From sequence record SRR20825006_1097: a DNA stretch of 52,958 bases. The stretch is one strand, 5' to 3'. The position numbers and the translations under genes were made by a program. The notes beneath the pieces are model-generated. The model was not told the origin of the DNA and made no database searches. It saw nothing but the letters and a program-made list of their open reading frames with translations. Numbering within the stretch: position 1 is the first letter of the stretch; each line of letters begins with the position of its first letter. This document shows positions 1-52,958 of the stretch, one piece after another.

Positions 1-41
1 TAATCCGCGTGTCGGGGGTTCAAGTCCCTCTCCCGCTACCA
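1..41 (+). tRNA. 3' half of tRNA gene, probably elongator tRNA-Met (anticodon truncated by window edge)
   Basis: Last anticodon base T, then AA, TCCGC stem, GTGTC variable loop, T-arm GGGGG-TTCAAGT-CCCTC, acceptor strand TCCCGCT, discriminator A and encoded CCA (39-41). Met identity is from recalled resemblance to alphaproteobacterial tRNA-Met; only one anticodon base is visible. Confidence 0.9.
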
Positions 42-88
42 AAATTTTCCTTATGTTTCAGGTTATTAGGTGTGAGAAGATCTTCGCG

Positions 89-93
89 TTTTT
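89..93. repeat. 5-bp target-site duplication TTTTT, left copy
   Basis: Immediately precedes terminal TG at 94; identical copy follows terminal CA at 42161. Confidence 0.85.
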
Positions 94-142
94 TGTGGCG
101 AGGCGCTACCTTTGGGAAACTTTTGCGTTAGCTTTGGGAAAC
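94..142 (+). repeat. Prophage end (Mu R-end equivalent) with two putative transposase-binding sites
   Basis: CTTTGGGAAAC at 110-120 and 132-142 (22-bp period). Confidence 0.85.
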
Positions 143-237
143 CAAAATAGCGTATTGTGGCGCGGCGGCGACTTCTGGACAAACCAGCACTCTCATTTAG
201 ACAAAGTTATTTGAATTCTAACGGTTGCAGCGTCTCG

Positions 238-702
238 TTAGTTTTTTTGGAAAAAAGTCGATAGCAATTCCGGCAGCATCTTTACCCAGTCAGCAGCAAA
301 CACCCCAACCAAAAAAATAAACAGCCCGACGCCTAAACTTATGAGTGCCGCTATCACTCTTTCTCGGACTTGTCTTTTCCCCAAACTGGATTCAACTTGC
401 AAAAGTAGAGCAGATGCATCTTGCTCAGAGATTGTGGCAAGTTCTGAATAGCGTTCAATGTCTCCTTTGAGTTTCGTAAGTTTATCTGCGCGCTCCGTCA
501 CCGTTGCTTCTAGATTGGCGATTAGCTCATTTGATTTTTGGAGAGCCGCAACGACTTCCGATATTTGCTTGTCTAGCTCTTTGTCCGAACCAGAAATTCC
601 TGCAAGCACACGCGCAAAGTCGATATAAGGACCAACGGTGATAGATAGTAAAGTTCTAGAAAGTGCGTCTGCAAGTCGAGTAACGGATGTTTTATCAGTC
701 AT
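238..702 (-). CDS. Hypothetical coiled-coil protein with C-terminal transmembrane helix
   Basis: 154 aa; heptad-like middle; hydrophobic VIAALISLGVGLFIFLVGVFAA; overlaps the end of the upstream gene by 8 nt. Confidence 0.75.
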   Translation of the reverse strand: MTDKTSVTRLADALSRTLLSITVGPYIDFARVLAGISGSDKELDKQISEVVAALQKSNELIANLEATVTERADKLTKLKGDIERYSELATISEQDASALLLQVESSLGKRQVRERVIAALISLGVGLFIFLVGVFAADWVKMLPELLSTFFQKN

Positions 703-1951
703 TTTGTTTCTCCGGACGTTGCATAAATAGTCCCCAAAAACTGCCTTGTCTTTTTAGTTTGATCGTATCTGTGGAGTGGATGGTTGTCGCCTTTCGACGT
801 TCATTGCCCGCGTCTGTCAACACTTCCAAGTCCGGGTGTTCAAATGCGGCGGCATCGATATCTTCTTTGTGCGCAGGTGTTAAATTGTAGATGTTTTCAT
901 AGAAGTCATGGACAACTAAAGTGTCGCCGAACTCTGAGATGAGCTTTGGAATATCTTCGAGTAACTGTTGCTTTGAGGATGCACGGCCCGATACATCGAA
1001 AAGATACGGTGCGCCATCTTCTCTGGGATCATATGACAACATGTTTAGGCCAGACCTGCCGAAGTGTGCCTGCAAAGTAGCATTGTCGTGTAGAGTTATA
1101 TTGTATTCTTGTCTTGCACGATATGAGTTGGCGAAGTGTATCAACCAATAACGCCAACCGCTGGGATTGTTGATAGAAAATGGGCTCACGTAAGGTGCGC
1201 ACCGATAAAAATTTTCGAAAACAAGACGTTCCGCTTTTCCTAGCCACTCATCGTTGTTGCGGCCACCCGCCAATTTTGACATTTCAGTTTTTTCAATGTC
1301 GAGTTTATGCAGGCGTTTCGCGAGGCCGTCTGGATTGCTTTTGTTCAGATATGCGAGCAGAGAACTGATCATGAATGTGTAGAAAATCTCGACTGACTTT
1401 CCAAGGCGCATAATGTCGATCAAAGTCGACATTTTGACATGGGAGTCGCCACATTGATCTAGATTGAATAGACAATTGCCGTAGCCGCCAGATTTTAGTT
1501 TTTCTTTTATTCTTGGATAGGCGGTTTCAAAAAAATCTGACGTGTATTCGACTTGAATTTGAAGGTTTTGGCATTCTTCTTTGGCGGCCAGAAGTATAGG
1601 AGTACAGTTTCCTCTTAACAAATGAACAACATCTTCATCTGCATCGTTCAATAGCAAGAGACACTGTACCTCAATTGTACGCATTCCCTGCTGTGCTCGT
1701 AAGAGGTTAATTGCATTTACGGTCCGCGAAAGACTCTCAATAAAGATAATGGGTGAACCGGGTTCTCCGCCCTTATAACGACCGCCTCCGGCGAAGCCAT
1801 CAACAATTGCAAGTCGAAACCGCTCTTGCCTTGGACTTTGGCAGCGAATGGAGAGATACTTTTGGAAGTATTCAGCCAGAATTTTGTGTTTTCGTTTTGA
1901 GTGTTCGTCTAAGATCTTGCCATCACGCCATGGGAATTCTTTTTTGGGCAC
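695..1951 (-). CDS. tcmP: Three-Cys-motif partner protein TcmP-like (methyltransferase fold)
   Basis: HSKRKHKIL..Y N-terminus, SAM-binding-like IVDGFAGGG motif, directly downstream of a DUF5131 gene (its usual partner). Confidence 0.85.
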   Translation of the reverse strand: MPKKEFPWRDGKILDEHSKRKHKILAEYFQKYLSIRCQSPRQERFRLAIVDGFAGGGRYKGGEPGSPIIFIESLSRTVNAINLLRAQQGMRTIEVQCLLLLNDADEDVVHLLRGNCTPILLAAKEECQNLQIQVEYTSDFFETAYPRIKEKLKSGGYGNCLFNLDQCGDSHVKMSTLIDIMRLGKSVEIFYTFMISSLLAYLNKSNPDGLAKRLHKLDIEKTEMSKLAGGRNNDEWLGKAERLVFENFYRCAPYVSPFSINNPSGWRYWLIHFANSYRARQEYNITLHDNATLQAHFGRSGLNMLSYDPREDGAPYLFDVSGRASSKQQLLEDIPKLISEFGDTLVVHDFYENIYNLTPAHKEDIDAAAFEHPDLEVLTDAGNERRKATTIHSTDTIKLKRQGSFWGLFMQRPEKQND

Positions 1952-1980
1952 GAGTCCCCCAATATGGAATCAAATTAAAT

Positions 1981-2763
1981 CTATCTAGCAATGATTTCAT
2001 AGCTTGGCATTTGGTTCCAGTGTTTCCCTTTATAACTCCGGCCGTTAGCCTTTTTTGAGCGCCTTTTATTGTCTTTTCCCCAGGTTCCCCATTGTTTAAA
2101 GAAAAAGGCAGTTTGAAATTCCAAACATTGATTGTGAATTTCATCAATCCACTCTTCTTTAATTGGGCGAGCTGAGTGGCCACTTTCGCCGCCAACAATT
2201 GCCCAATGAATGCCGGTTAGATCAACAAGGCCAACAGACCCAATTAGCGGCTCAAATGAAATGAATCTGATTGCGGCCGGTACCTCACGAAGCTCGGCGA
2301 TACGTTGCACGACATCGGAGTTCTCGACACTTGTGCCAAGCCAAACGTTAGGTAGGGGCTTGGCAAAGTGTTGGCCAATGAGTTGCGCCATACGGTCAGG
2401 ACGTTTAGTCAAAATTTGGTAGTGGTGATGCGGCGTTTGGCGCATAATGTCCCAAACATCAATGATGAATTTATCGCTGACTTCAGGATGGAATAGATCA
2501 CTCATTGAGTTGACAAATATCTTACGCGGTTTTCGCCATTTGAGTGGAATTTCGAGTGCGTTCCGGTCTTCACGAACAACGCCATTCCACACGGTGCGTT
2601 TGCCTGATTTTCGCGTTAAGCCGACATATTTAGGCGTTCCCATGGCTTCCAAACGCTTGGCCATTTGCATTGCATAGCAATTGGTGCAACCTGCTGATTG
2701 TATGCTACAACCAGCTACAGGGTTCCAGGTTGCATCTGTCCATTCAATCTGTGTCTCAGCCAT
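1981..2763 (-). CDS. DUF5131 family (phage Gp37/Gp68) radical-SAM-like protein
   Basis: IEWTDATWNPVAGCSIQSAGCTNCYA three-Cys motif, FVNSMSDLFH, ILTKRP, VGGESG, FFFKQWG; start set at ATG 2763. Confidence 0.92.
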   Translation of the reverse strand: MAETQIEWTDATWNPVAGCSIQSAGCTNCYAMQMAKRLEAMGTPKYVGLTRKSGKRTVWNGVVREDRNALEIPLKWRKPRKIFVNSMSDLFHPEVSDKFIIDVWDIMRQTPHHHYQILTKRPDRMAQLIGQHFAKPLPNVWLGTSVENSDVVQRIAELREVPAAIRFISFEPLIGSVGLVDLTGIHWAIVGGESGHSARPIKEEWIDEIHNQCLEFQTAFFFKQWGTWGKDNKRRSKKANGRSYKGKHWNQMPSYEIIAR

Positions 2764-2854
2764 GGGTGCCTCATCAATCAATTTAATTAAATTGTACTTT
2801 TATGCCGTAAACGAAGAAATAATATTTACCGGACCAGCCTGTAAAAAATCCATT

Positions 2855-3655
2855 CTACCTTGATTTGTTCGAAACCAACAACTCACCGACATCTTTGCCC
2901 CCTTGAGTGCCGCTAGTGTAGCGCGTGCGAACGGGCTGGAGCTCGAAGTTGGAAAAGATGCTGCGGACCTGTGGCACATCATTGATCGACAGGATAAAGC
3001 GTCCTTTGATGCTGTTGAGCTGATCGGCCATTTGCTCAAAATCGCTTTTTGAAAATATCCCCTTTCCATAGTCGTTCTCACAATCCCAATAGGGCGGATC
3101 GAGATAAAATAGGGTGTCTTTGCGATCATAGCGCTCAATGCACTTGGCGTAGGGCAGGCACTCAATCGTCACGCTTGATAACCGGTCATGCACATCTTCT
3201 AATTGGGCTTCTATTCTCGAAAGATTGAACCTGCTGGTATCAAGTTTGACGCCAAATGTTTGTTTGATTGATTTGCCGCCAAAGGCAGTTTTTTGAAGAT
3301 AGATAAAGCGTGCAGCACGTTCCAAATCGGTGAGGGTTGTTGGATCGGTTGCTTTCAAACGCTCAAATTCCGACCGGCTTGAGAGTTGATATTTCAGTGT
3401 GTCCAGGAATTGCGGGTAGTGACGTTGGAGGATGCGAAACAGGTTGGCGATGTCTTTGGAAATATCATTGATTACTTCGCATTTAACGCGCTCGGTGCGG
3501 CGAAAGAAAATGCCGCCCATGCCGACAAATGGCTCGACATAATTTTGATGTGGGGTGCTTTCAATGATCGGCACAATAGTCTTTGCCAAAAGGCGTTTAC
3601 CGCCTTGATAGGGTGCAACCGGATTGACAGCAACAGATTGGATTTGTTTGTTCAT
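2855..3655 (-). CDS. dam: DNA adenine methyltransferase (Dam/D12 class)
   Basis: PYQGGK, YVEPFVGMGG, YLDPPY motifs; occupies the mom-equivalent position. Alternative GTG start at 3685. Confidence 0.92.
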   Translation of the reverse strand: MNKQIQSVAVNPVAPYQGGKRLLAKTIVPIIESTPHQNYVEPFVGMGGIFFRRTERVKCEVINDISKDIANLFRILQRHYPQFLDTLKYQLSSRSEFERLKATDPTTLTDLERAARFIYLQKTAFGGKSIKQTFGVKLDTSRFNLSRIEAQLEDVHDRLSSVTIECLPYAKCIERYDRKDTLFYLDPPYWDCENDYGKGIFSKSDFEQMADQLNSIKGRFILSINDVPQVRSIFSNFELQPVRTRYTSGTQGGKDVGELLVSNKSR

Positions 3656-3702
3656 TTTTTGTGAATGTCTTTCGGCCAAAGTCACCCTCGCTTGTGCAAG
3701 CA

Positions 3703-3816
3703 GACGGGTGAGGCGTTAAGATTATTGTCGTCTTGCGGGGCTGGATTTAGCGATTTGTCCCCGTAGCCTGCCTTTCAATTGTTCCACCAATTGAAAGGCG
3801 GCCGCCCGTCATTTTT
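3703..3816 (+). ncRNA. Putative structured RNA upstream of / antisense to the dam leader
   Basis: Closing stem GACGGG(3703-08)/CCCGTC(3805-10) enclosing CGGGG/CCCCG and a perfect 12-bp hairpin, followed by ATTTTT. Confidence 0.55.
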
Positions 3817-3869
3817 GAAGTTGAGCAATCTCGCTTTCTTAGGTTGATTTGCAGTTGAGCGGGACCGGA

Positions 3870-4346
3870 TTAACCGATCCTTGCGCCTTCGCATTTGCCT
3901 TGCCGATGAACCTGATTGAGCTTCTCAACAAACGCTTTGAGTTCACCAGGCGAATAGCTGGATGGGTTGGGTATGCCCAATGAGGCGGCGATGAGTTCTG
4001 AGCAAAACCAGCGCCGATTGTCTTGCCGACGCCAGTTGAAAAATTGCGAAAAGATCAAACCGGCAAAGTCATATTTTGCGCCAAGAAACTGTTTGAAGAA
4101 TGGGGCGAGATCGCCCGCATACCATTCAACTTCAACAATGTCCCAATGGCCGGGTTTGAGAATGATATTTTTGACGCGCACGCCGCCATCCCGAAGGCTG
4201 GATGAGGTGCAGCACATAGAGCCATCAGCAAAGTAAAAGCTTGGCTCGGTGATCAACTCAACATGGCTATAAGGCGAACGGGTAACCAGGCGGATCAACT
4301 GATCCACCCATGTGCCTTCAGCCTTATAGAATGCCAGACACGCCAT
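3870..4346 (-). CDS. Phage protein, permuted papain-like (NlpC/P60-type) putative hydrolase
   Basis: His motif YSHVEL precedes Cys motif WFCSE; GAKYDF motif between. Confidence 0.65.
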   Translation of the reverse strand: MACLAFYKAEGTWVDQLIRLVTRSPYSHVELITEPSFYFADGSMCCTSSSLRDGGVRVKNIILKPGHWDIVEVEWYAGDLAPFFKQFLGAKYDFAGLIFSQFFNWRRQDNRRWFCSELIAASLGIPNPSSYSPGELKAFVEKLNQVHRQGKCEGARIG

Positions 4347-4348
4347 GG

Positions 4349-4753
4349 TCAGAACTGTGATGCCAGGGCAATGACCTCAGGTGGGCAGTCAGGCCAATTG
4401 GCGTCGTCGGTGATCACGGCGTTGGCGTCAGCTGCAAGCGTTGCAATATTTGCGCGCATTGCTGCGACCCAATCAATGGCCAGTTCCGCATTGGCCAGCA
4501 CGGCTTTTTCAGCCTCGGTTCGGTTGGCAGTAGTTTTACCGGAAATCACGGCTGAGGCAGCGGCCATATTCATTTGGCTTTCGGCATCGGCAATTGCGTA
4601 GATGCGGCGGCGGCATTCTTTTTTGACCCGATCAAGGCGATGCGCAGCTAGAACTTCATCAATCGCCGTTTGTGGTACACCAGCATTTAGCAATTCTTCG
4701 GGTGTCATGGCCTGATACCCAACACCGTTGTGTTCGAGAAAATCGATTTGCAT
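4349..4753 (-). CDS. Putative tail fibre assembly/chaperone protein
   Basis: Follows fibre gene; VKKECRRRI and C-terminal DDANWP..P pattern. Confidence 0.6.
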   Translation of the reverse strand: MQIDFLEHNGVGYQAMTPEELLNAGVPQTAIDEVLAAHRLDRVKKECRRRIYAIADAESQMNMAAASAVISGKTTANRTEAEKAVLANAELAIDWVAAMRANIATLAADANAVITDDANWPDCPPEVIALASQF

Positions 4754-4777
4754 TTTTCACTCCTTGGAGTTTAGGGC

Positions 4778-5536
4778 TTAAACTGTGGTCAGGTTGGTCA
4801 CCAACCAAGGCAACGTGTTGGATGCGACACCAGCTGGGTTGCCCTGTTGGCCAAAAAGCATGCCATTTGGATTTGTCACGGGGCCTGGATAGGTGTTGCT
4901 ATAGGACAAAAAGCGCATCGTCTGTGAGCTTGCGAAGAACGGCGAGAGTGGATTTGTAGGGATTACAATTTCGCAATCACGGACGAGAACATTCATGTGT
5001 CCCCATTCCTCAATTGTGGCGAACAATGCTGTGTTTGCGCTAACATATGCTTCAAAGCCTGTAATCTCGGGCATTACAATGCGAATATCGAAGAAATAAA
5101 GGGCACCGATATTCCCGGTCGAAATGTTTGTGTTAACGCGATATTGCGTGTCGCCTACCGTCGAAACATAACGTTCAAAGGTAAGTGAAGGCATCGGTCC
5201 ACCTGCATTCCTGAACAGAACGGATCGACCATTTAGATTAAGGCTCTGGAATAGATGGTAATCTCCAGCCAACTTTATGGTAACAAGTCCACCACGCGGT
5301 ACTAGGTCGACAGCGTGCTGGATGTCTTTGAATGGGGATGCAGATGTACCTTCATTCGCGTTGTCACCGTTCTCTTGGTCAACCCAAAAAGTCGCAACAT
5401 AATTTGCTAAGATGCCGTCATAGCGGTTCGTGAGTTCGGTGATCTTCACATTAGCAGCATCAGAAACTTGCTGTGGCAAATCCAACAACAGTCCAGCTTG
5501 GCTGGTCAGATCGGCGATGGCTTGATCGAGGCTCAT
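4778..5536 (-). CDS. Putative tail fibre / receptor-binding protein
   Basis: N-terminal coiled coil, then FWVDQENGDNANEGTSASPFKDIQHAV (beta-helix-associated start motif); position after the tail-collar gene. Confidence 0.65.
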   Translation of the reverse strand: MSLDQAIADLTSQAGLLLDLPQQVSDAANVKITELTNRYDGILANYVATFWVDQENGDNANEGTSASPFKDIQHAVDLVPRGGLVTIKLAGDYHLFQSLNLNGRSVLFRNAGGPMPSLTFERYVSTVGDTQYRVNTNISTGNIGALYFFDIRIVMPEITGFEAYVSANTALFATIEEWGHMNVLVRDCEIVIPTNPLSPFFASSQTMRFLSYSNTYPGPVTNPNGMLFGQQGNPAGVASNTLPWLVTNLTTV

Positions 5537-5539
5537 GGT

Positions 5540-6085
5540 TTAGCTCCAACGATTTGAAAATAAAGGGATGGTTCGCGCGATTTCACTTTCAACAACACGG
5601 CGTTGCAGACGTAAGATTTCCGCTGAAAGTTGGGCCAATGGACCACCAATGGTGAGATTGACTTGCGGGCCGGATGTAACAATCGTCACGCTATTTGCGG
5701 GGACGCCGGAAAGTGCCAAATCATAGGCCACGGCCAAGGGCACACCGGCAGTCTTATAGGCCAGCACTTTTTCAGGATCGCTCCACACGGCGAGGTGGGT
5801 GCCATCCTCCAAAATGAACGCCAATTCTTTGATCCAGAATTGTTCGCTGCCTTCAAGTAAGGCCTGCACCTGAATTTGAAAATCAGACACGCGCTCACCG
5901 CCACCAACGGGCACCCGAACGCGTTCATTTTTGAGGGCAGTTTCGTTGCCGGTTGGAAGATAGCCGCCGCCAGCGCCACCATCACCAAAAGCGATATGGG
6001 TGATGGCCGCATCGAGGCCCGTATTGGCGGCGTTAAAAACGGCGCGCAAACCAACGGATGTGAGTTTTGGTTTGAGGGCTTCCAT
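5540..6085 (-). CDS. Phage tail-collar fibre protein (fibre N-terminal module)
   Basis: LTSVGL...ITHIAFGDG...TALKNE...IKELAF..EDGTHLAV pattern. Confidence 0.8.
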   Translation of the reverse strand: MEALKPKLTSVGLRAVFNAANTGLDAAITHIAFGDGGAGGGYLPTGNETALKNERVRVPVGGGERVSDFQIQVQALLEGSEQFWIKELAFILEDGTHLAVWSDPEKVLAYKTAGVPLAVAYDLALSGVPANSVTIVTSGPQVNLTIGGPLAQLSAEILRLQRRVVESEIARTIPLFSNRWS

Positions 6086-6838
6086 TTATGCGGCCTCCAT
6101 AGAAATGGTTTGGATTTGAAGTGAGGTTGCGGCGCTGGCTGATTGCATAATGTTGGCAAAGCCAGTGTTGGGATCGGCGCTTGCTGATAAACAATCAAAT
6201 TGAATGGCTGTGGTCCCGCTTGCGCCCCTAAAGTCAGTTTGAAAGTCGGTGTTGGGTGAGGCGCTAAAATTGTCCTGGTCAAATGCAAGGCCAGTTGTGC
6301 CGCTGCACAGTTCAAACGCGCTGTCGAAACCAACGCCTAGGCGAAAGTCGGTGTCTTGTGACCAGCGTTTGGTAGCATTGATAATCTTGAGCGCGGCGCG
6401 CTGCACACGCTCATTTAGCAGCACCGGTTCATCGCCATAAACAGGCTCGTTTACATAAACTGTGATCTGATGCGTGTGCGGCGCGCCAATAGGTGTTTGC
6501 TCATACCATTGCTCGATGTCGGCCTTTGCACCAATCGCAGCCAGGGCATCCAATATGGCTGGGTCAGTGCCTTTGGCTTCGTGCAAATCGAAGGCCATAT
6601 CGATCAGTTCTTTGGTGGGTTCTTCAGGTAAGCCATCAAAGGTGAAAAACTCGTCTAATGACCGCTCCGCCAAAGCAAGGGGAAGCATATCGGTGGTCAT
6701 TTCTGATGAGATGCGGGCCAGCAATTGGGTAAAGTCAAATTCGGCCACCAGAACATCAAAGCCTTGCCACAGCTCAACAATGCGTTGTTCATTAATGCCT
6801 GGCGGGATCAGCTTTTCATCAAAACGACGGTTAGACAT
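6086..6838 (-). CDS. Baseplate wedge / tail protein, P2 gpI-like
   Basis: LPLALAE..LD, LHEAKGT, IEQWYEQ, PHTHQI motifs; follows the J-like gene. Confidence 0.8.
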   Translation of the reverse strand: MSNRRFDEKLIPPGINEQRIVELWQGFDVLVAEFDFTQLLARISSEMTTDMLPLALAERSLDEFFTFDGLPEEPTKELIDMAFDLHEAKGTDPAILDALAAIGAKADIEQWYEQTPIGAPHTHQITVYVNEPVYGDEPVLLNERVQRAALKIINATKRWSQDTDFRLGVGFDSAFELCSGTTGLAFDQDNFSASPNTDFQTDFRGASGTTAIQFDCLSASADPNTGFANIMQSASAATSLQIQTISMEAA

Positions 6839-7982
6839 TGGCTGCCTCCATAGTGAGGCTGATGCCGGTTAAAAGACCAAATTGATGCGGCTCTAATTGG
6901 CGATTGGCGGGGCCATAAATGGTGAGATCAATATCCACCACACCTTCAATTTTGCCCGCGCCACAAGTAAGGGTGTTGATGGCAAGAAACTGACCAAGGC
7001 TTTTGGCGTAAACCAAAGCGGCGCGCGCAATCTCATCTTCAACAAGGTTTTGAATGGCCACCGGGTCGCCCGCATAACGCACCGTGCCGCTCACGGTGAA
7101 GGTGATCGCTTCAGGCGCTTTCACTGTCACATTGTCCCCTTGTGGGCGCTTGTCCAACGGTGACATCCAGTCATCAATATCGGAAAGGGTTGCCGCGTTC
7201 GGTGCACCGGTGTCCAGTAAAGGATAAATCCAAATATGACCTTCTTGCGGGCGGATCACTTCCACATCGATGATGGACGGGGAAAAGGCGCGCACTTGCT
7301 GCTTATAGCTGGCAATGGGGCCAGCTTTGGAAATCCGATCATGGGCGGCCATGGCGCGAAAGCGCAAGGCATCATCACTTTCTTCAGCCGCTCCGCCAGT
7401 GCTGGCATCCATGTTGGTAACGGTGAGGGTTGTTGGCAATTGATCCAATGGCTTTGAGATTTCGCCAATGTCGAACCCATTTCCGACGGTACCAGGTTCA
7501 CTTGCGTGGGCGGTGATCGCGCCGGTCAAATCGCCTGATTGGATCAGTAAATCATCTTGTGTGATGAAGTAGATCGCTGCGCTAGTGTTGGTGCCAATGC
7601 GGGTGCCTTGGGCTATAAACACATCGCTTGTCTGCGCTTCAGCTAAAGTAAATTGCAGTGTGCAACTGGCTGAGCTGGCTTTTAGCCGGAAGGTTGAATT
7701 GTTGGCGGCTGCCACATCCAAATTGTTGCCGGTGGCAAACAAAAGCCAACGCTGATCGGCTGCAAACTGTGCTTCTTTGCCCAAAAGTGAAAGGGCGTAA
7801 GCGATCATATGGATGAGCACCATTTCAACCTGGGCAGGGAACAGGGTGCGCTTCGGACCTTCAGGATGGCTTTCAAACCAATCTACCAGTTTGGCGGTCC
7901 AGTCTTTGGCGTTGGTGGTGAACAATTGGGGCGCACCACGGGCAATCAATTCTTGTGGAGTAAATGCTTTGATCAGGCTCAT
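6831..7982 (-). CDS. Baseplate J/gp47 family protein
   Basis: ATGNNLD, GTVGNG, GGAAEESDDALRFR, AGPIASY motifs. Confidence 0.92.
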   Translation of the reverse strand: MSLIKAFTPQELIARGAPQLFTTNAKDWTAKLVDWFESHPEGPKRTLFPAQVEMVLIHMIAYALSLLGKEAQFAADQRWLLFATGNNLDVAAANNSTFRLKASSASCTLQFTLAEAQTSDVFIAQGTRIGTNTSAAIYFITQDDLLIQSGDLTGAITAHASEPGTVGNGFDIGEISKPLDQLPTTLTVTNMDASTGGAAEESDDALRFRAMAAHDRISKAGPIASYKQQVRAFSPSIIDVEVIRPQEGHIWIYPLLDTGAPNAATLSDIDDWMSPLDKRPQGDNVTVKAPEAITFTVSGTVRYAGDPVAIQNLVEDEIARAALVYAKSLGQFLAINTLTCGAGKIEGVVDIDLTIYGPANRQLEPHQFGLLTGISLTMEAANV

Positions 7983-8368
7983 TGGGTTTGCCCCAACAGA
8001 TCAATGTCCGCTTGGCGGATTTGCTTCTCCACATCTTCAACTAGGTGATAGGAAATCACCGCTTTAAAATGATGAAAGCCCTCTTGGGTCACCTCTACAT
8101 TGTCCAATACAATGCGCGGTTCCCAACGGGTCAGTGCATCCCAAATTTCGCGTGAGATTTCAGGGATGGCGATTGCAGGTGGCCGGTCCATAAAGTTCAG
8201 CGCATCGCAGAACTTTTCCAATTCGGTCGGCACAGACAATTTGGGGGTGAGCACAATAATACGGATCGCTTGCTCGATATCTTCAATGCCAGAAACCAAT
8301 TGTCCCCAATTGTCCGCCTTGCCGGGCTGGACTTTTGTTTGCCAATGGAGATGATGAGTTTCAAACAT
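7979..8368 (-). CDS. Baseplate wedge protein gpW/gp25 family
   Basis: DIEQAIRIIVLTPK.S.P....F, ALTRWEPRI. Confidence 0.9.
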   Translation of the reverse strand: MFETHHLHWQTKVQPGKADNWGQLVSGIEDIEQAIRIIVLTPKLSVPTELEKFCDALNFMDRPPAIAIPEISREIWDALTRWEPRIVLDNVEVTQEGFHHFKAVISYHLVEDVEKQIRQADIDLLGQTQ

Positions 8369-8436
8369 AGCGGAAAACGGCGATCCAATATTGGTCTGTT
8401 TTCCAACAATTTAGGCATTATTATTAGGCGATGTGA

Positions 8437-8449
8437 CGGAACAGTTCCG
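8437..8449. promoter_or_regulatory. Palindrome CGGAACAGTTCCG, putative late-activator (Mor/C) site
   Basis: Same core upstream of two other late operons (20609, 29221); 70 nt upstream of the gpW start. Confidence 0.7.
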
Positions 8450-8462
8450 GCGGAGGGTGGGG

Positions 8463-9260
8463 ATGAGTGATCAAGATGGTTTTTATCAACCGGTACTTAA
8501 GGTAGTAGAGGAGGTTGCCTCAAAGCTACGGAAGAAAGCAGCTAAGGCCCACCAGACCAAGGTGAACGCGATCACCGATCTGACCAACGATATAGCTGCA
8601 CTTAATGCACAATTAGCTGGCCTGCGACTAGAGAATACTCAACTTTTCAAACATCAAATTTTGCAAGCTTATCGCGCGTTTTTCACACATGCTGAAATAG
8701 AATTTGACGAATATGAAAAGATCATTAGTGGAAATTTAAGCGCCAAAGCAGAACTGGTCGGCGATAGGTATTTGATTCAGTTCAAAAAAATAGCTTCAGA
8801 AAACCTACATGTTCTACTTGGAATTGCTGAAATCTTTTTGGCAATTAACTCACATTCAAAATCAGGTCCCCCTAATAGTGGTGTTGAAGTTGCTTCACCA
8901 AGCGTTAGCTGGGTGAACAATCCACTTCAGGCCGACAAAGACCTTTACCACCAAATTTATGGTTATGTGGAGGATTTAGTTGAGACATTAAGTCGTTCCA
9001 ATTCTCTGGCTCACCTGAAAGAATTAGATGAATTGCGGCGGACCAACCTCATCAATTCACTAAAAACGATTTTGGCCATGCTTGAAGCGCCGATGATAGA
9101 GACGTCTTTAGTGAAAAATAGTAAAGACAACGTCCAAAGTCTTCGGGAAGCAATGGAAAAGGAAGTAGTTGGACAAGGTTCAAAAAAAGTGGTTGAGAGT
9201 GGCATTTGGGCTTTGGGTCAAATCGTGCTTAAGATCAAGGATTGGCTACCTCCTATGTAG
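8463..9260 (+). CDS. Moron: hypothetical helical protein opposite to the tail genes
   Basis: Long AT-richer ORF between baseplate V and W; ATG 8463 preceded by GGAGGG/GGGG (GTG 8433 alternative). Confidence 0.75.
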   Translation: MSDQDGFYQPVLKVVEEVASKLRKKAAKAHQTKVNAITDLTNDIAALNAQLAGLRLENTQLFKHQILQAYRAFFTHAEIEFDEYEKIISGNLSAKAELVGDRYLIQFKKIASENLHVLLGIAEIFLAINSHSKSGPPNSGVEVASPSVSWVNNPLQADKDLYHQIYGYVEDLVETLSRSNSLAHLKELDELRRTNLINSLKTILAMLEAPMIETSLVKNSKDNVQSLREAMEKEVVGQGSKKVVESGIWALGQIVLKIKDWLPPM

Positions 9261-9753
9261 GAACCCCACTTTCATCCCCACCCAAAGTCACATCTTTATG
9301 CTTGTGATCCTTACCTACATTCACCCCGTCATGCGTCAAACTGCCCCCTTCTATCGTCACATTGCCCCTCAATAAAATATTGGCTGCTTCAATGCTCACA
9401 TTGTTCGCGCCGGTCACGCTCACATCGCCTGAGCTCTTGCCCATAATAATGGTCACACCGCTGGCAAAGCTCATATGAATATCATCTAAATAGCCGGTCG
9501 GTGCTTCATAGATGGCGCCAATCACTGTGCCATCTTCACCATCCCAATCCATCACGCAACTCACTTGAGTGCCCACATCCGGCATGGCAAATATTTTGTT
9601 GGTGCCACCGCCGCCTTGCCCAACCGAAATCCAGTTCGAAACATCCCCGTCTTCATCATCAAATTGCACCTTCACAAAACCGGGCTTTCGCTCAATCACA
9701 GTGCCGCGTTTGTAGGGGCTGTTCTTTTCGTTTTCGATATAGCGTTTAGACAC
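9253..9753 (-). CDS. Baseplate spike protein gpV
   Basis: SNWI, MPDVGTQV, G.VIGAIY and C-terminal H.H (HKHKDV) metal-binding tip; GTG start at 9753 overlaps the gpD stop. Confidence 0.9.
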   Translation of the reverse strand: MSKRYIENEKNSPYKRGTVIERKPGFVKVQFDDEDGDVSNWISVGQGGGGTNKIFAMPDVGTQVSCVMDWDGEDGTVIGAIYEAPTGYLDDIHMSFASGVTIIMGKSSGDVSVTGANNVSIEAANILLRGNVTIEGGSLTHDGVNVGKDHKHKDVTLGGDESGVPT

Positions 9754-10741
9754 CTTTGAGCTCCACTTTGGTTGTGTATTGTGCGCGGCGAACTTGATGG
9801 GTGGCAGTGTGTACCAAATAGCGGCCTGCATATTGGCCAAACGTGCCGCCCAGCTTCACAACTTGTCCGGCAATCATGATGGGGTCACCCACAATGGTCA
9901 GGCTGGCGGTGCGATTGTCTTCATTGGCTTTGGCCAATCGGCTTTCGGCTAATTTTTGCGCCTGACCCGCGCTTTCCACTCGCTCATCAATCTTTAAAAT
10001 ATCTTCTGATTTGGCGTTGGGGTCACTCGCTTCAGCAGTCAGAAGTTCTTGGGTCGCCGGATCTAAATATTGGGCTTTTGCGCGTTTGTAAGACTGGTGG
10101 CTTTTGTCTTCAGCACTCCATTGGATAAGGCTTGTTGGCGCGGCAATATTGAAGGTGCGCACTGGTCTGCGTTTTTCCAAATCATCGCGGCGATAAAAGA
10201 TCAGCTTTTTGTCTTTAATGGCAACAAAGTGCCCATAGTCTTCAGCCAGGCGGCGCAAGAAGGCGAGATCGCGTTCGCGGCGCTGGCGCTTATATTCAAA
10301 GCTCACATCATCAATTTCGCCGGAAAGGCTATAGCCATGGCGACCGGCAATTTCAGCGGCAAGTTTTTTAAGGCTGGTCTTTTCGAAGCCTTTTGATTTT
10401 TGCGTGCGTTGGTCAGTGTCGGGGAAAGCGCTTGTGGCTTTAAAGTTGAGCACTTCATTGGCGCGACTGCCGGATGCTTTGGGAATATCCACTTGGAATT
10501 GCCCGCAATCCATCAAGCCTTGGCCTTCATAGCCTATGGCCGCTTTCACAATATCTCCCAATTCAGGACGCCATGCACCGCGCCATTTGCCGGATGGGTC
10601 TGCCAGTTTTACGGCAATTTCATCCGCCTTGCCGGATAGATTATCCGTCCAAGTAAAATCCAAAAGTTCTGGCGCAAAACTTGCGCCAACATCCACGCCA
10701 TTGATCAGCAAAGAAACGATAGGTGTAGGTGCGCCAATCAT
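9746..10741 (-). CDS. Phage late control D / baseplate hub protein
   Basis: WTDNLSGKADE, QRRERDLAFLRRLAEDYG, GRYLVHTATH. Confidence 0.9.
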   Translation of the reverse strand: MIGAPTPIVSLLINGVDVGASFAPELLDFTWTDNLSGKADEIAVKLADPSGKWRGAWRPELGDIVKAAIGYEGQGLMDCGQFQVDIPKASGSRANEVLNFKATSAFPDTDQRTQKSKGFEKTSLKKLAAEIAGRHGYSLSGEIDDVSFEYKRQRRERDLAFLRRLAEDYGHFVAIKDKKLIFYRRDDLEKRRPVRTFNIAAPTSLIQWSAEDKSHQSYKRAKAQYLDPATQELLTAEASDPNAKSEDILKIDERVESAGQAQKLAESRLAKANEDNRTASLTIVGDPIMIAGQVVKLGGTFGQYAGRYLVHTATHQVRRAQYTTKVELKGV

Positions 10742-10983
10742 TTCTGCTTCCAGGGCGGCAACAGATCATTGGCAATGGCCGGTGCTTCAATAATGGGGAT
10801 GCGCAATACCAAGCCTGAAGGCAAGATTGCTGGATATGCCGCATTGGGGAACAAGTGAGCATTGGCATCGATGATGATCTGCATTTTGCTGGCATCATTG
10901 TAGTATTGACCGGCCAAAATGTCCCATCGTTCGCCAGGCGTTGTGCGATGCTCAAGATATTGGGGAATTGGATCAGGGCTCAT
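10738..10983 (-). CDS. Tail protein X (P2 gpX, LysM-like)
   Basis: GERWDILAGQYY...IIDAN...LPSGLVLRIP...LPPWK. Confidence 0.9.
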   Translation of the reverse strand: MSPDPIPQYLEHRTTPGERWDILAGQYYNDASKMQIIIDANAHLFPNAAYPAILPSGLVLRIPIIEAPAIANDLLPPWKQK

Positions 10984-10985
10984 GA

Positions 10986-11444
10986 TTACCTCTTCACCAA
11001 GGGATTGAAAATGGCGCGCGCTGCGCTGGCAATGCCAAAGCCCAATAAACCCCCAATTCCGCCTGGCGCTTCAACCAATTCAATATCCGCTTCAAGACGC
11101 ACAATACGACCGCTCGGTGTGGTTTTCTTAATGGTTAGGGACACATTTTTGATCAGATAGTTTTTTCCGAAATACCCACCATTGCCCATGACGAGCGGCA
11201 AGCCTGAACCGCTCGATCTGGCGGCCAGCAGGCGGGCATATTCAGATTGTGGGTTGCAAAAACTCTCATCAAAGAAAAAGGAAAATGAGCGCCGGTCCAG
11301 CTCTTCGCCGCCGCGATGAGGGATGGGTTTGCCGCGCACCACTTGATGTTCAAATATTGTGTTGCCCAGGCTTTCGCTTTGTCCTGTTGGGCCAGTGAGT
11401 GTGTTGAAGCCAAGGCGGAAATCACCTAAAAGAGCAAACAGCAT
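10986..11444 (-). CDS. Tail protein, P2 gpU-like
   Basis: MLFALLGDF, EHQVVRGKP, LPLVMGNG..FG; position after the tape measure. Confidence 0.85.
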   Translation of the reverse strand: MLFALLGDFRLGFNTLTGPTGQSESLGNTIFEHQVVRGKPIPHRGGEELDRRSFSFFFDESFCNPQSEYARLLAARSSGSGLPLVMGNGGYFGKNYLIKNVSLTIKKTTPSGRIVRLEADIELVEAPGGIGGLLGFGIASAARAIFNPLVKR

Positions 11445-13955
11445 TTAAAACTCCAACCGCTCATCTTCTTCATCTGCCTTTTTCATCATGGCGCGCAGTT
11501 CTGGCATCAAATCGCGCAAGGCATCTTGCAGACTATCAATGTCTTGGGCACTGGCTGATCCAACATGGATCACTGGCGAGAAATTAATCTCAACATTCTT
11601 GCTGCTTGATCCGCTCACTTGCCCGCCAAGGGATCGCTCCATTATCGCTTTTGGTGGCGACACTAACGTCGGATTATTGGCAAGGGATGGCGAGGTGATG
11701 GAGGCTGCTGCCAATGTTGCAGCTGCTGCTTTGCGCATAGCCTTGACCATTGGCGCAGGCTTGATGGATTGGGCAATGGTTTCGGCAAATTTTAGTCGGT
11801 GAATGTCGGAAAGAGGGCCTGTTTTTGCCGGCGATGATGGCAAGTGATCACGCAGCTTTTGAGTGACCTTTTGGATTTCTTGAACAAGCAAATGGGCGCG
11901 TTGGCGCATCCCGGCCGCAATGGTCTCCATCAGGCGGCGGCCGTGATAAGAAAAGTCTGTGCGGGCCAATAAATCATTCACGCGGTTCAGTGTGCCCTGG
12001 GCAATATCTTCTACCCCTTGCGCGGCTTGTCGCACCCGATTGAGCTTTTGCATCGCTGGTGAAACATCCACATTTGTAAGGTGACCCATCGCGCTAGCCA
12101 GGCGGTTGGTGGCGTTGGTTGCTCGTTCAATTGAAGCGGGGTCACGCGCTGCAATATCGATTGCTTGTTCACCTGAAAAAATGCTGGTCAACCCTGTCCA
12201 GGCTTCACCGGTTTTGGCTTTAAGATCATTGATCATGCCGCCAATGTCAGGCAGTTCAGGCAATGGAATTTCTGGCCACTTCCATTCGGGTAGCCACTCA
12301 AGAGAAAAGAACCATTTAATCTTTTTCACAGGCTCGTCAAAAGATGGGATTTTGATGTTGCCGATCAGTGCACCCCAATCAATATTCATTAAATTTTTAA
12401 TGTTTTCCCAATGGTGGGCGATAGAGGCCTTTGCCGCCTCCAGCTGATCGGTTATGGCATCAGAAATCTTTGACCAGTTCCTGATGATCATTGCGTGGGG
12501 CGTCCATTCAAAAATCTGTTTCAGCCAATCCCATGTTGCTTGTGCAGCGCTGGTGATGCCTTGCCAAAGGGCTTCAAAGTAGGGCCGGATTTTGTCCCAA
12601 TTGGCATAGATCAGATAAACACCGCCAGCGATGGCCAAAATGGCCAACATGATTGGGTTTGCCATCAAAGCCGCGCCAAGGGTCGCAAGGCCAGTGGCAA
12701 TTTGCACAATGCCAGCGGCGGTGGCCACAAGGGTTGGGCCAAACACCATGCCACCCAAAATCATGGCCAGATTTTCCCAGCCGCCAACATATTCGCTGGC
12801 CATGCTCAAATAGTTTGAAAGCTCGCTAATGATCTCGATGGCACGGGCCGCGAACTGCCACGCGCTTTCAAGGGTGTTTTGAATGGCGGTGGCAATATTG
12901 GTTGCCCAGGCTTTAAGCGATCCATCGGCCTCCATTTGGCTTATGGTGTCGAGAATGCCGCGTAGCTTATCTTTCATCCAATCAAAAAGGCCGGCTTCCA
13001 TAATCATCAATTGGAACTTCATCCAAAGATCAGCCAGGTTCGACATCATGCCTGTCCATGTTTTGGAAAGGCGTTCCATTGAACCAGCATATTTTTCATT
13101 GAAGATTTTCATCAATGTCATTTGAATGGCGGAGCGGTCGCTTGCTTTGGCCGTTGCCGTCATGGCTTTGCCCGCTGCGTCGGTATAGGCGTAGGTGATC
13201 ATGTCGCCCGATTTTTTGGCGGTGATGCCGAATTCTTTTAAGCGCTCATTCTCGCCGGTCACGGCGTCAGCCATGGCTTCCACTGCCTGCATCAACGGTT
13301 TGCCCATGGCGGCGGATGTGTCGCCTAAAGTGCGCAAAGTGCCATTTGTTGGATCAAGGCCATAATTCTTGAGCTGCACAAACGCTTCGGTCACCTGATC
13401 AAGTTCATAGGGGGTGGTCACGGCAAATTGGGTTACCCAGCCCATGGCTTCTTTTGCTTTTTCAGCCGAACCTGTGGAGCTGATCAAAATGGTTTCATAG
13501 CGTTCAAATTGGGAGGCCGTGTCTGTCAGCCCATTCGCGGCTAAGGCGGCGCTTCCCCAAAGCGTGGCCATCACGCCAGTGGCGACAAGTGCGCCCGTTT
13601 TCACCTTGCCAAAACCATTGCCTAAATTATCGATGCCATGTTTAGCCAGGGACAAGGTTTGGCGATTTAAGGTGCTAACCGCTCGTGTGGCTTTTGCCGC
13701 GCCATTTTGCACAGCGTTGAAGGCGCTGCTTGCGCCGCGTTTAACCAGATCATAGGTGCGGGCAAGTTTTTGGGTGGCGCGCGCAGAGTTGGATGTGGCG
13801 CGGCTTGCTTTAGATTGATCGCCAAGGGACGCTTTTTGCAATTTGGCGTTGGTCTTGTTGAACTTCTCCATCCGCCGGTTAAAGCGCAACAGCTTTTCCA
13901 TGCGCTTGGAGGCGCGGTCTGTAAATTCAGCAACAACACCTAAGCGCATGGTCAT
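11445..13955 (-). CDS. Tail tape measure protein
   Basis: 836 aa Ala-rich helical; FAVTTPYELDQVTEAF tape-measure motif; W-periodic repeats; LPSSPAKTGPLSD. Confidence 0.93.
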   Translation of the reverse strand: MTMRLGVVAEFTDRASKRMEKLLRFNRRMEKFNKTNAKLQKASLGDQSKASRATSNSARATQKLARTYDLVKRGASSAFNAVQNGAAKATRAVSTLNRQTLSLAKHGIDNLGNGFGKVKTGALVATGVMATLWGSAALAANGLTDTASQFERYETILISSTGSAEKAKEAMGWVTQFAVTTPYELDQVTEAFVQLKNYGLDPTNGTLRTLGDTSAAMGKPLMQAVEAMADAVTGENERLKEFGITAKKSGDMITYAYTDAAGKAMTATAKASDRSAIQMTLMKIFNEKYAGSMERLSKTWTGMMSNLADLWMKFQLMIMEAGLFDWMKDKLRGILDTISQMEADGSLKAWATNIATAIQNTLESAWQFAARAIEIISELSNYLSMASEYVGGWENLAMILGGMVFGPTLVATAAGIVQIATGLATLGAALMANPIMLAILAIAGGVYLIYANWDKIRPYFEALWQGITSAAQATWDWLKQIFEWTPHAMIIRNWSKISDAITDQLEAAKASIAHHWENIKNLMNIDWGALIGNIKIPSFDEPVKKIKWFFSLEWLPEWKWPEIPLPELPDIGGMINDLKAKTGEAWTGLTSIFSGEQAIDIAARDPASIERATNATNRLASAMGHLTNVDVSPAMQKLNRVRQAAQGVEDIAQGTLNRVNDLLARTDFSYHGRRLMETIAAGMRQRAHLLVQEIQKVTQKLRDHLPSSPAKTGPLSDIHRLKFAETIAQSIKPAPMVKAMRKAAAATLAAASITSPSLANNPTLVSPPKAIMERSLGGQVSGSSSKNVEINFSPVIHVGSASAQDIDSLQDALRDLMPELRAMMKKADEEDERLEF

Positions 13956-14149
13956 TTTTCTCGCTCCGCTGCTTTGCGTTCCGCTTCAAGGGCGGCTTCA
14001 TCCATTTGGATTTGCTGATCTAAAAGTGTGAGAAATTCTTGTTCGGAGAGCCCGTCCAGGTAATCGGCGCCCCAGCCGCGATTGACCATAAAGATGTGCG
14101 CTTCAAGAGAAGAAAGGGCTAAGCCTTCTTCTCCGCTTGTCGCTTTCCC
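13952..14149 (-). CDS. Tail assembly chaperone, -1 frameshift extension (lambda gpGT equivalent)
   Basis: G GGA AAG at 14149-14143; -1 frame reads ATSGEEGLALSSLEAHIFMVNRGWGADYLDGLSEQEF...ERKAAEREK* and stops at ATGA overlapping the tape-measure start. Confidence 0.85.
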   Translation of the reverse strand, partial: GKATSGEEGLALSSLEAHIFMVNRGWGADYLDGLSEQEFLTLLDQQIQMDEAALEAERKAAEREK

Positions 14150-14472
14150 GCTTCGTCCTCATCTTCGTCCCAATCATCCTCATCATCACCAAACACTTCA
14201 GACAAAAGTTCATTGGCGTCATTGGTGGGGATATAGGCGCGGAAATCAGCGGTTGTGATTTTTTCGCCATCAAAGGTGGCGATCTTGCAAAGGTAAATCA
14301 CCTGGGCGTCAAACAATTTGTTCTTGGCCATGCTCAGGGCGCGTGTCCAATCGCCATGTTTGCGGAATTTAGGGAATGTCACTTCTACGCCTGTTTCGGG
14401 CAGGGTGATGGTTTGATTGCCTTCATTGCTGGCTTTATGTGCTTTGAGCTTTTCGATCACTTTGCTGGACAT
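14119..14472 (-). CDS. Tail assembly chaperone (gpG equivalent)
   Basis: Between tube and tape measure; ATG 14472 with AAGGA upstream; contains GGGAAAG near the 3' end. Confidence 0.85.
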   Translation of the reverse strand: MSSKVIEKLKAHKASNEGNQTITLPETGVEVTFPKFRKHGDWTRALSMAKNKLFDAQVIYLCKIATFDGEKITTADFRAYIPTNDANELLSEVFGDDEDDWDEDEDEAGKRQAEKKA

Positions 14473-14561
14473 GTATTGTTCCTTCCAAAAAAACATCCCC
14501 GCCGCGAACCAGCCGCGACGGGGATTTGGGCGGGGGAGGTTATGCCCTAACGATGCTTTAT

Positions 14562-15077
14562 CTATTGCCAGAATGCGCCGGAAGAGTTCCGTACCTTGTT
14601 GGCAAAAACATCGACTTCCAAAAGTGTTTCTTCACGCGAGTGCAGGCGTTGCACCAAACGGGAACATGTATATTCGGCGCTGATCTCGGCATCATCGCCG
14701 CTTTTGGTTTCGTTCATCTCGACGCCATGGAAACGCACGTCAACAATGGTGATCAGCGTGTGTGAGTTTTCTTCATCGTGACCGGCGGGGCCAGACACAT
14801 CCACAAATTGATGGAGCTGCATTTTATGCAGGTGTGTAGGGTCATAGACCTTTTCCATCACTTCAGGCTCTAGAAATTGAAAACTCGCAGAACCTTCAAG
14901 TGCATTGAGCTTGCGCCCCGGTGTTTTGAGAACGGCAATTTGCCCAAGCGTTTCATGCTCAATGGTTTCCCACTCAATCTTTGGGATTTTGAATGAGGTG
15001 GCGATCCCGATCAAAGAATTATCTTCAAGATAGAGTTCTGCCTGTTTGGATTTGCCATAGCGGATCAAGTCAGCCAT
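14562..15077 (-). CDS. Major tail tube protein
   Basis: Follows sheath; P2 FII-like size and C-terminal LLEVDVFAN. Confidence 0.88.
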   Translation of the reverse strand: MADLIRYGKSKQAELYLEDNSLIGIATSFKIPKIEWETIEHETLGQIAVLKTPGRKLNALEGSASFQFLEPEVMEKVYDPTHLHKMQLHQFVDVSGPAGHDEENSHTLITIVDVRFHGVEMNETKSGDDAEISAEYTCSRLVQRLHSREETLLEVDVFANKVRNSSGAFWQ

Positions 15078-15123
15078 TTTTATTCCTTTCATTGCGCCTT
15101 AACTGGCGCGGTTGCAGCCGAAC

Positions 15124-16425
15124 TTAGGCGGCCAAACCCAAGGCGTTTTTAGCCATTTCAATATTGATGTGGTCTTCAACCGTTAGGCGTTCATTCAAGC
15201 CCACCGGTTGCCATTCCATTTTGTAAAAGAAATGATTGTCCGCCACAGACTGCGCCGTGGTTTGGGTGCGGTCAAAAACAAACCGGAAATCATAAAGAAC
15301 CGGGTCATTGCCCGCTGCTTTGCTCAATCCCCATGAATTGATGGTGTCTTCAATCCGCTCAAGGGTAGCTGGATTGGCGTTGCGGTCTTTTTCTTCATCT
15401 AAAAAATGCAGCACCGCTTCTTGCAGCATGTCTTGAATTAAAAGCACATGCAGATTGTTTTGAAGCTTGGTGGAAGTGGGATAGGCCGCATTGCGGTTGC
15501 CTGATGTGTGTGGACCTTTGCCATGACGTTCTTCACAGGTCACAATGCCCTGGCCGCGCAAAATTTGCACATCAGAACTTGCATCACCGGGAATATAAAG
15601 AACATCTTGCGCGGCATCTTCAATGCCAGCAATGCGCCGGTTGGATGGTGAATGGTGATAGCCATATTCCATCACAGAGCTCAGCCACACGCCGAGTAGG
15701 TGCGCCGAATAAGGCTCGCTGATCACTTCACCTGCATTGGGCGAGGTTTCGTCCAGATTGACCACTTGCATATGTGGCCAACACAACACCGCGCGGGGAT
15801 CATTGGTTTGAAAATCAAAGTCGCCGCCTGGTCCGCGTGCTTCGACCACTTGTTGCACGGTCACACCATAAGGCGCGTCCAGAAAATAGCGCGCCTTGGT
15901 GCGTGCGGCGATGGCATCAAGTTCAGCTTTCACGCCATTCAGTTGATCAAAGCCAGTGGCGCATAAAAATTTGGCAAACCAGCCAAATGCCTGATAGCAG
16001 CCATAGGCGTGTTTCAACCCGCTCGCATTGCCGTTGGCATCAAAGCTGCCGATAATATCAAGAGCGGTCACCAAACTTGGATCGGGATTGTCCGCAACAT
16101 CTTTGTGCACCGCCGGATCAAACACATTGATCACGCAAATTGTGCCGATGCCTTTGCGCCCCGCTTTCTTAAACATGGCTTCCAATGCTTGCGGGATCGT
16201 ATAGCCATCGCGATGTGGCCCGAAATATTTGGCAATGTCTGACTGGCGGCGAACAATGACTTTTTTGTTGATGTAGTTGGCGCGCTTTTCAGCGGTGTCG
16301 TGTACCTCGTGGACCGGGGCGGTGCCGATCAACAAACAGGTGGCGGCTTTTCGGTCGCGCACAAGCACGCCACCATCGTTGCGCTCAACAATTTCGGGAC
16401 CGAAAAAGGGCTCGGTTGCGCTCAT
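15124..16425 (-). CDS. Tail sheath protein
   Basis: LIGTAP, YTIPQALEAMF, SPSNRRIAG, GNRNAAYP motifs. Confidence 0.92.
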   Translation of the reverse strand: MSATEPFFGPEIVERNDGGVLVRDRKAATCLLIGTAPVHEVHDTAEKRANYINKKVIVRRQSDIAKYFGPHRDGYTIPQALEAMFKKAGRKGIGTICVINVFDPAVHKDVADNPDPSLVTALDIIGSFDANGNASGLKHAYGCYQAFGWFAKFLCATGFDQLNGVKAELDAIAARTKARYFLDAPYGVTVQQVVEARGPGGDFDFQTNDPRAVLCWPHMQVVNLDETSPNAGEVISEPYSAHLLGVWLSSVMEYGYHHSPSNRRIAGIEDAAQDVLYIPGDASSDVQILRGQGIVTCEERHGKGPHTSGNRNAAYPTSTKLQNNLHVLLIQDMLQEAVLHFLDEEKDRNANPATLERIEDTINSWGLSKAAGNDPVLYDFRFVFDRTQTTAQSVADNHFFYKMEWQPVGLNERLTVEDHINIEMAKNALGLAA

Positions 16426-16631
16426 GACACAATTTCCTTTGCTTTGGTGAGAAGTTTAAGAGCCACCCAATTTTTGATGATGGGGTGGTGATCGGGGAAC
16501 AAATAGGTTTTGCCTGGATAAAGATTGTCCTGAAAAACAATGCTGCGATCTTGCGGCAAGCTGCGATCCCGCAAGGCAATATTTTGTCGCGGTCCAGCAT
16601 AAATATAGGTGCTAAATGAAAGCTCATTCAT
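16422..16631 (-). CDS. Small phage protein upstream of sheath
   Basis: Overlaps both neighbours; YIYAGP motif. Confidence 0.65.
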   Translation of the reverse strand: MNELSFSTYIYAGPRQNIALRDRSLPQDRSIVFQDNLYPGKTYLFPDHHPIIKNWVALKLLTKAKEIVS

Positions 16632-17112
16632 TGGGGCGTTCCTCAAACCGATTGAGATTGGCGCGGGGATAATGTTGTCGGTGATGGTTGGCTATGGCTT
16701 CAATTGCGGTGGCCACTTCCACCTGCCATTCCCATTGTCCGGCTTCTTGGCCGGTGAGCTGGTCTGAGATCAGCTTGATGGGTGTACCGCCTTCAAGTGG
16801 CACATTTTGCAACGCTAACCGAATATCTTCCAAATGATCATAGGCATCAGAAACATCGCCCAAACTGTGCAAATAAAGCACAATGGTGAACCGCAATTCG
16901 CGCGCTTGGCTTGAGGCATCCATGCCATTTGGTGGGCCGTATTGCGAGCCGGAATAATGCACCAAGATGGCAGCATTCATTTTGGCCGGATCAAAGTCGT
17001 GTGGATTGGCCGGAAATTGCTGCACATAAAAAGACGAGGCGACATATCTCTTGATATGTTCAATCAGTTGGCGCTCAATCTTGGTGATGGGTGAGGGAGG
17101 GTGTGTCATCAA
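16624..17112 (-). CDS. Mu gp37-like tail terminator protein
   Basis: ILVHYSGSQY, YDHLEDIRLAL; synteny after gp36. Confidence 0.8.
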   Translation of the reverse strand: MMTHPPSPITKIERQLIEHIKRYVASSFYVQQFPANPHDFDPAKMNAAILVHYSGSQYGPPNGMDASSQARELRFTIVLYLHSLGDVSDAYDHLEDIRLALQNVPLEGGTPIKLISDQLTGQEAGQWEWQVEVATAIEAIANHHRQHYPRANLNRFEERPNE

Positions 17113-17582
17113 AAGCCCTCAAGAATTGAGCTGGATGCAGCTTCAGGAAATGCTCCTGCAATATTGTCAGTAGAGTTTGAGCCGGATTGAAAAGAGTTAC
17201 CCGGAAAATCAAAGTCGATTTTTCCATCGCGTACTTCTTTTAGCCAGGCAATGGCATCGCGGTAGCGGGTATTTATCGCGTCATCAACACCGGCTTTGTC
17301 ACCCACGCGGTCGCGCAACCAATAAATCACCAAGTCGTTCGCAACGCCTTTTAAGCTTGGCGGCATGTCTGGAGCAGTGACTTGCGCCAACGCTGGAAAG
17401 CGTGCTTTCACATATCCATCAATTGTGGATTGGGCACGGGCAATAAAAAGGGTCAGCCGGTCGCGATCAATAGTGCGGCCAGTGGCCGAATTGGGGCCAC
17501 CAACGCCGCAAAGGGCGATCAGATTTTGCTCATCATTGAGGGCAATGAGCTCATCAACACTGATATATTGACCGGCTGACAT
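17109..17582 (-). CDS. Mu gp36 / DUF1320 head-tail connector
   Basis: YISVDEL, IDGYV..R, RYRDAIAWLKEVRDGK. Confidence 0.88.
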   Translation of the reverse strand: MSAGQYISVDELIALNDEQNLIALCGVGGPNSATGRTIDRDRLTLFIARAQSTIDGYVKARFPALAQVTAPDMPPSLKGVANDLVIYWLRDRVGDKAGVDDAINTRYRDAIAWLKEVRDGKIDFDFPGNSFQSGSNSTDNIAGAFPEAASSSILEGF

Positions 17583-17591
17583 GTTCTGGCT

Positions 17592-17963
17592 CTATTGCTG
17601 ATCTTGATCGGTGGCTGGGTGAAGCTTTTCCCAAACTGTGGCGATGTCTTCGCTGGTGACGTCAAAATCAACCAACACATTTACGGCGGCGACCTTTGGG
17701 GTGCCTGCTTTCGTAAAGTCTTTTTCGGCATCTAAACCTTCAAAGGCTTCGATCAGCTTGGCTTCCTGCTCGTCGCTCAATTGAGACTTTTTATCCTGGT
17801 TTGCAGGTGTGGCATTACCCTCGCCAACACAGCCATAAGCTTGAAGGATGGCGAACTCTTTTTTGGTGAGTTCGATCATGTTGGCATTGTCATCATTTGG
17901 GTCATAGCGCTTTCCATTGTGGCGGATGGGCGAAATGACCGGATAGGTGTTGAGTTCTGACAT
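17592..17963 (-). CDS. Phage protein following capsid (Mu gp35-like position)
   Basis: IRHNGKRY N-terminus and DFTKAGTPKV C-terminal module. Confidence 0.7.
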   Translation of the reverse strand: MSELNTYPVISPIRHNGKRYDPNDDNANMIELTKKEFAILQAYGCVGEGNATPANQDKKSQLSDEQEAKLIEAFEGLDAEKDFTKAGTPKVAAVNVLVDFDVTSEDIATVWEKLHPATDQDQQ

Positions 17964-17984
17964 GATAGATTTCCTTTTTGATGT

Positions 17985-18026
17985 GGATGGCGCGGCTATG
18001 GCAACTTTAGGAGGACCGCGCCATCC
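17985..18026. other. Intergenic 11-bp inverted repeat after the capsid gene
   Basis: GGATGGCGCGG (17985-95) / CCGCGCCATCC (18016-26), 20-nt loop; no U-tract on the coding strand, so more likely an mRNA-stabilising or processing stem than a terminator. Confidence 0.5.
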
Positions 18027-18045
18027 GTTCTGGACAGGCCAGAAA

Positions 18046-18981
18046 CTAGGCGGCGTTGCGGATCAAAAAACCGGCCCGTTTGGCCACCACCAACTCTTTC
18101 AAACGCTCACCTGAACGCACAAGCTTGCCACCCGTCAGGCCCATATTCGCCGCAAGAGTGCCTGCAATCTTGTCGCCCAATTGCGCGGTCAAACCGAATG
18201 TGATGCCGCCATTGGTGTCAGCGGTTTGGTCAATAAACTGACCGCACACATGGTTGCCCCACACGCGCTGTAAAACGGGGTCTTCACCTGGACGATTAAT
18301 GTTCACCCGGCTTTCGCCTACCAGCACGCGCTTCACTTCCAACAGTTCAGCAAGCTGGGCTGTTGTGGCGCGGCCCTGATCGCCAGAATTGGCGTGCACC
18401 GCTTTCATGATTTTCGGGTGCTTGCGCAATGCGCGCCAAGCCATAAAGCCAAATTCGATTTGGTTGGGCTTTTGCCAACAAGTGGACATCAAATCTTCAA
18501 TAATGGTCAGCGGGTCTGAAGCAGGATCGCTGAAGAGGTCTGTGCCCGAAAGTGTTTCCACATGATCAGAATGATAATTGTTTGGATCGGTGAGCAACTT
18601 GGCCACCCGCACTTCGCGGTCCAACAACACAATATTGGTGGCACGTTCGGTGGCTTTCTTTTCCGGGTCATAGCCGCTTTTGCTGGCCGCCTCGATGGTG
18701 GCATTATCAAGCGGCACATCAATCCCGAAATCTTCGGTTGAGGCACTTTTTTCAGAACCTTCAATTTCAACCTGATTGGGAGAAGAGCGACGGCCAACGC
18801 GGGTATCAGGCAAGGTGAAGCCTTCAGCATCGTCATAGACTTGATATTTAAAGTTGGTGTTGCCAACAGGTACGCGCGGCAATGCCTGATCCGCAATCAA
18901 AGAATAATCGGGATTGCTATAAGCAATCGCGATGGAGGTGAGCGTTGGGCTTTCAACAAATTGTTCTGTTGCACTGGACAT
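18046..18981 (-). CDS. Major capsid protein
   Basis: P.LTSIAIAYSN...IADQALPRVPV; 311 aa after protease and cement genes. Confidence 0.88.
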   Translation of the reverse strand: MSSATEQFVESPTLTSIAIAYSNPDYSLIADQALPRVPVGNTNFKYQVYDDAEGFTLPDTRVGRRSSPNQVEIEGSEKSASTEDFGIDVPLDNATIEAASKSGYDPEKKATERATNIVLLDREVRVAKLLTDPNNYHSDHVETLSGTDLFSDPASDPLTIIEDLMSTCWQKPNQIEFGFMAWRALRKHPKIMKAVHANSGDQGRATTAQLAELLEVKRVLVGESRVNINRPGEDPVLQRVWGNHVCGQFIDQTADTNGGITFGLTAQLGDKIAGTLAANMGLTGGKLVRSGERLKELVVAKRAGFLIRNAA

Positions 18982-19028
18982 TTAAATGGCCTTTTCAAAA
19001 AGAGCGATAAGAAGTGGGGTAGGTGGGC

Positions 19029-19403
19029 CTAGCCCTGCAAAATGGATGGCACGAGATGCACATGGCCGATGGTGCCCAACTGTCCGGCACTCATTGCGCG
19101 ACCGGCGATTGGAACGTTTGCACCTGCGGCTGGCGTTGCTTTGATCGCGCGCCCTTCTGCATCGCTGGTGAGGGGATCACCAAAGGCAACCACGCCGCCA
19201 AAAACAACTTCACGCATATTGTCTAGGCAAACATCCACCCGCTCATCAGCGGCGGCGGCACCGCGTACAGCAGTCGTGCCCAAAATTGGGTCACCAACGC
19301 TTGCGCGTTTCACATGACCTTCAGTTGCGCCAAAGGTCACGAAACGGCGTTTGTCGATGGCACCTTCAGCGGTGTAATTCTTGATCAGCCCAAAATGCTG
19401 CAT
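19029..19403 (-). CDS. Capsid cement/decoration protein (DUF2190-like)
   Basis: GDPLTSDAEGRAI motif; small Gly/Ala-rich protein next to the capsid gene. Confidence 0.8.
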   Translation of the reverse strand: MQHFGLIKNYTAEGAIDKRRFVTFGATEGHVKRASVGDPILGTTAVRGAAAADERVDVCLDNMREVVFGGVVAFGDPLTSDAEGRAIKATPAAGANVPIAGRAMSAGQLGTIGHVHLVPSILQG

Positions 19404-19443
19404 GATGATCTCCAATTGTTATGAGTGCGATCTGGTGGCGTGC

Positions 19444-20544
19444 TTAGTCGGTAAGCCCGCGTTCTTTGCGAACGTGATCCACGGCGTCAGAGGTTGAAAC
19501 AGTGATGCCTTTTTCACTTTGCGCGAATTGATAGGCGCGGGCGGCTTGGGCAATGTCGCGCACATCATCTTTTGGCGTGTCGTCATCATCGCCGATGTCT
19601 TGTTCGCCAAACTCAACAATCTTGGGCAAACCGCTAAAAAGCTCTTTGGTCAAATCGACAAGGTTTTTGGTTTGCTCTTGGCCGGGCTCACCAAAAGAGA
19701 TTTCAGCATTGGCTTCTGCGCCAATACCATCCAGCAAGGCGACCAGCTGGTCTTTATGCCCACTTGGCAATTTGCCCTCATTGATCAAGCCATCCGCAAA
19801 AGACACATGTTCTTGATTGCGCAGTTTCGCCTCGCGGGCAGCAAGTTGCTGTTCACGCGTGGTGAGTTCTGTTTCGCGCGCGTCATTATTGTCGTTTGTG
19901 TTCGACATGGATTGATCCTCATTATGTTCAGAAAAACTTTTTGCTTCAGGCTCATTGCCTGCATCGTCGATCCAGTTGATTTGCCAATCGCTCAACACAT
20001 CATCCGCTTTTTCAACGCCATATTCGTCGATAAAGAATTCGCGGATTTTCCGAAAAAGCCGGGCAACGTCTTTAAAAGCGGGGTCGGCAAACTCAAAGGT
20101 CAAACATTCAGCATCGTCAGAAAAGCTGACCGGCTTTAAGCCCGGTACCGCCGGAGCCTTTGCCCCTAAAAAACCGATATGTTTGGGATAAAGCGCATCG
20201 CCAGCTGGGTTCGAGGAAGAGCCAGGGGCGAAAAAGCTCATTGAAATGCGTTTGAATTTCCCGCTGGTCACTTGGTCGGCAAATTGGGGCTCAAGTTCAC
20301 CAATATTGGCAACCAACCGCTCATTGTCTTGATCATAGGAAAAGCTTTGCACCCATCCAAAAGCAGGGTCATCTGTTTTGGGATGCCCAATAACAACCGG
20401 CACGGGATTGTTTTGTGGGTCATAGCGGTCAGCCAAATCAATCAAATCTTGTGAGGACGCGGTGAAGCTTTGACCGCCCATAGAGGTAAATGTGCCAGGG
20501 CGAAAAACTTCGATTGATTTGGTATCTGAATTTTTGTTCGACAC
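19444..20544 (-). CDS. Prohead protease/scaffold (Mu gpI equivalent)
   Basis: IEVFRPG, PVVIGHP, FKRISMSF, HIGFLGA..PAV.GL; GTG 20544 with GGAG upstream. Confidence 0.88.
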   Translation of the reverse strand: MSNKNSDTKSIEVFRPGTFTSMGGQSFTASSQDLIDLADRYDPQNNPVPVVIGHPKTDDPAFGWVQSFSYDQDNERLVANIGELEPQFADQVTSGKFKRISMSFFAPGSSSNPAGDALYPKHIGFLGAKAPAVPGLKPVSFSDDAECLTFEFADPAFKDVARLFRKIREFFIDEYGVEKADDVLSDWQINWIDDAGNEPEAKSFSEHNEDQSMSNTNDNNDARETELTTREQQLAAREAKLRNQEHVSFADGLINEGKLPSGHKDQLVALLDGIGAEANAEISFGEPGQEQTKNLVDLTKELFSGLPKIVEFGEQDIGDDDDTPKDDVRDIAQAARAYQFAQSEKGITVSTSDAVDHVRKERGLTD

Positions 20545-20608
20545 GCTTATGAGCTCCAACGTCAAAATGTTGGATTTCAAATTGTCGAAAAGGGGAAATA
20601 TCTGCGCC

Positions 20609-20619
20609 GGAACAGTTCC
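20609..20619. promoter_or_regulatory. Palindrome GGAACAGTTCC, putative late-activator site (Mu PI equivalent)
   Basis: 65 nt upstream of the protease start; same motif at 8438 and 29221. Confidence 0.7.
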
Positions 20620-20857
20620 AACTGATCAGGGGCGCAAGTTGGACCTATCTAGGCTGATTTTTGGGATAAAGGCAAGATTTTGAATGATGAAGGGTGACCA
20701 CACGCAAAAAAATGCGTTTAAATCAATTCTAACGCCCCTCTAACGGGGTAGATTGATATTGTTGCCGATGGTTGCCGCCAAAATTGTCTAGCAGGCCACT
20801 GTGAGGCGTTTATTTGGTTTTTGAATTGAGAGATGTTTTTGCGGATTGTTGTGATCA

Positions 20858-21670
20858 ATGATGGACGGGTTTAATTTTTGGATTGTTACGCTCAGTCCAT
20901 ATATCGGAGTGGGTCTTTTTCTTGATCTAGTTGTTGTAGCAAAACATCGTCATGCAATTTCGTGGTATGTTTTTGGCTATTCCGAAGCGGATACAACCAG
21001 ACTTGAACTCACACTCATGCGTGCATTGATTTCAATCTTTGTTAAATCAGGCTGGATCGAATTCTACAGAGTTTTAATTTATTCAATATTTTTTTCTGCG
21101 ATTTGTCTTGTACTGCTGGCAGTTAATTTCTTGGGCATCGGTCGTTTGCTGGCAGATAGAGAAATTCCATCGTTTAGCCTTGAAGATTTCTTTTCATCAC
21201 AATTCCTCATTGTATTACTGTTTATCTCAACGGTGACCGGCTTTGTCACTTCTTGGTTCGATTTTTTAAGTCTATGGCTTTCAAAATTTCTATTCGTAAA
21301 TAAATCGCCGCAATTTCCAAAGTCGCTTATGTTCCTTTTGATTGACGTACTTTGCAGTGTGGGCGTTGGCGCACTGCTGGTGTGGATAGTGACGAACCCT
21401 TCAGAGGGGGTGCGGTCTGTCCTTGAATTCATTTCCATGAAGCCTCAACTCGCAGTCTATTTGGCATATATAGCGACATTGTCTGCTCTGTTTTTTAGCA
21501 TCATTCAGTTGGTAATATTTGTAGTCGGGGCAATTTGTCGGATTTTGATCGGCATAACCAAACTAAACCAAGTTGTTTCTATTCACTCGCATGTTCATGA
21601 TTTTCCATTCACATATTTACTTCTAGTGCTGGGTGTTTTTTATGCTGTTAGCAAGCTTATCATCAGCTAG
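20858..21670 (+). CDS. Moron: polytopic membrane protein
   Basis: 270 aa with about 6-7 hydrophobic segments, AT-rich, opposite to the head genes. Confidence 0.8.
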   Translation: MMDGFNFWIVTLSPYIGVGLFLDLVVVAKHRHAISWYVFGYSEADTTRLELTLMRALISIFVKSGWIEFYRVLIYSIFFSAICLVLLAVNFLGIGRLLADREIPSFSLEDFFSSQFLIVLLFISTVTGFVTSWFDFLSLWLSKFLFVNKSPQFPKSLMFLLIDVLCSVGVGALLVWIVTNPSEGVRSVLEFISMKPQLAVYLAYIATLSALFFSIIQLVIFVVGAICRILIGITKLNQVVSIHSHVHDFPFTYLLLVLGVFYAVSKLIIS

Positions 21671-22178
21671 AGCGAAAGAAATTAACTAGTGTCATTTCGA
21701 TAATGGTTTCATCCTCCCGCCCCACTCCAATATAAGGCCGCGCCGGAATTGAAACCGATTTTACAAAGAACGGCCGGTTGGCAGATTTAGGACGTGGTAT
21801 GGCCAACGCTTTCGCACGAACAGGCTTGATGGTTGCTCCATATTGATGCACCAAAACCTTTGGATGGTTGAGATTAGTGCCTACCTCAGCTTTTTGGCTA
21901 TCGGCTTTAAAGTGGATCGAGCGGAACAACTCACCAGATTTGCGCAAAATGCCGGTCGGTGAACGGCCAAGGCTTAAGGTGAGGGCAGATAAGGGGGCCC
22001 ACTTCTCACCATCAGGCGATATTTGATCCAAAAAACGTTGGCTGGTTCGGTTGAATAGCGTCTGTCCAATAATGGTGTGAATAGCACGCCGATCTATAAG
22101 GCGTGATTGAATAGCTTCAAGTTCGAGGCTGAGCTGATCTACATCATATTTGACGTTTAGGGTCGGCAATATCGGCAT
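21663..22178 (-). CDS. Virion morphogenesis protein (Mu gpG)
   Basis: RFLDQISPDGEKWAPLS, ILRKSGELFRSI, VGTN, HQYGA, IPARPYIG; ATG at 22178. Confidence 0.9.
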   Translation of the reverse strand: MPILPTLNVKYDVDQLSLELEAIQSRLIDRRAIHTIIGQTLFNRTSQRFLDQISPDGEKWAPLSALTLSLGRSPTGILRKSGELFRSIHFKADSQKAEVGTNLNHPKVLVHQYGATIKPVRAKALAIPRPKSANRPFFVKSVSIPARPYIGVGREDETIIEMTLVNFFRSS

Positions 22179-22207
22179 TTGTATTCGTCCTTTGAAAGCG
22201 CTATATT
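22179..22207 (+). promoter_or_regulatory. Sigma70-type promoter pointing antisense toward the gpF 3' end
   Basis: TTGTAT (22179-84) - 17 bp - TATATT (22202-07). Confidence 0.6.
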
Positions 22208-22210
22208 GTG

Positions 22211-22326
22211 GGCGTGATGCCAGCTTGCTTGATGTATGGTGCTGCGGCGTTGGCGGCCCCACTAAAGATCAAGCCCGGTGGTTGTGGACACGCCTTAAGC
22301 AACCCATCACTCTTTCTCTTCTCGTT
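22211..22326 (+). ncRNA. Putative structured small RNA between gpF-PBECR2 and gpG
   Basis: Own promoter; nested stems GGCGTG/CACGCC, GCTTGAT/ATCAAGC, TGGTGCTGC/GCGGCCCCA; pyrimidine tract from 22311. Confidence 0.5.
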
Positions 22327-23590
22327 TATAAAGCAGAGCACCTTTGCGATATTTGGTGAGATAGCCAAAGTCTGGACGTTTGCCATTCTTGCGCTTGGGA
22401 TCAAATATGGTTTGCTGATGCCAACCTGCACTCGTCCAGGAAAACGAAGCAAATCCAGCTGCCGCTTCAAAATACCTCAAGTAGCGCCGCACCAAATAGG
22501 TTTGTTTTTTGGGGTTGGTGGCAAAATCGATCCATATTTCATCGGGATCAATCAAGGTGTCGGCCAAAAATTCAATGGCTTGCTCGCGACCCGATTTCTT
22601 GATTTTCAATTCGCCCGTATGCGCCCGAAACAATTCATCACTTACCGGGATCACATGACCTGCCTTGTCTCGAAACAGCCTTGGCACATTGATCGCCGCG
22701 CCAAATCTCGACAAAAACTTGGTTAGATAGTTGGCCTCATCATCACCTGACTGAAGCAATCTGGCTGTGCTTGGTGCGGTAGCTGGTGCCGGAAGCTGGC
22801 TTATGTGTTGAGTGATATTTGATGGTTTTAAGGGAACGCGCAATTCTTTTGGGATGATGCCATCGGCCCAGGTGCGCCCCGGCGCATAAGCCCAGCCCAT
22901 ATCGATGCCGACCGGATAATCCGTCCAATCATCTGTGGCCGGATCGCGTTGTTTCTCAAACCTAATTTTTGGCGCGTTGTCTGGCTCAGTTTTGCCCATT
23001 GCCTTTAAATCGAATTCTGAAACAGGCATCACGCCACACCCACATTTCCAGCCATTGGGTGGATAATAAGTGAGCCACCACTCCTCATCAGCGCGTAAAA
23101 CCATCCCATCCCAATGTAAATGCTGTTCGCGCCGATTGGCTGGAATGCGTTCAAGGCCATGAACATATTTCCAATAGGGAAATGCGGCTTTAACGGCGGG
23201 GTCTGTCATTTGCTTATACCGGCCAGCGGCGTAAACTGATTTCAGGTTTGTTTCATAAATGGTGCGGGCGCGCCAATCGCGGCCACCATTATAATCCCAT
23301 CCATGGCGCGCAACAATTTCATCAAAATGGTCAAGAAAGCCCATTTGATATTGCCCGTCTTTATCGGTCCACCCTTTAAAGGGCATGTTGTCGATTGATT
23401 TTTCAATGGCTGAATGAAAATCAGCCAACAAGGCATCGCGCTTGGCACCGGCCACCACAAATGCGCGATCATGGGCATGATGAAGGAGATCACTCCATTT
23501 GTTGGTGGGCAGATTGATTTTTTGGCGATGGAAATCCAACGCTTCAGAAAAAGGACCGAACCCGTCAGCAAAGGCAGTCTGGATTTTTAG
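22307..23590 (-). CDS. Mu gpF minor head protein with C-terminal PBECR2-like nuclease domain; no good start codon, probably reached by frameshift from the portal
   Basis: PFSEALDFHRQK, HDRAFVVAGA, YPPNGWKCGC (MuF); LADTLIDPDEIW..RRY..RKGALLYKR (PBECR2-like). First conventional start (TTG 23539) falls inside the N-terminal motif. Confidence 0.85.
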   Translation of the reverse strand, partial: LKIQTAFADGFGPFSEALDFHRQKINLPTNKWSDLLHHAHDRAFVVAGAKRDALLADFHSAIEKSIDNMPFKGWTDKDGQYQMGFLDHFDEIVARHGWDYNGGRDWRARTIYETNLKSVYAAGRYKQMTDPAVKAAFPYWKYVHGLERIPANRREQHLHWDGMVLRADEEWWLTYYPPNGWKCGCGVMPVSEFDLKAMGKTEPDNAPKIRFEKQRDPATDDWTDYPVGIDMGWAYAPGRTWADGIIPKELRVPLKPSNITQHISQLPAPATAPSTARLLQSGDDEANYLTKFLSRFGAAINVPRLFRDKAGHVIPVSDELFRAHTGELKIKKSGREQAIEFLADTLIDPDEIWIDFATNPKKQTYLVRRYLRYFEAAAGFASFSWTSAGWHQQTIFDPKRKNGKRPDFGYLTKYRKGALLYKREEKE

Positions 23591-25173
23591 TTTTTTTTTG
23601 AGCCACTGATGCCGGTGAGATCATAAATGTCACCGCGACCAGCTAGATCGCTCAGCGCAATCGCGTCTGCCAGATTGTTGCCCAAAGCATCAATCTTAAG
23701 GTCAGCTTGCGCCGCCAATAAGGCCTTTGAAGCTTCAGCAAATGAGTTGGTGTTATGCAGTCTGGATTTAAGGGTAGAAAGCCATTGCTCTACTTCAGGC
23801 GCATTTAGGTCGCTGAGCTGGGCAACAATATGCGCAATTGGATCATCATCACTGGCAAAGGCTGGTGTGTCCGTCGCAATCTTTTTGGATTGTGCCGGGA
23901 TCATCTCCACACCCAAAAGATCACCAAGCCAATCACTCACATTTTTCGGTTCAAAACCTTGGCCGCGCAAATCGCCAAGCGTTTTGATCGCGGCTTGATG
24001 GCTTTCTTGTCTTTTCTTTTTTTGCTCTTCTTCTTTGTCTTGGTTGAGGGGGCGAGGACGCACCAAAGTTGGTGGTGTCGCGTTTGGCCAATTGGCCTCG
24101 CAAATCCATTTGATCAACGTATCGTTTAGGGTTGCGCAAAGTTGGTCGGCATCATCGTCCACTAGGCTTTCTGTTTCTTCAGCATGGGTTTCTGAAGCAG
24201 CGCGTGCGCCTTGGCCCTTCACACTTGTAGAAAGCGTGCTGCCCAAAACAACTTCGGCTGTTTGCTCGTCCCAATAGCGGCACCATTCTTCATGGCCCGC
24301 ATTGCCCGCGCGTTGCGCTTCAATGAAATCAACTTCAGTGCCAATGGGCGCAACCAGGGCACCATTTTGCACTAGACGCCGCAACAGCCCCAATAAGCGA
24401 TCCTGTTCATCATTGGATGTGCCAGCTGGATAACGGCCGAATGGTGTGGGCGATGCAAACTTTTCCAAATGCACCAACCAAAAACTTGCGCCCTGGCGTT
24501 TAAACAAAACGTGCCAATACAGCACTGAACCTAAGCCTAGACCATATGGATTGTTGCCTTCAGCTTCAAAGCGATGGACGATGAATTTGCGTTCAGGCAA
24601 TTCAATGCCCTTAATGCCGCTTTCGCGCGTCAAAAGGCGTGGCTTCCAATCCCGGTCAAATTTGAAGCGTGCCGGGTCATGTGATTTGATGAAGTGTGGG
24701 GCGATCCAACCGCTCTTATTGCGATGCCAAACAATCTCAGAAACCGCATAACCCTTCAAAATAGCTTTGAGCAGTGACTTGCAGATTTGATCGAAGGGCA
24801 GCTCATTTAAAATGTCATTGATATGATCAGCCACATCAATATCTATCTGCTCTTCACTTGCTGGAAGTAAATCCCATTCGCGCTTGGTGAGTTTGCCAAT
24901 TCGTTTGTTAAAGGCGGCGCGTGCGCGGCCATCCTGTAAAATCTCATCATAGAGCTTTAGGCCAAGGTGACGCGCTTTGGACTTAAGGGTTGGGTCTTGT
25001 GGCTCCAAAACGTCGGAATAAAAAGGAACGGTCACATCATTTTTCGCCGTTGCAAACAGTTCGCCGCCCTTGCGCGGCAAATAGGTGCGTGGGCGGTTGG
25101 CTTTGGTATTGCTGGCAAAGTCGATATGTTGTGTTTGAGCTTTTTTGGTGCGGCGTCTTGATTTACGGCTCAT
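23587..25173 (-). CDS. Portal protein (DUF935, Mu gp29)
   Basis: KGYAVSEIVW, NPYGLGL, EKFASP, VLGSTLST, C-terminal LAGRGD. Confidence 0.93.
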   Translation of the reverse strand: MSRKSRRRTKKAQTQHIDFASNTKANRPRTYLPRKGGELFATAKNDVTVPFYSDVLEPQDPTLKSKARHLGLKLYDEILQDGRARAAFNKRIGKLTKREWDLLPASEEQIDIDVADHINDILNELPFDQICKSLLKAILKGYAVSEIVWHRNKSGWIAPHFIKSHDPARFKFDRDWKPRLLTRESGIKGIELPERKFIVHRFEAEGNNPYGLGLGSVLYWHVLFKRQGASFWLVHLEKFASPTPFGRYPAGTSNDEQDRLLGLLRRLVQNGALVAPIGTEVDFIEAQRAGNAGHEEWCRYWDEQTAEVVLGSTLSTSVKGQGARAASETHAEETESLVDDDADQLCATLNDTLIKWICEANWPNATPPTLVRPRPLNQDKEEEQKKKRQESHQAAIKTLGDLRGQGFEPKNVSDWLGDLLGVEMIPAQSKKIATDTPAFASDDDPIAHIVAQLSDLNAPEVEQWLSTLKSRLHNTNSFAEASKALLAAQADLKIDALGNNLADAIALSDLAGRGDIYDLTGISGSKKN

Positions 25174-26797
25174 TGCCTGATGTCCCGAATAAATTATGGC
25201 TCAAGCCAGAAACAGATTTGATGGTATTTTCATTGATGGTGGTGCCCGCATAATGAAGCGTCTGGCTCCAAAGCATTTCCAAACAGTCTGGCCCATCATC
25301 ATGATCGGCGTTAGGGAACTGTTCCAACTGATCCAACAGGACACGTTGCGAGGTGTGAAACCGGATTTGCCCACATGCAGTAGGTGGCTGAAGCCGCTCG
25401 ATGCGCAACAATTTGTCGGCAATTGGCACAACAGGAATGCAAGGCATGGCCAAATGCGCTTTTGCTGCTTCTTTCATCAGAGTTGTGCGCAAAAATTCTT
25501 GAAACTGTACCGCTTCAACAAACCATAGTTGGCAATTGTAAAGCCGCTGCATGGCAATGGCGTCAGCAATAATCACATCGGGCAAGCGGCGGCGAATAGA
25601 CGCTTCAACAACATCTAATATGTCGTCGTCGCGGTCATAGCCGCCAATCAAAATGGCGGATGGATCACGATTTTTATTGTTCTTGCCAAGGGAAGGATCA
25701 ATTGCGCCAAAGTACAGCCAATTGCGCTTTTTCATCACCCAATAATGTTTGGTTTGGAATTTATTGTCATCAGAGACGGGCTTGTTTTGATATTCGCTTT
25801 CAAAGGCATTGTGATCGCCCGCGCGCTCTTTCATCAAAAACAAAAGGGTGTGATTGGCGGGCCAATTGAGCGCTGCGCCTTGATCCATTGCGGATCTGTT
25901 GCGCTGATAAAACACATCCGCTTCAGGCTCACCTTCATTAAGATAAATCTCTTCCCATTGATCCCAAAGGTCCATGCGGTCCGGCCAATTGATCAGGGCG
26001 CGGAACTCAACAGTTTTCCATTTAGGCTTTTTGGAAAAGCGCACGATCACCGCATCAAAGTGCAAAACGGTACCGGCATATAAAACGTCCATAGACCCAT
26101 CAGGTGGGCCAAGCTTTAAAACGGCTTTTGCGATCCAGTTTTCCAACTTCTGTCGCTGCTTCGGGCTGGCGACATTTTCATCATTCTCAATGTCATCCAA
26201 AATGATCAGGTCAGGGCGATAGGGGCCATGCCGCCGACCACGGATTTTCTTGCCCGTACCAAATCCTTCAACCCGCACATTGTTTTTGGTGACAATATCC
26301 CCTTCACGCCAAAGCCGCCCTTGGCCTGCAATGTCGGGAAAGTCATATCGAAGCCGGGGATTGGCTTCCAGCTCTGCTTTAAGAGCTTCAAGCATGATGG
26401 AGGCTTGTTCAAAGGCATCCATGATGAGGCAAATATAATGCTTTAATCCGCACACAATGCACCAAAGCGGAAAGATCAAACTGAGGTGAGTGGATTTGGC
26501 CGAACTGCGCGGCGCGATCACCAACCGGTATTGCCCATTCTTGTCCTGCACAATTTGCGGCAAATTCTGATAAAGATGGTTGTGCAGTTCGCTTGGGTCC
26601 ATGGTGAGGTAATGCGGGAAATATGTTTCCGCAAAAAAGCGATAGCCCGTTGCCTGGTCTTTAACATTTTGAAGGCGTTCTTTGCGCAAATTCGGGTCAG
26701 CGGGAAAGGCGTCCACTTCCAACTCAATTTGCTGGCGAAACATGGCCGCCAGTTCATCAATTGATTTTTTAAACTCGCTGGGTTTGAGCGGCTTCAT
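25163..26797 (-). CDS. terL: Terminase large subunit
   Basis: APRSSAKST (Walker A), IILDDIE (Walker B), AIDPSLG, HDDGPD nuclease motifs. Confidence 0.95.
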   Translation of the reverse strand: MKPLKPSEFKKSIDELAAMFRQQIELEVDAFPADPNLRKERLQNVKDQATGYRFFAETYFPHYLTMDPSELHNHLYQNLPQIVQDKNGQYRLVIAPRSSAKSTHLSLIFPLWCIVCGLKHYICLIMDAFEQASIMLEALKAELEANPRLRYDFPDIAGQGRLWREGDIVTKNNVRVEGFGTGKKIRGRRHGPYRPDLIILDDIENDENVASPKQRQKLENWIAKAVLKLGPPDGSMDVLYAGTVLHFDAVIVRFSKKPKWKTVEFRALINWPDRMDLWDQWEEIYLNEGEPEADVFYQRNRSAMDQGAALNWPANHTLLFLMKERAGDHNAFESEYQNKPVSDDNKFQTKHYWVMKKRNWLYFGAIDPSLGKNNKNRDPSAILIGGYDRDDDILDVVEASIRRRLPDVIIADAIAMQRLYNCQLWFVEAVQFQEFLRTTLMKEAAKAHLAMPCIPVVPIADKLLRIERLQPPTACGQIRFHTSQRVLLDQLEQFPNADHDDGPDCLEMLWSQTLHYAGTTINENTIKSVSGLSHNLFGTSGNEP

Positions 26798-27294
26798 CCA
26801 TAAACCTCAGCAATATGGCTGCCGAACGGCTCCAACACTTCCAAAAAAGCATCGCCATGTTGGGGATAGTGGGTTTTGACAAAATCAGCCATCCGGCGCA
26901 ACACATCGCTTGCCACACTAAGCTCGGATATTTTAGGGGCAATGCGTCCCGCACTGGCCATGGTTTTATTGAAGCTATCGCCAAGACTGGTCATGATCTT
27001 GGCGCGGTCAGCCGGTGGGATGGTGTCGTCGGCTTCAAGGCTATTGATGGTCGCTTGGAACTGAATAACAAAGCGCTCAATCAAATCCAGTGCCGCACTT
27101 TCAAACCCTTCGCCGCTAACCATATTGGCGGCGCGTGCCCGATCCCAATCATCCCCATCTGCTTTTGCGGCGGCCTTCCAACGGCGCAACGTGACTTCAG
27201 GCACATTAAGCGTTTTGCTAATGGTGGGAATGGCAAAGCGATCAAACACATAATTGCGTCGAGCGCGCCTTTTGATTTCTGCGCTATAGCTCAT
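26794..27294 (-). CDS. DUF1804 family HTH protein (putative terminase small subunit)
   Basis: TLRRWK....GDDWDRAR; directly upstream of terL. Confidence 0.82.
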   Translation of the reverse strand: MSYSAEIKRRARRNYVFDRFAIPTISKTLNVPEVTLRRWKAAAKADGDDWDRARAANMVSGEGFESAALDLIERFVIQFQATINSLEADDTIPPADRAKIMTSLGDSFNKTMASAGRIAPKISELSVASDVLRRMADFVKTHYPQHGDAFLEVLEPFGSHIAEVYG

Positions 27295-27510
27295 TCATGC
27301 ACCGCCGCTTACAATTTTTTCTTTGATAAAGGCGATGGCGACCGCCACCACACCTGATGACAAAACCGAATGCAGCACGGCTTTGCGTTCAACCGTACGC
27401 AATCGTTCGTCCTGTTTTTCAAGTCGCCCATCCAGCTTGTCCATGGATTGGCTCATGCCCTGCAAAATGCCTTTGATTTCGCCAAGCTGTTGGTGAATAT
27501 CTTCACTCAT
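27295..27510 (-). CDS. Small coiled-coil protein with C-terminal TM helix (possible holin-like)
   Basis: LGEIKG..., RLRTVER, then hydrophobic VLSSGVVAVAIAFI. Confidence 0.65.
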   Translation of the reverse strand: MSEDIHQQLGEIKGILQGMSQSMDKLDGRLEKQDERLRTVERKAVLHSVLSSGVVAVAIAFIKEKIVSGGA

Positions 27511-27814
27511 TTTTGTCTCCAACATTTGAGGTCAGGCCCTTTTGCAAGGCGATGTAATAGGCAATCAGCCGGGCATGCTTTGCGCGACAATCGGCTAACG
27601 CCACGCGGGTTTTGGCCAGTTCGGCCAATGCCTGTTCGCCCGCTTTGACACCAGGGTCATAGCAGCGCTGCGCATCGCGGGCGGGCAAGTCTGGCAAAGC
27701 AAATGGCGCAATGCCAAGAGTTGCGGCACGCGGCGTACTAGCGTATCTGGCGCAACCGCTCAGCGTCAGCATCGCTAATAGGCTTGCAGCCATTAGTGCG
27801 GGCATTGACTTCAT
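27503..27814 (-). CDS. Outer-membrane spanin (Rz1-like lipoprotein)
   Basis: Signal peptide with lipobox LSGC; 5' end overlaps the i-spanin in another frame. Confidence 0.78.
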   Translation of the reverse strand: MKSMPALMAASLLAMLTLSGCARYASTPRAATLGIAPFALPDLPARDAQRCYDPGVKAGEQALAELAKTRVALADCRAKHARLIAYYIALQKGLTSNVGDKNE

Positions 27815-28106
27815 CGGTGAATTCCTTGGCGGTGAATTGGGTGCGCTCAAGCGCTTGGATGTCGTTTAAAAGCTGTGTGGCAAATTGCTTGCGAGCAGTC
27901 TCAGCCACTTCAATTTGATGGAGCAGGCGGTCTCGATCTTGCGTGACCAATTCCAATTGCTGTTCAAGCTGGTCTGAGCGGCATTGGGTGGCATTGTCGG
28001 CCGCGCCTTTGTGATAGGCCAAAACACCAAGCGCACTTGCGGCCAAGATAATGAGCGCAAACTTATTGCCGCCACCCAATAGTGATTTTAACAAGGCGAT
28101 CATCAT
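27738..28106 (-). CDS. Inner-membrane spanin (Rz-like)
   Basis: N-terminal TM then coiled coil; follows the endolysin. Confidence 0.78.
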   Translation of the reverse strand: MMIALLKSLLGGGNKFALIILAASALGVLAYHKGAADNATQCRSDQLEQQLELVTQDRDRLLHQIEVAETARKQFATQLLNDIQALERTQFTAKEFTDEVNARTNGCKPISDADAERLRQIR

Positions 28107-29164
28107 GCGGTTTTTCCACTTCGATGATCTGCCACACGGGCACGTCCGGCTTTGATCGATTGCAGCACAATCAAAACGCCAGCAAGAACCACCAAAGCAC
28201 CTAACCAGGGACCAAGCGATTTTAGGGCATTTCCATAGGTGCCAAGGCTTTGCGTGATTTTAGAAACGGTGCCCGATGATTGCTCAAGTAGGTTGGCAAT
28301 CCCGCCAACACCAATCATGCCACCCATAGCAGCTTGAGAAACGGATGCTTGTGCAATGCGAGACCCGTCTTTTGCCAGGCTTAAAAGGCCAGCTTTTTGC
28401 CGCTTTGTCTCAAGCGGGCGCGGTGTTGCTTCTTCAAGCGCCTCATATGTGGCACTACCCACTTTGCCATCTTCAAGCAAATAATTGTCCGCCTGAAACG
28501 CCATCACTGCTGTCCGGGTCAGGCCGCCAAATTTTCCATCAACCTCGCCAACATGATAGTTGAGCGAAACGAGCTTTTCCTGCAAGCGTTTCACGTCTTC
28601 GCCGCGTGCACCAAACTGCAATAGGCGCAAACCTGAAAAATTTTGCGCTTCGGGTTCTTCAAGCTGGCTAGTCTGATCTTTTGCCGGATGTTGAATGGTG
28701 GTGAGCGGCTTGTCGACGCCCAAAAAGCCTGCTGATGTGAGTTTTAGAACAGATTGATAATCAATCACGGGACAGGCCTTCGCTGCCACTTCACAATGCC
28801 CATGAAAGCTTACGCCACCCAAAGCAAAATTGATCTGGAAGCATAGTGCGCGCAAAGTAGCTTTTTGGGCGGTGGTAAACTTGTTCGGGTCCAACCCATG
28901 TAAGCAGATCGCAACGGTGCCGCGATTGTGGCCACGTTGAGCAGCGGGCGTCTTTTCAAGTGAACGCCCTAATTCAATTGTCCCGTCTTTGCGGATAAAA
29001 TAATGATAACCCACGTCTGACCAACCGCGCTCAAGGTGCCAATCGCGAATGGTGGCAATATTGTCATGTTGAGGATAATCACTTGCCGAACAATGGATAA
29101 AAACCCGATCAATAGGGCGGATAGGTTTGGCAAACTGAAATATGTTGTGGGCAAAGGCTGACAT
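28103..29164 (-). CDS. Endolysin: N-acetylmuramoyl-L-alanine amidase + peptidoglycan-binding domain + C-terminal hydrophobic segments
   Basis: FIHCSA, RGWSDVGYHY, GHCEVAAKACP (T7-lysozyme-type amidase); LQFGARGEDVKRLQ..DGKFG..T..AV..FQ (PG-binding). Confidence 0.92.
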   Translation of the reverse strand: MSAFAHNIFQFAKPIRPIDRVFIHCSASDYPQHDNIATIRDWHLERGWSDVGYHYFIRKDGTIELGRSLEKTPAAQRGHNRGTVAICLHGLDPNKFTTAQKATLRALCFQINFALGGVSFHGHCEVAAKACPVIDYQSVLKLTSAGFLGVDKPLTTIQHPAKDQTSQLEEPEAQNFSGLRLLQFGARGEDVKRLQEKLVSLNYHVGEVDGKFGGLTRTAVMAFQADNYLLEDGKVGSATYEALEEATPRPLETKRQKAGLLSLAKDGSRIAQASVSQAAMGGMIGVGGIANLLEQSSGTVSKITQSLGTYGNALKSLGPWLGALVVLAGVLIVLQSIKAGRARVADHRSGKTA

Positions 29165-29219
29165 GAAAAATCCCCAAATTTTGTGGGGTCAGCCTGACTT
29201 TATTTAGGTGCTTTCGCGC

Positions 29220-29232
29220 CGGAACTGTTCCG
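29220..29232. promoter_or_regulatory. Palindrome CGGAACTGTTCCG, putative late-activator site (Plys equivalent)
   Basis: 57 nt upstream of the endolysin start, just downstream of the Mor/C gene. Confidence 0.7.
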
Positions 29233-29245
29233 TTAGGTACTAGTG

Positions 29246-29665
29246 TCAATCATCTAGCTGCTGATCTTTGAGGAAATCTTCCAAGTCGATTTGGCGTGGA
29301 TCACGCGGGCGATTGGGCTTTTTACCAGCTTTAGAAATCACTTCGCGAACGTAGCGTTCCGATACACCTGCCGCAAGTGCAATCTCAAGGGATTGCTTGC
29401 CTTCACGGTGCAAGCTTTTGATAAGGTCGGCCTTGTTGATTTCATCTGATCGGATTGGAATGTAAAACTTATCGCCGGGAAACTGCTCGATCAAAATATC
29501 TGCAATTTTGCGGTCGATCTTGGCTAAGGGATTTGTTTCGCTGAACTTAGCTGGAATTTTAACCTCAATGCCTGGCAGTTTAGTCACCAACTCAACGGCA
29601 ACCTCTTCACCACAAATATCAGCAATATCGGCCAAATCATCTTTGAAATGGTATTTGTGGGTCAT
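29246..29665 (-). CDS. mor: Mor/C family transcription activator
   Basis: IADICGEEVAVELV...PG..., FPGDKFYIP, C-terminal HTH EIALAAGVSERYVR; position before the lysis genes. Confidence 0.82.
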   Translation of the reverse strand: MTHKYHFKDDLADIADICGEEVAVELVTKLPGIEVKIPAKFSETNPLAKIDRKIADILIEQFPGDKFYIPIRSDEINKADLIKSLHREGKQSLEIALAAGVSERYVREVISKAGKKPNRPRDPRQIDLEDFLKDQQLDD

Positions 29666-30057
29666 GCCCGTTTCTCCATTTCCTTTAAGGCTTCAATGAT
29701 GCGCGTGGCATCATTGAATGAGAGAAAATCGGGATCAGAAACACCTGTGCGTTTTTCAACAAATGCGCGCAGCGCTTTGCGTGATCCATCCCGAATAACG
29801 CCTTTATCTTTGCAAGATCGCCAAAGGGCGTGGATAAGCCGTTGGTAGGGTTTGGCCGCTGCATTGAATTTTGGCTTAGAATGGCTTGGCTGCCACCCTA
29901 AGCGTTTCAATTCGGCCAGTACCAAATCCAGCTTTTGTTGAGAAAGGCCCTTAGCAGTTCGTTGGCCAGCAAGACGTTCCAAAATATCTTGGTACGTCTC
30001 ATCGGCCAGACCCAACTCTTTTTTGGCGATATGGATTTTAGCAAGTTGCGCGCGCAT
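29662..30057 (-). CDS. gemA: GemA / Mu gp16 family protein
   Basis: LAKIHIAKKELGL.DETY..IL....G.RTAK.L; IIEALKEM. Confidence 0.92.
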   Translation of the reverse strand: MRAQLAKIHIAKKELGLADETYQDILERLAGQRTAKGLSQQKLDLVLAELKRLGWQPSHSKPKFNAAAKPYQRLIHALWRSCKDKGVIRDGSRKALRAFVEKRTGVSDPDFLSFNDATRIIEALKEMEKRA

Positions 30058-30065
30058 GATCTTTC

Positions 30066-30704
30066 CTAGGCGTTGGCGACATCAAGGGGAATTTGATCAT
30101 ATTGCTCAGTCTCGCCGCGCCGCTCATAAAGCCGAATATAGCGTTTAGAACCGGTGATCTGAATGCTGTCCGCAATGGCGCTCATGGCGCTTTTCCATTG
30201 CTCATCTTCAATGTTGATGCGGCGTAAGCCAAGAATGCGGTCGACTGACACTTTGCCTTCTTTGTCGACTTGGAAGGCGTCATTAACAATGGTTTGAAGG
30301 TTCTTGTTCGAGCCTTTGGACCAACGGTGAAGACACTCATCAATCATGCCTTTGGCCACTTGCAAGCGTTCATCAAACGAACGTGTTTCGCCTCTTGCTA
30401 CAATGACTTTGAAACGACCATCAAAGCTAAAGAGGGTCATGTTGCCTTTCTTGCCGCGATATTTGTGCTCATATTCTTCGGCTGAACGGGCAACAAAATC
30501 TGCAATTTCAGAAAAGGCATCCTGCTTGAAGTTGGCGATGGTGCCACTCACTTTAATGGCGCGTGCGGCCAACCCTTTCACCAACTTATCGCGCTCACGG
30601 TCGATGGGTTTTACCTTGTCGATGGGCCATTCAGCGCCTTTCGCATCCAGCATATAGCCTTTGCGGGGCAGTTCTTGTTGTTCTGTTATATTTAAGTTTT
30701 CCAT
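30066..30704 (-). CDS. DUF3164 family protein
   Basis: GKKGNMTLFSFDG, FDERLQVAK..IDEC, AFQVDKEG, SKRYIRLYER. Confidence 0.88.
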   Translation of the reverse strand: MENLNITEQQELPRKGYMLDAKGAEWPIDKVKPIDRERDKLVKGLAARAIKVSGTIANFKQDAFSEIADFVARSAEEYEHKYRGKKGNMTLFSFDGRFKVIVARGETRSFDERLQVAKGMIDECLHRWSKGSNKNLQTIVNDAFQVDKEGKVSVDRILGLRRINIEDEQWKSAMSAIADSIQITGSKRYIRLYERRGETEQYDQIPLDVANA

Positions 30705-30731
30705 TGTGATTTCCTGTTCGGTGGGAGGGGT

Positions 30732-31043
30732 TTAGGTTTGGCGAGGTGTGGGCCGACGTGCGACCGGCAGCATGACCACATTTCCAGTGAGTTCTTGCGC
30801 TTGAAGGGTCACGCAATTGGGCGCAATGGCGCGCTCATATTGCTTGGCCTGATCACGACAGTTTTCGATATTGATGAGCAACTTGGTGGCGTCATTTGCA
30901 GAAAGACGACCATCGCTATTCACGCGATCAGCTACAAAATAGATCAAGGCAGTCAGTTCATTGCTCAGCATTGGCCAATCCTTTTTGAGATGCATGAGCG
31001 CAGCTTTTGCAGCTATGCCAATGGCGCAATGCGTGTGGGTCAC
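30732..31043 (-). CDS. Hypothetical early protein
   Basis: Fits the operon; C-terminal GNVVML. Confidence 0.6.
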   Translation of the reverse strand: MTHTHCAIGIAAKAALMHLKKDWPMLSNELTALIYFVADRVNSDGRLSANDATKLLINIENCRDQAKQYERAIAPNCVTLQAQELTGNVVMLPVARRPTPRQT

Positions 31044-31305
31044 TCAATGGTTGTGGACGATTGGCAAAACCGTCGCATTGGCTGACGCTGATTGCTGTTT
31101 GCAAATATGGGCAGAACCGACCATCGGTTAAGGCATCAATGATCTTTTGGGCGATGCGATCCGTGTTGGCCGTATATTTATGGCTCAACAAAAGCGACAC
31201 TGATGGGCGTGAAATCCCGATTTCATCAGCCACCTTTTGAATGGAGCCAATCTCGTTCACGCGGTCACGCAAAAGGGTGAGATAGATGGGTTCTTTTACC
31301 GGCAT
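30958..31305 (-). CDS. Small HTH protein with Cys cluster
   Basis: IQKVADEIGISRPSVSLLL HTH; CPYL...C...CKSC. Confidence 0.75.
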   Translation of the reverse strand: MPVKEPIYLTLLRDRVNEIGSIQKVADEIGISRPSVSLLLSHKYTANTDRIAQKIIDALTDGRFCPYLQTAISVSQCDGFANRPQPLSDPHALRHWHSCKSCAHASQKGLANAEQ

Positions 31306-31892
31306 GGCACTTCACCCCCTTTGCCTTCATTGATGTTGCGATCAAAAAGGCTGTTGCGGTGGCGGCGCACCACTGGCGCTTGTGGGCCAGTATTTTTGAT
31401 CAGCTTAAATCGCTTAAAACCATTTGAGGTGAGGTGGGTGCCCTTTTGGCGCACACGCATCTCGATCAAATATCCAGCCTGGCAAAGGGCGCGGATATAG
31501 CGCTGCAAATTGTTCTCAGGGGTTTGATCGTCGTCACCGGCGGCTGCCATGGTGAGTTGCTGCACCGTAAAGCTTTCGCCCATCCGCATAATGCGCCAGG
31601 CGCGCTGGCGAAGGGTTTGCCGATAGGATTTGCGAAGCTTGGTGCGGTCTTTGCTGATCGGTCCGCTTTTGATTTCCAAGCCTGATTGTGCCGCCTTTAA
31701 TCCCGTCTCGGTGAGTTGGTAGCAACCGGTTTCAATGCGTTCGGCATAGTCACGCAAAATCAATTGTCGGGCGCCATCGGATATTTGCCGCCGGTTAAAT
31801 TGGGTTTCCTGATCCAATTGATCAATCGTTTTGCATGAGCCATCAGCAAGATGGTGCATGATTTTGGTGGGGATTTCGCCAGGTGCCAACAT
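31296..31892 (-). CDS. Tandem winged-helix protein downstream of MuB
   Basis: GCYQLTETG and LRQRAWRIMR....FTVQQL...YIRALCQAGYL...NTGPQAP. Confidence 0.8.
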   Translation of the reverse strand: MLAPGEIPTKIMHHLADGSCKTIDQLDQETQFNRRQISDGARQLILRDYAERIETGCYQLTETGLKAAQSGLEIKSGPISKDRTKLRKSYRQTLRQRAWRIMRMGESFTVQQLTMAAAGDDDQTPENNLQRYIRALCQAGYLIEMRVRQKGTHLTSNGFKRFKLIKNTGPQAPVVRRHRNSLFDRNINEGKGGEVPCR

Positions 31893-32206
31893 TATGCCAC
31901 CTCATGCTTTAAATCGTCAGAAACCCGCAATTGCTCGGCATAAATCCAACGGTGTGAAAGCTGGTTGGCTTCAAGCCAAACGGCCAAGCGAACGCGCGCT
32001 TCTTCACGATTGTCTTGCAGATAAACGCCAGGCACAAAAAACTGGTTTGTTGCAGGGTCATGTCCGGCATAGCCAGCAACCCGCGTTTTAATGTCGATGA
32101 GTGTGCCGCGTTGCTCAAAGATGATGGTGTGTGCGGGCAGTTGATCAACCTCTTCACAAAAGCCGATTTCGCCCGTGCGATAACAATATGCAAAAGCCAT
32201 GATCAC
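31892..32206 (-). CDS. Hypothetical early protein
   Basis: AYCYRTGEIGF...VPGV; overlaps both neighbours. Confidence 0.7.
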   Translation of the reverse strand: MIMAFAYCYRTGEIGFCEEVDQLPAHTIIFEQRGTLIDIKTRVAGYAGHDPATNQFFVPGVYLQDNREEARVRLAVWLEANQLSHRWIYAEQLRVSDDLKHEVA

Positions 32207-32970
32207 ACCTCATTAGGAACGCGGATGGTCTTTGAGGTACGGCGATCATCAATAATGGGCTGGCCCGCCATATCGCTTAGCGAGACACCGCCTTCTTCAG
32301 GCGGATTGCGCAAGCCAAATTTTTCAACCCGCGTGATCGCTTCAATCAGTTCGCGGTTGAAGCCTTGGGTGACCTTATGGACAAATTCCAACAAATTATC
32401 GGCAACCGGTACTTCGCATAGGCTTGAAAACATCAATCGCACATCATCAAGGCTTGCTTGCTCAAACTTCACGCGCTGCGACACGCGTGATGAGACTTGC
32501 GGGAAGCGCTTTAGATTGTCATTGATCCGACCCATGCCCACCAAAATGGTTGGAATTTCTAACATGTCCGAAAGATCGCGGATGGTTTCCAAAATGGCTG
32601 ACTTTGAAGAGATGTGATCCGCCTCATCAAACACCAAGCCAAAGGTGCGTTTTTCATTCAGCGCCAGCATATGGCGGTCGGTAAGCTCTTCTAATGCTTT
32701 GGCATATCGTTTTTGAAAAGCATGGGGTACCGGCACTTGCAGCGCTTCAAGCAGTTCGCTCATCATCCAAGATGGCGTCCATTCCTTTTTAGCGCGCAAA
32801 TAAACACAGTCATTTTGGGCCACCCAATTGCGCAAGGTTGTGGTTTTGCCCAGGCCAGGCAGCCCGTCAATCACAATCAGGCACGCTTCAGCTGCCCCAC
32901 GTTCTTCAACAGCGGTTAGCGCTTTTGCAAAGCGTTGCACATTTGAGGTTTTGACAAATCGGTTTTTCAT
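32203..32970 (-). CDS. MuB-like AAA+ transposition ATPase
   Basis: GLPGLGKT, LVFDEAD, IRDLSD, ILVGM; follows the transposase. Confidence 0.93.
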   Translation of the reverse strand: MKNRFVKTSNVQRFAKALTAVEERGAAEACLIVIDGLPGLGKTTTLRNWVAQNDCVYLRAKKEWTPSWMMSELLEALQVPVPHAFQKRYAKALEELTDRHMLALNEKRTFGLVFDEADHISSKSAILETIRDLSDMLEIPTILVGMGRINDNLKRFPQVSSRVSQRVKFEQASLDDVRLMFSSLCEVPVADNLLEFVHKVTQGFNRELIEAITRVEKFGLRNPPEEGGVSLSDMAGQPIIDDRRTSKTIRVPNEV

Positions 32971-33032
32971 AAGTAGCCTTTCATGGCGCACGGAGAAGGT
33001 GGTAGCTTTCCGTGTTGCGTTTTCTATTTGTG

Positions 33033-35156
33033 TCAGGCAGCGGCGCGCACGATTTCTCTTATTCGGTTCACGTCAATGCCTGACATTTCCAAAAGTTCGA
33101 GCTTCGCCTGAGACAACAGGCAGTTACGCAATACTTCAATTTGGCTACTGGCCAGACCATTGGGGTGCTCGAGTGCCCAAATGGCCAAATCTTCATCAGA
33201 CGCAAAGCGAAGCGGGCGCACATTGTCAGCGCGTAAACCTTCTTTGCGGTCGATATTCTCGGATGATTGTTCAATGGTGATGGACGCGTTCGCCGATGGC
33301 GTTAGCGGTTCCATTGGTTGAATGTTTGAGGCTTCGATAAACGGCATTGGATTGCGTTCCGCCTCGATCTCATCATATTTCATATCAAGGCGACGCTTGC
33401 GTGCCTTTGCCCGCTTTTCATCAGCGACTTTGGCATAGCTCTCATTCACATAGTCTTGTGTGTGGCCGTCGCGCTCAGCAATGCAAATCAGCTTGCCTGG
33501 ACGTTCTTGACCATCGATCTCTTCGATCTCACGTATCCACAATTTTGAACCATCATGGATGTCAAAACCGGCGATCACTTTCTTGTTGTGATAAGTATCT
33601 AAATCCAATGAGAAATATTCACTATTGATAAAGCGCACGATGCAGCGGCTAACGGTGCGCACCACATAGGAGCGGAATAAATCATCACCTTCATTGCTAA
33701 CCAAAGTTACTGGCTGAAACCCTTGGTCCACATGTCGTGCCCAAGCCTCATTTGGCGAACATCTTAGCTTGCGGTGAATGCGGGCATTATATTCATCAAT
33801 GGCCCGTTTGCAGTCGGCCATAAACTCATCCCAACTCTTCAAAAGCTTGCTTTCACCAAATTCTTTGAGGTCTTTTCGGGTGCGTTTATGCACAAAATTG
33901 CTGGCCTCTTTATCCATTTCACGGCCGAGATAAGTGGCATATTCGCGGGCTAAAGGGTTCCAAACGGTGCCGTTAAAGCGCTCAATTACGCCCCGTGCTT
34001 GGGAGTTGCGGGGCAATGAATGGTGAGAGGTTATGCCCAATCGTTCCAAAACGCCGGTCATTTGGTCTTTTAAGCGTTTGTTTTTATAGCCAGGGCCACG
34101 GTCGGTATAGAAAATGGCGGGAATGCCATGCGTTTCGATGGAGTTGCGTAAGGCGTCAATCACCCCATCAGCATTTTCAACCAGGCCAATAGAAAACCCA
34201 ACGCATTTGCGGGTGGCCACATCAACAACAGATGTGATTTCAGGCTTGAAGGGTGAGCCGGTAATTGGGTGAGCAACTTCCGCATCAAATGTCTTGCCAT
34301 CGGCGGTGTAGATGGTGGTGGGCAACATTCCATCAATTGAGCGAGATACGTAAGCCATCCGCGCTTTAAGGGTGAGCGGACGTTCGCGGCCTTTATGTTT
34401 GGAAATGTCATCCATTTGGCGCAGCAACCGCACCACTTGGGCATAGGTGGGGACGAAATCAGAACCCTTGTTTTTCAATTCGCGCTGAAACTCACGCAAC
34501 GCTTCTGAAATGCAAGGTTTTTGCGGGCGCGCATAATGATGCAGAAACCCACCAAACCAATCTGGAAAAGATTGCTTCTTTTTGGTTTTGAGTGGTGCAA
34601 GCGCGGCCACGCCAAAATCATCACGCTGATTGTACCAGCGATAAATGCTGCTTCTGCTTAGTTTGGCGGATTTGTTGGTGCGGTCATTGGCGGTGATGGC
34701 TGTTTGCTCATCAATGCCAAACTCAGCAGGCATGATAAGAAAGCACTTAATCGCCTGAAAGCGAGATAATTCCTCATGCAATTGATAGGCGTCAATGGCG
34801 CTGAGAATAGCGGCGCGGGCATCCATAACTTGCCGTTGGCGGGCGGACAGTTCGGTCGTCACCAAAGCTGCCCGCCGCCTAGCCTCGCGCTCACGAGAAA
34901 CTTGTTGGTCTTGTTTAATGATCTGCTTGTTGTGCTCTGCCAGCGCAACGTCTTGCAGCATCTCAGGCAAAAGCGAAATATGATATTCTAGGCCACCGCC
35001 GCGCACTTTGCGCCTGCGACAAAGATCACCATGTGCTGCCCATTCTTCGCGCTTGGCAAAATCTTGTATCCGGCGTTTGCTGCTTGGGAAATGTTTGAAT
35101 CCTGTGCGCTTCACCAAATCGGCAATGTCTTGTGCAGAAAACCAGTTTTGCATCAT
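33033..35156 (-). CDS. MuA-like DDE transposase
   Basis: N-terminal Mu HTH (WFSAQDIA..GGGLEYH), DDE triad YTADG / YTDRGPGY / GVIERFN. Confidence 0.95.
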   Translation of the reverse strand: MMQNWFSAQDIADLVKRTGFKHFPSSKRRIQDFAKREEWAAHGDLCRRRKVRGGGLEYHISLLPEMLQDVALAEHNKQIIKQDQQVSREREARRRAALVTTELSARQRQVMDARAAILSAIDAYQLHEELSRFQAIKCFLIMPAEFGIDEQTAITANDRTNKSAKLSRSSIYRWYNQRDDFGVAALAPLKTKKKQSFPDWFGGFLHHYARPQKPCISEALREFQRELKNKGSDFVPTYAQVVRLLRQMDDISKHKGRERPLTLKARMAYVSRSIDGMLPTTIYTADGKTFDAEVAHPITGSPFKPEITSVVDVATRKCVGFSIGLVENADGVIDALRNSIETHGIPAIFYTDRGPGYKNKRLKDQMTGVLERLGITSHHSLPRNSQARGVIERFNGTVWNPLAREYATYLGREMDKEASNFVHKRTRKDLKEFGESKLLKSWDEFMADCKRAIDEYNARIHRKLRCSPNEAWARHVDQGFQPVTLVSNEGDDLFRSYVVRTVSRCIVRFINSEYFSLDLDTYHNKKVIAGFDIHDGSKLWIREIEEIDGQERPGKLICIAERDGHTQDYVNESYAKVADEKRAKARKRRLDMKYDEIEAERNPMPFIEASNIQPMEPLTPSANASITIEQSSENIDRKEGLRADNVRPLRFASDEDLAIWALEHPNGLASSQIEVLRNCLLSQAKLELLEMSGIDVNRIREIVRAAA

Positions 35157-35617
35157 TTGCCTCCCCATTTGGCGCTTAAGGCGCGGCGTTCCATTTCCAG
35201 CTGGCTGGCGGCTTGATCAAGCTGCCAAAGGCGCAACACATCCGCATATTTTGCAGGCACCACCACGCATCCGGTGAAGCCGCACACAAAACCCAAAAGC
35301 TCCATGCATTTGGTTACTTCCAAAAGCGCGATAAAGCGCTCCAACGTGATCTTGTGGTCGGTGCGCGCGGGGCTGGCGTAAGAGTTGAGCATGTTGGTGG
35401 TGATCTTTTGATCGAGATAGTCTGACATGGCCAAAGCAACGGCATCGCGATTAAGGCCATGCTGTTCCTGGGCATGGGTCATGGCAGCGGCGAGGGCGCG
35501 GGCAATTTTCACATCCAATGTGCCGCCCTTGGTCACCTGCTCATCAAATTGATGGGCAATCGGTTCCGGTGTTAAATCCCGAAATAAATCCAACGTGTTT
35601 TTGTCTCGCCGCACCAT
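35153..35617 (-). CDS. Phage early protein (putative DNA-binding)
   Basis: RDAVALAMSDYL...MLNSYASPARTDHKI; ATGA overlap with the transposase start. Confidence 0.75.
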   Translation of the reverse strand: MVRRDKNTLDLFRDLTPEPIAHQFDEQVTKGGTLDVKIARALAAAMTHAQEQHGLNRDAVALAMSDYLDQKITTNMLNSYASPARTDHKITLERFIALLEVTKCMELLGFVCGFTGCVVVPAKYADVLRLWQLDQAASQLEMERRALSAKWGGK

Positions 35618-35621
35618 GGTT

Positions 35622-36446
35622 TTAAATCCGTCCGGTGCGTTTTGCCCAAGCCATGATTTTCACCTCATGGACTGCAAAAACATTCTCGAGCTCTTCATCC
35701 TTAAGGCCGCGCAGCGCCTTGTTGATGGAGGCATATTTCTTTTCAAAGTGAGAGGGCAGGCGGCCCGCTTCCAAAAGCAACATTGCGTCGGCAACATTGG
35801 TGGCTTTTGGCGGTGTGCTGAACAGCACTTCGCAAATCTTTTTCTGCATTGCAGGCTTTTGTGCCGCAAGTTGTTGTAAACCCGCTTGATGGTCCGCCAG
35901 CCAAGTGCCTTGGATTGTCGCTTTTGAAGCTTCCGATAGCCCTTTCCAAATGGCCACTGCATTGAAGAAAGACCGACGAGATAAGCCAATCTGATCTAGG
36001 ATTTCAGACCGAAGTGCAAAAATTGCACTTCGGTCTTCGATGGTCAGGGAGGTTTGCTTGTCACCGCCTTTTTCAAGTTCGGGGTGCAGCGCTTTATATG
36101 CTTGGTCCAGTTCGAACAGATGCTGAGCACGGTCCAGGGCGTTCAGCTCATTACGCCCAATATTTTCAATCACCTCTTCAAGCCGCGCTTCATGCTCATT
36201 GCTGGCTTGAGATAGCCGCGCCGGAATATGATCACGTTCCAAGGTGATGAAGGCCGCAAGGCGGTGATGGCCAGAAACCAAGCGATAGGCGTTGCCATCC
36301 GCAATTACACTAATCGGATTGATCAGGCCGCTTTGCTCAATCATCCCGGCAAGCGCTTCCACCCAATGTTCATTGAGTTCGCGGGCGCGGTTCTCGGGTA
36401 TGGTAATCTGTTTGATCGCAATATCTTGAATGGCTTGTTTAGGCAT
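35622..36446 (-). CDS. ParB N-terminal domain protein
   Basis: GLINPISV, LVSGHHRLAA, ENIGRNEL, then HTH IGLSRRSF. Confidence 0.88.
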   Translation of the reverse strand: MPKQAIQDIAIKQITIPENRARELNEHWVEALAGMIEQSGLINPISVIADGNAYRLVSGHHRLAAFITLERDHIPARLSQASNEHEARLEEVIENIGRNELNALDRAQHLFELDQAYKALHPELEKGGDKQTSLTIEDRSAIFALRSEILDQIGLSRRSFFNAVAIWKGLSEASKATIQGTWLADHQAGLQQLAAQKPAMQKKICEVLFSTPPKATNVADAMLLLEAGRLPSHFEKKYASINKALRGLKDEELENVFAVHEVKIMAWAKRTGRI

Positions 36447-36509
36447 TTTCTTGTCTTTGATGGTTGGTGATCAGGTTCGTTTGCATGGCAAATTTGAACA
36501 GGGGAAAAG

Positions 36510-36818
36510 CTATGCGGCCTCTTTCCTGCCAATTGCTCCATTGCGTTTTTGGCTGGTATATCGGCGGCGGCGTCTGATAGGATTATTCCGTTGGCGCAAA
36601 AGGCGACCGGTTTCGGTGTAACGATTGGGCCAAAGTTCGTGTAAGGTGACACCGAGCCATTGGGCGATCTTGCGATCCGCTTTTGGAAAACGGCGACACA
36701 GAGCAACTGCAACATCAGTTGGAGCAAGGGAGAGTTCTTCAGACAAAGATTTTAACGTGTACCCACGGCGGTTAATCTCCGCCTTAATTGAGTGCTTGTC
36801 CCAGCGTTCGCGGGTCAT
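36510..36818 (-). CDS. ner: Ner-like transcriptional regulator
   Basis: WDKHSIKAEINRRG.TL..LS...ADRKIAQWLGVTLHELWPNRY. Confidence 0.9.
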   Translation of the reverse strand: MTRERWDKHSIKAEINRRGYTLKSLSEELSLAPTDVAVALCRRFPKADRKIAQWLGVTLHELWPNRYTETGRLLRQRNNPIRRRRRYTSQKRNGAIGRKEAA

Positions 36819-36883
36819 CGTGCTCACTTTCCAAACCGGTTGCAGCCGGTTTTTTTGAAAACAAATCGTTCGTAACTGAGAAC

Positions 36884-36939
36884 ACAATAAAGAAGAATAC
36901 TGCGTAAAGTCAATATACTTTAAGCAGGTTTCTGCGTTA
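36884..36939. promoter_or_regulatory. Divergent c/ner control region with early promoter and two operator-like repeats
   Basis: Minus-strand TTGACT (36913-08) followed 18 nt later by TATTGT; repeats AAGAAGAATACTGCGTAA (36890-907) and AAGCAGGTTTCTGCGTTA (36922-39). Confidence 0.6.
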
Positions 36940-36943
36940 AATA

Positions 36944-37435
36944 ATGGCTAAACCAAAGAACCCGACTACGCCTTTTGCCGCTCGCCTCGTCGAAGTTATT
37001 GATACTATTGATGAAAGTGTTGACCTGCCGAGTTCATTGGGGGTCAGTCTGCGGAGCATTTCCGATTACCAGAGCGGAAAAGTGCAACCCAGGACTGAGT
37101 TTTTAGAACGCCTCAACGGCCTTACTGGGGTCAGTCTTGGTTGGTTGCTAACAGGTGAGGGACTCATGTTCGATGAGACACCACCAAAGCTGCCCGATGG
37201 TGCGCCAATCAACGTCGACATGCAGTCGAAATACATCAAGCCAATCGTGCTGCACCTAGCCCGCGTGCAAAAACAAAAACAAATCCACCTGGAGCCTGAC
37301 CTGATCTGGTGGATTATCTCGTCCATCCACAATGCACTCCTAGAAGAACACCACGGCGCTGATGTCGACAGCGACGAATTCAATGAGCTTCTTACCGAGC
37401 TAATTGATAAGCAGCTGGAAAAAGGTGGATGGTGA
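36944..37435 (+). CDS. Prophage repressor (XRE HTH)
   Basis: LGVSLRSISDYQSGKVQP...GVSLGWLLTGEG; divergent from ner. Confidence 0.88.
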   Translation: MAKPKNPTTPFAARLVEVIDTIDESVDLPSSLGVSLRSISDYQSGKVQPRTEFLERLNGLTGVSLGWLLTGEGLMFDETPPKLPDGAPINVDMQSKYIKPIVLHLARVQKQKQIHLEPDLIWWIISSIHNALLEEHHGADVDSDEFNELLTELIDKQLEKGGW

Positions 37436-37502
37436 TATTGGCTGACTAATATTAAGCCTTAGGTTCCGGTTTTCTTTTAATTTAAGCTTTTTCAAAAGGA
37501 CA

Positions 37503-39209
37503 ATGATGCGCTCAAAAGTTCTCGATGCAATTATCCCTCTTTCAAGAGTTCCTGATGAAAAGCGGCCTGAGTGGTTGGAAAATGCTGAGGATAGCGTTGC
37601 ATTTTTGCAAAAAAATCTGAAATCAGATGAAATCCTGCTCTATGCGAGCGGTCCTCATTTTTATGTGCACTCGGTACTAGCCCCCACAGATTTGCTAAAA
37701 AAACCTGATCACAATGATTTGCAATCGGGCAATGTTATGCTCGACAATTGTTGGCGCATCCAAAAGGTCTATGGCGGTGGTCAGGGGCACCGTGTTTTTT
37801 TAGAGCCGCCAATGATAGATTCCGGAAGTAACATTCTCAAAGGTGGTGAAAAGCTTGTCTTTGTTCGACAGTTTATGGGCATGAAAGATTTCAATCCGCC
37901 AGTTGAGTTAAGCCAAAAGTTGGTACATGCTCTCGATGTGCATTATTTGGACGAGCGGAATGCGTATTGTCGTTTGGACGACAAGGGTGATCTTGTAGAT
38001 GTTATCGTTGTTTCGCAAAATGATACACACGATCCATGGCAACGTGTACGTGCTGTCACAATAAAAGGCACTGATCTAGCCACCTATATGGCTCTAAGCA
38101 GATTAAGTCTGGTATCATACTTCGATTTTACCCGCACTGCACCTGGCGGTTTTTCAGGCTGGGGTAATGGTGGTGAGCAGGTTTTCCAAGCTTCTGATTT
38201 TTACTATCGACACCGAAAACTCGAAAAGCACGCAAGTTATGCAAATGGGCATGCCGTGTTGCGCACCAAGCTTAGTGTTGACGACCTTGTTGACGACTGG
38301 AAAGCATCCGAGGATAAGTCAGCGAAAAAATATGCTTCATTCAAGATTATCGATAGAAAAAATGACAACGCTTTGATCGAGACGTCTTGTAGTCCCGATC
38401 ATATCGTGAACTATTTCACCGAGTCGGATTTGCCTTGGGAATTATCACCGGCGTTCTTTCGATCTGAGGTATTGCAGAAATATAAGTCCGATACCGAAAA
38501 ATACACTTTTGAAGATCGAAGCATCAGCTGTCGCAATTCATGGTACTTAAAGACCTATGACATCAATGAAGCAGGGCAAGTGCACACCTATATCGGATAC
38601 CTGGCTGATCTCCCATATGAAGAACAACTCTATTGGCAATCGTTCAACGAATGGCCTGAGGCGGATATTTCCGAACGCGCGCGACAAACTGATATTCGTG
38701 GTGAGTTTTCCACCGTCAGCGATCCCTTACATTCTTTAAAAGCTTTGATCCAGAAGTTAGACCGAGAGAACCCATCTTGGTGGTCGACACGCGGAGACTT
38801 TTTGTTAGATGCAGCGAATAATCCAGTAACCGATTCAGTTGACGAATGGGGTAACGAAATTCTCGCACTTGATCATTTGGCTGTCGAGGGCTTTTCAGTC
38901 AAAGAGCTTAAGAAAATTGTGAAACAAAATGGTGGTGAAGTTGAGAAAGAATGGGGGTCGCTGAAGTCGCTAGAGGTTGCTTTGTCACTAACTGGACGAA
39001 CTGAGGAGCAAGCCAAAGCTGCAGTATCACCGTTGAGAGAACTTCATTTGCTCCGCAATCCCTTAAGAGCTCACGGAAACCCTTCGAAGCGTAGGGAGGA
39101 AACTGCGAAAGCCCGTAAGCAGTTTAGTACGTTGAGAAGTCACTACATTGATCTGGTGTCGCGGTTGGAGGTTTCTTACGATACGATCATTGCTACACTT
39201 CCAAAGTAG
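37503..39209 (+). CDS. Cargo protein with putative C-terminal HEPN domain
   Basis: 568 aa; helical C-terminus with LRNPLRAH (R-x5-H). Confidence 0.75.
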   Translation: MMRSKVLDAIIPLSRVPDEKRPEWLENAEDSVAFLQKNLKSDEILLYASGPHFYVHSVLAPTDLLKKPDHNDLQSGNVMLDNCWRIQKVYGGGQGHRVFLEPPMIDSGSNILKGGEKLVFVRQFMGMKDFNPPVELSQKLVHALDVHYLDERNAYCRLDDKGDLVDVIVVSQNDTHDPWQRVRAVTIKGTDLATYMALSRLSLVSYFDFTRTAPGGFSGWGNGGEQVFQASDFYYRHRKLEKHASYANGHAVLRTKLSVDDLVDDWKASEDKSAKKYASFKIIDRKNDNALIETSCSPDHIVNYFTESDLPWELSPAFFRSEVLQKYKSDTEKYTFEDRSISCRNSWYLKTYDINEAGQVHTYIGYLADLPYEEQLYWQSFNEWPEADISERARQTDIRGEFSTVSDPLHSLKALIQKLDRENPSWWSTRGDFLLDAANNPVTDSVDEWGNEILALDHLAVEGFSVKELKKIVKQNGGEVEKEWGSLKSLEVALSLTGRTEEQAKAAVSPLRELHLLRNPLRAHGNPSKRREETAKARKQFSTLRSHYIDLVSRLEVSYDTIIATLPK

Positions 39210-39240
39210 TTTTTGCTCTGATCATGGGGGCGGTGTTTTT

Positions 39241-40176
39241 TTATTCCAATGCTGCCGTCGTTTCTGATGGTTTACGCTGTCGAAAAGCTCGCGCAAATTC
39301 CGCATCACTGATGGTGCCAGTGCCATAATCAGGAAAATCAATTGCGACAAAACCTATTCCGCGGCGATGTCTAAAAGTGAATAAATGCCCCACACAATCA
39401 GAGTTAGGGAGTAAGAAACGCCTCACGAAGGGTTTGCTTTCCCAGTCCTTTTTTACAAAAGTATTTCCTGGAGTATCTTTTATTATCCAAGGTTGTTTTC
39501 CGAACGTGCCGAATTGCTTTTCAACAATTTGAGAAATCAATCTCACCGCAGTAAGGGCATCGTCTTTCACAGTTTCATAAGTTTCTCGATTGAAGTGAAT
39601 AGCCCGGTGACGTTCATATCCAAGCGATAGAAAATCGTCCGCAACTGTATCGAAAAAGATGTCCCATCCGCGCAAAACTGCGACACAGAATTCCCAATTG
39701 TCAAAAGAGTTTTTCGTTAAAACCCTTTTTTGAACTTTCGAGTTCTCGTAATGATTTAGCTCGCTAAAATCAGTTCGAAGTTCCAAAATTAGATGGTTCA
39801 AAATTCTCTCGCCTAAAGCGCAAGCACTTGTTAGGGCGGCATAATAGGCGCCAGAAACGTAAGCTGTTCTGGCGTGGTTTAAGAATGAGTTGTGGTTAGC
39901 AACCACCGAAAAAGGAAGCGCGCCAACAAGTTTAAACCGATCAATTTTATCCTGACCGTCACTAGCGCCAAATTCTAACAATAAATTGTCTTCCAGACGT
40001 TTGCAGTTTTTCAGGTGGGCTTTTCTTTGCTCTTCACTCCATTCCTCACCGATTTTTTGGTTTAGAATATTTGCGCGGAAATCAAAATTACTAGGCCGAG
40101 TAACCCACCTTCGCCGACCATAGTCGGGTTGGGCTTTTGTTTCCTCGATTGTTGTCGGCATGCGCTTCACGGCCAT
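39241..40176 (-). CDS. Cargo protein, putative HEPN domain
   Basis: ARTAYVSGAYYAALTSACALGERIL (HEPN-like first helices) and RHRAIH (R-x4-H). Confidence 0.78.
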   Translation of the reverse strand: MAVKRMPTTIEETKAQPDYGRRRWVTRPSNFDFRANILNQKIGEEWSEEQRKAHLKNCKRLEDNLLLEFGASDGQDKIDRFKLVGALPFSVVANHNSFLNHARTAYVSGAYYAALTSACALGERILNHLILELRTDFSELNHYENSKVQKRVLTKNSFDNWEFCVAVLRGWDIFFDTVADDFLSLGYERHRAIHFNRETYETVKDDALTAVRLISQIVEKQFGTFGKQPWIIKDTPGNTFVKKDWESKPFVRRFLLPNSDCVGHLFTFRHRRGIGFVAIDFPDYGTGTISDAEFARAFRQRKPSETTAALE

Positions 40177-40247
40177 CTTTCTTCAAACCTTAGTCTTAGT
40201 TTGAGATTTTATTGCAGAGTCTTCTATTTGGCCATTGAGAACATTTG

Positions 40248-40263
40248 GTTAACAAGATATTAA
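40248..40263 (-). promoter_or_regulatory. Perfect CtrA-box match TTAA-N7-TTAAC
   Basis: Minus strand TTAA TATCTTG TTAAC. Confidence 0.5.
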
Positions 40264-40344
40264 GGGCGGAACAGACGGCGGCAACCGTCTGCAAACGAGT
40301 GCGTCATCACTCGCTTATGTGAACAATATACTCCACACCCGCCC
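40264..40344 (+). ncRNA. Putative cloverleaf-like regulatory RNA
   Basis: GGGCGG/CCGCCC closing stem enclosing CAGACGG/CCGTCTG, CGAGTG/CACTCG and TGTG/CACA hairpins. Confidence 0.55.
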
Positions 40345-40378
40345 CTTCCCACCGGCGGGAACCATTAGTGATGACGTT

Positions 40379-40483
40379 ATGATTTTAAGCGATAAAAAGC
40401 GCAATGAATTGGCGCGGAAATTTCAGCTGCAGTTTTCCTATGTTACAAAAAAAGAAAACAGGACGGCTTCTGTTCGCAAATAG
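40379..40483 (+). CDS. Possible 34-aa basic peptide downstream of the cloverleaf
   Basis: MILSDKKRNELARKFQLQFSYVTKKENRTASVRK*; its initiation region is complementary to the cloverleaf loop. Confidence 0.35.
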   Translation: MILSDKKRNELARKFQLQFSYVTKKENRTASVRK

Positions 40484-40700
40484 AGAGAGTTTGTACAATT
40501 GAATTGCGGTAAGTTTTTTTCTTATCGTTCATTCCAAATTTGGCGTTTGTAATGTCCCTCTGAATTGCTTTTGCACAACACGCTGACTATTAATGTGAAT
40601 GTCGAGGTCAAATATAATCAACCTAACCGATACTTCAGATTCTAGACAATTGTATCGCTGGATCGAATCTCATAAAGTTTAGAATTATTATTAGTTATTT

Positions 40701-41225
40701 GTGAGATTTATCTTGGAACTGATAGCGAGCATTGGGACGTTTTTCTCACAAGTAGAAGACTTCTTTTCGCCTTACGCTGCGACTATCACGGTCGCCGGAA
40801 CCGTTTTTACAATAATTAGTGCAGTAGTTGCTTTCTTCCATGCCAGAAGCGCAATTAACGCAAGAGACGAAGTCAGAGATGCAATCGCTCGCGTTACACT
40901 TGCGGTAGTTTCAGAACGATTACGACTTGCACAGGAGCATATTAGAAATATAGCACCGGGAAAGTCCTCAGCACGCGGGTTTAACCCACATTCGGCACTA
41001 GGAGAGATAAGAAAAGAATTCGACACTGCATTAGGAGAATTGCCTATTGATGGAATTGCTAACGAGGCTCGGCAAAAGCTCCGTAATGCACAGACTAAAC
41101 TCAATGAGTATGAAGCTTCTATGAGGACACAGCCGGACTCGGAAAAGTGGGCGGAACTACAAAATCTAGTTCAAGATGCTGTTTCCATTTTAAAGAAAAC
41201 TGCGATTAGTGATGGAGTCTCCTAA
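40701..41225 (+). CDS. Hypothetical protein with N-terminal TM helix
   Basis: AATITVAGTVFTIISAVVAFF then helical domain; TAATG coupling to the next gene. Confidence 0.75.
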   Translation: MRFILELIASIGTFFSQVEDFFSPYAATITVAGTVFTIISAVVAFFHARSAINARDEVRDAIARVTLAVVSERLRLAQEHIRNIAPGKSSARGFNPHSALGEIRKEFDTALGELPIDGIANEARQKLRNAQTKLNEYEASMRTQPDSEKWAELQNLVQDAVSILKKTAISDGVS

Positions 41226-41620
41226 TGGATGAAAAGGCAATAATTGAAAGAATTGAGGAGCTTCGTTCCTTGGTTCAAAAACTTGAGTTCCAAGTTTCGA
41301 CCCTTGGTGAGGCGATCGACTATGAAAACTTCCCCATGCAGTCTCTAATTTTGTCAATGGACTGGAACCGCGATCAACTGGATATAGCCCATTCGATTTT
41401 TGAAACATGGGACAAGAAACTCAATGCAGGTGAGCCTATGAGATACGGCGAGTTTGAAAGTGCATTTGAAGAAAATTTAGGCATTGGATATCAAGGTGTA
41501 AAGTCAGTAATCTTGGCGTTTTATGAAGATCATAGATGGACCAACGTTTGTGAGGCTTACGTCGCAACTGATGCGGGAAGTACTGCGGAACTACAATCGA
41601 TCAGGCGACAGATCTCGTAA
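41225..41620 (+). CDS. Hypothetical protein, resembles YhaI/DUF1878
   Basis: LEFQVSTL...ID...FP...LIL pattern recalled from YhaI-like proteins; GGAG RBS. Confidence 0.7.
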   Translation: MDEKAIIERIEELRSLVQKLEFQVSTLGEAIDYENFPMQSLILSMDWNRDQLDIAHSIFETWDKKLNAGEPMRYGEFESAFEENLGIGYQGVKSVILAFYEDHRWTNVCEAYVATDAGSTAELQSIRRQIS

Positions 41621-42010
41621 TTATCAATTTTTGCTCCATCCTCTGAAAATGTCGCAAGACTGCTAGCGGACTAATTTATTTATTCGCATAATACGCTTGT
41701 ATGGAATTAATTTAGCTCGCGATCTCAGCGTCCCACTTTTCTTAAGGGTTTTTGGGGGTGGTAGCTCAACGATACCTTGAAAAATATACCTTATTTCTAT
41801 TCTGAGGCGCTTTCCGAACCTCGGGACAATGCGTCTCATTTTGCGCTGACACTCTAAAGGCGTTGGTCAGCGCGCAACCACCACGTCATAGAATGTGGTT
41901 GGTGGTCGAAGTTTGGTAATAGTTGCACGAACTATGAAGTGCAGGGCATTGTGTATTAATTCGTTCTTGCCAAACGCCTTGGCAGAACAATTGGCGGACA
42001 ACGCGCGAAT

Positions 42011-42161
42011 TTTCCCAAAGAATGTACAAAAATGGATTAGTTTTGATTGCCTATTTCCCAAAGCGATCAATCTGCGGGAAGGGCTAATAGGGCTGGAGCT
42101 CTTAGGGTTGCGCGCATGTAAGGGGAAAATTTGACTTTCTCAAAGATCACATCCCCCCACA
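42011..42161 (-). repeat. Prophage end (Mu L-end equivalent) with three putative transposase-binding sites
   Basis: TTTCTCAAAG 42136-45, TTTCCCAAAG 42054-63 and 42011-20; terminal CCACA. Confidence 0.85.
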
Positions 42162-42166
42162 TTTTT
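42162..42166. repeat. 5-bp target-site duplication TTTTT, right copy
   Basis: Matches 89-93. Confidence 0.85.
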
Positions 42167-42233
42167 GCGCGTGGTTGGCTTGAGTTGCGTATGGGTGCTG
42201 CAGGTGTGGGCTTGAATGCGAGGGGCTTGGGCA

Positions 42234-44426
42234 CTATGACTGATTGAGACAGCACTTCTTATATTTCCTACCGCTACCACATGGGCACGGTTCATTGCGC
42301 CCAACTTTCCGGCGTGCGGTGCCCTGAGATAAGGTCCCAAGTTGCATCATCGGTTTTTTTGGCCATGCGGCGAGCGCCTTTTTCATTTCTGCGTCGGCTT
42401 TCCACTTGCCTTCGACTGCCAGCGCACCTCTGATATTCCCAGTTCCCGGAGCAAGGAGCAGCCCATACCAGACGTCTGCTTTCGTGTCGTATTTCCTAAT
42501 TCTGCAGTGGGTCGACAAGCGCTCTCGCGCTACCTCTTCCGGCAGAGAATTTATGTGAATGGTAAAACCTGACTTGTCGGCATCTGACGGAACAGAGAAG
42601 TCATGTTGTTGCCCGTCGTCGGCTGCTGAACGCACCAATCGATCAATGCCCCTATTAATGTGCTTGGCGGTGTCGGACCCGAACTGAAGGAATAGCATTC
42701 CAAGCCCCACAAGTTCAGGAATTGCGCTGGCCTCGAATTCAGAAATCAATCTGCCGATGGGGGTTCCATCAAAGCGAGTTAGAATGCCTTTGGGTGTTCG
42801 TTCCCCTGGGACTCCCAGCCTACGCGCGGACATCGCTATGTCGAGGGAACTGGTGAAATCGTCACCCAAGTTCACGATGTCGTACTGATCTTCCAGCCAA
42901 AGGTTCTGCTTTAGATGGTAGCCTAGGGTTGTGAGTTCTTGGCTGACCAAGAGCTGTTTGTCGAATTTAGCTCGCAACGCCAAGTAATTTAGGAGCTGCA
43001 AGGGTGTCTCTAGTATTTCTGTTAGGACGTCCAAGAAAAAAACATCGGTGATTATAGGTGGCTGCACATTTTCTATGGTTCTGATTTCTAAGAATTGCCG
43101 AACCTGTGCAGCTAAGGCCGGGAAATGATCCGCTACAGCACACACTGGGAAAATTCTCGCGGGCCTCTTTGGGAAGCCAATTTCATCGCCAGATGCTGAT
43201 GCAAACCGATATCCTTCGCCTAGAAGTGCCTCCGAACAAAGCAAGGCTTGATCGTATGCATCGTGAATTGCCTTCTTAAAATCGTCCTTTAGCTGAAGGT
43301 CGTTTCCCTTGCGTGCCTCGATTGTCAGTCGCTTTGACTTGGCCTGTACTACAATGGCCCGGTCACCATACACGACCAATACATCGGCTTCGGATACGCG
43401 ATCCTTTCCCTTGTAAATGTCCACATTTTGAAAGACGTGCTTGGCGCCAAAAACATGCGTTAGGCGATCTGCCAAGAATTGCTCAGCGAATACGCCACGG
43501 TTTTTCGATGCTGTTCCGGCGTAGGTTTTGTCGCCGGTCATCCAGAAGAATGGCGCCTCATACAGCGCTTCAAGCAGACTGTAGTGTTGCAAGAGAATAT
43601 ATGAGCCATCAACAGCTTTGATGATCGGCGCAGCATTTGTTTCGTTGAAGGCGCTCAAGCTGGAAAAGGAGGCATTTGTGTTTTTCAGATCAACGGTGAA
43701 CGCCATGAGAATGCGTTCTATTTTTTTGAGTGAAAGTCCTGTTGGTTCCTTTAGCTCGTTAGCGGCGAAAACAAATCCAGGCAGAACAGTCCATTGATCT
43801 GGGTGACGCTTTAACATCTCTTCACGAAGGTTCAGGAGCTTTTGCATCTGCAAATTGCCGAGCTTGCGAGCAACTATGCAAGCCTCTTCAATTGTGAAGC
43901 CGACGTTTGACCTGAGCCAGTCATTGTCTGCACGGTATTTTTTTAGCGCGAGTTCCTCATATTGGAAATTGTAGGCCGACTCACCGCCGTAGAAAATAGG
44001 CTCTCTCAGGCCTTCAGCGGTGCTAAATGGATCAATGCGACTTGCTTTGCGTGGGTTGCGTGCCCTCGCCTCGAACGCAGCCATCCAAGGTTTTTGGAGG
44101 CTCATATGCATTTCATGCAGCAGCGCTTCTGACTGATCTACGTAATTTTGGAGGGTGTTGGGCTCGGGAATGCCAATGTCAATATTCCCTTTAGCCATCA
44201 GACCTATGAGGGTCGAAATTTCGGTTCTGAGCAGCTTCTTATGGGAGTGCTGGTGCTCGACATCCTCTTCGGTGACCTGATCGCCAGAAAATCGAATGAG
44301 GTTATCGCGCCAACAGAAATATGCGATGGCGTGAATATATCCGGGGGAGCAGCAGAGCTTTTGTAGCTCTTCGAATATCTCGGTTTCGGTGCGAGCCTCT
44401 TTTGGGGAAATATCTTTTTTGGTCAC
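42234..44426 (-). CDS. NERD/PD-(D/E)xK nuclease-like protein with C-terminal SEC-C motif
   Basis: EADVLVVYGDRAIVVQAKSK; terminal KVGRNEPCPCGSGRKYKKCC. Confidence 0.85.
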   Translation of the reverse strand: MTKKDISPKEARTETEIFEELQKLCCSPGYIHAIAYFCWRDNLIRFSGDQVTEEDVEHQHSHKKLLRTEISTLIGLMAKGNIDIGIPEPNTLQNYVDQSEALLHEMHMSLQKPWMAAFEARARNPRKASRIDPFSTAEGLREPIFYGGESAYNFQYEELALKKYRADNDWLRSNVGFTIEEACIVARKLGNLQMQKLLNLREEMLKRHPDQWTVLPGFVFAANELKEPTGLSLKKIERILMAFTVDLKNTNASFSSLSAFNETNAAPIIKAVDGSYILLQHYSLLEALYEAPFFWMTGDKTYAGTASKNRGVFAEQFLADRLTHVFGAKHVFQNVDIYKGKDRVSEADVLVVYGDRAIVVQAKSKRLTIEARKGNDLQLKDDFKKAIHDAYDQALLCSEALLGEGYRFASASGDEIGFPKRPARIFPVCAVADHFPALAAQVRQFLEIRTIENVQPPIITDVFFLDVLTEILETPLQLLNYLALRAKFDKQLLVSQELTTLGYHLKQNLWLEDQYDIVNLGDDFTSSLDIAMSARRLGVPGERTPKGILTRFDGTPIGRLISEFEASAIPELVGLGMLFLQFGSDTAKHINRGIDRLVRSAADDGQQHDFSVPSDADKSGFTIHINSLPEEVARERLSTHCRIRKYDTKADVWYGLLLAPGTGNIRGALAVEGKWKADAEMKKALAAWPKKPMMQLGTLSQGTARRKVGRNEPCPCGSGRKYKKCCLNQS

Positions 44427-44519
44427 CTGGCGACTGCCATCAATTGCTTTGTAGTAAGGAACAGATGGAAGCCTACCAGATGTCTTTGAGTCGGGATACT
44501 GGCAAAAACGTCGGAGCTA

Positions 44520-44720
44520 TTACTTCGCGACGAATATGGCACGAGCTTCCTTCTCTCCATCTGACCCCTTAACACACTGTCATGGTGTGCGTGACTTGTG
44601 CGCAGCCAGTGCTAGATGGTACTTTTTGTCGCGTGCTGCAGTGCGTAGCTTTTCACGCGCTTCCCGAGGATCGATTTTCAGTTCTTCGCAGATTTGCTTG
44701 AGCGTGATGATTTCAGTCAT
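44520..44720 (-). pseudogene. Small HTH-like gene interrupted by an in-frame TGA
   Basis: AAGGAG RBS; MTEIITLKQICEELKIDPREAREKLR...TP*QCVKGSDGEKEARAIFVAK*; TGA at 44582-44580. Confidence 0.55.
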
Positions 44721-44927
44721 GATCGTCTCCTTGTTGTGACGACCAATCGATAAGATAGTCCATCTCGCCTTGTCAGGGACGAGCGTATTTTGTTTGGTTG
44801 GTAGTGGTAACTTCTTTTTCGAACAACTTATGGGCCCATACTGAGTGCATCGATCGTTGGGGTATTGTTAAGCTTTTGCCGCGCTAAACGTGTTTGACCA
44901 ATCATTTAACTTGTTTAGGTTGAAATT

Positions 44928-44947
44928 TGGCATATCGAGTGTATACA
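44928..44947. promoter_or_regulatory. Putative GntR operator upstream of the GntR gene
   Basis: TGGCATATCGAGTGTATACA; related motif at 45762-81. Confidence 0.55.
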
Positions 44948-45015
44948 ATGGTAGTTCAATTATGTTGTTTGAGCCATTTTTAAGGTCTCGGAATAGGTGA
45001 AATAGAGGAAAGATT

Positions 45016-45678
45016 ATGTCCCCATCTGATTATTTGGGCAGTGAACCGACATTGGGGAAATCTACTTATCAGCGAATTCGGGGCATGATTTTGGATGGCA
45101 CTTTGGTGCCTGGTACGCGGTTGCAGGAGAAGGCTTTTGCGGATCGGTTGGGGGTTTCGCGCACGCCGGTGCGGGAGGCGATTGCTCAATTGATGAGTGA
45201 GGGGCTTGTGGCCAAGCCAGCGGGCGGGGCGCCTGTGGTGAACAGCATTTCGCTATCGGACATTATGGAAATTTTGCATGTGCGTCGATTGCTGGAATGT
45301 GAGGCAACGCGGCAAGCAGCGCTTTCTGGTAAGCCTTTGGATGAATTGCTTGAATTGCGTTCAGAGATCAAAGGTTTTCTCGAAGGGCCGCGGCCTGACG
45401 CTGAGACACACGCATCTGTAGATCGTCGGTTGCATTTGGCCTTGGCCCGTATGGCGGGGTCAGGCTTGTTGACAGAGCTGATCGAGAATCTCAAAACCAA
45501 AACCATTATCTATGATAAAGGCTCGATTCCGGATCGGTTTGAGCCAGGGTGTCATGAGCATTTGGCGATTATTGATGCGGTGATTGCGCGTGACGCAGAT
45601 GCGGCGCTTGAAGCAATGCGTGTGCACCTCACCAATGTGCGCGAAGCGATTATTTCACATATTTCTCAGCCGTTCTAA
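45016..45678 (+). CDS. GntR family (FCD) transcriptional regulator
   Basis: LGVSRTPVREA HTH; EHLAIIDAV...MRVHL. Confidence 0.95.
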   Translation: MSPSDYLGSEPTLGKSTYQRIRGMILDGTLVPGTRLQEKAFADRLGVSRTPVREAIAQLMSEGLVAKPAGGAPVVNSISLSDIMEILHVRRLLECEATRQAALSGKPLDELLELRSEIKGFLEGPRPDAETHASVDRRLHLALARMAGSGLLTELIENLKTKTIIYDKGSIPDRFEPGCHEHLAIIDAVIARDADAALEAMRVHLTNVREAIISHISQPF

Positions 45679-45761
45679 GGCCTGAATTTCCAACAAATTT
45701 GCATTTCTGCATGGATTGAATTTGAGAAAATTCAATCCGCAATATTGACTCAGCATTTTTA

Positions 45762-45781
45762 TGGTATACCGTAGGAATACA
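45762..45781. promoter_or_regulatory. Putative GntR operator overlapping the VOC-ABC operon promoter
   Basis: TGGTATACCGTAGGAATACA just downstream of TTGACT (45745-50). Confidence 0.55.
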
Positions 45782-45808
45782 TATTCATGATTTTGAGGTT
45801 CTTTCGGT

Positions 45809-46210
45809 ATGAGTTCAATCAATGCAGTTCGTCCACAAGATGGAGTCATTCTGGCGATTACGTTTCAATATTATCGTGATTTGCCGGAGGCTTGTGCCTT
45901 CTATGAAGAAGTTTTGGGGTTGAAACTCGCCATTGATCAAGGTTGGTCTAAAATCTACGCCATTGGCGGTGGTGCCCATGTTGGCTTAGTAGACGAAGTG
46001 CGTGGCATGCAGAAATGGGCCGAGCAAAAAACCGTTCAATTGTGTTTGCGTGTGCCGAATGTGGACGATTGGTATACGTGGGTTTCTGCGCAAAATGTTG
46101 AGGGGCTGAAGCCGCTGAAGGATAGCGAAGAGTTGGGTATTCGCGCTTTCGCCTTCAACGATCCAGAAGGTTATCAAATCGAAGTTCAGACTGCGAAGCC
46201 CGGGCACTAG
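45809..46210 (+). CDS. VOC (glyoxalase/bleomycin resistance) family protein
   Basis: FYEEVLGL, FNDPEGYQIE. Confidence 0.9.
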   Translation: MSSINAVRPQDGVILAITFQYYRDLPEACAFYEEVLGLKLAIDQGWSKIYAIGGGAHVGLVDEVRGMQKWAEQKTVQLCLRVPNVDDWYTWVSAQNVEGLKPLKDSEELGIRAFAFNDPEGYQIEVQTAKPGH

Positions 46211-46288
46211 ACCGGGGGAGGAGTGGCTGCGCGCCTTCTTGCGTGTGGTCGTCTGAAATAAACGGACTATCTAAAAGGGAGAAGTAAA

Positions 46289-47848
46289 GTGAGAATAACC
46301 CCAAAACGGGCACTGCAATTGTGCGCAACAAGTGTTGCATTTGCAGCGGTCAGTACATTTGGCGCTATGGCGGCAGATAAGTCGCTGACCATTGGTCTAA
46401 CATCTGACCCAAGCCATCTTTATCCGTTGGCTGGTGAAGAATTGTCGTCCAACATTATGTATTATCACCTCTATGATCCATTGGTGAAGCGGGCTGGTGA
46501 TTTGTCTTTCGGCCCTGGTTTGGCGGAAAGCTGGGAAAACGTGGATGGCACCACTTGGCGCTTTAAGCTGCGTGAAGGCGTGACGTTCCATAACGGCAAT
46601 GCGTTTACGGCAGATGACGTGATTTTCACGATCAATAAAGCGCGCGACTCTATCCGTCCTGACCTTGTGGCCAATATTGCTGATGCGAAAAAGATTGATG
46701 ACACAACAGTCGAGATCATCACGCCAAAGCCATATGCTGTGTTGCCAAATGATTTGGCAGAATTGCTTATTCTTGATGAAGAATACACCACAGAAACTGG
46801 CGACGAAAAAATGGACCTGCAGCCCATGGGTACAGGACCATATAAGTTGAAAGAGTGGATCAAGGAAGAAAAGCTCGAGCTTGTAGCGTTTGAAGATTAT
46901 TGGGCCGGCGCTGCGAAAATCGATAGCGTTACTTTCCGTCCAATCACCAACCCTGCAACGCGCACGGCTGCTTTGTTGACTGGTGAAGTTGACGTGATCC
47001 AAGATCTCGCGGTTCGCGATGTGGAACGGGTGAAGAGCGAAGACAAGTTTGAAGTGCTAACACGCCCAAGCTTGCTGAATATCGTTTTGGCCATGGACAT
47101 GCGTGAAAAATCACCAACCATCGAAGGCCCTAACCCGATGACTGACGTACGGGTGCGTGAAGCGATTGCGCGTGCGATTGATGTGGATGCGATCAATAAG
47201 ATCGTGATGAACGGTTTGGCGACGCCGAGTGACCAGTTCGTGCCATCGTCTCACATTGGTTATGTGGATGGCGAAAGCTTCCGCGATATCTATGCGTTGG
47301 ATATCGAAAAAGCAAAATCTTTGATGGCTGATGCTGGTTTCGCAGATGGGTTCACCATGACCCTTGATGCCACCAACAACCGTTATGTTAATGACGGTCA
47401 GATCGCCCAAGCCTTGGCGTCTATGTTGGCCAAGATCAATATTGATCTGCAGCTTAACATTATGCCGAAGTCGAACTTCTGGGGTTACATCCGTGTGCCA
47501 ACAGAAAATTCTAGCTTCATCATGAGCGGTTGGGATGTGCCATCAGGCGATGCTGGCAACATGTATGGCGCCTTGTTCTATTCACGGGACAAAAAAGAAG
47601 GCTATGGCCAAGTGAACCGCGGTTCATATTCGAACCCAGAGCTTGATGCCCTGGTTGATCAGGCTGACGCCACTGCAAAAGTGGAAGAGCGTGATCGCAT
47701 TCTGCAAGAAGCGACAAAGATCTTGCTCAAAGACATTCCAATGATCCCCGTTCACTACGAACAAGACATTTATGCGGTGCGTAAGGGCGTTACCCTTGAG
47801 CCGCGTGTCGACAAGTTCATGTGGGCTTACGACATGGATGTCGAATAA
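46289..47848 (+). CDS. ABC transporter substrate-binding protein, family 5 (DppA/OppA-like)
   Basis: Signal peptide; PGLAESW, FKLREGVTFHNG, GTGPYK, VREAIARAID. Confidence 0.95.
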   Translation: MRITPKRALQLCATSVAFAAVSTFGAMAADKSLTIGLTSDPSHLYPLAGEELSSNIMYYHLYDPLVKRAGDLSFGPGLAESWENVDGTTWRFKLREGVTFHNGNAFTADDVIFTINKARDSIRPDLVANIADAKKIDDTTVEIITPKPYAVLPNDLAELLILDEEYTTETGDEKMDLQPMGTGPYKLKEWIKEEKLELVAFEDYWAGAAKIDSVTFRPITNPATRTAALLTGEVDVIQDLAVRDVERVKSEDKFEVLTRPSLLNIVLAMDMREKSPTIEGPNPMTDVRVREAIARAIDVDAINKIVMNGLATPSDQFVPSSHIGYVDGESFRDIYALDIEKAKSLMADAGFADGFTMTLDATNNRYVNDGQIAQALASMLAKINIDLQLNIMPKSNFWGYIRVPTENSSFIMSGWDVPSGDAGNMYGALFYSRDKKEGYGQVNRGSYSNPELDALVDQADATAKVEERDRILQEATKILLKDIPMIPVHYEQDIYAVRKGVTLEPRVDKFMWAYDMDVE

Positions 47849-47937
47849 GCGCTAAGCACTAACCCTGTAGGATCAGCGGCGCCCCTCAGCTGCTGGTCCT
47901 CATTCCCTGATAATTTGAACCAGGTTTAGCCCTTCCC

Positions 47938-48903
47938 ATGTTTGGATATTTAGTTAAGCGACTGCTGCAAATGACGCTCGTCCTTTGGATTGTGTCCGTC
48001 ATTGTGTTTTTGATGATGAGTTTTACAGGCGACCCCGTTTTTATGGTCGTGCCTGTTGATGCAACCGACGCTGAGATTGCGCAAGCGCGGAGACTGCTGG
48101 GCCTAGACCAGCCAATGCCCGTGCAATATTGGCGCTTTTTGGTGAGCCTTGTTCAGGGCGATTTTGGCTATTCTTATGTGTTCCGCCAGCCGGCCATGAC
48201 GCTGATTATGGAACGTTTGCCCGCCACCGTTGAAATGGTTTTGGTGGCGATGGTGTTCGCACTGGTGATTTCCATTCCTTTAGGTGTTTATGCGGGGGCA
48301 AATCCTGAGAGCAAAATCAGCCGCTTTATTATGGCGGGTTCATTGCTTGGTATTTCACTGCCCGGATTTTGGGTCGGCATGGTGTTGATCTATTTGTTTG
48401 CGGTGCAGTGGGGCATATTCCCTTCATCTGGTCGTGGCGACACTGCCGAGCTTTTCGGCTTGCGCATTTCGTTGCTGACCGGTGATGGATGGCACCACAT
48501 TGTGCTACCAGCGATTACGCTTTCTCTTGCCACAACAGCGATTTTGTTGCGGATGACCCGTGCGGGCATGATGGAAGTTGGCCGACAAGACTTTATGAAG
48601 TTTGCCAAGGCCAAAGGTGTGTCGCGCCGTGATGTGCTTTATCGGCACGGGCTTAAAAACGCGATTATCCCTGTGGTGACAATTTTCGGTTTGCAGCTTG
48701 GTGATTTGATTGCCTTTGCGACCATCACAGAAACCATTTTCTCCTGGCCGGGCATGGGCAAGCTTTTGATTGACTCAATCTATCGTGCTGACCGTCCTGT
48801 CATTGTTGTTTATCTCATGCTTGTGGCGCTAATCTTTGTGGTCATCAACTTCATTGTTGATCTTGTCTACACGCTGATTGACCCTCGTATTTCATTGAAG
48901 TGA
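47938..48903 (+). CDS. ABC transporter permease (DppB-like)
   Basis: QGDFGYS, AKAKG EAA loop, ETIFSWPGMG. Confidence 0.95.
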   Translation: MFGYLVKRLLQMTLVLWIVSVIVFLMMSFTGDPVFMVVPVDATDAEIAQARRLLGLDQPMPVQYWRFLVSLVQGDFGYSYVFRQPAMTLIMERLPATVEMVLVAMVFALVISIPLGVYAGANPESKISRFIMAGSLLGISLPGFWVGMVLIYLFAVQWGIFPSSGRGDTAELFGLRISLLTGDGWHHIVLPAITLSLATTAILLRMTRAGMMEVGRQDFMKFAKAKGVSRRDVLYRHGLKNAIIPVVTIFGLQLGDLIAFATITETIFSWPGMGKLLIDSIYRADRPVIVVYLMLVALIFVVINFIVDLVYTLIDPRISLK

Positions 48904-48910
48904 GTTCAAA

Positions 48911-49783
48911 ATGACACGTTTTTTCGCATCCGAATTCTTCTTCAACTACACCAGAAACTGGTCGGCCATTATTGGCAGCGCTTTGATGTTCGCTTTTGCG
49001 TTTGCCGTTTTGGTCGGGCCGTTTCTCGTCGCGCAGAATCCATATGATATTGCGTCGCTGGATTTGATGGATAGCTACAAGCCACCGATGTGGCTTGAAG
49101 GTGGTGACCCACGTTTCCCCTTTGGCACTGATGGGCAGGGCCGCGATGTTTGGGCCAGCATTTTGTATGGTGCGCGCATCTCCTTGTTTATCGGTTTGGC
49201 TGCCATGTGTGCTTCATGCTTTATCGGCACATTTTTGGGGCTGGTTGCTGGCTTTTATGGTGGTATTTTAGACAGTATCATCATGCGGATTGCCGACATT
49301 CAGTTGTCATTCCCATCCATCTTGATCGCGTTGTTTTTGATGTCAGCTGTTGGTACGGGGATCGATAAGGTCTTGATCGCGCTCACAGCAGTGGGCTGGG
49401 TTGTCTATGCCCGTACGGTGCGGGGCTCAACCCTTTCAGAAAAGCAAAAAGAATATGTGCAGGCCGCCAAAGTGGCGGGTTTGCCCAACCATAAAATTAT
49501 CCGCAAACATATTTTGCCGAACGTTTTAACACCGCTCATCGTGATCGCGACCATTCAGGTGGGCACCTTCGTCTTGATTGAGGCTTCTCTGTCCTTCTTG
49601 GGCGTTGGCGTACCAATCACGCAACCATCGCTTGGCTTGCTGATTAAAAACGGTTTTGACGTGTTGTTCAGCGGCTTGTGGTGGACATCTGTGTTCCCCG
49701 GCTTGGCCATCATGATGCTGGTGTTTGGCATCAATCTATTTGGCGACTTTTTGCGTGACGAACTCAATCCGAGGTTGAAGTAA
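48911..49783 (+). CDS. ABC transporter permease (DppC-like)
   Basis: FGTDGQGRD, EYVQAAKVAG, EASLSFLGVG. Confidence 0.95.
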   Translation: MTRFFASEFFFNYTRNWSAIIGSALMFAFAFAVLVGPFLVAQNPYDIASLDLMDSYKPPMWLEGGDPRFPFGTDGQGRDVWASILYGARISLFIGLAAMCASCFIGTFLGLVAGFYGGILDSIIMRIADIQLSFPSILIALFLMSAVGTGIDKVLIALTAVGWVVYARTVRGSTLSEKQKEYVQAAKVAGLPNHKIIRKHILPNVLTPLIVIATIQVGTFVLIEASLSFLGVGVPITQPSLGLLIKNGFDVLFSGLWWTSVFPGLAIMMLVFGINLFGDFLRDELNPRLK

Positions 49784-50787
49784 TGACCAGTACAATTGAA
49801 ACGCAAACAGATCAGCCATTGCTTGAGCTGAAGGATCTGCGCACCCATTTTCACACCTTCGCTGGTGTGGTGAAGGCAGTAAATGGCGTTAGCTTTAAAA
49901 TCGGTCCTGGCGAGATTATGGGCCTTGTGGGCGAGAGTGGCGGCGGTAAGTCTGTTGTTGGCTTCTCCATCCTTGGTCTGATCGAAAGCCCGGGCAAAAT
50001 TGAAGGCGGCGAAATTCTATTTGATGGTGAGGATTTGGCTAAAGCCAGCGATGAGCGCCTGCGCGAAATTCGCGGTCGGGACATCTCGATGGTGTTCCAA
50101 GATCCCATGACCTCGCTGAACCCACTTCACACGGTCGGCGACCAGATGGATGAAGTGCTTCGGCTGCATTCGGATTTGGATGCAGATGCCCGCAAGCAGG
50201 CCTGCATCAAAATGCTTGAAAGCGTTGGCATCAGCCAAGCTGAAGAACGGTTGAAAGCCTATCCGCACCAGTTTTCCGGCGGTATGCGGCAGCGGGTGGT
50301 GATCGCCATCGCCATGTTGGCGCAGCCCCGCTTGATCATTGCAGATGAGCCGACCACGGCGCTGGATGTGACCATTCAAAGCCAAATCCTGAAGCTGATG
50401 CGTCAGCAAATTGCGGACAATGGGGCGTCGATGATTTTGGTGACCCACGATTTGGCCGTGGTGTCAGAAATGGCCGACCATATTACGGTGCTTTATTGTG
50501 GCCAGGTGGTGGAGCAGGGCAAAACCCGCGACATTATCGAAAGTCCATCGCATCCTTACACCCGCGGTTTGATTGACAGTATTCCTGATCCAAGTGATCG
50601 GATGACGCGGCTTAATCAAATTCCAGGCAATGTGCCGGATATCCGCAATTTGCCGAAGGGCTGCAATTTCCGAGCGCGTTGTCCGCGGGCACAGGATTTG
50701 TGTGCCGAACAAGAACCAACGCTAAAGCCCCAGCATAATTCGCTGGTTTCCGCTTGCCATTTTCCATTGCAACCGGGGGAGAAGTAA
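49783..50787 (+). CDS. ABC transporter ATPase (DppD-like)
   Basis: [23 protein letters not shown]. Confidence 0.95.
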
Positions 50788-51816
50788 ATGTCCAATACCC
50801 CAATGTTAGAGGTTCGTGACCTCAAAATGCGTTTCCCCATCGGTGGCGGTTTGTTGGATCGCATGCGCCTTGATAAGAACGGTTTTCGCATCGAAAATCC
50901 TGTGGTGCAGGCCATCAATGGTGTGAGCTTCAAAATCGAGCCGGGCGAAGTGATGGCGCTGGTTGGTGAAAGTGGATGCGGCAAGTCGACTGTGGCGAAA
51001 ACCATTGCGCGCATTTATTCGCCCACAGGCGGGGACATTTTGATCGATGGCGAAAATATCTCTGATTACGGCTTTTCAGAAATGTTGCCGGTGCGGGCCA
51101 AGATGCAAATGATTTTCCAAGATCCATTTGCCTCTTTGAATCCACGGCAAAAGGTGCGCGACATTGTTGCAGAGCCGTTGCTCGAGCAATCTAAAGACGC
51201 GAAATCGCAAAAAGATATTCCGGCAGAGATTGAAGCCTTGTTGGCTAAGGTTGGCTTGAATGGCGAACATGCAGGCCGATATCCGCACCAGTTCTCCGGT
51301 GGTCAGCGGCAGCGGATTGGCATTGCGCGTGCCTTGTCGGTACGGCCCGGATTGATCATCGCCGATGAGCCTGTTTCCGCACTCGACGTGTCTATTCAAG
51401 CGCAGATTTTGAACCTGATGATGGATTTGCGCGATGAGTTTGGCTTGGCCTATTTGTTCATCAGTCACGATCTATCTGTGGTGCACCATATCGCAGACCG
51501 GGTGGGCGTGATGTATTTGGGCTTTATGGTTGAAAACGCCCCGCGAGATCAGCTGTTCTCAAAGCCAAAACATCCCTACACGCGGGCACTTTTGAGTGCC
51601 GCACCGTCGATCAAGCCGACGCGCGACAAGGAAGAAATTGAGCTGACAGGTGAAGTGCCATCAGCTTTGAATTTGCCGTCTGGTTGCTGCTTTAGAACCC
51701 GATGCCCGTTTGCGTGGGATCGTTGCGTGAAAGAACGGCCTGTTCTCAAAGATGTTGGTGATGGTCAATCTGTTGCTTGTCACTTGACTGACGAGCCAGA
51801 AAGGGAAGTGGCATGA
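50788..51816 (+). CDS. ABC transporter ATPase (DppF-like)
   Basis: GESGCGKS, FSGGQRQR, IADEPVSALD. Confidence 0.95.
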   Translation: MSNTPMLEVRDLKMRFPIGGGLLDRMRLDKNGFRIENPVVQAINGVSFKIEPGEVMALVGESGCGKSTVAKTIARIYSPTGGDILIDGENISDYGFSEMLPVRAKMQMIFQDPFASLNPRQKVRDIVAEPLLEQSKDAKSQKDIPAEIEALLAKVGLNGEHAGRYPHQFSGGQRQRIGIARALSVRPGLIIADEPVSALDVSIQAQILNLMMDLRDEFGLAYLFISHDLSVVHHIADRVGVMYLGFMVENAPRDQLFSKPKHPYTRALLSAAPSIKPTRDKEEIELTGEVPSALNLPSGCCFRTRCPFAWDRCVKERPVLKDVGDGQSVACHLTDEPEREVA

Positions 51817-52958
51817 CAATTATTGCACAGCCACGTCTAGCGCTCGGCGATCCGCATGATTGCACGGACTCAGCTGATGATCTGACCATTTATCACGCCA
51901 TTTTTGACACATTGGTGCGACGGGTGGAGAAGCACTATCTGCCGTTGCTTGCGAAAAGTTGGTCAGTGGATGATGACGCAAAAGTGTGGCGCTTTGAGCT
52001 GCAAGATGGCGTTCAATTTCATGATGGCACTTTGTTTGATGCGGACGCGGTGAAGCAGAATATCTTGCGCATGGCGCGTGAAGATAAAGGCTACACGCTC
52101 GGTTCGCCCGCCGTGTGGCGGCAATATCTCGGTGATGCTGAGATTGTGGTCGAAAGCCCCACTTCATTGACCATCAAATTGGCGATGCCGATGGCGGATT
52201 TGCTCGATGTTTTTGAGCAAGGCTTTATGGTTGCGCCGTCTAGTTTTGCCGCGCTCGATGCGGATCGGCGCGACAGCTATATCGGCACAGGGCCGTATAA
52301 GATTTGTTCCATTGCGCCGGATCAGGTTTGTGCCGAGCGGGTGGAGGGGCATTTTATGTTCGCCCCGCAAAATCGTGAGATTGTTTGGCAGCATGTGGTG
52401 TCGCCCGATGATCGATTGGCGATGATGCAATCTGGCGCTGTGCAGGTGGCAACGATGTTGCCGTTTGAAGCGTCTAAATCGCTAGGCGCTGCGCGGCATA
52501 CTTTCTTGTCGCCGGTGGCCATCATCTATTTGCTGAATGCACAGAAAGGTCCGTTTAAGGATCCGCGCGTGCGGCGTGCGGTGAATATTGCGGTCGATCG
52601 AGACGCGCTGATTGAAACAGTTTTAGACGGTGCAGCTGAACCTCTTTTGGGTTTTGTCAGTCCCAATCATTATGGCGCAGCGGACGCGGGCACCATGGCC
52701 TGTGATCGTGAAACCGCGCGCCAGCTGCTGGCAGATGCGGGGTATGCTGATGGGCTGAGATTGAATGTCGACTGCCCAACGCGTTTGCCAGATGAGGCAG
52801 AGAAATTAACTGCCGCGCTTGGTGCGCAACTGGCTGAGGTCGGTATTGATTTCAAGGTCACCATTCACCCCGAGCGGGAGGAATATGCCCATATGGTGCG
52901 CCGCAAAGAGATCGAAGATATGTGTGTTTTCGACTCCAGCCCGATGAGCACGTTCCGC
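51813..52958 (+). CDS. Second family-5 substrate-binding-like protein, partial (runs off window), no visible signal peptide
   Basis: Not in the ORF track. ATGA overlap at 51813; MTIIAQPRLALGDPHDCTDS...IFDTLV...PLLAKSW...WRFELQDGVQFHDG...GTGPY...DPRVRRAVNIAVDR. Confidence 0.88.
   Translation, partial: MTIIAQPRLALGDPHDCTDSADDLTIYHAIFDTLVRRVEKHYLPLLAKSWSVDDDAKVWRFELQDGVQFHDGTLFDADAVKQNILRMAREDKGYTLGSPAVWRQYLGDAEIVVESPTSLTIKLAMPMADLLDVFEQGFMVAPSSFAALDADRRDSYIGTGPYKICSIAPDQVCAERVEGHFMFAPQNREIVWQHVVSPDDRLAMMQSGAVQVATMLPFEASKSLGAARHTFLSPVAIIYLLNAQKGPFKDPRVRRAVNIAVDRDALIETVLDGAAEPLLGFVSPNHYGAADAGTMACDRETARQLLADAGYADGLRLNVDCPTRLPDEAEKLTAALGAQLAEVGIDFKVTIHPEREEYAHMVRRKEIEDMCVFDSSPMSTFR

Follow-up and report, generated by a model that had tools for sequence, protein, structure and literature searches.

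The locus described here raises the question of whether a Mu-like transposable prophage that lies immediately downstream of a tRNA gene came to rest there by chance, or because its transposition machinery favors such places. Phage Mu is the textbook example of a near-random transposer, and site choice by elements that combine a DDE transposase with an AAA+ ATPase is explained by Tn7-type selectors or by guide RNAs. The first-pass annotation of this DNA had suggested that the phage group homes to tRNA safe sites, while cautioning that a single insertion cannot separate targeting from chance. We agree with that caution, and it is a survey of relatives that supplies the evidence against chance: most mapped relatives lie just after tRNA genes (19 of 28 right ends, with the nearest relative independently inserted at the same tRNA-Met), and the MuA/MuB lineage therefore seems, from these sequence comparisons, to aim its insertions at tRNA 3' flanks rather than landing at random. 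The homing suggestion is thus supported.

The window, by which we mean the whole stretch of 52,958 nucleotides analyzed (sequence record SRR20825006_1097), opens with the 3' part of a tRNA-Met(CAT) gene on the plus strand, from the anticodon loop to the CCA (positions 1-41, ending in ...CCCGCTACCA at 41), followed by a 47-nt spacer (42-88) that is homologous to the tRNA-Met trailer of Maritalea porphyrae. These first 41 nucleotides are identical to the 3' part of the intact M. porphyrae tRNA-Met(CAT), which ARAGORN calls at 1465-1541 of L083, and window positions 1-38 match positions 35-71 of the Rfam tRNA model (18.7 bits, E 0.26 in a 400-nt search, flagged as 5'-cut). ARAGORN called no tRNA anywhere in the window, since the window begins inside the gene, and the copy at hand could be either a whole gene or a 3'-half copy. 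The first copy of a 5-bp target-site duplication, TTTTT, occupies 89-93, and the right (S-side) phage end (94-142) follows directly, starting with TGTGGCGAGG at 94, a terminus of the type TGT[AG]GCG[CG]G that is conserved in relatives; it contains two exact TTTGGGAAAC repeats, at 111-120 and 133-142, which are likely transposase-binding sites. The left (c-side) end (42010-42161), which reads TGTGGGGGGATG... inward and finishes in ...CCCCCCACA at 42161, belongs to the terminus type TGT[AG]GGGG, conserved in 57 relatives, and carries TTTGGGAAA-like repeats on the minus strand at 42010-42019 and 42053-42062; repeats of the TTTGGGAAA type are found about 17 nt inward at both prophage ends. The second TTTTT copy (42162-42166) comes immediately after, and then GCGCG. 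The prophage itself (94-42161) thus measures 42,068 bp, with TG..CA termini, imperfect inverted ends and repeated subterminal sites, and since TG..CA ends are combined with a 5-bp duplication, it must have entered by DDE transposition. No tRNA-derived direct repeat was found at the far junction when the far flank was compared with the M. porphyrae tRNA trailer; the flank aligns, in fact, as the continuation of that uninterrupted trailer, hence no tRNA fragment is duplicated there. Beyond the junction lies a gene with NERD and SEC-C domains (Pfam; 42234-44426, minus strand) that converges with the tRNA, and before the insertion roughly 190 nt would have separated the 3' ends of the two genes. 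The layout given in the first-pass annotation, with the CCA ending at 41, a gap of 47 nt, a duplication from 89 and no duplicated tRNA fragment at the far end, is therefore borne out by the sequence.

The gene content is that of a Mu-like phage oriented on the minus strand, whose early genes lie at the high-coordinate end and whose tail module is of the myovirus type. A MuA-type DDE transposase of 711 aa (33033-35168, minus strand; rve, Mu-transpos_C and HTH_Tnp_Mu_1 domains) weakly matches the Mu transposase structure 4fcy and shares about 42% identity (41-43%) with the transposases of phages RR1-B and RcapMu, and 67% with that of the M. porphyrae prophage. Next to it, a MuB-like AAA+ target-capture ATPase of 262 aa (32203-32991, minus strand; Pfam AAA_22 and TniB, phrog_296), hereafter the B protein, matches both the MuB structure 8xvb (E 4.9e-5, MuB residues 72-242) and the ShCAST TnsC structure 7m99 (E 9.4e-5); it is shorter than MuB and has no counterpart of the MuB N-terminal domain. 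Upstream of the transposase gene are a protein with a ParB_N domain (35622-36446, minus strand, found by domain search), located between ner and MuA, and a Ner-like early regulator (36510-36887, minus strand; Pfam HTH_35), and divergent from this early operon is a CI-type repressor (36944-37435, plus strand), assigned by its position together with a weak Phage_CI_repr match (E 3.6e-4). Four cargo ORFs between the repressor and the left end (37503-41620) match no family in Pfam or PADLOC and have no tblastn match in 33 relatives. The remaining early and lysis genes encode a Gam-like protein, GemA, Mor, a DUF3164 protein and an endolysin, and the morphogenesis genes a terminase, a Mu portal, a MuF-like protein, capsid, Gp36/Gp37, sheath, tube, tape measure and baseplate proteins. 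It is on the MuA-type transposase with its adjacent AAA+ gene, the termini, the 5-bp duplication and these Mu-type regulatory and morphogenetic genes that the assignment as a Mu-like phage is based. Pfam, PHROGs or PADLOC scans covered 49 prophage ORFs, 31 of which were compared with Pfam and the other 18 with PHROGs only. As the first-pass annotation had noted, no tyrosine or serine recombinase is present among the 49, and the Pfam scans of the 31 ORFs yielded neither a TniQ/TnsD-like selector nor a nuclease family of the TnsA type.

The closest relative by MuA is a prophage of M. porphyrae (element L001; contig C44:50614-90079), which is colinear with the window prophage at 65-75% nucleotide identity. 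It is flanked on both sides by CTTTG instead of TTTTT, and its right end faces, in the same orientation, an intact tRNA-Met whose CCA lies 113 nt before the duplication, compared to 47 nt in the window. The stretch between the tRNA and this insertion is homologous both to the window spacer and to the window far flank. Because the two phages occupy the same tRNA-Met trailer at a different offset and with a different duplication, these insertions are independent events. M. porphyrae also holds two extra copies of the tRNA-Met 3' half, which resemble integrase att repeats.

Scans with single proteins returned no close MuA relative from genome, viral or metagenome contigs, and an alignment of the three closest MuA proteins had no match in viral contigs and found two metagenome loci at 66% identity, one of which has a 249-nt left flank consisting of the end of a protein gene; searches at the family and order level gave relatives in 1 of 243 and 3 of 401 genomes, respectively. 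An alignment of 30 MuA proteins, used as a query, identified 80 MuA loci in contigs from one genome per species. The right-hand regions of 40 of these loci were searched, blind to tRNAs, for TG/CA pairs whose inverted ends match and whose 5-bp flanks are the same. The termini proved to be conserved (TGT[AG]GGGG on the left and, read inward, TGT[AG]GCG[CG]G on the right), and exact 5-bp duplications map 21 whole prophages of 33-43 kb. Five further right ends have weaker support, namely L004, with one mismatch in the duplication, L021, L074 and L017, where the duplication does not match, and L053, for which there is no left end; together with M. porphyrae and the window, these 26 relatives provide the 28 right ends discussed below. 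A recognizable right end was absent from 14 of the 40 right-hand regions, four of which are shortened by contig ends. Transfer RNAs were sought by ARAGORN in flanks of 3 kb, 84 in total, including 58 left flanks. Twelve extra MuA-like matches in one genome (G269) were left out, as they belong to a different element, short and multi-copy, that ceases to be homologous about 2.4 kb ahead of the transposase gene, and the right ends of two Pannonibacter copies, sought with the right-end DNA of a relative, could not be used, as the matches were to another element beside a tRNA-Cys. Also not counted were three Bosea/Chelatococcus loci (L040, L041 and L046) with a tRNA-fMet about 5 kb before MuA and an unmapped left end, and one locus (L078) with a probable left end about 102 nt after a tRNA-Met. 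For many relatives, the contig of 38-41 kb either contains nothing but the phage or stops where the phage ends, which fits replicative transposition with packaged host DNA, albeit as an indirect hint.

A tRNA, or a tRNA 3' fragment, lies 37-339 nt (median 98) from 19 of the 28 right ends, and in all 19 it is the 3' end of the tRNA that faces the phage. By increasing distance these are tRNA-Ser at 37 nt (L033), tRNA-Met at 45 nt (L021), 47 nt (the window) and 49 nt (L037), a tRNA 3' fragment at 59 nt (L051), tRNA-Arg at 64 nt (L027) and 69 nt (L032), tRNA-Met at 72 nt (L064), tRNA-Arg at 79 nt (L004) and 98 nt (L017), tRNA-Lys at 107 nt (L070), tRNA-Met at 113 nt (M. porphyrae, L001) and 123 nt (L053), tRNA-Phe at 130 nt (L036) and 176 nt (L031), tRNA-Ala at 204 nt (L030), tRNA-Asp at 206 nt (L075), tRNA-Arg at 222 nt (L035) and tRNA-Lys at 339 nt (L026). 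Two more elements have a tRNA at their left end, a tRNA-Ser whose 3' side is 143 nt away (L052) and a tRNA-Met whose 5' side is 267 nt away (L063), bringing the elements with a tRNA within 340 nt of one end to 21 of 28. Left flanks with a tRNA within 267 nt number 8 of 58, five of them on the 3' side (L066, L069, L065, L052 and L043) and three on the 5' side (L018, L025 and L063). Over all flanks, 24 insertions are on the 3' side of a tRNA and 3 on the 5' side, and among the downstream insertions of the 28 elements 19 are right-end-proximal and 1 is left-end-proximal. The neighboring tRNAs are of at least nine identities (Met, Arg, Lys, Ser, Phe, Ala, Asp, Thr and Cys), in alpha-, beta- and gammaproteobacterial hosts that include Rhodobacterales, Hyphomicrobiales, Nitrosospira and Pseudomonas. 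Mapping of relatives by TG..CA ends and duplications, the check proposed in the first-pass annotation, has revealed a tRNA enrichment and an orientation bias toward tRNA 3' ends, at a variable offset.

It could be argued that these phages insert nearly at random, as Mu does in E. coli, and that only harmless lysogens persist, tRNA 3' flanks being simply safe places. Every site examined here is natural and has long been exposed to selection. The sites lie between genes, and 7 of the 28 elements are located elsewhere, even inside open frames. Selection could also account for the orientation bias and for the missing promoter-proximal 5' insertions, and we believe that both features may be partly selective: transcription that continues from a tRNA into the left end would follow the direction of the early lytic operon and oppose the repressor gene, and a hit in a tRNA promoter would be harmful, silencing the tRNA. 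The size of the enrichment is nonetheless difficult to reconcile with such a scenario. On assumed figures, tRNA 3' flanks of 340 nt make up about 0.5% of a genome and about 4% of its intergenic DNA, yet they hold 19 of 28 right ends; the corresponding binomial probabilities are 2e-37 under a whole-genome null and 4e-20 under an intergenic-only null, both of which rest on an assumed 60 tRNAs, 4 Mb and 12% intergenic DNA rather than on the actual host genomes. Even if all unmapped loci are scored as negative, tRNA-adjacent right ends still amount to 17 of 40 relatives. The boundary is moreover sharp, with 23 tRNAs in the first 340 nt of the 84 flanks (27.9 kb) and none in the following 191 kb (340-3000 nt), a sharpness that selection for safe sites does not predict. 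Insertions inside genes and at other intergenic places have persisted in this lineage, and two genomes carry independent insertions at the same tRNA-Met. E. coli Mu, a control with the same lifestyle, behaves differently: its left end was found in 44 of 5,426 complete E. coli genomes, where the prophages are scattered and often intragenic, with a host CDS overlapping 17 of 40 left ends among the matches listed, no annotated tRNA was present within 600 nt in any of seven inspected right-end flanks (six distinct sites), and four of these seven flanks abut truncated genes. Selection after insertion is therefore, in our opinion, an unlikely cause of the pattern as a whole. We rather infer, from sequence, that the bias toward tRNA 3' flanks would arise at insertion and not by later selection, just as the component that would read the tRNA gene is inferred.

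The association with tRNAs is scattered over the MuA tree. The non-tRNA cases are weakly clustered, four of eight belonging to a single subclade of Rhizobium/Agrobacterium, and only 10 of 500 shuffles of the labels reached the same clustering; the tree predates the discovery of the tRNA fragment next to L051, which is labeled there as having none. The seven elements that do lack a nearby tRNA are L003, L005, L006, L013, L049, L072 and L074, and Rfam detected no RNA gene beside these insertions, at least one of which (L013) is inside an open frame of 881 codons. With seven of 28 elements away from tRNAs, four of them in that single subclade, the preference is not absolute and may differ between clades. 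In L096, an RNase P RNA is found about 5 kb from the phage end. Replication in IMG/VR was possible on a small scale: of 27 provirus records most are trimmed inside the ends, and among the four right ends that could be evaluated one duplicates L027, while the three new ones are located 87 nt after a tRNA-Phe, 103 nt after a tRNA-Met and, in the last case, without a tRNA in 3.7 kb, bearing in mind that the trimming rules for proviruses may favor tRNAs.

Several candidates for a determinant of site choice were evaluated and rejected. A ruler based on terminators does not hold, as insertions are found either before or after the tRNA terminator, and because the offset also varies ninefold, no simple ruler operates. 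AT-richness is insufficient, as the GC content of insertion sites is only about 5% below that of flanks beyond 1 kb, and no clear consensus emerged from 23 sites, either in the 5 bp or in the flanking sequence. An accessory early gene does not explain the pattern either, since none of the early genes in the window phage is restricted to relatives that are associated with tRNAs. The gene for the ParB_N protein, detected by tblastn in 15 of 25 tRNA-associated and 6 of 8 non-associated relatives, does not track tRNA association. All relatives share MuA and the B ATPase as well as GemA, an HTH protein of 115 aa (30958-31305) and a phrog_2030 protein of 198 aa (31296-31892).

These data bear also on the possibility that the preference is an indirect one, directed to some property of DNA that is common after tRNA genes, such as a high AT content, an origin by horizontal transfer, small palindromes, terminators or the supercoiling that follows strongly transcribed genes, without the tRNA itself being read. 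The slight dip in GC goes in this direction, as do several duplications that sit between short inverted repeats, the hotspots of Pseudomonas phage Ab30 at 55-61 bp from REP-like palindromes, as described in the part of that report covered here (PMC5977238), and the tendency of E. coli Mu, in the covered part of another report, to avoid mature tRNA sequence and enter leaders and trailers (PMC7350765). The dip is small, however, and many promoters and islands offer similar DNA yet are not used; an island spans tens of kilobases, whereas the insertions stop at 339 nt, the relation to terminators is not constant, and the one-sidedness (24 versus 3) together with the orientation bias would need a polar cue or added selection. 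We consequently regard an indirect preference as quite unlikely. The insertion of L051 beside a mere tRNA 3' fragment hints that it could be DNA, rather than transcription, that is read, even though an integrase island may have split this tRNA after the arrival of the phage.

A third possibility, and one that the first-pass annotation had raised by analogy, is a Tn7-like system in which a selector of the TnsD/TniQ type recognizes one conserved tRNA sequence and imposes a fixed offset and orientation. The combination of a DDE transposase and an AAA+ protein is common to both, the B protein matches TniB and ShCAST TnsC about as well as it matches MuB, and the orientation bias is strong, with 19 right-end-proximal and 1 left-end-proximal insertion among the 28 elements. 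The part of the analogy that concerns orientation has therefore held. The fixed offset has not, given distances of 37-339 nt and of 47 versus 113 nt at the very same tRNA-Met; nor has the single site, with nine tRNA identities in use, nor the selector, with no TniQ match in the 31 ORFs scanned against Pfam and no early gene specific to tRNA-associated phages. This reading is largely refuted, and we consider it very improbable. A variable offset and the lack of a TniQ/TnsD-like protein among those ORFs argue instead for regional, orientation-biased targeting rather than for a ruler of the Tn7 type.

The interpretation that we favor, and hold to be probable on the strength of these comparisons, is that integrative transposition in the MuA/MuB lineage related to RcapMu and RR1-B typically shows a regional target preference for tRNA flanks. 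Mechanistically, some general feature of a tRNA gene, be it conserved DNA, a structure or complex formed on it, or the zone of transcription and termination, might bound or nucleate the MuB-like AAA+ target complex beside the gene, and MuA would then insert at a nearby acceptable 5-bp site. As prophages, these phages mostly occupy positions about 40-340 nt beyond the 3' end of stand-alone tRNA genes of many kinds, and as a rule it is the right (late-gene) end that points to the tRNA. A bolder version of this model, which in our judgment falls a little short of an even chance, would see in these alpha-, beta- and gammaproteobacterial phages a lineage with a built-in, general sensor of tRNA genes: MuA and a TniB-like MuB, without TniQ, would read a universal feature (for example the DNA of the T-arm and acceptor, or a complex or structure on it) and insert downstream of it in a set orientation at lysogeny, while replicative transposition would remain unrestricted.

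Among the main texts covered by a full-text literature search, there was no report of Mu-like phages that target tRNA flanks. What would be new here is thus a lineage of Mu-like phages whose insertion appears to be directed to a class of genes and biased in orientation. If true, this would represent a third mode of site choice by DDE/AAA+ systems, in which what is recognized is a class of genes instead of a particular sequence. Such systems would then have a second way, of separate evolutionary origin, to reach safe sites, and bacteria would have a counterpart of the targeting of Pol III genes by eukaryotic retrotransposons. It would explain how a transposing phage can become lysogenic without mutating its host, and would give a simple rule for locating the prophage borders of such phages. 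In addition, ends, A and B would provide a compact system to study how an AAA+ target complex is steered, and because RcapMu and RcWaterboi are cultivable, the question of tRNA targeting is directly testable.

In spite of many commonalities with Escherichia phage Mu, which include the DDE MuA, the AAA+ MuB-like protein, TG..CA ends, subterminal sites, the 5-bp duplication, the c/ner switch, GemA, Mor, the portal and Gp36/Gp37, the window phage also shows clear differences, as Mu prophages of E. coli are scattered and often intragenic, the B protein of the window is shorter and lacks the MuB N-terminal region, and the identity of MuA is too low for Mu to be among its best phage matches. In E. 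coli, according to the covered portion of the relevant study, Mu spares mature tRNA sequence and inserts into tRNA leaders and trailers (PMC7350765), which might, by analogy, be a faint version of a target complex bounded by tRNAs. The closest sequenced phages by MuA (41-43%) are RcapMu and RcWaterboi of Rhodobacter and RR1-B of Rhizobium, which share a MuA clade with many of the tRNA-associated prophages. The tail of RcapMu is noncontractile, as stated in the covered part of a published account (PMC8601537), compared to the sheath of the window phage; the covered portions of the published descriptions of RcapMu and RcWaterboi hold no mention of a target bias, and in the RR1-B-like Rhizobium/Agrobacterium subclade four of the five prophages mapped in this survey are away from tRNAs. 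An experimental precedent for biased integrative transposition by Mu-like phages comes from Citromicrobium, where, in the part of the report covered, all 24 of 24 phiA lysogens, new ones included, were within a 40-bp zone and phiB had six integration hotspots, whereas the replicative transposition of these phages was chromosome-wide (PMC12486242). The targets in that case differ from ours, being a gene for a hypothetical protein and unnamed hotspots rather than tRNA flanks (PMC12486242). Ab30 is likewise Mu-like and inserts at a set distance from a structured repeat, with hotspots that were recorded during replicative transposition and, in the part of the report covered, without orientation bias (PMC5977238), whereas prophage sites, tRNA genes and a bias in orientation are involved here.

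Phages and islands with tyrosine integrases also use tRNA loci, but the window has no integrase and no tRNA repeat, and its junctions lie outside the tRNA. Tn7-like elements, including the CRISPR-associated transposons found beside tRNA genes, rely on TnsD/TniQ or on a guide RNA and insert at one site with a fixed offset. They share with the lineage described here the DDE and AAA+ components, a position downstream of a conserved gene, a single orientation and the logic of a safe haven, and differ from it in that our offsets vary, the tRNAs are many and the ORFs scanned against Pfam contain no TniQ match. A closer parallel in outcome is offered by the retrotransposons Ty1 and Ty3 of yeast and TRE5 and TRE3 of Dictyostelium, which insert tens to hundreds of base pairs from any tRNA gene, on a preferred side and in a preferred orientation. 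These elements, too, reach a gene-poor safe zone, but they do so with unrelated enzymes and by means of Pol III factors that are absent from bacteria, and the resemblance between them and the tRNA-associated Mu-like phages should be taken as an analogy only.

In the prophage, the interval that separates the repressor from the left end (window 37503-41620) holds four open reading frames encoding products of 568, 311, 174 and 131 aa, for which no Pfam or PADLOC match and no counterpart among the 33 related prophages were found; these are lineage-specific cargo. Near the right end, a 418-aa reading frame (window 695-1951, minus strand) with a GMT-like wHTH Pfam domain matched PADLOC PDC-M30A (E 9e-22), a candidate defence family, and a DNA methyltransferase is encoded at window 2855-3685. 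These two genes may be cargo at the Mom position that serves defence or anti-defence.

On the host side, the flanking 730-aa protein (window 42234-44426, minus strand) combines a NERD domain with a C-terminal SEC-C domain, and this SEC-C tail gave weak matches to the PADLOC E2/PDC-S12 models. The peptide ABC substrate-binding protein encoded at window 46289-47848 (plus strand) has its closest named relatives in the Roseobacter group (82-85%), whereas the closest match for the tRNA locus of the window and for the phage is Maritalea.

Among the relatives, L021, the Oceaniglobus prophage L074 and L017 (with L098, L124 and L127) have clear left and right phage ends at which the 5-bp flanks fail to match, and this mismatch suggests recombination between co-resident copies or another rearrangement following insertion. 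A type II hammerhead ribozyme match, which at 63.7 bits exceeds the gathering score, falls within the Oceaniglobus prophage (L074 15593-15659).

The genome that carries prophage L066 (G269) contains twelve additional MuA-like genes of about 40% identity (for example at C1:718461-720626, C4:1138887-1141052 and C9:3454606-3456273), all residing in a short multi-copy element with several near-identical families, at copies of which contigs of this genome end. That this element might itself be a Mu-like phage was ruled out by its left arm.

In Maritalea porphyrae, the 3' half of tRNA-Met occurs in two additional copies (L082, G001:C44:128100-128176; L081, G001:C44:139832-139924), each running from the anticodon loop on and followed by a trailer of about 110 nt, with the intact tRNA absent there. 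These copies resemble the att repeats of integrase islands arranged in tandem downstream of the Mu-like prophage. The window itself starts 4 nt into this same repeated tRNA-Met segment, a point that may reflect a contig break at the repeat. In Pannonibacter, the regions L151 and L152 (on G683:C6 and C5) share an identical 2.9-kb block, which in one copy stops 21 nt into the tRNA-Cys gene from its 3' end and in the other at a solitary 21-nt fragment of the tRNA-Cys 3' end, a pattern that is typical of an integrase element and unrelated to the Mu-like copies.

Follow-up and report, generated by a model that had tools for sequence, protein, structure and literature searches.

The stretch of DNA analysed here, referred to as the window, comprises 52,958 nucleotides of sequence record SRR20825006_1097 and carries on its minus strand the head module of a Mu-like prophage, as assigned with Pfam and PHROGs (Table 1). 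The MuF protein of this module is 410 aa long, and PF04233 and PF18810 are the only Pfam domains in it. Its stop codon reads tca on the plus strand (22307-22309), and the next ORF on the same strand is the gpG-like gene, with no small immunity ORF directly after MuF. The gpG start codon (cat, 22176-22178) has a ribosome-binding site, AAGGAC, 8 nt upstream on the minus strand. A gpG start at the in-frame GTG at 22262 was rejected, as it has no ribosome-binding site and the PF05069 profile fits the ATG at 22178, beginning near residue 13. The gap between MuF and gpG spans 22179-22306 (128 nt), and a comparison of this gap across related loci revealed no conserved ORF within it. Two coding candidates, a 172-aa plus-strand ORF (22208-22726) and a small ORF inside the gap, were set aside as not conserved when the gaps were read by eye; the open frame that crosses the predicted RNA of the window meets a stop after about 29 codons in the related locus L006, also as read by eye.

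Table 1. Genes of the head module and predicted elements of the MuF-gpG gap, in window coordinates
Feature	Position	Strand	Basis or remark
Large terminase	25163-26797	-	
Mu-type portal	23587-25173	-	
MuF (gpF-like minor head / DNA pilot protein), C-terminal PBECR2	22307-23539	-	PF04233 2.1e-11, PF18810 2.7e-28, phrog_220
gpG-like virion morphogenesis / tail completion protein	21663-22178	-	PF05069 2.8e-25, phrog_26
Head protease	19444-20580	-	
Major head protein	18046-18981	-	
-35-like hexamer TTGTAT	22179-22184	+	Sequence; abuts the gpG start codon
-10-like hexamer TATATT, preceded by GC (GCTATATT)	22202-22207	+	Sequence
Predicted small RNA, about 105-115 nt	22213-22325	+	Positions of the -10 and the U-rich tail; A1 alignment with L006 and L031
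P1 closing stem, GTGATG / CATCAC	22214-22219 / 22305-22310	+	3' arm overlaps the MuF stop codon
P3 outer stem, GCTTGAT / ATCAAGC	22227-22233 / 22268-22274	+	Hairpin 22227-22274
P3b inner stem	22238-22245 / 22253-22260	+	Apical loop GGCGTTG, 22246-22252
P2 hairpin 22280-22304	22280-22285 / 22299-22304	+	Loop holds conserved GACACGCC
U-rich tail (TCTTTCTCTTCTCGTTT), inferred termination zone	22311-22327	+	T/C-rich; antisense to the last MuF codons

The earlier note had described the region 22179-22326 as a narrow gap with a promoter motif, stems and a pyrimidine tract, and every one of these motifs lies where it had been placed. The spacer between TTGTAT and TATATT is 17 nt long. The motif matches 8 of 12 consensus positions, the threshold of the scan tool used being 9 of 12, and scores p = 0.010 with a position weight matrix (PWM); the scan tool called neither a promoter nor a terminator inside 22179-22326. 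Folding of the 148 nt gave a z score of -0.87 on the plus strand, with 34 of 200 shuffled sequences folding equally well, and -0.11 on the minus strand. The predicted RNA would begin at about 22212-22216 and end within the U-rich run, and with these predicted ends it would reach across the MuF stop codon and cover roughly the last 15-20 nt of the coding region. At its 3' end the window offers only the closing stem of a three-way junction and the U-rich tail, with no canonical terminator called. By itself, the window is weak evidence and does not rise above chance; the signal stands above chance because relatives keep the same layout.

Database comparisons of the gap were negative. Rfam 15 gave no match in the gap at E <= 10, and none at the gathering score in 20 related loci; blastn with the MuF-gpG DNA found no match among phages, and a degenerate DNA pattern derived from the P2 hairpin region had no match in viral contigs. 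Tandem Repeats Finder (minimum score 30) returned no rows for 21900-22600. A relative about 94% identical over 21727-24198 occurs in two seawater RNA libraries (X2 and X3) and in one biofloc DNA run. In X2 and X3 this relative lies inside contigs of 12-18 kb with even depth, and these contigs, which give neither strand nor transcript ends, may represent DNA; no separate small contig was seen in the runs. The match limits 21727 and 24198 are identical in the three runs, suggesting that they are mosaic borders of the head module.

Related loci were collected with the MuF protein as query, yielding 9 loci from species genomes, 8 from IMG/VR and 4 from metagenomes. A further source was a set of 401 genomes belonging to the same order as the closest relative; 21 of these matched at E <= 1e-40, in 24 places. 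Thirteen identical or near-identical copies were removed by hand (L002, L004, L005, L010, L016, L018, L023, L024, L025, L026, L028, L030 and L033), and L021, which had no MuF match on re-scoring, and L022, which is Mu, were set aside, leaving a final set of 39 non-duplicate loci, the window included. Thirty of the 39 were classed as "PBECR2-type", meaning that their MuF matches that of the window to the C-terminal end, Pfam having been run on a subset. Against phages, the MuF query retrieved 357 records, mostly of Pseudomonas and Ralstonia phages, 128 of which cover at least 80% of it. The MuF-gpG gap measures about 90-140 nt in most of the loci. In L007, a Roseomonas metagenome-assembled genome, it is 372 nt long (4192-4563), and a small additional ORF separates gpG from a weak promoter-like site on the antisense strand.

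A putative promoter facing the operon is present, at the level of motifs, in the relatives. With a strict pattern (TTGNNN-N16-18-TANNNT, at most 270 nt after the MuF stop), antisense matches were found in 19 of the 39 loci and sense matches in 3, and 18 of the 19 antisense matches have a spacer of exactly 17 nt. Elsewhere in the loci the same pattern occurs 37 times in 227,052 nt-strands, corresponding to 0.044 expected matches per locus and strand. When sites were scored with the PWM, built from consensus frequencies, against 1,222 background windows, the best antisense site reached p <= 0.05 in 23 of the 39 loci, compared with 3 for the best sense site. The antisense positives comprise 19 of the 30 PBECR2-type loci and 4 of the 9 others; the remaining 11 PBECR2-type loci lie above p 0.05. 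In the 23 PWM-positive loci the -10 is located 64-114 nt from the MuF stop. Two cases were also called on the antisense strand by the scan tool: in RR1-B the gap site is the sole promoter-like site of the 4.2-kb locus and is followed by a 9-pair terminator, and L032 carries an antisense TTGAAA-17-TATATT, matching at 10 of 12 positions, together with an 11-pair terminator.

Reading of the gaps by eye showed that most loci have a sense-strand AATATAG (CTATATT when read antisense) 20-35 nt upstream of gpG, and in many loci the gpG start is overlapped by the -35 (CATTTGAA). Start-codon context does not account for the motif, because the 16-17-nt spacing is retained in L015, L038, L040 and L045, where the -35 is clear of the gpG ATG, and because L008 and L044, near-misses in motif and spacing, have theirs placed alike.

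The other end of the cassette shows polarity too. In 31 of the 39 loci, a perfect hairpin starts no more than about 22 nt from the MuF stop. An antisense 3' T-run, scored as at least 4 A in 9 nt on the sense 5' side, accompanies this hairpin in 20 of the 31, versus a single locus with a sense-side 3' T-run of at least 4 T. In L006 and L031, T-rich runs immediately follow P1.

The fold of the predicted RNA was examined in two small alignments of 3 and 5 distinct rows, for which the shuffle controls ignore relatedness. Alignment A1, consisting of the window, L006 (Maritalea) and L031, supports a four-helix fold (P1, P3, P3b and P2) of 29 pairs with 97.6% of 83 cells paired. Eleven pairs are changed on both sides, a number reached by 0 of 500 shuffles and compared with 0-3 in slid controls. 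P1 has 8 pairs with 100% of cells paired, one of them changed on both sides (U-A to A-U in L006), whereas P3 and P3b contribute 4 and 3 such pairs, and P2 contributes 3 of its 6. The loops GGCGWTG (P3b) and GACACGCC (P2) are kept in all three sequences. P1, P3 and P3b are present in the single-sequence minimum-free-energy folds of all three RNAs; P2 appears in those of L006 and L031, while the window's has an alternative hairpin there. These comparisons reorder the stems proposed earlier. The stem GCTTGAT/ATCAAGC is confirmed as P3, but its supposed nesting partner GGCGTG (22211-22216) / CACGCC (22289-22294), although present in the window, is not kept in L006 and L031, and CACGCC is instead placed in the conserved P2 hairpin loop. 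Of the fold regarded as competing, GTGATG/CATCAC turns out to be the conserved closing stem P1, and L006 and L031 do not preserve TTGCTT/AAGCAA.

In a second subfamily (L032, L033, L034, L001, L003 and L004), a terminator follows a 5' hairpin whose inner stem is of the GGCC type. RNAalifold on the MAFFT alignment found 5 of 14 pairs compensated. With MAFFT alone the outer stem fell out of register, and the sequences were consequently fitted to a covariance model. The resulting alignment A10 (5 distinct rows) comprises 21 pairs with 96.2% of cells paired; 12 of the pairs are changed on both sides, a number that 0 of 500 shuffles reached. A refined model, R2, finds the gap on the same strand in L011 (E 1.2e-5), RR1-B (0.0014), L042 (0.0036) and L041 (0.02). 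Neither R1 nor R2, the two covariance models, reached the subfamily of the window, and since R2 does not find the window's gap, the family appears to diverge fast. A weak R2 match elsewhere in the window (36002-36076, plus strand; 14.1 bits, E 0.18) is probably due to chance. Read by eye, the main hairpin carries an apical loop of the GGYG type in different subfamilies, namely GGCGWUG in the sequences grouped with the window and GGUGCG or GGCGCA in those grouped with L032; the loops of RR1-B, RcapMu and RcWaterboi are similar. The second loop of the window group contains the complementary CGCC, so that a loop-loop contact with the GGYG loop is possible.

Several measures of the fold favor the antisense strand. 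Paired cells number 81 of 83 on the antisense strand versus 76 of 83 on its complement in A1, and 101 of 105 versus 91 of 105 in A10. G.U cells in the two alignments together amount to 16 on the antisense strand versus 1, with 5 of the 16 belonging to one invariant pair. Among the 31 predicted RNAs, the mean fold z is -1.60 antisense and -1.01 sense; the antisense strand is the more stable in 21 and the sense strand in 10, the latter including L008, L011 and the four non-PBECR2 loci. A gyrase-site-like DNA element, by comparison with the G-I gap of Mu, was considered and dropped, since covarying stems with a G.U polarity indicate RNA.

The comparison of loci demonstrates, at the level of predicted elements, an antisense cassette of promoter, hairpins and terminator with covarying stems and plus-strand polarity. 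The gap most likely holds a small, folded, non-coding RNA gene directed against the late genes, a putative cassette common to alphaproteobacterial phage relatives. The earlier proposal of a structured plus-strand RNA, about 100 nt long and with its own promoter, is borne out as a prediction by the promoter motif, terminator polarity, covariation and G.U polarity in these relatives.

The cassette is present in RcapMu, with a 92-nt gap and TTGAAA-17-TATATT, and in RR1-B, RcWaterboi and EBPR siphovirus 4, each with a 103-nt gap. Pseudomonas phage JBD25 encodes PBECR2 (E 1.4e-22) yet has an F-G gap of 1 nt; in Ralstonia phage YO047_1 the gap is about 48 nt long, contains one hairpin and lacks the promoter pattern; and L017 has neither a MuF-gpG gap nor a cassette. 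The MuF tails of L044, L045, L047 and L052 gave no PBECR2 match at E <= 1 and an hhalign probability below 1%, and these loci keep the gap, with promoter p values of 0.02-0.03 in L045, L047 and L052 and of 0.32 in L044. The cassette thus tracks phage and host lineage rather than PBECR2, being absent from JBD25, YO047_1 and L017, with its promoter-like site found in L045, L047 and L052. L048, with a short MuF that has no C-terminal extension, has a 4-nt gap, and in Mu (L022), whose F carries MuF_C, F and G overlap by 4 nt. Within the sample, a loose link between the cassette and MuF proteins with some C-terminal extension is conceivable. The non-coding spacer of the Mu head operon lies one gene further on, in the G-I gap, which is 197 nt long (L022 3860-4057) and is annotated with the strong gyrase site.

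Conservation of layout, spacing, polarity and covariation across many lineages makes it barely credible that the gap is an ordinary, functionless spacer with a chance hairpin, unremarkable as the single-sequence statistics are. It is also quite improbable that the conserved element belongs to the sense strand, either as a terminator or attenuator coupled to a late promoter of gpG or as a hairpin that processes or stabilises late mRNA, with the antisense promoter as a by-product. The hairpins exist equally in the sense mRNA, where the fold is the more stable one in 10 of 31 loci, the adjoining G-I gap of Mu holds a late promoter beside its gyrase site, and AATATAG might serve as a -10 without a -35 in an activator-dependent late promoter. 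This reading, however, leaves unexplained the T-runs of the hairpins (1 of 31 sense versus 20 of 31 antisense), the 16-to-1 G.U polarity and the scarcity of sense promoter-like sites (3 of 39 loci), and on the sense strand a TTGNNN spaced by exactly 17 nt would be meaningless. An RNA that acts in trans, as a prophage-borne "moron" whose loops target host mRNAs or other phage mRNAs and whose location between F and G is incidental, is unlikely. The self-contained build of the predicted cassette, with a host-type promoter close to consensus and a terminator of its own, would suit such an RNA, as would apical loops that are conserved over variable stems and the GGYG-type loop that, read by eye, recurs across subfamilies. 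However, the junction at which the cassette lies is the same throughout the loci, suggesting a local role, and its primary sequence diverges fast between lineages, as seen in the failure of R2 to find the window, unlike most seeds of trans-acting sRNAs.

The earlier note had seen in the RNA a substitute for a MuF-toxin immunity gene, that is, an antitoxin or decoy which would be bound or cut by the predicted PBECR2 RNase and would thereby protect the producing or lysogenic cell in the manner of type III systems. The RNA gene adjoins the 3' end of the PBECR2 coding region, its conserved loops could form a protein-binding surface, and PBECR domains are predicted RNases or RNA binders according to the accessible part of Iyer et al. 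(PMC5512222). Moreover, in this sample short MuF proteins (L048, Mu) go without the gap, whereas most extended MuF proteins of either kind have it together with a promoter-like site. This hypothesis nevertheless appears highly improbable: PBECR2 occurs in JBD25 with a 1-nt gap, YO047_1 and L017 lack the cassette, the promoter-like site is found in L045, L047, L052 and weakly in L044, whose tails are unlike PBECR2 (hhalign below 1%), and the RNA has no tandem repeats and lies on the opposite strand, unlike type III systems. Of the functions proposed earlier, antisense control survives in the interpretation favored below, while the decoy or antitoxin against a virion-delivered RNase found no support. 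A related idea, for which there is very little probability, is that the RNA is a dedicated partner of the C-terminal effector domain of MuF, holding a virion-borne RNase or RNA-binding domain inactive in the producing or lysogenic cell or being loaded with it; if true, it would represent a single-copy, antisense-encoded analogue of type III antitoxins and a new phage protein-RNA immunity pair.

The literature on these domains bears on the same question. In the accessible part of the study by Iyer et al. (PMC5512222), Mu F orthologues usually end in a PBECR domain, which is inactive in Mu and elsewhere predicted to be an active RNase that is injected with the DNA, and no toxin-immunity module is described for PBECR-type F. 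According to the portion of Jamet et al. 2017 (PMC5576092) consulted, a small ORF (<150 aa) lies downstream of 89.4% of 191 toxin-type MuF genes, mainly in Firmicutes, and proteobacterial MuF proteins mostly carry extensions of unknown domain. The MuF of the window resembles these polymorphic toxins in combining a MuF N-terminal domain with a C-terminal extension, but differs from them in being followed by gpG as the next ORF. The present comparison also corrects the view that MuF proteins with a PBECR2 tail need an immunity factor.

Collectively, the RNA looks like a regulator of late genes rather than a toxin antidote, and, by analogy with known phage RNAs, it is probably a cis-antisense sRNA of the late operon similar to OOP. 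Under this interpretation, the polymerase of the host would transcribe the RNA in the lysogen from a sigma-70-type promoter whose -35 is set against the gpG start codon, beginning near 22213. The transcript would fold into a three-way junction of P1, the long P3/P3b hairpin (GGCGUUG loop) and P2 (GACACGCC loop), and would end in the U-rich tail over the MuF stop codon. Over the stretch between F and G it would be fully complementary to the late mRNA, and pairing of the two may create double-stranded RNA for RNase III, while the head-on promoter may interfere with weak late read-through, both by analogy. Leaky late expression, including that of MuF-PBECR2, would thereby be kept low, or the F:G ratio would be set, and strong late transcription would occlude the antisense promoter. 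The gpG ribosome-binding site would be left uncovered, because the 5' end of the RNA lies about 35 nt upstream of the ATG. The putative terminator, consisting of the closing stem and the U-rich tail, is unusual and counts against this interpretation.

Lambda OOP RNA is a cis-antisense RNA that spans the 3' end of cII and the cII-O gap and acts on cII, damping or tuning its expression. Like the predicted RNA, OOP is short, has its own host-type promoter and is read against an operon; OOP also has its own terminator, a feature predicted for the relatives with an antisense T-run, while the window offers the closing stem and the U-rich tail. The two share no likeness in sequence or structure, the RNA predicted in the window being a three-way junction, unlike OOP, and the role of RNase III being assigned to it by analogy; OOP also belongs to an early region, whereas the predicted RNA lies in the late head operon of a Mu-like phage. 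The type I antisense RNAs of prophage-like elements in B. subtilis (RatA/txpA and SR4/bsrG) have a 3' overlap with their targets. Convergent transcription and a 3' overlap with the mRNA of a possibly harmful product would be shared with them, but the type I partner is a small hydrophobic membrane peptide, in contrast to the 410-aa virion protein MuF, the overlap with coding sequence would here be only about 15-20 nt, and the cassette also occurs beside MuF without PBECR2. The type III system ToxI/ToxN likewise has a structured RNA next to a predicted endoRNase gene. However, ToxI consists of tandem direct repeats and lies upstream of the toxin on the same strand with a terminator between them, whereas the predicted RNA has no repeat array and lies downstream of MuF on the opposite strand, and MuF, with PF04233 and PF18810 only, is not of the ToxN/AbiQ/CptN kind, whose endoRNases process and bind the RNA.

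In temperate phages, antisense RNAs have been described from early and immunity regions, and the predicted cassette is, on present sequence comparisons, a member of the phage cis-antisense RNA class in a new place. As far as the searches reach, there is no prior description of a conserved structured antisense RNA in the head-assembly operon of Mu-like phages, since neither an Rfam family nor a paper was found. A search for RcapMu together with sRNA yielded no paper. The prophage goes unmentioned in the main text of the R. capsulatus sRNA study by Grull et al. 2017 (PMC5546546), which places its sRNA list in the supplements, and the accessible part of the transcriptome paper on Fc02, a Pseudomonas phage of the JBD25 kind, contains nothing on the MuF-gpG junction. 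If expressed, the RNA would be among the few prophage transcripts made in a lysogen and would offer a handle on the silencing or balance of the late genes, including that for an injected predicted RNase. The occurrence of the cassette in the cultivable RcapMu (Rhodobacter capsulatus), RR1-B and RcWaterboi makes these predictions directly testable.

Some further features of the head module were observed. One His of PBECR2 varies among loci. The MuF ORF of the window opens with TTG at 23539, 47 nt past the portal stop, and the RcapMu record remarks on a poor MuF start and on a +1 frameshift that may occur where the portal gene ends; the earlier note may have alluded to this frameshift. Between gpG and the head protease, the window has about 1.08 kb (20581-21662), a gap of only about 210-275 nt in RcapMu, RR1-B and JBD25. 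Anti-CRISPR genes of Pseudomonas Mu-like phages are carried at this place. The window has there a 270-aa ORF on the plus strand (20858-21670), convergent with gpG with an 8-nt overlap of their ends and without a Pfam or PHROG match, which may be an accessory or counter-defence gene.

Follow-up and report, generated by a model that had tools for sequence, protein, structure and literature searches.

According to the Atkins 2016 review (PMC5009743), the hybrid within bacterial RNA polymerase spans 9-10 bp and slippage in vivo is efficient where 9 A or T follow one another; Thermus dnaX uses a nine-base A/T run, and in Spa13 a C-terminal extension is present in 25-30% of the product. At the level of translation, tailed phages are known for the -1 frameshift of the tail chaperone G/GT (Xu, Hendrix and Duda 2004). 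The simplest architectures of PBECR domains are fusions to MuF and portal proteins, and Mu's own PBECR copy is described as inactive, with orthologs that may be active (Iyer 2017, PMC5512222). Delivery at infection has been proposed for toxins fused to the C-termini of MuF proteins (PMC6316719).

Recoding between portal and MuF is not described in the literature that we searched; a GenBank note on phage RcapMu hints at the same. The word 'portal' is absent from the available text of Atkins 2016, from that of a 2025 preprint (10.1101/2025.10.02.679949) and from the main text of Antonov 2013, whose supplementary cluster tables may list this gene cluster. In the RcapMu record (NC_016165), the portal is annotated as 'shorter than related mu-like phages; possible +1 frameshift would allow readthrough', and the MuF entry states that it 'lacks a good ribosome-binding site'. 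The junction concerned is the same one as that discussed here, at the first of two run positions (site 1, below), where an A8 follows GGCTAC; the note says +1 whereas the frames need -1, and it names neither a conserved signal nor a mechanism. The RcapMu paper is reportedly that of Fogg et al. 2011.

The window analysed here is a stretch of DNA of 52,958 bases in which a MuF frame directly follows a portal gene that ends in a run of nine A's (A9). We conclude that this A9 is very probably a programmed recoding site that yields a 955-aa portal-MuF-nuclease fusion. Loading of cargo into a phage head by means of recoding seems to be previously undescribed.

The portal-MuF junction

Judged from its gene content, the element is a Mu-like transposable prophage with a predicted MuA-type transposase, MuB-type ATPase and Mu-type head module: Mu-transpos_C, rve and HTH_Tnp_Mu_1 domains lie at 33033-35168, an AAA_22/TniB ATPase at 32203-32991 and a gpG-like Phage_tail_S protein at 21663-22262, and DUF3164 and DUF1804 were also found. 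The portal gene (23587..25173, minus strand), which defines the zero frame, encodes 528 aa and ends GSKKN*. Its product matched the Portal_Mu profile (PF06074) with an E value of 4.5e-95 and 319.2 bits against the Pfam cut-off of 23.9, as well as the portal family PHROG 113, and the best Foldseek matches of its predicted fold were the JBD30 and Mu portals (E 3e-19 and 1.9e-15). On the minus strand the gene closes with AGT GGC TCA AAA AAA AAC TAA. The A9 run, which is the proposed slippage or frameshift site, occupies 23591..23599 (minus strand; portal frame TC(A AAA AAA AA)C) and contains both A_AAA_AAA and A_AAA_AAC heptamers in the portal frame; the TAA stop codon (23587..23589, minus strand) lies one base past it. 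No other A or T run of at least eight occurs in the window. Across 1.48 Mb of related loci, sense-strand runs numbered 178 for A7, 46 for A8, 60 for A9 and 9 for A10, versus 3 for T9, and A9 at the portal end exceeds chance.

In the AlphaFold2 model, portal residues 445-520 (23614..23841, minus strand) form a three-helix module (helices 445-473, 478-491 and 496-520) set between two disordered linkers, with pLDDT below 50 at 427-442 and 523-528. The two linkers coincide with the two alternative recoding positions that we mapped by tblastn in relatives; the run of the window lies in the second (site 2). In the first linker, the codons TCC AAA AAG (SKK; 23881..23889, minus strand) stand in the place of the A9 of many relatives (site 1), and are possibly the decayed A-run of that site.

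The MuF-PBECR2 frame (22307..23620, minus strand) is -1 with respect to the portal and, by translation, Pfam and PHROG, comprises 437 codons without a start of its own; reading CTC AAA AAA AAA CTA AAA ATC..., it translates to LKKKLKIQTAFADGFGPFSEALDFHRQK. It matched Phage_Mu_F (PF04233; 44.8 bits against a cut-off of 29.6, domain at about 23272-23027), PBECR2 (PF18810; 99 bits against a cut-off of 27.1, full profile 1-120, at about 22720-22325) and PHROG 220, 'minor head protein and DNA pilot' (E 1.6e-77). Upstream of the run the frame is shut by a TGA (23621..23623, minus strand), eleven codons before the CTA, and between this TGA and the TTG at 23537..23539 (minus strand) it contains no ATG, GTG or TTG. 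That TTG, the first such codon of the frame, encodes a Leu within the conserved PFSEALDF, and the bases before it, ggtcctttttctgaagcg, hold no Shine-Dalgarno-like string; it is unlikely to be the true MuF start. In a 17-codon block around TTG 23539, pairwise differences among 15 loci numbered 427, 211 and 1098 at codon positions 1, 2 and 3, respectively, and by this measure the stretch before any start codon is evolving as a -1-frame coding sequence. In the database proteins closest to the MuF of the window, the N-termini as gene-called are ragged and shortened.

These findings confirm every detail of what the initial annotation, made from the letters of the window, had observed at the junction. 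It had described a portal end of TCA AAA AAA AAC TAA with nine A's at 23599-23591, as the minus-strand sequence confirms, and a -1 frame open from 23620, closed upstream by a TGA and lacking both a start codon and a Shine-Dalgarno element before TTG 23539, as borne out by the sequence and the ORF list. Its length of ~955 aa for the predicted portal-MuF-PBECR2 fusion was likewise recovered on recounting (525 + 430 = 955 aa), and the predicted junction reads GSKKKLKIQ. Its statement that MuF proteins typically start with a PFxEAxxF-like motif did not hold: stand-alone MuF proteins start about 10-25 residues ahead of the motif.

Conservation of the run among related loci

Since a nucleotide search of a phage collection with the 2.9-kb region returned only one weak match of 109 bases, we used protein-level searches, and the resulting survey comprised 169 unique complete portal-MuF loci. 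In 40 of the 169, an A-run bridges the portal stop and an open MuF frame that lacks a start, and a -1 shift is required in every one of these 40. The run is an A9 in 37 loci, an A10 in 2 and an A8 in 1; it begins at codon position 3 in 31 loci, at position 1 in 7 and at position 2 in 2, and the bases to its left vary (GGCTC, CGACGT, TCAGTC). The zero-frame stop follows 0-13 bases past the run in 39 loci and 36 bases past it in the remaining one (L211). The MuF frame is free of ATG, GTG and TTG to 60 bases past the start of the match in 22 of the 40, and most of the others have no start codon until past the run. A stop stands immediately ahead of CTC-A9 in L013, and the -1 frame of L015 and of L128 begins within the run itself. 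All 16 rows of the window's clade in the portal-core tree are run-bearing (local support 99), and within the run-bearing group of the window MuF identity to the window is 42-62%. Several rows among the run-bearing loci are near-copies, and the 40 are not independent; the tree suggests that they go back to few origins, namely a site-2 clade, one or two site-1 clades and L128. The same junction arrangement is found in the cultured phages RR1-B (L230) and RcWaterboi (L233), which stand outside the 169-locus table and were read by hand. Taken together, the comparative evidence shows, at the level of the encoded frames, a conserved and run-dependent -1 link between portal and MuF.

A further 91 of the 169 loci have two separate genes and no run, with MuF in the +1 frame in 43, the -1 frame in 32 and the zero frame in 16. 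A start codon is listed for MuF in 89 of these 91, and in a hand-checked subset it often overlaps the portal stop as ATGA. The initial annotation had held that homologs with an independent MuF start would speak against recoding; such homologs do exist, yet their loci lack the A-run, and we count them in its favour. The conserved run and -1 register that it had proposed to look for at related junctions are present in all 40 run-bearing unique loci, and the natural fusions that it had named as a further sign were found as in-frame portal-MuF-PBECR2 proteins of about 875-1008 aa. About three quarters of the 79 long homologs listed carry both Portal_Mu and Phage_Mu_F, and these natural in-frame fusions, together with those of Iyer 2017, show that the fused protein is viable.

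The run also occurs in the opposite arrangement. Nine relatives carry A9 in frame, where standard decoding yields the fusion; if the site works alike, this implies a very different product ratio. In the in-frame loci L161, L162, L200 and L217, a -1 shift reaches a stop within a few codons. Eight in-frame loci that were tabulated as run-less do carry A9 (L161, L162, L164, L167, L170, L217, L219 and L220); the tabulation overlooked runs where a single tblastn match covered both portal and MuF. Two noisy Pannonibacter copies (L007 and L009) were tabulated as '+1 with run', and L158, with A7, as 'inframe_run' by chance. Two candidates for site-1 shift loci with at least eight A's are probably wrong: L207 is rich in A-runs and has portal and MuF as separate genes, and the junction of L133 has no run. 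We also considered the (A)FA(D/E) repeat that follows each site as a protease site. Because stand-alone MuF proteins carry it too, near the N-terminus, it is perhaps a mere MuF feature.

Mechanism of the proposed shift and competing explanations

Programmed recoding at A9, mainly through slippage of RNA polymerase, is in our view the best explanation for the origin of a portal-MuF-PBECR2 fusion, and we give it an even chance. Standard decoding would produce the 528-aa portal, stopping one base past the run, and in a fraction of expression events the frame would move to -1 inside A9, appending MuF and its C-terminal PBECR2. RNA polymerase would slip on the nine template T's and insert one extra A into the mRNA, whose translation would then be ordinary; a -1 slip of tRNA-Lys on the ribosome, at A9, may add to the fusion. 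MuF appears to have no initiation site of its own, and the fusion would therefore be its only source. Of the twelve portal subunits, a few would bear the cargo at the C-terminus, which is predicted to face the capsid interior. The covalent link would replace the non-covalent portal-MuF binding of SPP1 and fix the copy number, and the predicted RNase effector would be placed where it is first to leave with the DNA. In this scheme, we infer the fusion product, the slipping enzyme, the product ratio and the nuclease activity.

On comparative grounds, we lean toward polymerase slippage over -1 ribosomal frameshifting. Two features looked for as marks of polymerase slippage are found here: the run is at least nine long, and its length is conserved regardless of codon phase and of the residues encoded. 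A heptamer needs just seven A's, yet the run stays at nine whichever of the three codon phases it takes. Counter to this view, RcapMu has an A8 only, which is short for slippage. Among 15 unique site-2 loci, the sole invariant block is CTCAAAAAAAAA (CTC-A9); no upstream column outside CTC-A9 is invariant and no Shine-Dalgarno-like element is conserved, and RNAalifold predicted 0 conserved pairs across these 15 junctions (-30 to +100).

The same fusion could also arise by classical -1 programmed ribosomal frameshifting on an mRNA that stays A9, with P- and A-site tRNA-Lys slipping one base back on A_AAA_AAA/A_AAA_AAC and the nearby zero-frame stop helping; we regard this as possible, but well short of an even prospect. 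A purely ribosomal mechanism fits all the comparative data as well, since a valid X_XXY_YYZ heptamer lies in the portal frame in every phase seen, the run ends in G in many relatives to give A_AAA_AAG (the dnaX heptamer), the shift is -1 in every run-bearing locus (40/40), and the stop follows closely in 39 of the 40. The heptamer nevertheless leaves unexplained why nine A's are present in 37 of the 40 loci across all three phases, and neither a conserved downstream hairpin or pseudoknot nor an upstream Shine-Dalgarno-like element was found at the 15 site-2 junctions. This lack of a conserved stimulator does not exclude frameshifting, because stimulator-free sites exist: -1 shifts of low efficiency without stimulators are known in phage structural genes (Atkins 2016, PMC5009743), and the dnaX 10-mer alone gave 14% in vitro (bioRxiv 10.1101/2025.10.02.679949).

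It is improbable that MuF is instead a separate protein, made by re-initiation after the portal stop or from a weak or non-canonical start (TTG 23539, ATC 23584), with the A-run merely part of a Lys-rich portal tail. Such coupling is seen in run-less relatives, in which ATGA overlaps tie MuF translation to the portal stop, an ATG stands in the -1 frame six codons ahead of the run in the L011-type subclade, and portal tails are basic even in loci without a run (e.g. RRKKPRAR, AKKKRQK). However, no start codon near the portal stop is conserved in the site-2 clade, initiation at TTG 23539 or its counterparts would drop the conserved, coding-constrained PFxEAxxFxRQK block, and in L013, L015 and L128 the MuF frame opens only at or inside the run. 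A Lys-rich tail, moreover, would not keep AAA over AAG throughout in genomes of up to 63% G+C.

Even less probable is a DNA contingency tract, in which replication slippage would toggle the run between A9, with MuF absent, and A10, with the fusion made constitutively. Homopolymers are mutable in general, and Pannonibacter sp. SL95 holds four copies in one genome, with A9, A10, A7 and a missing C; its A10 copy has an unbroken portal-MuF frame (locus positions 2360-5336). These length variants may, however, be homopolymer errors, since the contig_NN names suggest, at a guess, a long-read assembly. The run is otherwise almost invariant in length (A9 in 37 of 40 loci and in four related assemblies), unlike phase-variable tracts, and L081 still needs a -1 shift despite its A10.

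Contigs of the source run, and of three more runs that come from two other studies, span A9 without gap or indel, the three differing from the window by 8, 101 and 127 bases over the compared parts; two of the four runs are from RNA libraries, which we do not take as proof of transcription, and all four, as contigs, give the consensus run length and not its minor forms. Support for A9, which the initial annotation had proposed to check in the reads, stands at contig level, not that of raw reads, in four runs from three studies. Homopolymers are prone to error, but an origin of A9 in faulty sequencing or assembly, or in a recent mutation that inactivated a gene as the prophage decayed, is effectively refuted by the agreement of the four assemblies, by the same arrangement in 40 unique loci and in RR1-B and RcWaterboi, and by a frame downstream of the run that is intact and constrained.

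Implications and comparison with known systems

Returning to polymerase slippage at A9, we tentatively propose, with confidence a little under even, that the run acts in many Mu-like phages as a portable 'ratio dial', in either linker and in either polarity, with slippage setting the number of cargo-bearing subunits. With the run out of frame, the default would be the portal alone and slippage would give the fusion; with the run in frame, the default would be the fusion and slippage would give a portal stopping within a few codons, in the manner of dnaX. The MuF-nuclease, or other effectors in relatives, would enter the capsid covalently bound, at the exit channel, and release might fall to the prohead protease. 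If true, recoding would be described here for the first time in a portal gene, and effector packaging would have a mechanism that acts through decoding. MuF and its fused effector would be made solely as an extension of the portal, and the model would explain a fixed, small number of cargo molecules inside the capsid at the DNA-exit vertex. It would add a widespread and strictly conserved case to the few known for recoding in phage structural genes, possibly one of polymerase slippage, which is rare in phages. There are consequences for annotation as well: the MuF start is placed downstream of the run in all four records examined (RR1-B, EBPR siphovirus 4, RcapMu and RcWaterboi), and the portal of site-1 phages appears 'too short'. 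With its two positions and its in-frame variants, the run provides a natural series in which the evolution of product ratios can be followed.

As with the tau and gamma products of dnaX, which E. coli makes by a -1 frameshift at A_AAA_AAG, an A/Lys homopolymer site would here give two products in a set ratio from one gene region, and dnaX of Thermus thermophilus, which relies on transcriptional slippage, likewise combines a nine-base run with close stops in the other frames (Atkins 2016). The in-frame relatives L161, L162, L200 and L217 mirror the dnaX polarity. In contrast to dnaX, where a replicase subunit is truncated, the shifted product in the window would be the long one, joining two phage structural genes, and the stimulators of E. 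coli dnaX (an upstream Shine-Dalgarno-like element and a downstream hairpin) are not conserved. The tail chaperone frameshift, likewise conserved, set in a morphogenesis module and often free of stimulators, resembles the present case in that a short major product is accompanied by a minor one with a C-terminal extension. It differs in that the genes here are the head genes portal and MuF, in the strict A9 as against the varied heptamers of G/GT, and in a downstream gene that has no independent existence in run-bearing phages. IS transposase OrfAB and slippage of the Shigella spa13/mxiE type similarly join ORFs via an A-run or polymerase slippage at nine; whereas those systems concern a transposase or a secretion regulator, the product here would be part of the virion.

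The 'polyvalent proteins' (portal-MuF-PBECR and portal-MuF-ADP-ribosyltransferase; Iyer 2017, PMC5512222) comprise the same families in the same domain order. These are single ORFs, whereas the fusion of the window needs recoding, and the portal alone would therefore be the default product; the word 'frameshift' is absent from the available text of that study. As in SPP1, where few copies of the MuF protein gp7 enter the procapsid through the gp6 portal, a small number of MuF copies would be carried by the portal. In SPP1, however, the link is non-covalent and the proteins come from separate genes, whereas the link predicted here is covalent and would be determined during decoding.

The portal-MuF junction in the window

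A Mu-like transposable prophage has its head module on the minus strand of the window, where the genes include those for a MuA-type transposase (33033-35168), a MuB-type ATPase (32203-32991), DUF3164, a lysis amidase and DUF1804. A 544-aa ORF (25163-26797), which had no Pfam match, occupies the position of the large terminase and is assigned that role by its place. The portal (25173-23587), MuF-PBECR2 (23620-22307) and gpG-like (21663-22262) genes follow, with the tape measure (11445-13955) and baseplate hub genes further down, all on the same strand. Two small ORFs (176 and 125 aa; minus strand, 14119-15092) lie upstream of the tape measure gene, the usual place of the tail-chaperone G/GT pair in tailed phages.

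At its 3' end the portal ORF reads AGT GGC TCA AAA AAA AAC TAA; the nine-A run occupies 23599-23591. Across this junction the -1 frame reads CTC AAA AAA AAA CTA AAA ATC..., encoding LKKKLKIQTAFADGFGPFSEALDFHRQK, and a Pfam search of it identified Phage_Mu_F together with a full-length PBECR2. The frame is closed upstream by a TGA (23623-23621), and its first ATG, GTG or TTG is TTG 23539, a leucine codon within a conserved motif; no Shine-Dalgarno-like string was present in the bases before it. The initial annotation, which proposed that recoding at the A9 run yields a portal-MuF-PBECR2 fusion, was thus borne out in every element of the junction (sequence, frames and Pfam), and a fusion would have the expected size of 955 aa.

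The A9 run is the sole A or T homopolymer of at least 8 in the 52,958-base window. The region is present as contigs in four public runs, one identical and probably the source, two from RNA libraries (both of one other study) and one from DNA (a third study). The contigs crossing the run displayed 8, 101 and 127 base differences over the aligned parts and zero inserted or deleted letters. Based on these differences, the contigs represent related strains; since the data are contigs, they confirm the A9 reading of the initial annotation as the consensus in several strains, without power to show minority forms.

Conservation of the run and its frame

A protein search with the -1 frame identified 1434 homologs among 7785 candidates. 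The closest of these (50-97% identity) have ragged N-termini, starting variously inside or after the PFxEAxxFxRQK motif, which look, from the sequences, as if gene callers met no start. More distant homologs possess their own Met 10-25 residues ahead of the motif, and others bear a 60-100-residue N-terminal extension that matches the portal ORF of the window over its C-terminal part.

We compared DNA of 229 related loci, taken from genome and viral contig collections, and four phage records. In the genome collection the same arrangement was found at nine loci in seven named assemblies, representing Pseudovibrio (two), Roseibium, Pannonibacter, Labrenzia, Maritalea, Cohaesibacter and an alphaproteobacterial MAG. 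At each, the portal ends ...GGC TCA AAA AAA AA(C/G), followed by 0-2 codons and a stop (L013, one of these loci, has AGC for GGC), and MuF runs on in -1 as ..LKKK... CTC plus nine A's was identical in 9/9, despite MuF identities to the window of 42-62%.

The tblastn-based table held 169 unique complete loci. In 40 of these, an A-run links the portal stop with the open MuF frame, and all 40 require a -1 shift, so that both the run and the register proposed for the window recur in its relatives; the 40 reduce to a few independent lineages. Of these runs, 37 are A9, two are A10 (L081, L128) and one is A8 (phage RcapMu). The distance from the run to the start of the zero-frame stop is 0-13 bases at 39 of these loci and 36 bases at the remaining one. 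With the MuF frame scanned as far as 60 bases beyond the start of the match, 22 of the 40 contained no canonical start. Two more run-bearing rows (L007, L009) scored +1 and look like homopolymer errors; they are extra copies in the Pannonibacter assembly that has an A10 copy, L005, in which the portal-MuF frame is uninterrupted and open over positions 2360-5336. The junction copies on four contigs of this assembly (Pannonibacter sp. SL95; L004, L005, L007 and L009) have A9, A10, A9 minus the preceding C, and A7, reflecting either real differences among transposed copies or long-read homopolymer errors.

Among the 91 separate-gene loci that lack a run, MuF lies in the +1, -1 and 0 frames in 43, 32 and 16, respectively, and a start codon was listed in 89. 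At hand-checked examples the start often forms an ATGA overlap with the portal stop and has a purine-rich stretch before it. Five run-free loci (L172, L176, L178, L180 and L185) have Arg/Lys-rich portal tails (RRKKPRAR, RKRPKAR, RRRRRRR, AKKKRQK) and a stop overlapping the MuF ATG as ATGA; such basic tails may be the raw material from which A-runs arose.

The -1 frame is closed by a TAG directly before CTC-A9 in L013, and opens inside the run in L015 and L128, where a TAA is made up of a T and the run's first two A's. The change of frame must therefore occur within the run. In L128, a distant IMG/VR contig of 35% G+C with ~28% identity, the portal ends with A10 (2954-2963) and MuF lies in -1 without a start, which points to a separate origin of this device. 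We also measured constraint in the 17-codon block PFxEAxxFxRQKxxLP(T/S), to which the window's TTG belongs. Across 15 unique loci, pairwise differences at -1-frame codon positions 1, 2 and 3 numbered 427, 211 and 1098, a pattern that, as judged from codon comparison, is the signature of purifying selection on the protein.

Two run sites and two polarities

Frame mapping against P0125, a natural 922-aa fusion, placed the run at one of two sites. Site 1, at about residue 411-413, is used by roughly 25 loci, including cultured phages RR1-B and RcWaterboi, metagenomic EBPR siphovirus 4 and RcapMu (A8); site 2, at about residue 516-519, is the window's position. An AlphaFold2 model of the portal (25-sequence alignment, mean pLDDT 72) displayed a core to about residue 420, a disordered segment (427-442), three helices (445-520) and a disordered tail (523-528), the C-terminal module being predicted with moderate confidence. 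The two sites therefore correspond to two linkers around a small helical module. In portals generally the C-terminus points to the capsid interior, and the Mu portal is proteolytically shortened in maturation. In a Foldseek comparison the model matched the JBD30 and Mu virion portals, whose modelled chains (8rka_A, 9khx_M, 9knu_A) span 405 and 369-383 residues of sequences 526 and 512 long; the equivalent of the three-helix module is therefore unresolved in these virions.

In a FastTree phylogeny of 157 portal cores (local supports only), the site-2 form made up one clade (16/16 rows, local support 99), with the window beside Maritalea porphyrae. The main site-1 clade comprised 25 shifted rows, 7 in-frame rows keeping A9 and 1 in-frame row without it. 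An in-frame A9 was found at site 1 in nine fusion loci (L161, L162, L164, L167, L170, L200, L217, L219, L220). The -1 frame of L161, L162, L200 and L217 meets a stop within six codons of the run start, and a slip would give the portal alone: the dnaX polarity, with the long product made by standard decoding, and the reverse of the window. Where site-1 relatives have A9 followed by ..AFADDG, the window (23881-23889, minus strand) has TCC AAA AAG (SKK) and then ..PAFASDDD, in the first disordered portal linker; this sequence may be what is left of a decayed signal.

Natural fusions, to which the initial annotation had looked for support, do exist: among the longer database proteins, Portal_Mu-MuF-PBECR2 chains of about 875-1008 aa without interruption are common. 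Others (P0158, P0161, P0165, P0167, P0168, P0175, P0180, P0187) have ADP-ribosyltransferase domains (PF01129, PF03496) in place of PBECR2. P0158 (1700 aa) also contains a terminase domain (PF17289).

Possible routes of the proposed shift and known systems

Recoding of either kind at A9 is very probable, while separate initiation, DNA-level phase variation and error share the small remainder. Slippage by RNA polymerase and by the ribosome both fit the data. We give polymerase slippage an even chance of being the main route, because of run length, phase spread, lack of predicted structure and published precedent: nine A's are kept though the ribosome would need only seven; the first A of the run falls on codon position 3, 1 or 2 in 31, 7 and 2 loci, respectively, with varied left contexts; and RNAalifold, applied to 15 aligned junctions in which CTC-A9 was the sole invariant block, predicted no pair. 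Atkins 2016 (PMC5009743) puts the bacterial RNA polymerase hybrid at 9-10 bp and describes slippage on runs of nine A or T as efficient in vivo, such a nine-base run giving about 50% of each product in Thermus dnaX, and 25-30% of Shigella spa13 product being C-terminally extended by the same route. Ribosomal -1 frameshifting is a more tentative candidate for the main route; consistent with it, A_AAA_AAA is present in each codon phase, A_AAA_AAG is present at runs ending in G, and the zero-frame stop lies near the run.

Recoding at an A-run is itself well known. In the literature searched we found no description of portal-MuF recoding, although the RcapMu paper and the GeneTack study's supplementary tables may bear on priority, and an A-run joining the portal to a packaged effector, with two alternative linkers and both polarities, appears undescribed. 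The nearest precedent is the GenBank record of RcapMu (NC_016165), which notes for the portal that a 'possible +1 frameshift would allow readthrough' and that MuF 'lacks a good ribosome-binding site'; its junction reads GGCTAC-A8-GCCTGA, versus GGCTC-A9-GCCTGA in its relative RcWaterboi. The same record (L232; locus positions 759, 819-2195 and 2291-3772) also bears a separate note on a 'potential -1 frameshift' in RcapMu35, a small ORF upstream of the portal.

MuF-PBECR2, with its predicted nuclease, would function as delivered cargo. Iyer et al. 2017 (PMC5512222) predicted that PBECR domains fused to MuF and portal are injected RNases, and another report (PMC6316719) proposes that toxins on MuF C-termini are delivered at infection. 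According to the latter, gp7, the MuF homolog of SPP1, is bound by the portal, which takes a few copies of it into the procapsid. In contrast to this binding, a minority fusion would make the portal-MuF link covalent, and the slip rate would set the cargo copy number.
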